From positions 1 through 30,994 of the IMG/VR virus record IMGVR_UViG_3300016482_000018: a stretch of DNA of 30,994 nt; one strand, 5' to 3'. The DNA is from a virus. Taxonomy: Duplodnaviria; Caudoviricetes. Below are positions 1 through 30,994 of this stretch, one piece after another; position 1 is the first letter of the stretch; every line of letters starts with the position of its first letter. Made by a program: the position numbers and the translations under genes. The notes below the pieces were generated by a model, which was given only the letters and a program-made list of their open reading frames with translations, made no database searches and had not been told where the DNA came from.

Positions 1-1198
1 TGACCCACAAATACCCATCACCAAGGCTTTGCGGCTTCTCCGCAGCACCAGAACCGAGTTTAGTCAGCTTGGCGATTGTCTCTTGGTCTTTGACCTGATT
101 ACCCAGTCCATCGTAGAACAGACCCGTGCGGTCATCGAACGAATAGCCACCAGCAAGCGGGATACGCTTGGACTTACCGCCACCACCCTTACCACCGCCA
201 CCAGCAGCATTACCCAGCGCACCGTAGTAACCGACCTTGGCGTAGTTCTCGGCTTCGGCGGACTTGTAGTAACCCTCTTTCATGGTGAGGTCGCGGTCCT
301 TCTGGCTCATCTCGTAGCTGTCTTTGAACTTACCCGGGAGGCTGCGGTAGCGCTCAAACGCCAAACGCTCAAGACCTTGCGTGGCCGTCTCGGTGGTAAT
401 CGGAGTGCTGGAGATGATCTTGCCCTTCTTATCCATCTGAACGAACGATGCACCCTTGCCATCGGCAGACGGCACGACTTTGGCGGTCATCTTGTCATCG
501 AGGGACGAGCCCTTACCCGGGCTGTTGTACATGTGTAGGTTGTTTTGCACGAACGCCACCGGATCTTTCTCGATCTGCTGCATCGAGGTGGTCATCCACG
601 TCGCAAAATCATCTTCCGCATTGGCGCGGTCATCCTCACGAGCGAGCTTCTTGACGTCGAGGGCTTGGCGATAGCCGTACGGGTTGCCCTTCTCACCCAT
701 CTTCTCGGCTAGGCGGGAATAGATTTCCTTCTGCGTCAGCGCACGAGTTTCACCCGTGGCCATGGCCTGCCCATCAGCGCCTTTGTAAACGTTGATGTTG
801 GACAGATCCATCACGGGCTTGCCGTCGGCACCGCGGGCAGCATACTCAGAACCACCGTAGGCACGAATCGCCGCCTGCTGCTCTTCCGGCGTGAGGTTCT
901 TCAGCGCGCTCTTAAGCGCACCCATTTGTTCGGCACCCGTAGACACCGTACCGTCTTCCCGCGTGAAATCCTTGAATTGAAGCCCGGTATCAAGTGCTTG
1001 CTCCACGCCCGTACCACCAACGCCTTGGCGCTGCTTCGAGATCTCGGCAAGGGTGTCATCGAACTCCTGCTCTTGATTGATGCGGCGCTTCAGCAGCTTG
1101 TTCTGCATCTGGGCGTTCTCAGCCGCCTCCAGACCTTGCAGTGTTTGAAGGAAGCTATTTGCAAAGCTCGCGCCCGCGTTCCAGCCTGATCCAGCCAT
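1..1198 (-). CDS. Putative internal virion/DNA-ejection protein (partial, runs off the left edge; not in the ORF track)
   Basis: ATG at 1198 just after the stop of the upstream gene; open frame to the window edge (MAGSGWNAGASFANSFLQTLQGLEAAENAQMQ...); Ala/Gly/Gln-rich helical composition; lies downstream of GNAT and pilot-like genes, where podoviruses encode ejection proteins. Confidence 0.7.
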   Translation of the reverse strand, partial: MAGSGWNAGASFANSFLQTLQGLEAAENAQMQNKLLKRRINQEQEFDDTLAEISKQRQGVGGTGVEQALDTGLQFKDFTREDGTVSTGAEQMGALKSALKNLTPEEQQAAIRAYGGSEYAARGADGKPVMDLSNINVYKGADGQAMATGETRALTQKEIYSRLAEKMGEKGNPYGYRQALDVKKLAREDDRANAEDDFATWMTTSMQQIEKDPVAFVQNNLHMYNSPGKGSSLDDKMTAKVVPSADGKGASFVQMDKKGKIISSTPITTETATQGLERLAFERYRSLPGKFKDSYEMSQKDRDLTMKEGYYKSAEAENYAKVGYYGALGNAAGGGGKGGGGKSKRIPLAGGYSFDDRTGLFYDGLGNQVKDQETIAKLTKLGSGAAEKPQSLGDGYLWV

Positions 1199-1201
1199 GA
1201 T

Positions 1202-2347
1202 TTACCTCACCAATTCGTAGTTGACGGCCTTGTAACCGTTGTCCATCGTGAACACAGCCTCCGGAATAATCGCTTCGACGTCCTGAGCCAGAACCCCAAT
1301 GAAGCGACCGTGGCCGCACAGCGGATGATCCTTGAACTCGTCCTTGTACTCGAACGCGTAGACCTTGATGCCACTATCCAGATCGCCCATGTACTCGAGG
1401 TTTTCTTTGAGCCGCTCGTCAGAAGCCATATACAGCTTGGCACCCGTAGCAGCCAGCGAACCCAGTGTGGAACCCAGAGCAGCGTTGTTAGAAGCATTGG
1501 CTTGTTGTTGTGCGGTGTATGAGTTGACATCGGCATTGTACTTCTGAACGCCCAGCGTACCGACGCTGTTCCAACCTTGCATGGCAGTCCCGGCGGCTGC
1601 GTTAGACGCCCCGCTCATCGTGTTCAGCGCTGCCAGACCTGCGTTGGTGTTACCCATGGCAGAGTTACCGGCGTTGAGTGCCACCCCCGTAGAGGTCGCT
1701 TGGTTGCCCGCCAGACCCATACCCAAACCGATCGCGTCCATGCGCTTGGCCCAGCCGAGCTGTTCGGCAGCAGTACGGGCCTTGGTTGCGGCGGCTGCGC
1801 CTGCCGCGGCCTGCATCACACCATTGGCATTGACAGCACCTTGATAGCGGCCGGAGGTCGGGTTGATCCCGAAGGACTGCATCTGCATTTCTTGCTGACG
1901 GCGTTGGTTGTTGAAGGCGTCATTGACGTCGCCCATGGCCAGAGCTGCTTGGCGCTCACGCTCACCTTCGGTGTTGTAATTCGTGGCCTCTTTAACCACG
2001 TCATCTTGCAGCGGGTAGAACTTGTCCTTCATGCGATCGTAGTACTCGTCCGCAATACCAGCGTTCTTTTCGTTCAGTGCGTACTGCTGCTCGCCAAGTT
2101 TGGTCGACATATCCGTGATGCGCTTGGATTCTTCCTGCATCTGCGGCCAGATCGTTTCTTGGAACATCTTGAATTGCTTTTCTGCAATATCGGCCATCTT
2201 ATTCTGGGCGATACCAATGTTCGGGTCAGCCGAAGGAGCACTGCCACCGCCACCCTTACCACCTTCAAGCGTCATACGCGCATGGCCACTGAAGCCAATC
2301 TTCTGGAACGCCCGTTCGGGCAGCATGTCAAAGTGGTCGTATCTCAT
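1202..2347 (-). CDS. Ejection/pilot-like virion protein with C-terminal peptidase S74 (intramolecular chaperone)-like domain
   Basis: Start probably 2347 (ATGA overlap with GNAT stop); GGKGGGGSAP near N-terminus, Ala/Gly/Gln/Asn-rich body, then ASDERLKEN...GVLAQDVEAIIPEAV...GYKAVNY, the S74 signature. Confidence 0.7.
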   Translation of the reverse strand: MRYDHFDMLPERAFQKIGFSGHARMTLEGGKGGGGSAPSADPNIGIAQNKMADIAEKQFKMFQETIWPQMQEESKRITDMSTKLGEQQYALNEKNAGIADEYYDRMKDKFYPLQDDVVKEATNYNTEGERERQAALAMGDVNDAFNNQRRQQEMQMQSFGINPTSGRYQGAVNANGVMQAAAGAAAATKARTAAEQLGWAKRMDAIGLGMGLAGNQATSTGVALNAGNSAMGNTNAGLAALNTMSGASNAAAGTAMQGWNSVGTLGVQKYNADVNSYTAQQQANASNNAALGSTLGSLAATGAKLYMASDERLKENLEYMGDLDSGIKVYAFEYKDEFKDHPLCGHGRFIGVLAQDVEAIIPEAVFTMDNGYKAVNYELVR

Positions 2348-2766
2348 CGCTTTATCTCCAGCCAGCGGCATTCTTCTTTGAGCATTCCGTACAGGATCAT
2401 GTCAGTCCCGTCGGTACATGCTCTACGAACCAGCCCCTCGCGCTTAAAACCTAAGTGTTCATCGAAACGTTGTGCATCCAAGTTATCGACCCGGACAAGC
2501 CCGGTAATTCTATTACATTGTAACTGAAGAAAAGGGTAAGCAAAACAACGCCATAGAAAATCTTTGTTCATCCACCGACGCCCCGGCTCAGCCGCACAGT
2601 GCATCATGATCGAAGGTCCGTTGTAGTTATTAAAAACAACTCCGGCGATTAGTTTCCCATCCTCTTCGAGCCCAATACCAATTGCAGGGCGCAAGTCTGG
2701 CTCGTCGATGCGTGGGCCTACCCAGTCGATAACCCGGTCATCTTGTCCGTAGATAACAGTTTTCAT
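2344..2766 (-). CDS. GNAT-fold acetyltransferase-like virion assembly protein (positional analogue of P22 gp14/T7 gp13)
   Basis: RITGLVRVDNLDAQRFDEHLGFKREG matches the RimJ/RimL-type GNAT C-terminal motif; located between tail tube and ejection genes. Confidence 0.8.
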   Translation of the reverse strand: MKTVIYGQDDRVIDWVGPRIDEPDLRPAIGIGLEEDGKLIAGVVFNNYNGPSIMMHCAAEPGRRWMNKDFLWRCFAYPFLQLQCNRITGLVRVDNLDAQRFDEHLGFKREGLVRRACTDGTDMILYGMLKEECRWLEIKR

Positions 2767-2975
2767 TTTCCGGAGGCATTGAGGCGAACAACAACTTCGT
2801 TGATCTTGTTAATAACATCGGCTAACGACGCAGTACTTGGCAACTGCTGGATCTCTGGGATACCCGGACGTGCGCCCGTGATGATCTCGATATTCTCTTT
2901 GATCGCAGTCAGAAACGGATAGAGCCGCAAGTCTTGCGTGGCGGCTGCTGGGATACCGGGCTTTCGGATGGTCAT
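2763..2975 (-). CDS. Hypothetical virion-associated protein
   Basis: 70 aa ORF with ATGA overlaps to both neighbours. Confidence 0.65.
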   Translation of the reverse strand: MTIRKPGIPAAATQDLRLYPFLTAIKENIEIITGARPGIPEIQQLPSTASLADVINKINEVVVRLNASGK

Positions 2976-4786
2976 GACTGCGGCACCTGACGAAGCTCGC
3001 CAATGGACGTGGCCATGGCGACAGAACGTACGGGAGTGTTACCAGAGATCTTGATCTCCCAGTCATATGCCTTGACATTTGCAGGCAGTCGTACAGGATC
3101 GGCGTTGGTAATCCCAGTGCTGTAGACCGGCACGCCGTCGGCGTACAGGATAATGTTGATCGTCCGAACATCCCCAAACGGCGGGATATCCTTGAGCTGG
3201 CTACCGTTGAGCGAGTATTCGTTTAGTAGAAACCCATTCGTGGGGGCAAGCTCCATCCCAGCAAGGGATGCGAACAGCGCTTCGTTATACGCCTCGATCT
3301 CCGCCACGTATTCGTTGTAAGCGTTGACGTCCTGCATATATCCGAAGTCCGCCTGCACCTTCAAAGCCCCAAAGTTGGTTGGCTCCGGCAGAATGAATAG
3401 CTTCGACTTCCACTCATACGTCTGATTATTCACCGTATCGGCATCCAGCTCGTAGATCTTGTTGTCCAGCGAGGAGACGATGTATACCGCACCAGTCGTG
3501 CGTTCAACGAACGCAGCCGTGGCACAACAGGAGAGATAAGATAGCGGTGGAATATCGTTGCGGCTAATCACAAACGACTTGATCCCCTCCTCAGCCTGAT
3601 AGAAACCGATGTACATGTTGTTGTACACGATGCCTAGAATCGACTGTGGATTGAGTTGCTGCCACTCGTCACGCGTGTAGAGTGGTTGTGTAATGACGTC
3701 TTGGATGCCCGGACCAATGGCCACGAGGCCGTTCGGAGAGGCATAGACCACGCCAAACTGATCCGACTCGATCGAGCGCTTGGAGATACACGGCTGCTGC
3801 ATCGGCAGCTTCACCTGCGACATGGCGGCTGGGTTCGTACCCGTAATCAGGTAGGGGTTCTTGGTGGTCATCACCACCAGCGTGCTCTCATAAACCCCGA
3901 GTCCGACGATGGGGAACTCAGTGGTTAGCACATACGAATCCGGCCACGCGTGCGGGTAGTACGGCTCGGAGAACCATACTTCGTTGTTCTGGAACCCGGC
4001 AAGGATGCCGTTAGGCAATGCAACAAGGCCCGTGAGCCCTGAAGGGGGTGGTGTCCAGTAAAGCGATGGCAGCGTTTGGCCAAGGTTTGCCACCGTAATC
4101 GTGTCTGCGTAGGAGGTTGTACCAATCGGCACTTCGGCAACGAGCTGGTAGTTAACCGTGCTTGCACCCGTAACCGAGCGGTAGATCCGCAGATGCGTGA
4201 TGTTGTACCCCGTGGTGGGGGCCGCGGCAAAGCCGCTCACCGTGACTGTCGCACCCGAGGTATTGCAGTTCACCGTAGCCGCAGGGCTCGGTGCAGACTC
4301 TTCCTTGACTGTATCGAAGCTCGAGACGTATGTGTAGACATAGGCCCGGGTCTCGACGGGAGCAGTACCCCCAGTAGCAGAAAGCGTCGGAGCGCCAGTC
4401 GGAGCTGGTACGCCCATGTACAACCACTGACGAGGGTATGCCCCGGACCCTGCGGCGGTAGCCAGCGTAGAGTTTGTCTTCTTGGGGGCACCGTCGCCGG
4501 TGTAATAGATTCGGTTTTGCCCTGTATCTGCGATGGGGCTTTCCGCGACGTCAACGTCGGTATCCCATGTCAGCCAGAACTTGTCGCCAGAGGTATCCGT
4601 CATCCGGTAGATGGACTGAACAGCGGCGATCAGCGGAGTATAGTTAAACACCGGGTTGCGCCATGAGCGCAGCTCACCAGATTGCAGTTTGACGTTAAAC
4701 GACTCTTGCGCTTGGTTTGCCTGTAGTTGGGCAGGGCCAGTCCGGGGTGAAACCCCAGAGAACCCTTGCAGTTTAATGAAAGGCAT
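2972..4786 (-). CDS. Tail tubular B / packaged-DNA stabilisation protein (nozzle-like)
   Basis: 604 aa, beta-rich; WFSEPYYPHAWP, GVVYASPNGLV and YEWKSKLF segments typical of podovirus nozzle proteins; GGAGG RBS; synteny. Confidence 0.7.
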   Translation of the reverse strand: MPFIKLQGFSGVSPRTGPAQLQANQAQESFNVKLQSGELRSWRNPVFNYTPLIAAVQSIYRMTDTSGDKFWLTWDTDVDVAESPIADTGQNRIYYTGDGAPKKTNSTLATAAGSGAYPRQWLYMGVPAPTGAPTLSATGGTAPVETRAYVYTYVSSFDTVKEESAPSPAATVNCNTSGATVTVSGFAAAPTTGYNITHLRIYRSVTGASTVNYQLVAEVPIGTTSYADTITVANLGQTLPSLYWTPPPSGLTGLVALPNGILAGFQNNEVWFSEPYYPHAWPDSYVLTTEFPIVGLGVYESTLVVMTTKNPYLITGTNPAAMSQVKLPMQQPCISKRSIESDQFGVVYASPNGLVAIGPGIQDVITQPLYTRDEWQQLNPQSILGIVYNNMYIGFYQAEEGIKSFVISRNDIPPLSYLSCCATAAFVERTTGAVYIVSSLDNKIYELDADTVNNQTYEWKSKLFILPEPTNFGALKVQADFGYMQDVNAYNEYVAEIEAYNEALFASLAGMELAPTNGFLLNEYSLNGSQLKDIPPFGDVRTINIILYADGVPVYSTGITNADPVRLPANVKAYDWEIKISGNTPVRSVAMATSIGELRQVPQS

Positions 4787-4804
4787 AGCCCTACCCTCCT
4801 ACGA

Positions 4805-5035
4805 TTACTTGGCCGGAGCTTCAGGAGTCTTGGTTTCGTCCTTGACTTCCTTCGTAGCCTTCTTCGGCTTTTCCATCGCCTCGATTGCAGCTTGGCCGTC
4901 GTCAGTGACAGTCAGAACACCTTCTTCATTCGTACGAGCCAACGTCTTACGGTCGCCCATCACGCCAGCGACAACGTTGCCACCAACCAGTTCAGCACCC
5001 GGGACTTCGAGCAGTTTTTCGATCGTGATTGCCAT
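4805..5035 (-). CDS. Hypothetical protein, Lys/Glu-rich C-terminus
   Basis: 76 aa, AGGAG RBS upstream. Confidence 0.65.
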   Translation of the reverse strand: MAITIEKLLEVPGAELVGGNVVAGVMGDRKTLARTNEEGVLTVTDDGQAAIEAMEKPKKATKEVKDETKTPEAPAK

Positions 5036-5043
5036 GTTTGCTC

Positions 5044-5652
5044 CTATGCAATAGCAGTTGTGATTTGGGCGTAGAGTTGTTTGCGGTGTTCTAGCCCGTT
5101 GGTTCCACCGTTTACTCGCTTACTCATGCCGATTATATCCCGAGAATCGGCTAAGTCGTTCAATCCATTGGTTTTCCAGAACCATGCTGCCGTCATCGCG
5201 GCGTGCTCCGGGGTTGCTACTAGGTCTGGGTTTTCGAGTACATCCACATGAGATACTTGGCTGTATGCCTTGTACTGCGCCTTACCTGTGAGTTGGATCA
5301 ACCCGCGGCCACGATACTTCCAGCCGTCACCAGAGAGCTCCGAGGCGTTACCCATACGGGCCTGATACACGCGGTTGGCAATCTTCTCAGGCTTGCGTGC
5401 ATAAATCGCCGCTTCCAGTGTGGTGAAGTATTTCGGGAACGTCTTGAGCAACCCATCCTGCGAGTAGTTCAAGTTCTCGACGAGGTTCCGGAAGTTGTTT
5501 GACTCGTGCGCACACTGGGTTAGCCAGCCTGCCACGCGAAGCGGGGTGTTGATTTCGTATTTCTCAGCCGCAGCAGCAAGAAAGGGAGCCCACTTTTCAG
5601 CGGCCCCCTTGTCGCAGATCTTCGCTTTGGTGAGCAGTTCTGGTGTGATCAT
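5044..5652 (-). CDS. Endolysin, glycoside hydrolase family 19
   Basis: QCAHES, ENLNYS, GDGWKYRGRGLIQLTGK, AAWFW and RVNGGTNGLEHR motifs of phage GH19 lysins. Confidence 0.93.
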   Translation of the reverse strand: MITPELLTKAKICDKGAAEKWAPFLAAAAEKYEINTPLRVAGWLTQCAHESNNFRNLVENLNYSQDGLLKTFPKYFTTLEAAIYARKPEKIANRVYQARMGNASELSGDGWKYRGRGLIQLTGKAQYKAYSQVSHVDVLENPDLVATPEHAAMTAAWFWKTNGLNDLADSRDIIGMSKRVNGGTNGLEHRKQLYAQITTAIA

Positions 5653-6023
5653 TTAGTCAAAGCCTTGCGAGAGTAGAAGAGCGTGCGATCACCAAACAGG
5701 TAGAACCCGATGGCCGATGCGAAGTTATCGATGGCCGGGGTAGCAGACCCGCTGAGAGAAGTCCAAGCCCACGTAACCATGACGATAATTGCAGCCACAG
5801 GGCGCATCAAACGGACAATTGCTTCAACCCATAAGTAGCTCTGGTTAGTGCCACCAGCCTCATTCATAGCCTTGAACATATCAAGGTCGAGGGTTCGCAT
5901 CTGCACATACTGCTCGATGTTGGCGGGTTTGAATTCATCCGGAGCGAAGAACTTCTGAATGAGTGCCTTACCTGCGTCGATAGCAAGAGGCCCCAGAGCT
6001 GCGAGGATGGTGATCGGGTCCAT
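5649..6023 (-). CDS. Holin-like membrane protein
   Basis: Hydrophobic segments (MRPVAAIIVMVTWAW; FASAIGFYLFGDR); immediately upstream of endolysin. Confidence 0.6.
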   Translation of the reverse strand: MDPITILAALGPLAIDAGKALIQKFFAPDEFKPANIEQYVQMRTLDLDMFKAMNEAGGTNQSYLWVEAIVRLMRPVAAIIVMVTWAWTSLSGSATPAIDNFASAIGFYLFGDRTLFYSRKALTK

Positions 6024-6232
6024 TAGTGTTTACCGAATACGTTAGTTAGGACGAATGTGACAAACCCACCAAAGAACGAAGCAATCGTCATACCGACCCA
6101 GAAGCCACCCTTAGACTTGTTGGCTAGCTCTAACAGCGCTTTAATGTCTTTGTTCATGGACGACACTGTGGCCTCCAGATGCTCGACTTTGGCTGTTAGC
6201 TGTCCGTAGTGGACCGGATCGATGTCACTCAT
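6023..6232 (-). CDS. Small coiled-coil plus transmembrane protein (holin/antiholin-like)
   Basis: N-terminal coiled coil then KGGFWVGMTIASFFGGFVTFVL hydrophobic helix; in lysis cluster. Confidence 0.6.
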   Translation of the reverse strand: MSDIDPVHYGQLTAKVEHLEATVSSMNKDIKALLELANKSKGGFWVGMTIASFFGGFVTFVLTNVFGKH

Positions 6233-6239
6233 GGCGTCC

Positions 6240-6602
6240 TCACTTCAGATGCTTCAGCTTGTAGAGGGTGGTTAAGTAGAGACCTACAACTGCGTCAATC
6301 TCGTTCTGGATAGCCGTTTCCGACTTCTCAACCGCAGTATAACGAACCTTCTCAAGCCATTCAAGGTGTCGCGTCAGGACTTTAACAGGATCGTCAAGAT
6401 CTTCGTCATCTTCCAACAGGGGGATCTCGTCGATGATCCCATTCCGACCTTGGTACATCTCTGCAACGCTGTCTGCCAAAGGCACAATCTCCTCGTAAAA
6501 CGAGCCCAGCGCCAAATGCTTGGATAGGCTATCCGTCTTAAGGTGGATTCGATGTGCGATGTCCCGGCTAAGAAACATGATGGCGAGCAGGCGTCCGATC
6601 AT
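6240..6602 (-). CDS. Ferritin/Dps-like four-helix-bundle protein (DUF5856-like)
   Basis: AHRIHL...KHLALGSFYEEI...DSVAEMYQG and QNEIDAVVGLYLTTLYKL resemble Dps-like metal-binding helices. Confidence 0.7.
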   Translation of the reverse strand: MIGRLLAIMFLSRDIAHRIHLKTDSLSKHLALGSFYEEIVPLADSVAEMYQGRNGIIDEIPLLEDDEDLDDPVKVLTRHLEWLEKVRYTAVEKSETAIQNEIDAVVGLYLTTLYKLKHLK

Positions 6603-6605
6603 GAT

Positions 6606-6920
6606 TTACACCGCCGTCGTAGTGTCCGGAGTTACGAGTTCCGGAATTACAGGTTCCGGAGGAGCTGGAGGGGTCCACTGTTCCCACACTTGAACACAAG
6701 CGTTTGCCCACTGGGGGAGTTCTGTGATTTCCTGATTAGCAGGTTTTGGGGTAAACGGATCTTCGTCGTCACGGAACTCGATCCAACCGCGAGTGTCATA
6801 CCACTGCAACGCGTGCACGTCTGATGGAATACCACAAACGGACAAGTCGAGAGGGCCGTGAGAACCGTCACCACCAACTGATACAAAATTGTCTACCGGA
6901 ATAATTGTTAAACGCATCAT
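6606..6920 (-). CDS. Tail-associated hypothetical protein (possible fibre assembly chaperone)
   Basis: MRLTIIP.D...VHALQW...GWIEF pattern; follows fibre genes. Confidence 0.55.
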   Translation of the reverse strand: MMRLTIIPVDNFVSVGGDGSHGPLDLSVCGIPSDVHALQWYDTRGWIEFRDDEDPFTPKPANQEITELPQWANACVQVWEQWTPPAPPEPVIPELVTPDTTTAV

Positions 6921-7225
6921 TTCACCTCGATGACTTTAAGGTTGGGGTTGTTTTGTGTTGCTGCAGCAATAAGCACTTGCTGAGATACTTCGTTGGCTTT
7001 GACCATCTCGTTGCGGAACGACTCGACCGCCGCACCGGTTTGGCGTTGCTGTTGGCTGTTCTCGATTAGAAGCATAGGCATCCACGCCATAGCGCAGCCA
7101 TGCTCGTCAACGTCCGCCCCTGTGTTTGGGTTGGTTCCACGGATAGCCATAAACCACGCACAGTCAAATTGCTTGCATGGTTCAAAACCGTTTAATGGGC
7201 AGTTCGGTTTAGCCTCAATCTTCAT
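6917..7225 (-). CDS. Cys-containing hypothetical protein of the tail module
   Basis: CPL...C...CAWF...GCAMAW, then coiled coil; translationally coupled to neighbours. Confidence 0.6.
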   Translation of the reverse strand: MKIEAKPNCPLNGFEPCKQFDCAWFMAIRGTNPNTGADVDEHGCAMAWMPMLLIENSQQQRQTGAAVESFRNEMVKANEVSQQVLIAAATQNNPNLKVIEVK

Positions 7226-7740
7226 TAGTTCTTGCTCGCAATGATAAGGTCAACGTATTGGACATTTAGCGTGATTGCACTGGACGAACCCGTTGCGGAA
7301 CCGGACATTGAGTGGGAGTGGGAGCCGCCGCCGCCGACTCCGTCTGTCGTTCCTTCCCAGCCGCCCTGGTGGATGCTCAATCCGACATAAGAGTCGCCAC
7401 CTGACAAACCTCTATAAACACCGTAAACTGCATGGCTATGACTCGGCATCTGTGCTGTTGAAAGCGTTGTTGCCCCAGCGCTTAAACCGCTTGTGTTCAC
7501 CGAGATAGTCGGGGTTTGATTCTGGAAACAGGTCGAAAACGCAGAAGTACCACCACTTGATGCGGTGCCAGAAACAACACGGAGCGCCTTGTCGTTATGC
7601 GTGGTTTGCTTTGTCCAGCCTGTCGGAGCAGCCGTTTGCTGGAATAGCATTAGTGTCCCAGTTGGGATTTCCACACCAGTAGTGGATTGTGAGGTAGCAT
7701 CATTGAATGTAATGCCTGCTGCCGTAAGCGTAGTAGTCAT
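7225..7740 (-). CDS. Tail fibre tip / tail-collar-like protein
   Basis: IPTGTLMLFQQTAAPTGWTK and TLSTAQMPSHSH...GGGGSHSH (HxH metal-binding fibre motifs). Confidence 0.75.
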   Translation of the reverse strand: MTTTLTAAGITFNDATSQSTTGVEIPTGTLMLFQQTAAPTGWTKQTTHNDKALRVVSGTASSGGTSAFSTCFQNQTPTISVNTSGLSAGATTLSTAQMPSHSHAVYGVYRGLSGGDSYVGLSIHQGGWEGTTDGVGGGGSHSHSMSGSATGSSSAITLNVQYVDLIIASKN

Positions 7741-7743
7741 CGT

Positions 7744-8529
7744 TTACTCCTTGTTCTCAAGCTGCTCAACACGGGCAGCGAGAACCTTAACTGCCTCAAC
7801 CAGAATTGCTGTGATGTTACCATACACAACAGATAAATATCCATCGTCGTTTTCTTTGACTAGGCATGGTACTACCTTTTGTACTTCTTGAGCGATGAAC
7901 CCAATATCAGGAACTCCGTTCTTCAGAAATGATGCACCACGAAGCGCAAGCACAATGCCTAGAGCGTCTGTAAGTGTCTTAACCTCCGACTTAAATCGCT
8001 CGTCTGAAGTCGCTGCAATATTGCCGACAGCAAAGAAGTTGCCGGTGGTGTCAAAATACCCCATCTCGGTGCCTGTGGCGTTGCTGACGGTTAGTGCTTT
8101 TGTCGACGAAGCCCCAAGACCTCCGCGGACTGTGCCGTTGTCTTTGAGTGTAATCTTACGGACGGTGCTATCAGTGCTATTAACTTCAAGGGGCGTGCCA
8201 GCGTTGCTGATCTCTCCACCTTCAACATCAAATTTAGCATCCAGCCCTGCAGCAGTAATACGTAGCTCCAGCTTATCACCAGCGGAATACGCACGCGACG
8301 CAGTGCCATCTTGACCTCGAACAACAGTTAGCGTATCACCTGCGCGGGCCGTTACCTTAACAATCTCAATCAGATTCGAGGAGTTGATAAGTGTGGCATA
8401 GAAGTAATCATCACTACCAAGCGTAGGGAATGCAGCCCCACGTCCAGCAGTAAGGATAATCGCAGTGCTTGTCGAAGAAATAGCGCTAGCTAGTGGTGCT
8501 GACGCGTTGTTTGTAAACTTAATTCCCAT
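7744..8529 (-). CDS. Tail fibre protein with C-terminal peptidase S74 domain
   Basis: EIVKVTARAGDTLTVVRGQDGT N-domain; TSDERFKS...IGFIAQEVQKVVP...LSVVYG plus terminal coiled coil. Confidence 0.8.
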   Translation of the reverse strand: MGIKFTNNASAPLASAISSTSTAIILTAGRGAAFPTLGSDDYFYATLINSSNLIEIVKVTARAGDTLTVVRGQDGTASRAYSAGDKLELRITAAGLDAKFDVEGGEISNAGTPLEVNSTDSTVRKITLKDNGTVRGGLGASSTKALTVSNATGTEMGYFDTTGNFFAVGNIAATSDERFKSEVKTLTDALGIVLALRGASFLKNGVPDIGFIAQEVQKVVPCLVKENDDGYLSVVYGNITAILVEAVKVLAARVEQLENKE

Positions 8530-10219
8530 TTACTTTCTCCTTAAGCGCCTCAATCTCAGCTCGAAGTGCAATTACTTCTTTTGCCAGTTCAACCGCCGCT
8601 ACTAATGCAGCATTACCATAAGCAACAGACAAGATGCCGTGGTCATCCGATTCTACAACTTCTGGGAGCATCTTAGCCAGCTCTTGCGCAGAAACACCCG
8701 CTTGCGTCATCGTAGTATCCACACGGTCATAAATACCTGACTTCAGACCTGCGAGACAATATAGAAAATCACTGCGGACTGCACGCCAGTTAGTCTTTAA
8801 CCGTTCGTCGGAGTTAGCTACAAAATTACCTGCAGATGTTAAAGTTCCAGTCGACGGTACTAACGAAAGCTTAGTACTCGAAACGCTAAACCCGGACACA
8901 GATCCAGATGTAGAAGCTGTCCATGCTGGGTATACAGAAGTAGCCGTAGATGTGTCGTTAGTGATTGACATACCACTAGTGACTGTGACTGCACCAGTTT
9001 GGCCGTTTACAGAAGTCACGCCACCGTTACCTGCAGTAGTAGCGTAATTAACCGACTGAGACCCGATGTTACTGGTTGTAATTGCAGTTGAAGCTGGCTG
9101 GTAGTAGCTACCATGTTGTCCATCTAGTTGGTCTGCATTAGTCGCGGTTGAAGCGTTACCGTTCAGAGCCGCTGTAATAGTTCCTGCGGAAAAGTTCCCT
9201 GATGCGTCACGAGCTACAATCGCGCTTGCGGTGTTTGCACTTGTGGCATTAGACGTTACAGTGAACGTAGTATTACCAGCTTGGTCAGCAGTAAACGTCG
9301 CAGAACCAGACAATCCCGTACCGGCGACAGCCATAGTGAGTGTGCCATTGTTGGGGGCAGTTACTACCGACCAAGTCTGATCCCCGCGTAAAAACGTGGT
9401 CGTGTTTGGTGTCCCAGATCCGAGGCGAGCAGTAGGTACAGTGCCCGAGGCTAGGTTCGAGGCATTCAGCCCAGTAATGTTGCTAGGCGCTTTGTTCTCC
9501 CATATGCCAGCACCGTTCCGTAACAGAACATCACCAGTTGCGGGGGCAGAGATGTTTACATCCCCCTCGAACATGCCAAACGTACCACCAATAGACGGGC
9601 GGATAAACAATGATCCAACGGTAGAGCTCGAATAAACACACGCCCCGATTTGTACCTTGGGCGCAGGTGCTGTAGGAATCGTAGCTGTTAGCCCACCGAC
9701 AACTGTAGGGTCAAGATACAGAATTGCCCCATCCGCATATGCAGCAGTGTTAATGCCACGAACAAGCCCGAACGAGGTAACAAGGCCCCACCCATTCAAC
9801 GCAATATCTTGCGTGGCAACACCCATTACGTATGACGCAGTAGCAACAGTCAAGCCTGTAGCTGGAGCTCCAGTAAGCGCGCCAGAAGCCCCAACTGTAC
9901 CAGTGAACATTACTACTTGCCCGTTAGTAATCGCGGACGAAGCCTTGATTCGGTAATACTGCTCCTGCCCTAGCTGAAGCGTTACTCCGTTAGGGAGCCC
10001 GAGGGCGGCAGTCTCATTAGCAGCGTCCCAAGCGAACTCACCTACACCGGCTGTAGCGGAGGCAGTTGTGTCTAGACTCAGTTTATCTGTAAGCGTGTCT
10101 ACAAAATCCGGGCTTGCCCCGGACTCATATTTAGCGCTATTCAGATTGGTAAAGTTTGCGTCGACTTCCGCATTGGATAGCGGCGAGCCTTTGCCAGCAC
10201 GAGTTACGATGGTAGTCAT
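8519..10219 (-). CDS. Long tail fibre protein with C-terminal peptidase S74 domain
   Basis: N-terminal KGSPLSNAEVDANFTNLN; Thr/Ala/Gly/Ser-rich fibre motifs (IVARDASGNFSAGTITA, VTSVNGQTGAV); NSDERLKTN...GVSAQEL. Confidence 0.85.
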   Translation of the reverse strand: MTTIVTRAGKGSPLSNAEVDANFTNLNSAKYESGASPDFVDTLTDKLSLDTTASATAGVGEFAWDAANETAALGLPNGVTLQLGQEQYYRIKASSAITNGQVVMFTGTVGASGALTGAPATGLTVATASYVMGVATQDIALNGWGLVTSFGLVRGINTAAYADGAILYLDPTVVGGLTATIPTAPAPKVQIGACVYSSSTVGSLFIRPSIGGTFGMFEGDVNISAPATGDVLLRNGAGIWENKAPSNITGLNASNLASGTVPTARLGSGTPNTTTFLRGDQTWSVVTAPNNGTLTMAVAGTGLSGSATFTADQAGNTTFTVTSNATSANTASAIVARDASGNFSAGTITAALNGNASTATNADQLDGQHGSYYQPASTAITTSNIGSQSVNYATTAGNGGVTSVNGQTGAVTVTSGMSITNDTSTATSVYPAWTASTSGSVSGFSVSSTKLSLVPSTGTLTSAGNFVANSDERLKTNWRAVRSDFLYCLAGLKSGIYDRVDTTMTQAGVSAQELAKMLPEVVESDDHGILSVAYGNAALVAAVELAKEVIALRAEIEALKEKVNGN

Positions 10220-10235
10220 CGCCGCTTCTCCTTAA

Positions 10236-10679
10236 TTACGAAATAGTCACAGTCCAAGTAACGCTCATGGCGTCATCAGCACCCTTATTCACAACTGCAA
10301 ACGTGGTGCGGCACAGCATCGTGCCTGCGGAAGCGGCATTCAGTACACCTGCTTCAACGACTGCACCGGTTCCGGTACCAGCGGGGAATGTGGCCGTATA
10401 AGTGACGACATTGTCTGAAGCCGTAGCCGAAGCTAAGGCGACACGTCCTAGCTCGGTACCTAGTGCAGTATTACCTGCCGCTGGGGCGGTCGCATCTGAA
10501 CCAATAGCCATATGGCTCATGATATTCGACGCAGTACCAACCATGCGGGAAGCAACAAAATTCTTACCCACTGTGACCACAAGATTCTTAAACTCGTGTT
10601 CTTCTTTAATCTTACCATCGGGGCCGGTCAGGACTACGCGAAGCGCACCAGAAGCCTTAATTTGGTCTTGAGTGTTCAT
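10236..10679 (-). CDS. Tail/baseplate-like structural protein
   Basis: KNLVVTVGK...MAIG...TALGTELGRV...EAGVLNAASAGTMLCRT pattern common in tail modules; AGGAG RBS. Confidence 0.65.
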   Translation of the reverse strand: MNTQDQIKASGALRVVLTGPDGKIKEEHEFKNLVVTVGKNFVASRMVGTASNIMSHMAIGSDATAPAAGNTALGTELGRVALASATASDNVVTYTATFPAGTGTGAVVEAGVLNAASAGTMLCRTTFAVVNKGADDAMSVTWTVTIS

Positions 10680-10691
10680 ACTAAACTCCTG

Positions 10692-11543
10692 TTAAAAAGT
10701 GCGGGAGATCCCCACGTAATCTTCTAGGAAATATGTGATGTCGCAGTAATCCTGCATTGACAGCACTCCCCCATCAGAACTTGTCACATTATCAGACTTA
10801 TTTGCTGCAAAATCAATAACTTTGGTATCACTCATGGATACCAGTTCCCCGATTACCTTAATGAACGCATATTGGATGTCTCCATCCATATTGTCAATCA
10901 AGACGGTGCTTTCAAAAAAGTTCTTCTGGAGAATATGCCCGTACATATCGCTAACTATCGCTAGGTCTGACTCTGGCGTACCCACCTCTGCCACATAGCT
11001 ATCTGGTGTGCTAACCATTTCAGTAAACGCGCGGATATACAGCTTATGCGCTTCAACGCTATCAGTAAATGATATAGAGTCTGCAAGAGCTTTGCTAATC
11101 ACTTTACCTGCGATACCATCTATAGGCGTGCCCAGTGTATCGGTAAACGCTTTGCTCATTACTAGGCTCTTAGCATCTGATAGCGTCGTCTGATCTACCC
11201 CGTAGAACTTGGACAAAGTAAATGCTGCGTTATCTACGGCTGCATATGAGTCTGCTAATTTTTTTATGCTGCGGTGCTTGACACTGTCCGCCATGGGTTG
11301 CATGTCTGCTACGCGTTTATCTACACTCAAATGCACTTCATCAACGCCTGCCGCTGTATCCGCAAGTTTCTTGCTAAAGCTAAACGCTAATTCGTCTGTA
11401 GGGGTAACAATGTCTACTGCCAATACGTCTGGCATTGTGACTTCTGCCATTACGTTGACCTGCAGATAATATACCTCCACAGCGGGCTGCACATAGCTTA
11501 ACCCGGCAATTAGGATCTTAGAGTGCGGGACGTAAATGGTCAT
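10692..11543 (-). CDS. Putative tail protein with degenerate K-x-L-A-D repeats
   Basis: Repeated KKLAD/KRVAD/KAFTD/KALAD units; in tail module. Confidence 0.55.
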   Translation of the reverse strand: MTIYVPHSKILIAGLSYVQPAVEVYYLQVNVMAEVTMPDVLAVDIVTPTDELAFSFSKKLADTAAGVDEVHLSVDKRVADMQPMADSVKHRSIKKLADSYAAVDNAAFTLSKFYGVDQTTLSDAKSLVMSKAFTDTLGTPIDGIAGKVISKALADSISFTDSVEAHKLYIRAFTEMVSTPDSYVAEVGTPESDLAIVSDMYGHILQKNFFESTVLIDNMDGDIQYAFIKVIGELVSMSDTKVIDFAANKSDNVTSSDGGVLSMQDYCDITYFLEDYVGISRTF

Positions 11544-11873
11544 TTAGAACTCTGCGCGTAATGTGAATTGAAGGAGGTCGTAGACCGTGAGAATCTGGCC
11601 GTTGAAGCTGATCTCGATCTCACCCTGATACTGTCCAGCAGGCACATCAAGCGAACCCGCAGGGAAGTTGAACCGAACGACCCCATCCGTACCGCCATTA
11701 GGCTTCCAGCATGGAATAGTGGACAGGACGGACTTACCACCGAGCGCACGCAGCTTCACAACCACTGCTGTCGTTGACGCCGAAAGGTTGAGCGGATCAC
11801 CCGTAGTGCGGTCCGTGAGGGTCATCGTCACTTCTGGGAGGTTGTCGCCTTGGACTAACTTAATCGAACTCAT
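11544..11873 (-). CDS. BppU N-terminal-like (Ig-like) tail protein
   Basis: LVQGDNLP...GVVRFNF...GQYQGEIEISF pattern. Confidence 0.6.
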   Translation of the reverse strand: MSSIKLVQGDNLPEVTMTLTDRTTGDPLNLSASTTAVVVKLRALGGKSVLSTIPCWKPNGGTDGVVRFNFPAGSLDVPAGQYQGEIEISFNGQILTVYDLLQFTLRAEF

Positions 11874-12532
11874 ACTAGCCTCTGGAATTCAACGGTGGTG
11901 GAGTTGCGGGTCATACCCTTGGCCACTTGGATCTTGGCTTCGGTGATGCCGGTGCGGAACATCTTGGCTGCTTCCATGCTGGCGTTCTTGTCGTAGTAGG
12001 GCTGTTTAGGCTGCGAGTACAGGCGGGCACGAGCGCCCCAACCAATGACTTCGGCCCACTGTTCATAGATCTCCGAGTCAATTTCTTGCGAGTCACGGGT
12101 CGGTGCCAGAGCGACGCGAATGCTCACGCTGTCGTCCTCGATCACTGAAGGGGATGGCACCAACACGATCTCTGGTTTGACGAGACGGGTGTAGAACTGC
12201 GGATAGCCCGGAAGGGTCTGCCAATCAGTCATGCGGTAGATGCGGGCGAGCTCATCCGGCGACTTCGGGATGAGCAGGAAATCGTTATAGAACGCTTGCA
12301 GGATGCCAACAACTTTGGTGTCGGCGGGAGTCTCCATCACATACGAGCTCTGCCCTACCGCTGGGGTAATCGAAGGCACGTTGTACTGCCAGAAATAGGT
12401 TCGCTCGCAGAACTCAATGCACGCGTTGCGGATGGCGTCGATGGCGACGAATTCACCCACGTCAGGGACGTACTGCGTCACCTGCGATAGAAACTGGTCG
12501 TACTCGACTGTTTGGCCATACACTTGGGTCAT
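11870..12532 (-). CDS. Head-tail adaptor / tail tubular A-like protein
   Basis: AIRNACIEFCERTYFW and WAEVIGWGARARL; synteny after capsid genes. Confidence 0.65.
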   Translation of the reverse strand: MTQVYGQTVEYDQFLSQVTQYVPDVGEFVAIDAIRNACIEFCERTYFWQYNVPSITPAVGQSSYVMETPADTKVVGILQAFYNDFLLIPKSPDELARIYRMTDWQTLPGYPQFYTRLVKPEIVLVPSPSVIEDDSVSIRVALAPTRDSQEIDSEIYEQWAEVIGWGARARLYSQPKQPYYDKNASMEAAKMFRTGITEAKIQVAKGMTRNSTTVEFQRLV

Positions 12533-13215
12533 GATTCAGCTCCGGGGACGGTGGGCACATTCGGACCAAACTGCTGGTTCGGGCTGTTTGCCGTTTCCGC
12601 GGCGGTCTTCGCACCCATTGCAGCCATGAAGGTTTGCAGATACCCGCTGGCGAGCTGGAGGCCCGGGGCGTATTCAGCGTCCTTGCTGTTGGCGCGATAA
12701 AGCACGTAGTCCAGCAAGCAAGTCTGGAAAATGTCGTTGATGGTGATTGTCGCGTTCTCGTTCGGGAGGTCCGACGGAACAGGCGAGTAGTTCAGTTGCA
12801 CGTAACCCTTACCATTGTTGGGCGGGTACACGTAGAAAACGGTTTGGTCTTGCTGGTCAAAGATGTAATGCTTCGGAACCACTGTTGGCATATCGTTGTG
12901 CCAGTTAGGGTTGTATGCATCGAGCATTTCACGTGAAGCGAGGCGCACAGCACGACCCGGCTTCTGGCCATCCGTACCCATGTATCGAATGACTTCAATG
13001 AGCGTCCAACCATCCTCGGGGATGCTTTGGCGCGTACCAGACTCAAGCGCTACGACCGACACTTTGTTGGTCGCATTCGGGGCCATCATGACGATCTGGC
13101 GCTGACCATCATTCAGCCAACCAAGAAGCTCGGAGCGAGTCCAACGAACGTTCGTCGGGTCGAGCAGTTGGACCGAGGCTTTGTCGATGATGGATTTTGC
13201 GGTGATCGTTCCCAT
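12529..13215 (-). CDS. Head-tail adaptor-like virion protein (DUF6682-like)
   Basis: VRWTRSELLGWLNDGQRQI, FYVYPP, LLDYVLYRANSKDAEY; synteny. Confidence 0.65.
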   Translation of the reverse strand: MGTITAKSIIDKASVQLLDPTNVRWTRSELLGWLNDGQRQIVMMAPNATNKVSVVALESGTRQSIPEDGWTLIEVIRYMGTDGQKPGRAVRLASREMLDAYNPNWHNDMPTVVPKHYIFDQQDQTVFYVYPPNNGKGYVQLNYSPVPSDLPNENATITINDIFQTCLLDYVLYRANSKDAEYAPGLQLASGYLQTFMAAMGAKTAAETANSPNQQFGPNVPTVPGAES

Positions 13216-13229
13216 AGCCTACCTACAGA

Positions 13230-13253
13230 TAAGAAGTGGGGGCCGAAGCCCCC
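13230..13253 (-). terminator. Probable intrinsic terminator after the capsid genes
   Basis: Minus strand GGGGGC-TTCG-GCCCCC (cUUCGg tetraloop) followed by ACTTCTT. Confidence 0.7.
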
Positions 13254-13262
13254 GGGTATTAC

Positions 13263-13373
13263 TTAAACGGCTTCCAGAGCTGCGACACGAGCTTCCAGAG
13301 CTGCAAATTCAGCAGCGAGGTAGTCGGCCAGAACTGCGGGAACGCCCAGAGAGACGAGAGTTGCTGCGGACAT
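13263..13373 (-). CDS. 36-aa protein directly after major capsid gene (not in the ORF track)
   Basis: AGGAG RBS; MSAATLVSLGVPAVLADYLAAEFAALEARVAALEAV*; bracketed by two hairpins. Confidence 0.75.
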   Translation of the reverse strand: MSAATLVSLGVPAVLADYLAAEFAALEARVAALEAV

Positions 13374-13394
13374 GGTTTTCTCCTAGGTCAAAGG

Positions 13395-13416
13395 TGGGAG
13401 GGGTTGCCCCCTCCCA
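13395..13416 (-). terminator. Stable hairpin after major capsid stop (weak terminator or mRNA stabiliser)
   Basis: TGGGAGGGG-GCAA-CCCCTCCCA, 9-bp stem, GNRA loop, poor U-tract (CCTTTG). Confidence 0.55.
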
Positions 13417-13421
13417 GTTGG

Positions 13422-14438
13422 TTAGCCGTTGGCAACCAGCAGAGCCAGACCGTCGGCTTGGGTCACTTGGTAGCCGTAGACGTTCAGGCCACGGATCAGA
13501 GTGCCGAAGTCGTTCGGGTTCTGGAGGCTTTCGACCTTGGCGATCTGCGAAGCGAAGCTGATGGCCGACTTGTGGCCAGCCATGATTGCGTGACGCTTGG
13601 CAGCACCCGATGCAGCACCGCCGGTCCAGTTCTGGTTGGCAGCAGCACGCGGCAGCAGGTTCGAAACGTAGACCGTGAAGCGGTCGATCATGCCGATCTT
13701 GCCGTTACGCAGGATGCTCGACGGGTCGCCCATGAACTGAGCTTGAGCCAGATTCGACTGCATGAGGATCTGACGTTCGGTCGGGGTGATCACCAGCCAG
13801 CGGTCGGTTTCCGGAACGTTTGCTTCGTCCAGAACGCTCGACAGAGCCGTGATGCTCGACAGGATGTTGGCGGCAGTCAGAGTGACCGGCGTCGTATCCG
13901 TACCGAGGTTGTAGCCGCCCGAGATCTTACCGGCAGTCGCGCCTTGGTTCGTGGCAGCGCCTTGGTTGAACGTGCCCTTCAGGACGTCTTGGTCGATGGC
14001 GATCTTCATCTGCATCGAGGCGTCGTTGGTGAACACATCCATCAGCTTGGGCTTGGCTTGCAGCTCCAGAACGTTGTTCACGTTCACGCCGAAGTACTTG
14101 CCCTTGTTGATCGTCAGGGTGATGGTGCTCGGAGCCGGAATCTCGTATGCGAGGTTCTGACCGATCGAGTAGCTGTTGATGGTGATCGTCGGGATCGTGT
14201 TGATGATCACGGTGTCACCGATACCCGAGATATCGCCTTGCCAGTCGGTGTTGGCGATTTCGCCAAACACGGTGGCTGCGTAGAACTTCTGGGCCAGCTT
14301 GCCCGACCACAGGGCCGGAATGAAAGTGCCCGAGTACGGAGTACCCGAGTACGACTGGGCACCAGTCGGGGAGTTGAATGTGGCAGTACCCGATACGGTG
14401 TTAATCGGATAGGTTGCACCTGCGGTAATGGTAGACAT
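13422..14438 (-). CDS. Major capsid protein
   Basis: 338 aa; FIPALWSGKL, GDISGIGDTVII, GMIDRFTVYVSNLLP, LIRGLNVYGYQV motifs of HK97-fold podovirus coat proteins; AGGAG RBS; follows scaffold. Confidence 0.9.
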   Translation of the reverse strand: MSTITAGATYPINTVSGTATFNSPTGAQSYSGTPYSGTFIPALWSGKLAQKFYAATVFGEIANTDWQGDISGIGDTVIINTIPTITINSYSIGQNLAYEIPAPSTITLTINKGKYFGVNVNNVLELQAKPKLMDVFTNDASMQMKIAIDQDVLKGTFNQGAATNQGATAGKISGGYNLGTDTTPVTLTAANILSSITALSSVLDEANVPETDRWLVITPTERQILMQSNLAQAQFMGDPSSILRNGKIGMIDRFTVYVSNLLPRAAANQNWTGGAASGAAKRHAIMAGHKSAISFASQIAKVESLQNPNDFGTLIRGLNVYGYQVTQADGLALLVANG

Positions 14439-14508
14439 GTCGTTTCTCCTATGAAAATGTCTAGGTACTACTTAAACAACCGCTACCATTACGCGCAGAC
14501 TTAGGAGA

Positions 14509-15474
14509 TTACGGTCTCACTCGGCCTTCGCTGATAGCGGCATGGATTTCTTTTTCCAAACGAACCGCCTCATCGTTATCGAGGAATCCACGTCGCCATT
14601 CGGTGTAGAACTCAGCGATCTCGGATTGGGTCCAAACTCGCTGGCTTGCATCGCTAGCTGCGGGAGCACTCGAAGCCCGTGTGCGGGTCGGCGCAACTTG
14701 ACTTTGAAGCTGGTCTTTCTTCGGTGCCGGGGCCTGTTGCTTAGGAGCTTGCGTTGCCTTGTAAGCGTTGAAGATGCCCGCTACGCGTTCAACATCCAAC
14801 ATCTCGTAGGCATTGTTCAGAGCTACTTGGCGAGGGAGTCCATACACAGGATCTACTTCAGAAAGCCAGTTAATGAAGCCGGGGTCCACGTTTAGTGCAT
14901 CCCAGTCGCTAACTTTCTGTCCCAGACCCATCAGGAAACGATCCTTATCGGATACAACCTGACGTTCAGACACGTTACCGAGTTGGCTCTTCAGCTCCTC
15001 GATCTCCCCAACCAGCTTGGCTTCACGTTCACGCAGGGTCGAAACCTTGGCTTCCGTGGCACGCTCGATCAGGTCGATGAGGTCAGTACCGAATGCTTCT
15101 TTGTCTTGTTCAGTGATCAGAGACTTGGCCGGGTCAGGCGTTTGAGCTGCTTTGGCTTCCAGCGCTGCCTTGTCAGCGATGAGCTGCTGCATCTGCTGCT
15201 GCAACTCCTTCACTTGCGAATGCAGGCGAGGAACTTCTGCGTCGTACATACCCTTCAGGGTGTGGTACTTGCTCTCCCACTTGGGTTCCGGTTTCGGCTC
15301 TTGCGAAACGGGTGCCGGAGGATCTTGCGGCGGATCGCTTGGCGTAGGATTGGGATCTTGCGGTGGGTCTTGAGGAGGAGTCTCCGTCGGTGGGACGGTC
15401 TCATCGCCATTCATCACTGCAACCATGCGGTCTGCGTCTTCAACTTGCTGTTGAATTGCCTTCGGTAGTGCCAT
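14509..15474 (-). CDS. Capsid scaffolding protein
   Basis: Pro/Asp-rich N-terminus, KYHTLKGMYDAEVPRL, coiled coils, C-terminal AISEGRV; directly upstream of capsid gene; AAGGAG RBS. Confidence 0.8.
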   Translation of the reverse strand: MALPKAIQQQVEDADRMVAVMNGDETVPPTETPPQDPPQDPNPTPSDPPQDPPAPVSQEPKPEPKWESKYHTLKGMYDAEVPRLHSQVKELQQQMQQLIADKAALEAKAAQTPDPAKSLITEQDKEAFGTDLIDLIERATEAKVSTLREREAKLVGEIEELKSQLGNVSERQVVSDKDRFLMGLGQKVSDWDALNVDPGFINWLSEVDPVYGLPRQVALNNAYEMLDVERVAGIFNAYKATQAPKQQAPAPKKDQLQSQVAPTRTRASSAPAASDASQRVWTQSEIAEFYTEWRRGFLDNDEAVRLEKEIHAAISEGRVRP

Positions 15475-15487
15475 TTCAATCTCCTTC

Positions 15488-15594
15488 GCTCCGACTACGC
15501 CACGTGCTCCGACTTTACGGGCTGCACTGCGCGCTTACGGTCTGCTACTGTTGTGTTTAGGTTGTTTGCCTTCCGCTCCGACTTAACGGTCTGC
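15488..15594 (-). repeat. Direct repeats in the scaffold 5' leader
   Basis: 20-mer GCTCCGACTTWACGGKCTGC at 15506-15525 and 15575-15594 (18/20 identical); partial copies at 15488-15496 and 15534-15545. Confidence 0.8.
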
Positions 15595-15596
15595 GG

Positions 15597-15824
15597 TCAG
15601 CGTTTAAGCTTGGTGATCAGTGCTTCCGCACTTTCGATGTACCCAAGGAGTTCCTTGAGCTTCCCGGCTTCACCTTGTAGCCGGTAAATCTTATCGGGGT
15701 CCGCCACCTGAGCCATCATCTCCAGAGTCTCGTGCCTTTCGGCTCTCAAGTACTCGAGGAGTGGTGCAAACTCCGGTGATCGGAGTCGCGCAAAGCAATG
15801 CGCAATGCGCTCGTCAATTCTCAC
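15597..15824 (-). CDS. Small helical protein between portal and scaffold (Bbp19-like position)
   Basis: IYRLQGEA motif; synteny. Confidence 0.6.
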   Translation of the reverse strand: MRIDERIAHCFARLRSPEFAPLLEYLRAERHETLEMMAQVADPDKIYRLQGEAGKLKELLGYIESAEALITKLKR

Positions 15825-16012
15825 TTGCAGAGGCCGTCGGTTTTGGCCACGTCAACGGCGAATTCCTTGCCACCACGCGAACCTGCGAACTCATTCAGGG
15901 ACGGTGCGCCGCCGACGCCAGTAGCGCCACCTTTGCACATACCATCGGTTTTAGCCGATTCCTGAGCGACTTCTTTGCCGCCACGCTTCTCTTCATTAAA
16001 GATGTTAGCCAT
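15821..16012 (-). CDS. 63-aa protein with internal duplication
   Basis: AGGAGG RBS; RGGKEVAQESAKTDGMCK / RGGKEFAVDVAKTDGLCK. Confidence 0.7.
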   Translation of the reverse strand: MANIFNEEKRGGKEVAQESAKTDGMCKGGATGVGGAPSLNEFAGSRGGKEFAVDVAKTDGLCK

Positions 16013-16044
16013 TTTTGGCCTCCTAAATCAAGGGGTTAAGTAGC

Positions 16045-16072
16045 TTTGTACCATATTCTAGTACATTGTCAA
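16045..16072 (-). promoter_or_regulatory. Putative sigma70 promoter for scaffold/capsid genes
   Basis: TTGACA-16 bp-TACAAA with extended -10 TG; the -35 contains the portal TGA stop. Confidence 0.6.
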
Positions 16073-18207
16073 GGGTTTTGCATTGCTGCGAAACGATTTG
16101 TCACCGGCGCACCGTTCTGCAACTGAGCGCCCGGGCCTTGTGGAGCCGGGGGCGAACCGCCCGCTTCTGCCTGACCGTTGTTCTGGTCAATGAGCTGTTG
16201 CTGCTGCATCTGCTGCATCTGCATGGCTTGGGCCTCGGCCCAGCGTTGGCGCAGGACAGCGATCGGCGGGACGATATCGTCGGTGTTGAGGTCGAGGGTC
16301 TTGGCGGCTTGGCGCAGCAGTTCTGCGATACCTTCCATGCCCACAACCTGCTGGGCGATCGGGTTGGACAGCGCGACTTGCAAGAATGCAGTCTGACGCT
16401 GCTGTGCGGCTTCCTTCTCGATGAGCGACGAGGCACCGCGAGCGACGATGTTGATATCGCCCTTCAGATCCTTGTCATCGGAGTAGCGCATGTTGAAGTA
16501 GTACAGGCGCTCGATACACGGACGGATAACGCTCTCGTCGATGTTGGAGATCACCTGCTTGATGGCCTTGCCAGCGTTGCTCATGAGCATGCTCATGCCC
16601 GAGGCCGTACGGCCTGCGCCGCCAGCGGGACTGTCGCCAGTCATGTAACGTGGGATGCCTGTGTATTCGTCGGCCAGTGTCGCAAACTTCTCGTACACAG
16701 CCATGAGCTCTGCGGCCATGGAGTTCGGTTGGAAGAACTGCACCGGCTGACCGTTACCAGCCAGCGGATCGCTCGTTACCTGCCAAATCTTCCATGGGAA
16801 GAGCTGTGTGATGTTCTCGCCCGCGGGCAGGCGATCGACGTTGTACACAACCTGCGGACCCGAGGAGAGGCTCATGTTGTTCACGAGCGAGCGGGCAGCG
16901 GCGTTACAGACGTCTTGGGTATCGCGGCACAGGTCGGCAACCGAGTTGCCCCAGAATGCGCCCGGAACCTCCTCATATGAGGCTTTGTAGTACGGCTTGC
17001 GGCCCAGCGGATCGGGGTTCACAACGGCCTTGATGATCCAGCGACCAATCAGCCACGCCTCGACCGGATACTCAGCCAGCTCGTCAGGGACTTCCTCTTC
17101 CGACATGCCCCACTCACGCAGGAGTCGGCCTTGGATGTTGCCCCAGAATTGCAGAGCGTCGATCAGCTCTGAGGGGTTTTGTCCGACGGCGACGGTAGAC
17201 TTTCCTTCGGCGTTAGCCTTATTAATATCGACATAAAGCCAATCGCGTAAGCCACCCTTGCCGTATTCATCCAGAACTGCACGAATCGCAGCATTGCTAT
17301 AACCCTCCACATCCAGCAGGGCTACCAGATCCGCACGTTGCAGCTTGTGTCGCTCGATCACATACCCGTCGTCTACGTTGGACGCATCCGGTGCGGGGTA
17401 CAGATTGAACGGGTCTACACGTTCCCACTCGAGGCAGTACGTGTCTTGTACTTGCAGGTCGTAGTCGCCTTGACCGTTATCTACCCAGTGCAGCTTCGGA
17501 CGCTTGCGAACAACCGGGCCTTTCAGAACTGCGCTCGGGAATGTGACGATATCGTCAAGGAACTGCGTGAACGCATCCATCCACTGCCCTTCGAGCAACT
17601 GGTCGTACATCTTTCGATCCATCAGCTCGGCTTGCGCGTCGGCAAGTTTCGTGAGCTGGTTCATCGCCTGATCTTTGAGCTGGAGGAGCAGTTCGCGGAC
17701 TTCAAAGTCGCTCGGGTTCGCACCCTGCATGATCATCGCTTGGATCTGCTGTTCCGCCTTCATCATCAGCTCTTGGAGCATGTTCGGCGGCAGGTCAGGC
17801 ATGGGGCCCGGACGAATCGTCCAAGGCTTGTCTTGCGCGTTCGTCACCAACACATCCCGCAACCAGCTCGAGGCGGCGCGGCACTTGTTCGACGTCAGCA
17901 TCATGTAGATCGTGCTGGAACCCTGCTCTCGGAGCTGTGCCAGCTTGTCCGGGTCGTACTCACCTCTGCGAGCGCGGATACTCTTCAGCATCTTCAGCTC
18001 AACCGTCTGCTCCTTGGCAGTACGGGCATACGTCCAGTTCTTGCGGATATACGCTGCGAGATTCTGAATAACCGGCTCATTGTTAGCCGCAACTGCCGCA
18101 GCCTTCTCTTCAGCTTCTAGCTGCTTGACGGTTTTGATCGGAACAATACCGCCTACCGACGTGACGGCAGGTGCATTAGCTGAAGTAATGTTGAGAGCTG
18201 GTTGCAT
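16069..18207 (-). CDS. Portal protein
   Basis: About 712 aa (start probably ATG 18207); ERVDPFNLYP, GAGRTASGMSMLM, KGDINIVARGASSL; Gln-rich tail; follows terminase. Confidence 0.88.
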   Translation of the reverse strand: MQPALNITSANAPAVTSVGGIVPIKTVKQLEAEEKAAAVAANNEPVIQNLAAYIRKNWTYARTAKEQTVELKMLKSIRARRGEYDPDKLAQLREQGSSTIYMMLTSNKCRAASSWLRDVLVTNAQDKPWTIRPGPMPDLPPNMLQELMMKAEQQIQAMIMQGANPSDFEVRELLLQLKDQAMNQLTKLADAQAELMDRKMYDQLLEGQWMDAFTQFLDDIVTFPSAVLKGPVVRKRPKLHWVDNGQGDYDLQVQDTYCLEWERVDPFNLYPAPDASNVDDGYVIERHKLQRADLVALLDVEGYSNAAIRAVLDEYGKGGLRDWLYVDINKANAEGKSTVAVGQNPSELIDALQFWGNIQGRLLREWGMSEEEVPDELAEYPVEAWLIGRWIIKAVVNPDPLGRKPYYKASYEEVPGAFWGNSVADLCRDTQDVCNAAARSLVNNMSLSSGPQVVYNVDRLPAGENITQLFPWKIWQVTSDPLAGNGQPVQFFQPNSMAAELMAVYEKFATLADEYTGIPRYMTGDSPAGGAGRTASGMSMLMSNAGKAIKQVISNIDESVIRPCIERLYYFNMRYSDDKDLKGDINIVARGASSLIEKEAAQQRQTAFLQVALSNPIAQQVVGMEGIAELLRQAAKTLDLNTDDIVPPIAVLRQRWAEAQAMQMQQMQQQQLIDQNNGQAEAGGSPPAPQGPGAQLQNGAPVTNRFAAMQNP

Positions 18208-18263
18208 AGGAAGTACCCCGGCGAGGTGAATTTTCACCTAAATATCATGGGCTTATTATACAG

Positions 18264-19664
18264 TCAAGTCCAAGCATAGGAAACCTTTTGTACAGGTTGA
18301 GCCCTTTTCTGCAACATATCGCCCGTTACGTTACCGTCTGCGTGCAGACAAGCATATTGAAAAGCATCAGCAATGTGGCTGTATGAGTTCTTTTCTGGCT
18401 TGTCGTCGACTTCCCCGGTGTTCTTTATCTTGTAACGATAGCCACCGCGCAGCGCGTTAATTAGCGGCTTGCACGAAGGATCAATCAGCATCCCTGCCTT
18501 ACCATCCACCATACGCGTGAGTAGCTTATCCACTGCGTTAATACGGGCCACAACGCTGTTCGACTTGGCTGGAATGACACGGAAGCCCTCTTCTCGCAGG
18601 ATATCGAACACGCTTCGCTCGTCGGTCTGTGCTCGCTGCTGCCCTGCCGGGTCTCCGATAACGACCATACTCATGCCCGGGAATCGGTTAGCCAGCAAGG
18701 GTTTCAGCTTTTCACGACAGAAGCGTAGCGTCCCCATGCCTTCACTGGTTAGTGCAGCGTAGGTGAGGAACCGGCCTTGTGGGTCAATCTGCGAAATCGT
18801 CGCCGCGGGCGTCAGCCCGAAGTCCATCCCAATGATCAGGGGGTGCGTGGACAGCTTGATGTGGTTGAGCTCGTGCTTGGCAACATGGATCTCGGAGTCG
18901 AATGCCCGGAACACCGGCTGACCGGACAGACTCTTACCGAACTTGGCGTTGATGTAGACGTCAACCCAGTCCTCGGACTTACCTTCAGCGAGGTTCTCGT
19001 AGTAGCCGTCAGGCAGGAACTCGATCCAGTCGGCGTCAGGAGACAAGCCGCTGGGCTGGAAGAAGCAGTTCGCGTTCGCCGGGGGTTCGGACAAGTACTG
19101 TTCCCAAAACGTATCCATGTCCGGCGGGTTGGTCATACCCCAAATGTGGGCGTTGGAGCTGCCATCATCTTTGACACACCCCACGCCATTATCCAGCTTA
19201 GAAGGGTAACGACCCAGACGGCCTTGCAGAGCATTGAAGATATCGGGGTTAATCTCTCGAAATTCATCAAGGATTCCAAACGACGCTTGTAAAGATAGAA
19301 GACGACGCACGTCATTAGAATCATCCAGACCGCGAAAAAGAATTTCACACTCAACATCATCGAACCTCAGAATGAATTTGTACTCCGACTTCAGGTATGA
19401 CCCCGCCTGCCCGTCCGGATACCAGCGCAACACGTCAGGGATCGACGTATCTCGCAACTGCTCTCGGGTGTTACGCACCCAGATCGCTCGGCTCCGACGA
19501 ATACCATCCCGACACGGGGCCATCTGCGCCGCGTGGTACGCAATCTTCATGATCCCAGCCGTGGTCTTTGTAGAACCAACCGGGCCTACGATCAGACTGA
19601 CGAACGAGTCGCTGAGGAGAAATCCTTCAGCGCTGGGTGGTGGGGTGTAACTCAGTCCGCTCAT
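18264..19664 (-). CDS. terL: Terminase large subunit
   Basis: Walker A variant GPVGSTKT, Walker B GILDE, motif III MTNP, nuclease IIGMDFG and HIADAFQY. Confidence 0.95.
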   Translation of the reverse strand: MSGLSYTPPPSAEGFLLSDSFVSLIVGPVGSTKTTAGIMKIAYHAAQMAPCRDGIRRSRAIWVRNTREQLRDTSIPDVLRWYPDGQAGSYLKSEYKFILRFDDVECEILFRGLDDSNDVRRLLSLQASFGILDEFREINPDIFNALQGRLGRYPSKLDNGVGCVKDDGSSNAHIWGMTNPPDMDTFWEQYLSEPPANANCFFQPSGLSPDADWIEFLPDGYYENLAEGKSEDWVDVYINAKFGKSLSGQPVFRAFDSEIHVAKHELNHIKLSTHPLIIGMDFGLTPAATISQIDPQGRFLTYAALTSEGMGTLRFCREKLKPLLANRFPGMSMVVIGDPAGQQRAQTDERSVFDILREEGFRVIPAKSNSVVARINAVDKLLTRMVDGKAGMLIDPSCKPLINALRGGYRYKIKNTGEVDDKPEKNSYSHIADAFQYACLHADGNVTGDMLQKRAQPVQKVSYAWT

Positions 19665-19912
19665 TTGTCATCAATCTCGATTAGCTTTGGGATGACCATC
19701 TCGTCGGTGATCAAGATTGGCCACAGGGGTTCGTACTCCGGGTTGATCGCTGTGATAGCCCAGACGCACGTGCCGTAGATGAACTCGCTCAAACTGATCA
19801 ACCAGCCGGTGAACGGAATCCGCGGCTCGATCATCGGGCAGTCGCTGTCAACGTCTTTCAGGTAGATCGGGCACAGCCCGAACCAGCCTTTGTGTGTGAA
19901 TGCAATTTTCAT
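19661..19912 (-). CDS. Hypothetical protein
   Basis: 83 aa, ATGA-coupled on both sides. Confidence 0.6.
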   Translation of the reverse strand: MKIAFTHKGWFGLCPIYLKDVDSDCPMIEPRIPFTGWLISLSEFIYGTCVWAITAINPEYEPLWPILITDEMVIPKLIEIDDK

Positions 19913-20334
19913 TTTTCTGTCTTTCCACGCAGCCGGTCGTACTCGTAGAGCAGCGTCTGCAAAATGCTTTGGATGGAATACGCCTCGAACTCATCGCTCG
20001 GGGCCTTCTCACCGATGTGCTTGCGTATTTCCTGCCAGATATGAACGGCCTCATGACAGATCAACGACGCCACTTCTGCGTAGCTGTGCTTGTCCATGTC
20101 TCGAATACACACAACAGCCGCTACAGAACAGTCTTCCCGGTTCTCGAAGAAATGAACGGTCGCGTGGCTGTGCCACGTCAGCATGAATGCGGGCCACCCG
20201 TTCTTCGGTACTTTCAACTCTTTGAGCTTCTGCTTGAACTGCTCTTCTGTGATGCACAGCGCCAAGTGATACGGACTCTGCACCAACACACGGTTGAGCC
20301 AGTTACTTTTCTTCTGCGTCTTGGATTTCGCCAT
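19909..20334 (-). CDS. HExxH zinc-metallopeptidase-like protein
   Basis: LICHEAVHIW...SDEFEAY (HExxH plus distal Glu). Confidence 0.6.
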   Translation of the reverse strand: MAKSKTQKKSNWLNRVLVQSPYHLALCITEEQFKQKLKELKVPKNGWPAFMLTWHSHATVHFFENREDCSVAAVVCIRDMDKHSYAEVASLICHEAVHIWQEIRKHIGEKAPSDEFEAYSIQSILQTLLYEYDRLRGKTEK

Positions 20335-20782
20335 GTTCAATGACCCTCGGCTCCGGTTTCGGGCCGTTGAAGTTAATACTGATGGAGAACCCCGGGCCAG
20401 CAGCGACCTGCGCCGTCTGTTTGGGCTCCATATCTGCGAGTTTGGCCCCGAGTTTCACGAACTCGAGCTTCTGCATGAGGGTGGCGTCGTTACTCCGGGC
20501 GATTTTGTACGCCTCGTCGAACACGTCCTCGGTCAACAGCTTGGCTTTGAGCCTGAACGTAAACCCGTTCTGCTCGAGCTCTGCCCGCTGTTTGGCAACG
20601 GCATCTTGGAACGGCTTCCACGCTTTTAACGCTTTCCACCGCTCCCCGACGATACCGTGGCGGTACGCAAGGTCATCTGCGTCTTCGAGCCCCGTTGCGA
20701 TCGCAAGCACGAGCTCCGGCGGGACGTCCACCGGAGTCGGTACGTCGATAGGCGCGATATCTACATCAGAGCGAGTGTCCAC
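20303..20782 (-). CDS. Putative terminase small subunit
   Basis: Helical protein ending GFSISINF beta-strand; upstream of terL; GTG start. Confidence 0.55.
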   Translation of the reverse strand: MDTRSDVDIAPIDVPTPVDVPPELVLAIATGLEDADDLAYRHGIVGERWKALKAWKPFQDAVAKQRAELEQNGFTFRLKAKLLTEDVFDEAYKIARSNDATLMQKLEFVKLGAKLADMEPKQTAQVAAGPGFSISINFNGPKPEPRVIEHGEIQDAEEK

Positions 20783-20924
20783 GTGGAGCCAACCCTTCCT
20801 CGAGGATCTGCCGGATGACCTCGCTCACCGACACCTGCCGTGCTTTGGCCTTTTCCTGCAACTGCGTCCAGAGCTTCTCTGGCAGGAAAAAGTTACGGCG
20901 CTTCATCACCGACGTTTGGGTCAT
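20766..20924 (-). CDS. Ribbon-helix-helix (CopG/Arc-like) DNA-binding protein (not in the ORF track)
   Basis: MTQTSVMKRRNFFLPEKLWTQLQEKAKARQVSVSEVIRQILEEGLAPRGHSL*; RHH pattern (beta strand, LP, helix, S-x-SEVIR); ATGA overlap with upstream gene. Confidence 0.8.
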   Translation of the reverse strand: MTQTSVMKRRNFFLPEKLWTQLQEKAKARQVSVSEVIRQILEEGLAPRGHSL

Positions 20925-21232
20925 CGCTTGGCACCTTTCTTCGCCGGAACAGACTTGGCTTTAGCTGCTCCAGTGGGGTTCTTTCGTGCGCCCTCCGATC
21001 GTGCCTCTTTGTTGGCGTACTGAGCTGGGCTCATCTTGCCGGACTTGATCTGATTGGCGTTTTTACGCACTTGAGCCACGGGCTTTTTCTCACCTTCCTT
21101 CTTCTGCTCGGCTTTTTCGCCTGCAACGTACTGGGATTTCGAGATCTGGCCGGTTTTCAGAGCGGTTGCTTCCTTCTTTTCCTCGGCTTTGGTGTCTTTG
21201 CCCGTGAAGAGCGACTTGAGCTTGTTCAACAT
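20921..21232 (-). CDS. Highly basic Lys/Ala-rich protein (internal start in frame with the HNH ORF)
   Basis: GAGG RBS before ATG 21232 (MLNKLKSLFTGKDTKAEEKKE...); internal duplication KTGQISKSQY / KSGKMSPAQY; own promoter upstream. Confidence 0.7.
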   Translation of the reverse strand: MLNKLKSLFTGKDTKAEEKKEATALKTGQISKSQYVAGEKAEQKKEGEKKPVAQVRKNANQIKSGKMSPAQYANKEARSEGARKNPTGAAKAKSVPAKKGAKR

Positions 21233-21583
21233 AGAATTTCCTCGTGTGTAAGAACTAGGTATGTGTATTGTAGGTGTATCTGCATGTTTGTCAACTCGTT
21301 CATTCCAATGATGAATTCGATGGCAGTTGGCGCAAAGTACTACACACTTGGCTAATTCTTCCAAAATACGGCTTTTTACCCCGTTTTTCAGCAGATCTCG
21401 CATCTTTCTGTTGTCTGGACGACGAACTACATGGTGAAAGTCGAGTGTTGCTGGGTGATTTTGTCCACATTGGATGCAGGAAAGCGTCTTTTTGTGCTCA
21501 CGGAACCATTCTTGGGTCTCCCGGCGGGTTTGAGCAGTCTTGGCAATGACGCGAGCCTTGTTTCTTTCGTACCACGATGACAT
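20921..21583 (-). CDS. HNH endonuclease (reads in frame into the downstream basic protein)
   Basis: CIQCG...LDFHH...KCVVLCANCHRIHH zinc-binding HNH signature. Confidence 0.85.
   Translation of the reverse strand: MSSWYERNKARVIAKTAQTRRETQEWFREHKKTLSCIQCGQNHPATLDFHHVVRRPDNRKMRDLLKNGVKSRILEELAKCVVLCANCHRIHHWNERVDKHADTPTIHIPSSYTRGNSMLNKLKSLFTGKDTKAEEKKEATALKTGQISKSQYVAGEKAEQKKEGEKKPVAQVRKNANQIKSGKMSPAQYANKEARSEGARKNPTGAAKAKSVPAKKGAKR
21267..21294 (-). promoter_or_regulatory. Putative sigma70 late-operon promoter
   Basis: TTGACA-16 bp-TACAAT about 35 bp upstream of ATG 21232. Confidence 0.7.
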
Positions 21584-21750
21584 AAGCGGTTACTCAATAC
21601 GAGCCCTCCTGTACGGATGATGGCAGCATACTACGGCATTTTCCCGATAATTCAAGCACCTAGAGACCTGTTAAATCGGTTTGAAACAGTTGTGAGTAGG
21701 ATGTATGTATATATGAAAAAACTAGGGGCGCGTTATGAGGAACACCTAAG

Positions 21751-21800
21751 CCCCCACCCCGCCCCCTCATCCGTTTGGCCCTCCCCCCCACCCTACCCCC
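21751..21800. other. C-run tract at the divergence point of the two arms (possible genome end/packaging region)
   Basis: Seven C-runs of 3-7 nt in 50 bp; role is inference. Confidence 0.4.
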
Positions 21801-21918
21801 TAAAGCACCGTGTTAGCTATAAGTGTGGATAGCCTTGCCTCATAACACCGGGGCGATGCGTAAGACGGCGATGCGATAAGCACCGTTGCAGCTAAAGGTG
21901 AAGCACAACGTAATACCT

Positions 21919-21930
21919 TGCTCTTTAACA
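21919..21930 (+). promoter_or_regulatory. boxA antitermination element
   Basis: TGCTCTTTAACA, identical to the rrn boxA consensus, in the leader of the first plus-strand gene. Confidence 0.8.
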
Positions 21931-22214
21931 TAGTTAAGTCAGTCAGCCATGTGCAACCGATATAGCCTCGGGCCGCGAGTCGCAAGACGATGCGCCAGTC
22001 GCTCGGAGTGCCAGACCTAGAGGGTGCGCCCAATGGGTTTGATCTGTAAAGCCGCCATGCACATGATTCGGACGGACGATGACAATGGACACGAATACCG
22101 CTGACTGTGGGCAAACCTAATGGATCGGATCTGTTAGGCCATAGCACACAGTCAGCACCTTCAAGGGTTCTCAATCCCGAGTGCCTTTGATCGTGCTAAC
22201 TAACGGAGATTCAA

Positions 22215-22799
22215 ATGGCTATCAGCAAAAAGTTTGTCGAGCAAGTATTGGCCTTGTCGCAACGTGGCGAAAAGCTGGCCGCTTCGGTACATGGTTTGTG
22301 TGTGGACGCGATGCGTTCGGCCTACTCAAACGCAGACAACGAGAAGGCTCAATTCCTCCTCGATAACATCCCGCAGTATATGCGTGCCCCTGTAGCACGC
22401 TGGTTCCGGCGCATGGGCATTGAGTCTATCGCCCCGACAGTAGATCACAAGACTTACAAGGTCACGGGTGTAGTTGACCAGAAGCAACAAGCCAAAGCCT
22501 TTGGCAAGTGCGACAATACGCCGGTTTTCGAGACTGAAATCCGCGAGAAGAAGGAAGGCAAGAAGCGCGAGCTGAAGGGTACGCCTGATATGCGTGCCGT
22601 AGATTATGTGGCGAAGCTGGTCACTCGCCTGCAAGATACCGATTATTCGGCTGCTGCAATCATCAACGAGAAATGGTCAACCGCACACCATCAGTCGTGC
22701 CTGTTCACGGCACAAGGTGAGAAAGTGTATTTGGATGACGCCGAGCTGGAGCTGGTGCAGAACCTTCTGACCCAACGCCGGATGCTGAAAGCAGCCTGA
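22215..22799 (+). CDS. First early gene, hypothetical protein
   Basis: 194 aa, GGAG RBS, followed by terminator. Confidence 0.8.
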   Translation: MAISKKFVEQVLALSQRGEKLAASVHGLCVDAMRSAYSNADNEKAQFLLDNIPQYMRAPVARWFRRMGIESIAPTVDHKTYKVTGVVDQKQQAKAFGKCDNTPVFETEIREKKEGKKRELKGTPDMRAVDYVAKLVTRLQDTDYSAAAIINEKWSTAHHQSCLFTAQGEKVYLDDAELELVQNLLTQRRMLKAA

Positions 22800-22804
22800 C
22801 CCAC

Positions 22805-22831
22805 GGAGGGGCATCGCCCCTCCTCTTTTTT
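22805..22831 (+). terminator. Intrinsic terminator
   Basis: GGAGGGGC-ATC-GCCCCTCC then TCTTTTTT. Confidence 0.85.
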
Positions 22832-22881
22832 CGCGCACCTATCATAGTTATGTCGAACGGAGCCCACCAAGGAGTCACACC

Positions 22882-23109
22882 ATGCAGCTTGGTAGCGTCT
22901 TGAGCATCGAGCTCATCCAACAGCTTAAATCCATTACACGCAAACCGAAGGTAATCCGCTTGACCACGAAAGGTGTGTACAAGTCATGTGTGTATGGTTC
23001 AGAGGGTCGAAGGATTCCAGGTGGTCTACGTCCACGAGGTTTGAGTCAATCCAACTTGCTCCCTGCCCTCGAATCTGCCCAAGTGTTTGGGGTCAAGACT
23101 AGGATCTAA
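22882..23109 (+). CDS. Hypothetical basic protein
   Basis: AAGGAG RBS, 75 aa. Confidence 0.55.
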   Translation: MQLGSVLSIELIQQLKSITRKPKVIRLTTKGVYKSCVYGSEGRRIPGGLRPRGLSQSNLLPALESAQVFGVKTRI

Positions 23110-23174
23110 CCCCCAGTTGCCTAAAAAATGAGCGTCATATTTGAAAATGGCTCAACCACGCGGGTTTGCAGGGA

Positions 23175-23528
23175 GGGATTGGACAGTGTGTATGTGGATA
23201 ACTTGTTGGCAAATTCGCTGGCAAATTCAAAATGTCCAATAAAAACAGTCTCTTACACGATCATAATAGACAATATGTTATTTAGTCAATGAAAAAGAGG
23301 CTTCGCGGGAATAGAAAACTGCTTGACGATGGTCATGTGGGCACAATCTCCTAACACATTCAAAAAGTCGGGGGGTCATTTTGCTTCTGGCGACTAAATA
23401 GCATATCCCAACAAATCAAAGACTTAGCTCTCGCTCTTATAAATTGTCTAAATGGCTAGATCCGCCACCAGTATGAAATTCCCAAATTTGCCACTATGAA
23501 TTTGCCGGGCGAGTTGTCTAATTGTCTT
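23175..23528. other. Origin-like non-coding region (DnaA box, IHF site, inverted repeats)
   Basis: TGTGGATAA 23193-23201; AATCAAAGACTTA 23414-23426; GGCAAATT repeats in both orientations; 15-bp inverted repeat. Confidence 0.5.
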
Positions 23529-23555
23529 GACTTCTGAGTGAGTAGGATGTATGCT
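23527..23555 (+). promoter_or_regulatory. Putative sigma70 early promoter
   Basis: TTGACT-17 bp-TATGCT upstream of AAGGAG and ATG 23582. Confidence 0.7.
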
Positions 23556-23581
23556 GTATGTACTAACACAAGGAGATCAAT

Positions 23582-23785
23582 ATGATCGGGCAAAAATTCG
23601 GCAGGTTGACTGTCACCGAGTTCTTCCAACGTAAAAACGGTCGGGATAAGTACGTATGTTTATGCGACTGTGGTAAGGAAGCCATCGTTGAGGCTCGTAA
23701 CTTGAAAGGTGGGTACACCAAATCATGTGGATGCCTGCGTAGTAACAACTGGAAGAAGCATAGAGGTGAGCGCCATGACGGGTAG
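23582..23785 (+). CDS. Stand-alone HNH-associated N-terminal Cys domain
   Basis: GQKFGRLTV...VCLCDCG...TKSCGC, same domain as the N-terminus of 29365..29973; no nuclease domain. Confidence 0.7.
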   Translation: MIGQKFGRLTVTEFFQRKNGRDKYVCLCDCGKEAIVEARNLKGGYTKSCGCLRSNNWKKHRGERHDG

Positions 23786-23990
23786 CGTCAATCGCGTGGG
23801 GAAACTGCGTGTGGTTGAACCCATGCCCTGCTCACATCAAAACCTTGCCCGTCTATTGTGCGTATGTGACTGTGGCAAAGAGCTCGTGCTCTACAGAAAA
23901 GCATTCGAGTCAGGGCGTATCACATCGTGTGGATGTGCTCGACATAAGGAGAAGCCAAATGCAAGGCCAAACTATGCAGGTCAAGATTAA
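23775..23990 (+). CDS. Second stand-alone HNH-associated N-terminal Cys domain
   Basis: GAGGT RBS, ATG 23775; GKLRVV...LCVCDCG...ITSCGC. Confidence 0.6.
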   Translation: MTGSVNRVGKLRVVEPMPCSHQNLARLLCVCDCGKELVLYRKAFESGRITSCGCARHKEKPNARPNYAGQD

Positions 23991-24150
23991 GAGTGTGTAT
24001 GGGCGGGACAGTATCTATCCCGTATCGAAGAACGCCCAGATCTTTTGCACCATGTTAGGGCAGAACACACTCACGCTGGACAACATCAAGCACATCAAAC
24101 TTCTGGGTTACGAGATCGAAGTGGTCAGTGACCAACCAACGACATTATGA
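23959..24150 (+). CDS. Hypothetical early protein
   Basis: AAGGAG RBS, ATG 23959; VKIKSVYGRDSIYPVS...KLLGYEIEV. Confidence 0.7.
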   Translation: MQGQTMQVKIKSVYGRDSIYPVSKNAQIFCTMLGQNTLTLDNIKHIKLLGYEIEVVSDQPTTL

Positions 24151-24458
24151 TGAGCGAAGCAACAAACCTCCCCGAGCTGCTTGCCTACCAAGGTAAGGTG
24201 TACCAATTAGTGCATGACTTGGACAAATCACCCGACGAAGCTGGATGTAGGAACTGTGCACTTAAGCGTAAGGACGATGATGCACGTTATATATGTATCC
24301 GGTTGGCTCGAGAGCAATTCCCGGTTTCTGACATAAACGATTACTACGAGTGTTGGGGCAGGTCGGGGTATGTGGAAGCACCAGACCTATCATTGGACGA
24401 CGTGACCGCGCTGCAAGTGTTGCACCGACTGGAAGGGCTGGACAAGCCCGACGATTAA
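24147..24458 (+). CDS. Four-Cys early protein, tag VLHRLEG
   Basis: YQGKVY, CRNC, two more Cys, C-terminal tag. Confidence 0.75.
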   Translation: MMSEATNLPELLAYQGKVYQLVHDLDKSPDEAGCRNCALKRKDDDARYICIRLAREQFPVSDINDYYECWGRSGYVEAPDLSLDDVTALQVLHRLEGLDKPDD

Positions 24459-24485
24459 CAAGCATAGACGCACAGGAGATCCAAT

Positions 24486-24761
24486 ATGGGCGTACCTGAC
24501 CGATTAACTGTAATGAAGATCAACGGGCAGTGGCTAATCCAAGAGTGGCAGGAGACAGGGTTGATCTGTGCAAACTGTGCCTTCCTCCATAGCAGCAATC
24601 CAGACCGCACCCTTTCCTGTGGAGATGAGGCAACGACCTCACTGTTCACCGAGCAGAATCCGACAGACGATAGTTCGTTCTGTACCAAGAAGATCTGGAA
24701 ACGAGCCACCGAGGAAGAAGCCCTTGTGCATCAAGTAGTTAACCGCATGGAGGGTGTATGA
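24486..24761 (+). CDS. Four-Cys early protein, tag VVNRMEG
   Basis: AGGAG RBS; INGQWL, CANC, two more Cys. Confidence 0.75.
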   Translation: MGVPDRLTVMKINGQWLIQEWQETGLICANCAFLHSSNPDRTLSCGDEATTSLFTEQNPTDDSSFCTKKIWKRATEEEALVHQVVNRMEGV

Positions 24762-25009
24762 ATCTGGCCAAGGAGTGTATCAGGAGCACCATATATAAAG
24801 GAGTAACGTACTACCAGATGCCGGAGCTGGTTACGCAGGACTGTGAAGGTTGTAGTGTGTATGCCGATCCTGCGGTGGGGGAAAGCGCATGTAGCTATTT
24901 ACATAAGCTGACAAACAGCTGCACGGAAGGTATCTGGATAACTGCCAAGGGTAAAGAAGAGTACTGCACTCGACTCATGGTTATTAAACTCGAAGGAGAA
25001 ACGACATGA
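24758..25009 (+). CDS. Four-Cys early protein, tag MVIKLEG
   Basis: YKGVTY, CEGC, further Cys; ATGA coupled. Confidence 0.75.
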   Translation: MNLAKECIRSTIYKGVTYYQMPELVTQDCEGCSVYADPAVGESACSYLHKLTNSCTEGIWITAKGKEEYCTRLMVIKLEGETT

Positions 25010-25227
25010 CACATACACACCCATTCAACATCGCAAACCCGAACTTCAACTACATCCCTGCCAACAAGACGGATGTGACCCAGACATGGCGTAAAGCTGG
25101 ATGGGTTCCGCCCACTACGATCAAGGGGTACTTCGCCAAACGCCGCAAGCAACTCATGGAGGAGATGCAGTATGAGGAATCCAACACTGCGACCCAGTAC
25201 GACCAGACAGCAGACCAGCCGTTCTAA
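25006..25227 (+). CDS. Hypothetical early protein
   Basis: FNYIPANKTDVTQTWRKAGWVPP; ATGA coupled. Confidence 0.7.
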   Translation: MTHTHPFNIANPNFNYIPANKTDVTQTWRKAGWVPPTTIKGYFAKRRKQLMEEMQYEESNTATQYDQTADQPF

Positions 25228-25242
25228 ACAGGAGAGTACGCC

Positions 25243-25326
25243 ATGGATACGATCGCAGCGTGTCTTGTCGCTGCTGAAGCAGTTGTGTTCTTACTTCTCG
25301 TGGCGCAAGTCTGGTTCAACCGATAG
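25243..25326 (+). CDS. 27-aa single-pass membrane peptide (not in the ORF track)
   Basis: AGGAG RBS; MDTIAACLVAAEAVVFLLLVAQVWFNR*. Confidence 0.6.
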   Translation: MDTIAACLVAAEAVVFLLLVAQVWFNR

Positions 25327-25336
25327 AGGCTAGGGT

Positions 25337-25582
25337 ATGAAGACTCTCACCATTAACGGGTTGCCATACCTCGTCATGAAGGAACTGCGACATGGTAAAT
25401 GCAGTGGGTGTGACCTCGAGCATCTGAAAAATGGAAAAACGTGTTCGGATACTCGGTACAGGAACGATGTACCTGCGGCAGACAGATGTGCCACTCGTAA
25501 GTGTGTGTACATCGAACGCAGCGTCGAAGGCGTGCGTAGATACCGTGTAAACCGGGTGCTTGCCCGGATGGAACATCTGTAA
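25337..25582 (+). CDS. Four-Cys early protein, tag VLARMEH
   Basis: INGLPY, CSGC, further Cys. Confidence 0.75.
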   Translation: MKTLTINGLPYLVMKELRHGKCSGCDLEHLKNGKTCSDTRYRNDVPAADRCATRKCVYIERSVEGVRRYRVNRVLARMEHL

Positions 25583-25618
25583 CACCTATCATCAACAACA
25601 CCAAGGAGAATCACCACT

Positions 25619-25858
25619 ATGAACTACGTATACGAAGCAATTCAATTCGTCCTGCTGGTTGTCATCATGACCACACTGTTTATGACCGGCGTAAAGTGGA
25701 CAGAATACCCGTGGCATCTGGCTGTGATCTGTGTGGCTCTCGTGCTGTACAACATCGCTGCCTATAAACAAGGCAACGAGCGCGGGGCAGAAATCGCCCG
25801 TAATGCATGTACAACGGCAATAGCCGAGATGTTCGACAACATCAACAAGAAGTTATGA
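25619..25858 (+). CDS. Two-helix membrane protein
   Basis: AAGGAG RBS; two hydrophobic segments. Confidence 0.7.
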   Translation: MNYVYEAIQFVLLVVIMTTLFMTGVKWTEYPWHLAVICVALVLYNIAAYKQGNERGAEIARNACTTAIAEMFDNINKKL

Positions 25859-26094
25859 CCACCGAGACAGTCGAGATCTTCGGGATTGAATACTTACGGG
25901 TTCCTTACATACAACGTGGATGGTGTACAGGCTGCGTCAATGCTGGCAACACACTCACGAATCGTTTCTGTGCCGAAGTAAAGCGAGTACATACGCATGG
26001 CTGTTTAGGAACCATCTTCATAGAGAACACACCCAAGGCGTTCGAGGAGTACGCCACCAAAAAGGTATTGGCTCGACTGGAGGGAGAAGAATGA
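25855..26094 (+). CDS. Four-Cys early protein, tag VLARLEG
   Basis: Start ATG 25855 (ATGA overlap); IFGIEY, CTGC, two more Cys. Confidence 0.75.
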   Translation: MTTETVEIFGIEYLRVPYIQRGWCTGCVNAGNTLTNRFCAEVKRVHTHGCLGTIFIENTPKAFEEYATKKVLARLEGEE

Positions 26095-26327
26095 GATGGG
26101 AGTATGTCAACGAGGATCGACTGCACTGGGGTCAATGGAAGCTGTTTGTTGAGGACAAGCTGATTGGCTCGGTAATTATCCGGCTAGGCGGTCGTGAGTT
26201 TGTAACCAATCTGTACGTCAACCGAGCGACCGGAGACCTCGTGCAGTGGAGGTTTGATTCTCTCGAGGAGGCCAAGGAGCAGATAGAAATTCAGGCCGTG
26301 ATTGCACGGCTGGAGGGTAGGTTATGA
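26091..26327 (+). CDS. Cys-free early protein, tag VIARLEG
   Basis: Start ATG 26091 (ATGA overlap); MRWEYVNED...FDSLEEAKEQIE. Confidence 0.75.
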   Translation: MRWEYVNEDRLHWGQWKLFVEDKLIGSVIIRLGGREFVTNLYVNRATGDLVQWRFDSLEEAKEQIEIQAVIARLEGRL

Positions 26328-26548
26328 CACAGATAACAATCGGTGACGTGGTGCTCGAGCAGTATCCCGTTAATGGAAAGAGAACTTGTGGTCGGGTGCT
26401 TCCCACCATTGACTGCTTCTTCTTAAACCAGATCCAGCACGAGTGTCCGAAGGAGGATAGCAAACTGTTATGCGAGGGTGGCGGGGGCAGGACGTTCTTT
26501 ATCCCAGTCACCGATCTAGTGACTCTACGGATGGAGGGTGAGTTATGA
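26324..26548 (+). CDS. Four-Cys early protein (variant spacing), tag LVTLRMEG
   Basis: ITIGDVVL, four Cys, FFIP; ATGA coupled. Confidence 0.7.
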   Translation: MTQITIGDVVLEQYPVNGKRTCGRVLPTIDCFFLNQIQHECPKEDSKLLCEGGGGRTFFIPVTDLVTLRMEGEL

Positions 26549-26596
26549 AGTGGTATGAACTTATGGTATGATAAGTAACACATACTAGGAGGTGTT

Positions 26597-27058
26597 ATGC
26601 TTACAGACAAAGAGTTACATGAGTTGTTTGAATACCGAGATGGCCAGTTATTCTGGCGAAAAGATATGTTAGCAAACAAAGTGGCGGGTAAGCCAGCAGG
26701 TAGCCCAAACTCAAAAGGCTATCTTATTACGGGAATCAATAGGAAAACGTACTTAAACCACCGCATCATATTTCTTATGCACCACGGGTATTTACCTAAA
26801 CTGATAGACCATATCGACCGCGATCGCACAAACAATCGAATTGAAAACTTGCGTTCTGCCGACCGAAGTATGAACGCGCTTAACTCAAAAGACCGGGTTT
26901 GCAAATCAGGGCATAGGCACGTGTACTGGAGCGAGAAAGACCAGCGTTGGTATGTGATGCGCCGCGTAAACGGTAGAGCCACATACTATGGGTATTTCAA
27001 AGACAAAAATGAAGCAATTAAAAAAGCGGCCGAGGTACGTAAATGTGCAATGCAATAG
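26597..27058 (+). CDS. HNH homing endonuclease with AP2-like C-terminal domain
   Basis: HRIIF...IDHIDRDRTNNRIENLR; SGHRHVYW...YYGYFKD...A; AGGAGG RBS; AT-rich. Confidence 0.9.
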   Translation: MLTDKELHELFEYRDGQLFWRKDMLANKVAGKPAGSPNSKGYLITGINRKTYLNHRIIFLMHHGYLPKLIDHIDRDRTNNRIENLRSADRSMNALNSKDRVCKSGHRHVYWSEKDQRWYVMRRVNGRATYYGYFKDKNEAIKKAAEVRKCAMQ

Positions 27059-27123
27059 AGATCTTGTTCTGGGGTGTGTTTGCTTTGTTCTGCCTGAACC
27101 GAGCTGCACAACTGCTGGCATGA
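27043..27123 (+). CDS. 26-aa hydrophobic peptide (not in the ORF track)
   Basis: GAGGT RBS; MCNAIEILFWGVFALFCLNRAAQLLA*; ATGA overlap with 27120. Confidence 0.5.
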   Translation: MCNAIEILFWGVFALFCLNRAAQLLA

Positions 27124-27374
27124 AGGGGTTGCACACAAGGCTTGTGTCGAAGGCGGGGAAGAAGTGGCAGGTAGTTGATCCGTCACTAAACAAGCCGGGG
27201 AAACACCTAATCGTCGGGCACATCGAGGAGCGAGAACCTAACATGTATCGAGCGTGGCTATGGGATGAGTATCCGATGAACAGCAGCATGACATACCCAA
27301 GTCTCAACCATGCACACCACGAACTGAATGAGCAGTATGTGGCCAAGCTAATGATTAAGAGGTTGAGTAAATGA
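27120..27374 (+). CDS. Cys-free early protein, probable paralogue of 26091..26327, degenerate tag MIKRLSK
   Basis: Start ATG 27120; LIVGHI...YPSLNHAHHEL aligns by eye with LIGSVI...FDSLEEAKEQI. Confidence 0.65.
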   Translation: MKGLHTRLVSKAGKKWQVVDPSLNKPGKHLIVGHIEEREPNMYRAWLWDEYPMNSSMTYPSLNHAHHELNEQYVAKLMIKRLSK

Positions 27375-27478
27375 AACAGCTATCACTGTTCCCCAAAAAT
27401 CAAATCGCACCCAGAGAACGAGCGCGTGTGTATATCAAAGCACTGCTGGCGCTATTGAAAGAAGGGAGGAAGAAATGA
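27371..27478 (+). CDS. 35-aa protein with N-terminal QLSLF beta-clamp-binding motif (not in the ORF track)
   Basis: GAGG RBS; ATGA overlaps at both ends; MKQLSLFPKNQIAPRERARVYIKALLALLKEGRKK*. Confidence 0.75.
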   Translation: MKQLSLFPKNQIAPRERARVYIKALLALLKEGRKK

Positions 27479-27765
27479 CAATCAAACTAGAACAAGCCGA
27501 GCAAGCAGAGCAGGAGCCGGTGGCGTATATGTTTAAGGTTAAAAGAACGCTCCCATCCTCAACTCCACTCGATGTATTTGCAGCTATTGAATACCACCCA
27601 TTACCACATGAGGACATTATTTCTAAAGAACCGCTCTACACGCACCCTGTCCGTACAAAAAACCTGACGGATGGAGAACTAACGGCAATATGGGAGCGCA
27701 ACGCTGGCGATTGGCTGGTTTGTTTTCGTGCCATCATTGCCGCTGATAGGGAGAAGAACAGATGA
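27475..27765 (+). CDS. Hypothetical protein with EPVA...PLY motif
   Basis: QEPVAY...PLYTHP...LTD pattern common in proteobacterial phage accessory genes; GGAGG RBS. Confidence 0.7.
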   Translation: MTIKLEQAEQAEQEPVAYMFKVKRTLPSSTPLDVFAAIEYHPLPHEDIISKEPLYTHPVRTKNLTDGELTAIWERNAGDWLVCFRAIIAADREKNR

Positions 27766-28118
27766 AACGTAACCTAACTAACCACGAGTGCGTGATCTAC
27801 GCCGCACGGCTGCAAGAGTTCAGCAACAAAGGCGGTTCGATCTTCGGTCGTAACAACAAGTGGTATGACGAAAGCAATCCGGATGGTGTCTCGGTGTCGT
27901 TTACTGTGTATTCCTACGGAACGCACTTCCCGATGTATGTGTACGACTATCAGACTCAACGCTGGTATGGCAACAGCAGTAAGTACAGCCGCACTACATC
28001 CAAACATCAGTCACTCATGCGCCCATCGGTAGTTGAGGATTGGTACGACACCAATACCCTATCGTCTATCGCATTCCGCGGCATAACCAGAGTAGTAGAA
28101 AGGAGGCTCGAAGCTTGA
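27762..28118 (+). CDS. Aromatic-rich early protein, tag VERRLEA
   Basis: [14 protein letters not shown]...[11 protein letters not shown]; ATGA coupled. Confidence 0.75.
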
Positions 28119-28318
28119 CCCACCCCACTGACAAACACATCCGATACAACCGCAAGGCCAGAGATGGCATGACACTGGACGAGATCGCCCAGTATTTCGG
28201 GCTTACACGAGAGCGTGTACGTCAGATCGAAGCAAAAGCACTACGTAAGGTGCGCACAAAACTCCAAGCCCGCGGGCTTACATTCAAAGATTTACTTAAC
28301 TCACTTCATAAGGACTAA
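28115..28318 (+). CDS. Stand-alone sigma70 region-4 helix-turn-helix protein
   Basis: TTG start after AGGAGG; [26 protein letters not shown] closely matches RpoD region 4.2 ([26 protein letters not shown]). Confidence 0.85.
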
Positions 28319-28321
28319 ACC

Positions 28322-29308
28322 ATGAAATATTCTGACCTCAAACTGTCGATCACTGAACAATTCAAGACCACGAACCAGATCGGTTTCCTGCTGCTCGGCC
28401 AGCCGGGTGGTGGTAAGTCTGCTCTGGCCCGTGATATTGGCCGTGAGCTGGGCTTCGATCGTGTTGTCGAATTCAACGCTTCGCTGCGTGACCCTGTAGA
28501 TCTGCTCGGTACTCCGAACATCGACGGTGAGACTACTAAATGGCGTAAGCCCGATGACCTCGCTGCCCTCGAGACTGGTCGTAACCTGCTGGTGATCGAG
28601 GAGCTGACGGACTGTAGCACCCCTATGCAGAACGCATGCTGCGGCCTGATCTATGACCGCAAGGTGGGTGAGCTTCACCTATCACCCGAGACGTACATCA
28701 TCGCCTCCGGCAACCGGACTGAAGACAAATCTGGCGCATACCGCCTCTCGACCAAGCTGGCCAACCGTATGCGTATCTTCGACTTCGATGTGACCATCGA
28801 CGACTGGGCTGAATGGGCTCTGGCCTCCGGCATTGATCACGTGCTGGTTCAGTTCCTGCGCTTCAAGCCTGACCTCTTGACTGCGTTTGACCCCAACGCT
28901 CGTGTATCCCCCACGCCTCGTGCATGGGAGCGTGTCAACTGTATCCCGACTGACCTGCCATCGACTGTGTTCATGGCCAACGTTGCTGGTGATGTGGGTG
29001 ATGGTGCGGCTGCTGCGTACACGGCGTTCCGTAAGATCTACGAATCGCTGCCTGATCCGGACGAGATCATGATGAACCCGGCCAAAGCCAAGATCCCCGA
29101 GAAGATGGACGTGCTGTATGCCCTGACCGGCGCGATTGCACACCGTATCAACGAGGACAACTTCGACCGTGCCATCGAGTTCATCAACCGTATGCCGCCG
29201 GAGTTCTCGGTCATGTGTGTGCAGGATGCCATGAAATTGTGCCCAGCCATTAAAAAGACCAAGGCATTTGTGGCTTGGGCGGTCAAAAATAGTAAAGTTG
29301 TAATCTAA
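28322..29308 (+). CDS. MoxR-like / AAA_5 AAA+ ATPase
   Basis: Walker A GQPGGGKS, DPVDLLG, Walker B LLVIEE, sensor I ASGN, arginine finger LANR, sensor II TPRAW. Confidence 0.9.
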   Translation: MKYSDLKLSITEQFKTTNQIGFLLLGQPGGGKSALARDIGRELGFDRVVEFNASLRDPVDLLGTPNIDGETTKWRKPDDLAALETGRNLLVIEELTDCSTPMQNACCGLIYDRKVGELHLSPETYIIASGNRTEDKSGAYRLSTKLANRMRIFDFDVTIDDWAEWALASGIDHVLVQFLRFKPDLLTAFDPNARVSPTPRAWERVNCIPTDLPSTVFMANVAGDVGDGAAAAYTAFRKIYESLPDPDEIMMNPAKAKIPEKMDVLYALTGAIAHRINEDNFDRAIEFINRMPPEFSVMCVQDAMKLCPAIKKTKAFVAWAVKNSKVVI

Positions 29309-29310
29309 AC

Positions 29311-29338
29311 TTGACTTGCGCCTTTCAAGTTGTATACT
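29311..29338 (+). promoter_or_regulatory. Putative sigma70 promoter upstream of HNH gene
   Basis: TTGACT-16 bp-TATACT; inverted repeat AACTTGA/TCAAGTT (29308-29314/29325-29331) overlaps the -35. Confidence 0.65.
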
Positions 29339-29364
29339 ATTTCTAATACAACACAGGAGGTTAT

Positions 29365-29973
29365 ATGAAAAAACGTATCGACTTGACTGGCGCAGTCTTT
29401 GATAGGCTTACAGTTATTGAGTATGCCGGTAATGACAAGTATAAAAATGCCCAATGGGTATGCCGTTGTGAATGCGGAACCGAGAAAGTAATAAGTGGGG
29501 CATCCCTTCGTTCTGGACATACTCTTAGTTGTGGGTGCTTACATAAAGAGAAAGCATCAGATTGGGCAGTAAAAAACAAAACAACGCATGGCATGCGTAA
29601 GTCTAGAACATATAGCGTTTGGACAAACATGCGTACTCGTTGCACTAACCCAAAATACAAGCAATACAAAGACTATGGTGGTCGCGGTATAACTGTATGT
29701 GACCGATGGCTAGAATCGTTTGAAAACTTTTTAGCCGATATGGGGGAAGCCCCAGAAGATAAGACGTTAGATCGCATCGACAACAACGGTAACTATGAGC
29801 CGGGTAACTGTCGGTGGGCTACCGCACACGAGCAAAGGATGAATCGTTCTGACACCCTCATGTTTGAGGGTAAGACTGTATATGACTGGGCAAAGGAGCT
29901 TGATATGAATTACTACACCTTGTACTCCCGGCTGAAACGCTTCGGTACTTTGTTTCCGGAGCATCTAAAGTAG
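29365..29973 (+). CDS. HNH-type homing endonuclease
   Basis: WVCRCECG...SCGC, YGGRGITVCDRW, TLDRIDNNGNYEPGNCRWAT; AGGAGG RBS; AT-rich. Confidence 0.9.
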   Translation: MKKRIDLTGAVFDRLTVIEYAGNDKYKNAQWVCRCECGTEKVISGASLRSGHTLSCGCLHKEKASDWAVKNKTTHGMRKSRTYSVWTNMRTRCTNPKYKQYKDYGGRGITVCDRWLESFENFLADMGEAPEDKTLDRIDNNGNYEPGNCRWATAHEQRMNRSDTLMFEGKTVYDWAKELDMNYYTLYSRLKRFGTLFPEHLK

Positions 29974-29982
29974 GAGATGTGT

Positions 29983-30201
29983 ATGGGGAGTTCATTAGGA
30001 GATCAGGTAGCTGAACTCGAAAGCGACTATGCAGATTTACTAGCAGAGCTCGGCAAGTTAGAAACAGCACATGAAACTGTGCTTAATGATCTGGAAGAGG
30101 CCACGCAGGAAATACGCGACCTATCATCAGAGCTCGAATGGTATCGCTCAACGTTCCCCGAAGGGTCTGATGCGTATGCCTGTATGCGGAGGATGGAATG
30201 A
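29983..30201 (+). CDS. Acidic coiled-coil protein ending CMRRME
   Basis: AGGAG RBS favours ATG 29983; heptad pattern. Confidence 0.7.
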   Translation: MGSSLGDQVAELESDYADLLAELGKLETAHETVLNDLEEATQEIRDLSSELEWYRSTFPEGSDAYACMRRME

Positions 30202-30467
30202 TTACCGGATATAAACCACCACCGTGGGCTAATGGGTACAGTGCTCGTGACTATTCGGCTCAACAACGCGCCGCACGAGATAGTGTTGACATGCTCAAGC
30301 ATGAGCTGCGGCAACAGCAAAAATACATCCAAGAGTTGCAGTCAGAACTCGCGCATCTTCGAGGAGCTTTAGATAAGCACCGCAAGGTGTACAAATGGAT
30401 GACGGACAACGGATATGACGATGTGTTGACCGCGGCTGAAGTAGCACTTGCATTGGAAACACGATGA
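30198..30467 (+). CDS. Coiled-coil hypothetical protein ending VALALETR
   Basis: ATGA coupled; GGAGG RBS. Confidence 0.7.
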   Translation: MITGYKPPPWANGYSARDYSAQQRAARDSVDMLKHELRQQQKYIQELQSELAHLRGALDKHRKVYKWMTDNGYDDVLTAAEVALALETR

Positions 30468-30709
30468 AAAAAACATATACACAAGACGGGGTTCTATACC
30501 ACCGATTACCGGAGCATGGATTCAAGATGTGCCGAGGATGTGATTTCTCATTCTGGGTTGATGGCGTACACGATTGCCGCAACAGAAAAGAGAACAACCT
30601 TGACGACAAGACCTGTGGCGAAGATAGCGTCATCTACGTCAGATCAAAGCGGCAGCACAAAGTAGATGCAGTGCTTGCCAAACTCGAAGATTGGGAGGGA
30701 GAACGATGA
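30464..30709 (+). CDS. Four-Cys early protein, tag VLAKLED
   Basis: QDGVLY, CRGC, two more Cys, VIYV. Confidence 0.75.
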   Translation: MKKTYTQDGVLYHRLPEHGFKMCRGCDFSFWVDGVHDCRNRKENNLDDKTCGEDSVIYVRSKRQHKVDAVLAKLEDWEGER

Positions 30710-30994
30710 AGATTGAATTAGAAATTCCTGACGAGGACATAAACAAATATGTCAAGACAGCGATCAAGCAACAGCTAGATAGACGATTAGCAACATATTG
30801 TCGGAATGTGGTTGCCTCATACTGGACTGAACAGCAAATAGCCGCGCAGATCAAAGATGAGGTTAGTAAGAGCATCGCCCCGCAAGTGGAGAAAGCCTTA
30901 GGCGATTGGGAAAAGATTCGCCCAAAGATTATGGACGCAGCAGAGAAAGCTATTGTTAACCGCACTAGTCGCATGATCAAGAAACTGGAGGAAG
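30706..30994 (+). CDS. Helical hypothetical protein (partial, runs off the right edge)
   Basis: ATGA overlap; MKIELEIPDEDINKYV...RMIKKLEE at the window edge. Confidence 0.7.
   Translation, partial: MKIELEIPDEDINKYVKTAIKQQLDRRLATYCRNVVASYWTEQQIAAQIKDEVSKSIAPQVEKALGDWEKIRPKIMDAAEKAIVNRTSRMIKKLEE

Follow-up and report, generated by a model that had tools for sequence, protein, structure and literature searches.

A putative docking helix shared by the C-termini of unrelated early proteins in one podovirus clade

Introduction

Several described systems use a short constant element on proteins that otherwise differ. Sliding clamps are reached through binding tails, as in T4 gp43, gp55 and gp33, and through the QL[SD]LF motif, while the F-box and SOCS-box adaptor libraries join a variable target-binding body to a constant docking module. 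Degrons of the ssrA/Prc type present fixed residues at a free C-terminus, and bacterial microcompartments use encapsulation peptides, whose amphipathic helix invites comparison with the element described here. In addition, T7 polymerase carries a thioredoxin-binding insertion at the tip of its thumb.

Phage MoxR AAA+ ATPases can be paired with a von Willebrand factor A (vWA) protein, and a role in virion assembly has been proposed for such a pair, with no tagged clients mentioned in the available text of PMC7824862. The vWA domains of MoxR systems capture substrate peptides, according to the accessible part of PMC7159879. Here, we describe a C-terminal helix on the early proteins of a phage whose genome encodes a MoxR-like ATPase. 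No description of this tag or its module was found in the openly available literature.

Results

Tag ends in the window

The window analyzed is the entire record IMGVR_UViG_3300016482_000018 (30,994 nt), which belongs to a clade of uncultured freshwater phages in which at least seven unrelated early-protein families end in the motif A-x-x-V-x-x-R-L-E. A preliminary description had listed a set of similar protein ends on the + arm, and every one of them is present at the gene named (Table 1; genes are called by their start positions). A six-frame search of the whole window with the strict pattern [VLMI]xx[RK][LM]EG returned six matches, in genes 24147, 24486, 24758, 25855, 26091 and 26324; all six lie on the + arm, 1-6 residues ahead of the stop. 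Without its G, the pattern ends 9 of the 25 complete early-arm genes of the window, against shuffle means of 0.067 (whole-protein) and 0.155 (last-20-residue) and a maximum of 3 in 20,000 shuffles. With a 12-column profile, whose training set included the window tags, 11/25 of these genes reach at least 10 bits.

Table 1. Tagged early genes and the neighboring ATPase gene in the window.
Product	Coordinates	Strand	Tag or variant (position)	Score (bits)	Remarks
Four-Cys family protein, 103 aa	24147..24458	+	VLHRLEG (24417-24437)	18.3	uncoupled to next gene
Four-Cys family protein, 91 aa	24486..24761	+	VVNRMEG (24735-24755)	17.2	
Four-Cys family protein, 83 aa	24758..25009	+	MVIKLEG (24977-24997)	10.5	
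Four-Cys family protein, 81 aa	25337..25582	+	VLARMEH (25556-25576)	14.1	uncoupled
Four-Cys family protein, 79 aa	25855..26094	+	VLARLEG (26065-26085)		
Cys-free family protein, 78 aa	26091..26327	+	VIARLEG (26298-26318)		
Atypical Cys-containing protein, 74 aa	26324..26548	+	VTLRMEG (26519-26539)	14.8	uncoupled
Second member of 26091 family, 84 aa	27120..27374	+	variant MIKRLSK	17.9	
Aromatic-rich family protein, 118 aa	27762..28118	+	VERRLEA (28095-28115)		
MoxR-like AAA+ ATPase	28322..29308	+			Pfam AAA_5, PHROG 1297; candidate reader
Predicted coiled-coil protein, 72 aa	29983..30201	+	degenerate CMRRME	5.1	
Predicted coiled-coil protein, 89 aa	30198..30467	+	variant VALALET	11.7	
Four-Cys family protein, 81 aa	30464..30709	+	VLAKLED (30671-30691)	15.5	
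ORF open at contig end	30706..30994	+	reaches MIKKLEE at contig end		

Of the ten strong cases, seven are members or likely members of a single family of four-Cys paralogues, 26324 being atypical, which brings the number of independent bodies in the window to about four rather than ten. Among these, the 26091 family has a Trp-rich N-terminus and a helix start F-x-T-x-x-E-A-K, and 8 of 11 homologues of 27762 score at least 10 bits for the tag. The cases first regarded as weak fared unequally: 30198 reaches its score though absent from the training set, while 29983 itself is weak but gains from its homologues, most of which have a clear tag (at least 9.6 bits in 7 of the 12 listed). A search for relatives of ORF 30706, which stops at the contig end, found none.

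No tagged window protein matched a Pfam family above the cut-off, their PHROG matches were weak (27762 versus PHROG 7247, E 1e-6), and a PDB sequence search matched nothing. In the predicted model of 25855 (pLDDT 87.1) the tag ends helix 60-76, and a VIA-align search with the four-Cys model gave no fold (best Z 3.1).

Shape and conservation of the motif

The full motif is longer than noted earlier, reading A(-6)-x-x-V(-3)-x-x-[RK](0)-[LM](+1)-E(+2), and is usually preceded by a T/D-D/E start. The predicted structure is an amphipathic helix rich in Ala and Val, its hydrophobic positions being -7/-6, -3 and +1. Such a helix, with its resemblance to encapsulation peptides, could be a self-association motif through which the tagged proteins assemble with each other into mixed bundles or a condensate, in which case there would be no dedicated reader. 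We consider this quite unlikely, since the strict R/K at one position and the V at -3 (189/237 tags) look like the imprint of a fitted pocket rather than of a generic coiled coil, and several genomes have just one or two tagged genes.

The motif is followed by 0-8 residues (20, 45, 57, 37, 39, 19, 12, 4 and 4 of 237 tags, respectively), which vary in sequence and are frequently charged. A role as a degron, through which an ATP-dependent protease of the host would make the early proteins short-lived, would suit the terminal position and the restriction to early genes; with such an end, unlike the fixed one of ssrA/Prc degrons, and with the motif also inside polymerases, this reading is extremely improbable. 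The same two features weigh against both free-C-terminus recognition by a protease and virion loading as first suggested.

Across 69 orthologue pairs, V, R/K and L/M differ in 6-9% versus 24% for the body, the lower figure being depressed by the choice of both members by tag score. Their codons change synonymously in 25-35%, versus 35% for the body, so that, as proposed, the V/R/L residues are kept at the protein level while codons vary. The Glu behaves differently from these residues: it differs in 22% of pairs, like ordinary body residues, and position +2 is E in 108/237 tags and Asp in 25, with A/S/D/T replacing E in about half.

Overlap with the ribosome-binding site of the next gene

The motif might instead be a by-product of overlapping ribosome-binding sites and ordinary C-terminal structural helices, without shared function. 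Indeed, of 47 tagged genes, 30 have the Shine-Dalgarno sequence of the next gene overlapping L and/or E and a further four have it overlapping x-R; G is the last base of the L/M codon in 39/47, and the tag of the four-Cys model ends a helix of a folded domain. However, 182/268 late genes show the same coupling without any tag, which is the coupled-gene comparison called for earlier. Among terminal GGAG-Glu sites after L/M in early genes, 28/57 have R/K and 25 of those V/I/L/M, versus R/K at 0/10 late sites and at 13/80 internal sites, 1 of those 13 also having V/I/L/M. The tag also persists with a GAA Glu in 17/47 and in six uncoupled genes; it occurs in frame 0 only (47, versus 0 and 0 in the other two), recurs on unrelated folds and lies inside polymerases. 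In the window, 24147 and 25337, already named as uncoupled, and additionally 26324 lack coupling (gaps of 27, 36 and 48 nt, respectively). The overlap thus accounts in part for E-G, as had been cautioned, and not for V or R, for which a by-product origin appears, from these comparisons, largely refuted; as an account of the whole motif it is very improbable.

Distribution among relatives, families and strains

In relatives, with the window left out, the tag occupies 38/5,859 terminal positions versus 10/28,202 internal ones, an 18-fold enrichment based on gene calls from a custom script that include some false ORFs; in their late arm it occupies 0/2,412 positions. In a held-out test the profile matched the ends of 65/756 early proteins, 0/642 internal controls and 1/176 late proteins, the single late match being Ala-rich and chance-like. 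The tag is limited to one podovirus clade and, there, to early genes, whose products include at least seven tagged families without mutual profile similarity once the tag is removed: HHalign probability between the tag-stripped profiles of seven families is at most 1.0%, and that of a clean coiled-coil set (n=9) versus other families at most 0.48%. Together, these comparisons support the tag as a real, modular, protein-level feature, predicted to be a terminal helix, on unrelated bodies.

Four-Cys genes form tandem arrays in which close strains gain or lose genes whole; 24758 and 25337, for example, are skipped as whole genes in contigs of runs X2 and X3. Four-Cys-like domains are untagged in 5/37 profile hits. 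One tagged family, of 217 aa, is Nmad5-like (12/21 members, best E 6.4e-6). A role of Nmad5 as an anti-defence protein was considered and is wrong: the available text of PMC11846954 ties Nmad5 to Tmn sensing.

The tag tracks the portal type, which is found in 12/13 tagged records versus 0/5 untagged ones. This would fit a signal for packaging small proteins in the virion ahead of injection, comparable to the 10-residue terminal sequence on the divergent, non-essential, anti-defence internal proteins of T4 (accessible text of PMC9026906). Loading is nevertheless improbable: internal copies in a DNA polymerase of 630-650 aa and a tag on the 217-aa Nmad5-like protein fit it poorly, no cleavage-site pattern is evident, and no late gene is convincingly tagged.

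The MoxR ATPase and zincin-vWA pair

The ATPase of the window matches AAA_5 with E 2.7e-7 and PHROG 1297 with E 5.6e-70. The vWA gene earlier reported as missing from the window is encoded downstream of the ATPase in relatives, the window contig ending before it. Its product is a DUF2201 zincin-vWA (DUF2201_N E 8e-43, DUF2201 E 1e-20) in which H66, E67, H70, D249, S251, S253, T309 and D333 are invariant among 28 sequences, leaving HExxH and MIDAS intact, and its predicted vWA fold was recognized with Z 11.8 (rmsd 2.5, 130 aligned).

Co-occurrence of tag and pair, proposed as a check, holds on one side: ATPase and zincin-vWA are present in 13/13 tagged genomes, but, with a DUF3150-like protein (so labelled from an Atlas cluster in which 11% of members have DUF3150), also in 5/5 untagged sister genomes, where 0/160 small genes reach 12 bits. 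Five N4-like phages also carry these three proteins (tag 1/176). The tagged loci share one vWA branch, within which six loci have no tag at 10 bits. The portal and Nmad5-like genes track the tag equally well, so that common descent confounds the association of the tag with the vWA branch. Phage phiM6 has a different shared tail and no MoxR/vWA match within the 40 kb examined, and shared tails therefore need no such pair. In favour of a link, Rollin and KPP25, with related polymerases, have neither pair nor tag in the parts examined.

The idea that the tag Glu completes the MIDAS is weakened, because this residue is poorly conserved and its codon in many cases also serves as ribosome-binding site of the following gene. 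Complex prediction of the zincin-vWA with a four-Cys tagged protein, Mg and Zn scored 0.00 twice and was counted neither way.

Insertions in DNA polymerases

Newly found here are tag-like insertions at the thumb tip of DNA polymerase. Strict tag matches in 73 DNA polymerases (45,109 residues) number only two, both of them within thumb-tip insertions of tag-clade phages, and the thumb tip scores at least 8 bits in 4/29 tag-clade polymerases versus 0/43 others. In the cultured Rhizobium phage RHph_TM3_14A, 14 small proteins and the same polymerase site carry another motif, AMLLG, which has no fixed acidic residue. A separate conserved polymerase stretch, V-x-A-x-V-x-A-R-L-G (scoring up to 12.4), was rejected as a tag, being common to tagged and untagged lineages.

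These insertions lie where T7 polymerase has its thioredoxin-binding insertion, and the tag could accordingly dock onto another hub, namely a protein of the host or a replisome component, for example a processivity factor, which the polymerase would use at its thumb tip and which the small proteins would compete for or follow to the replication site. A different motif in the Rhizobium phage may be what a different host would demand, sister phages have the MoxR pair without the tag, and an untagged 83-aa protein occurs in 9/13 tagged and 0/5 untagged genomes. On the other hand, 21/29 tag-clade polymerases have no thumb insertion; where the insertion is missing, a normal helix of the thumb shows only a weak L-M-x-R-I-D (20/22 versus 0/41, with a pattern relaxed post hoc and members from one clade). 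Moreover, the six host matches lie in genome bins with mixed labels and are not usable for assignment, so that the host-specificity argument is tentative. Docking onto another hub is possible, if rather unlikely.

Discussion

Our comparisons indicate that the tag is very probably a docking tag for one protein partner. That this partner is the phage's own MoxR ATPase with the zincin-vWA is the leading but tentative identification, somewhat short of an even chance. The reader would recognize the side of the helix (A-6, V-3, R/K0 and L/M+1) rather than the free end of the chain. The variable bodies would differ in their targets, probably host proteins, which the constant helix would pass on to an ATP-driven remodeller or protease, as in an adaptor library, with the DNA polymerase and the Nmad5-like protein as house clients. 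In its broadest form, the proposal is of a programmable protein-handling system built on a lineage-specific docking helix (VxxRLE, or AMLLG in RHph_TM3_14A) that could be fused to the end of any protein or placed in a loop. A growing library of small binders, whether zinc-finger-like, beta-rich or coiled-coil, would thereby serve as adaptors bringing host defence proteins to a MoxR-vWA-zinc-protease machine, which would also act on the phage's own DNA polymerase; this full version is speculative and unlikely.

Small early phage genes are mostly of unknown function, and a shared handle would place dozens of orphan families in a single pathway. Were the MoxR/zincin-vWA pair the reader, a module present in hundreds of phages (the vWA protein matches 533 records) would gain a function, as a phage counterpart of adaptor-programmed proteolysis. 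The parallel motif in RHph_TM3_14A, cultured on the harmless host Rhizobium etli, makes the question testable now.

Compared with known systems, the tag may resemble clamp-binding tails, in which polymerase and unrelated small proteins reach one hub through a shared motif (2 strict and 4 profile cases among the 29 tag-clade polymerases, plus RHph_TM3_14A, the rest weak or absent). The sequences are unrelated, however, the tag is predicted to be helical and sits on dozens of variable accessory proteins, and no sliding-clamp gene was identified in tag-clade genomes. With F-box and SOCS-box proteins it shares a variable body, a constant docking module and copy-number expansion, but these belong to eukaryotic ubiquitin machinery without homology, and target binding is here only proposed.

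The clade encodes the same two proteins as MoxR AAA+/vWA pairs of the N4 gp24/gp25 type (PHROG 1297 and 1314; AAA_5 and DUF2201_N/DUF2201), although the five N4-like and five sister phages have this pair without the tag, unlike the tag clade. The MoxR and metallopeptidase-vWA pair of group 2.2 jumbo phages is of the same kind, as far as the available text of PMC7824862 describes it. Like the capsid-targeting sequence of T4 IPI, IPII and IPIII, the tag is a short terminal peptide found on small accessory proteins that are divergent and change fast; that sequence, however, sits at the N-terminus, is cleaved off by gp21 and directs packaging (accessible part of PMC9026906), whereas the tag is C-terminal or internal, not an N-terminal propeptide, and has no fixed end. 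Finally, the peptide-processing modules of vWA-MoxR ternary systems (FxSxx-COOH) likewise place a zincin peptidase beside diverging small proteins with a conserved C-terminal peptide. As presented in the available text of PMC7159879, those modules have single bacterial precursor genes, a fixed C-terminal motif and radical-SAM partners, whereas here many folded families carry the motif ahead of a variable end.

A C-terminal motif shared by unrelated early proteins

The window, an entire virus record of 30,994 nt, carries its structural genes in a minus-strand arm and its early genes in a plus-strand arm, which starts at 22215 and is cut off by the contig edge. Its portal is nearest to that of Rhizobium phage RHph_TM3_14A (40%), followed by HMO-2011-type podoviruses (about 28%), and the sequencing run that best covers it is a freshwater metagenome. 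We searched all six frames with [VLMI]xx[RK][LM]EG and obtained six matches, all of them in the early arm and 1-6 residues from a stop. Without the G, the pattern ends 9 of the 25 complete early genes, versus a mean of 0.07-0.16 and a maximum of 3 in 20,000 shuffles, which bears out the terminal tag proposed in the preliminary description for several small early proteins. Seven strong cases are members of a four-Cys family, one of them atypical; the four Cys of this family are invariant across 46 sequences. Genes 26091 and 27120 (named by start coordinate) form a second tagged family and 27762 a third, while a coiled coil is predicted for each of tagged 29983 and 30198. Pfam gave no match above the cut-off for any tagged protein of the window. 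Tagged genes 24758 and 25337 are skipped whole in contigs from two other studies.

To follow the tag in relatives, we fetched 55 loci with an alignment for the window's MoxR-like AAA+ ATPase as query. After dereplication at 70%, and with the window left out, 651 early proteins gave 38 matches at 5,859 terminal positions versus 10 at 28,202 internal positions; the 268 late proteins, drawn from nine whole genomes and the window, gave none at 2,412. A profile built from 78 training tags was then applied to 834 further proteins less than 70% identical to the training loci, which share families with the training set and do not represent independent origins. At 12 bits, 65 of 756 small held-out proteins scored at their ends, versus 0/642 at positions 15-23 from the end and 1/176 late proteins. 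At this threshold, five sister genomes (relatives lacking the tag) gave 0/160 and eight cultured phages 1/325. Genomes carry from 1 to 14 tags: low counts represent a conserved core of an Nmad5-like 217-aa protein and a 100-aa family, and high counts reflect four-Cys and beta-family genes repeated in tandem. Nmad5 has been linked to Tmn sensing (in the part of PMC11846954 consulted).

The bodies behind the tag indeed appear unrelated. With the tag removed, the profiles of seven families (four-Cys, 26091-type, 27762-type, Nmad5-like, 'MRLI', 'NGY' and coiled-coil) align at no more than 1.0% probability, and four-Cys-like domains without the tag account for 5 of 37 profile hits. In the predicted four-Cys model (pLDDT 87), the tag sits at the end of helix 60-76; comparison of this model with solved folds returned no match. 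Literature searches for this tag found no description.

Contribution of the ribosome-binding site

The tag could owe its sequence to the ribosome-binding site of the next gene, a caveat raised at the outset. This holds in part for E-G: in 30 of the 47 tagged genes, the downstream Shine-Dalgarno shares nucleotides with the codons of L and/or E. It does not account for V or R. The tag Glu is encoded by GAA in 17 tagged genes, six tagged genes are uncoupled, and none of 182 coupled late genes has the tag. All four Val codons are used, and the off-frames of tagged genes contain no match. Where a terminal GGAG-encoded Glu follows L/M, R/K is present at 28 of 57 early sites (25 of these with V/I/L/M) versus 0 of 10 late ones. 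Among 69 orthologue pairs, chosen by tag score, V, R/K and L/M are kept as residues despite codon variation, while the Glu is as changeable as body residues. Selection thus acts on a core of A-x-x-V-x-x-[RK]-[LM].

Matches at the DNA polymerase thumb

Among 73 family-A polymerases (dereplicated at 85%; 45,109 residues), we found only two strict matches, IEQRLEG and VARKLEG, in related loci L225 and L294, respectively. Both sit within insertions where the thumb helix ends, as positioned by alignment to Klenow; this tip is the place of the thioredoxin-binding insertion in T7 polymerase. Such insertions occur in 8 of 29 tag-clade polymerases (Table), and the nearest relatives of the L225 polymerase lack one. 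Scores of at least 8 bits at this site are found in 4/29 tag-clade polymerases versus 0/43 others. Most of the other 21 tag-clade polymerases read L-M-x-R-I-D, with no lengthening of the helix; as evidence for the tag this is weak.

VxxRLE is absent from RHph_TM3_14A, and an AxAMLLG-type motif occurs in 15 of its 51 early-arm CDS: at the N-terminus of 11, at the C-terminus of 3, and in the polymerase at the thumb-tip site. None of the other polymerases in the set of 73 has such a match. Shuffles gave a mean of 0.2 and a maximum of 3, for a pattern set after the fact. Its occurrence in the polymerase is the best hint of a portable handle that would be read from the side. Shared ends or helices were also seen in three other phages (Table).

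Features of the window and of related loci
Feature	Location	Remarks
HNH homing-endonuclease genes and fragments	window 23582-23990, 26597-27058, 29365-29973	gene 26597 skipped by contigs of X3, a run with contigs matching the window
35-aa ORF	window 27371-27478	begins MKQLSLF, resembling the beta-clamp-binding motif
Gene matched in short pieces	window 27475-27765	pieces hit numerous unrelated contigs with very high depth; suggests modules common to many phages
Stand-alone sigma-70 region 4-like mini-protein	window 28169-28318	Pfam E 1e-11; immediately precedes the ATPase; also in several relatives
MoxR-like AAA+ ATPase	window 28322-29308	
DUF3150-like protein	L030 4780-5655	and orthologues
Untagged 83-aa protein	G001 36611-36862; L059 8698-8985 region	
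Thumb-tip insertions	polymerases of L225, L294, L241, L247, L248, L306, L322, L325	18-22 residues
AMLLG motif, RHph_TM3_14A (L056)	11651-27726	also in unannotated ORFs 13088 and 24438; minus-strand hit 7026
Shared tail, Sinorhizobium phage phiM6 (L097)	about 25600-30300, minus	about 12 small genes end Y-[KR]-[VI]-D-Q-E-P-x-E-[DE]-E-E-x-L; adjoin amidoligase/ATP-grasp/glutamine-amidotransferase operon
Shared ends, PA26 (L092)	genes 5569, 6834, 7451	[VLI]-P-[AK]-[ED]-[IL]-x-A-x-x-L
Cys-rich paralogues, FSL SP-058 (L094)	3833-8222	six; N-terminal helix common to all

Candidate partners of the tag

Behind the ATPase, relatives encode a DUF3150-like protein, a label that serves only as a lead, and a DUF2201 zincin-vWA protein whose catalytic and MIDAS residues are intact. 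The DUF3150-like protein finishes in a helix resembling the tag, I-A-x-K/Q-M, that scores under the profile threshold. The three genes are present in 13/13 tagged genomes, but equally in 5/5 sister genomes, which have neither the tag nor a window-type portal; N4-like phages likewise have the ATPase-vWA pair and no tag. phiM6 has another shared tail, and the part of its genome covered gave no MoxR-vWA hit. Co-occurrence thus fails to pick out one reader. In a vWA tree (FastTree, support values not considered), tagged loci fall on one branch, which includes six loci without a scored tag, with RHph_TM3_14A and locus L162 adjoining.

We tentatively rank the MoxR-vWA pair first as candidate partner, since vWA domains belonging to pairs of this type capture peptides (PMC7159879, in the part consulted) and each of the two tag-bearing lineages has a vWA of its own. 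Reading of the tag by a host or replisome hub comes close behind, though in itself we consider it unlikely. The untagged 83-aa protein, found in 9/13 tagged versus 0/5 untagged genomes, is another possible reader; in genome G001 its gene adjoins a 993-aa gene with the inferred label primase-like.

Relation to known systems

The tag is a genuine motif at the protein level, and it recurs across the clade on early proteins unrelated to one another and on some of the polymerases. A phage pair of MoxR and metallopeptidase-vWA has been described, with a proposed role in virion assembly (PMC7824862), as has the T4 capsid-targeting sequence (PMC9026906), both according to the portions of these sources consulted. 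The tag would represent a shared docking motif, which is a known kind, with the MoxR-vWA pair as a candidate partner.
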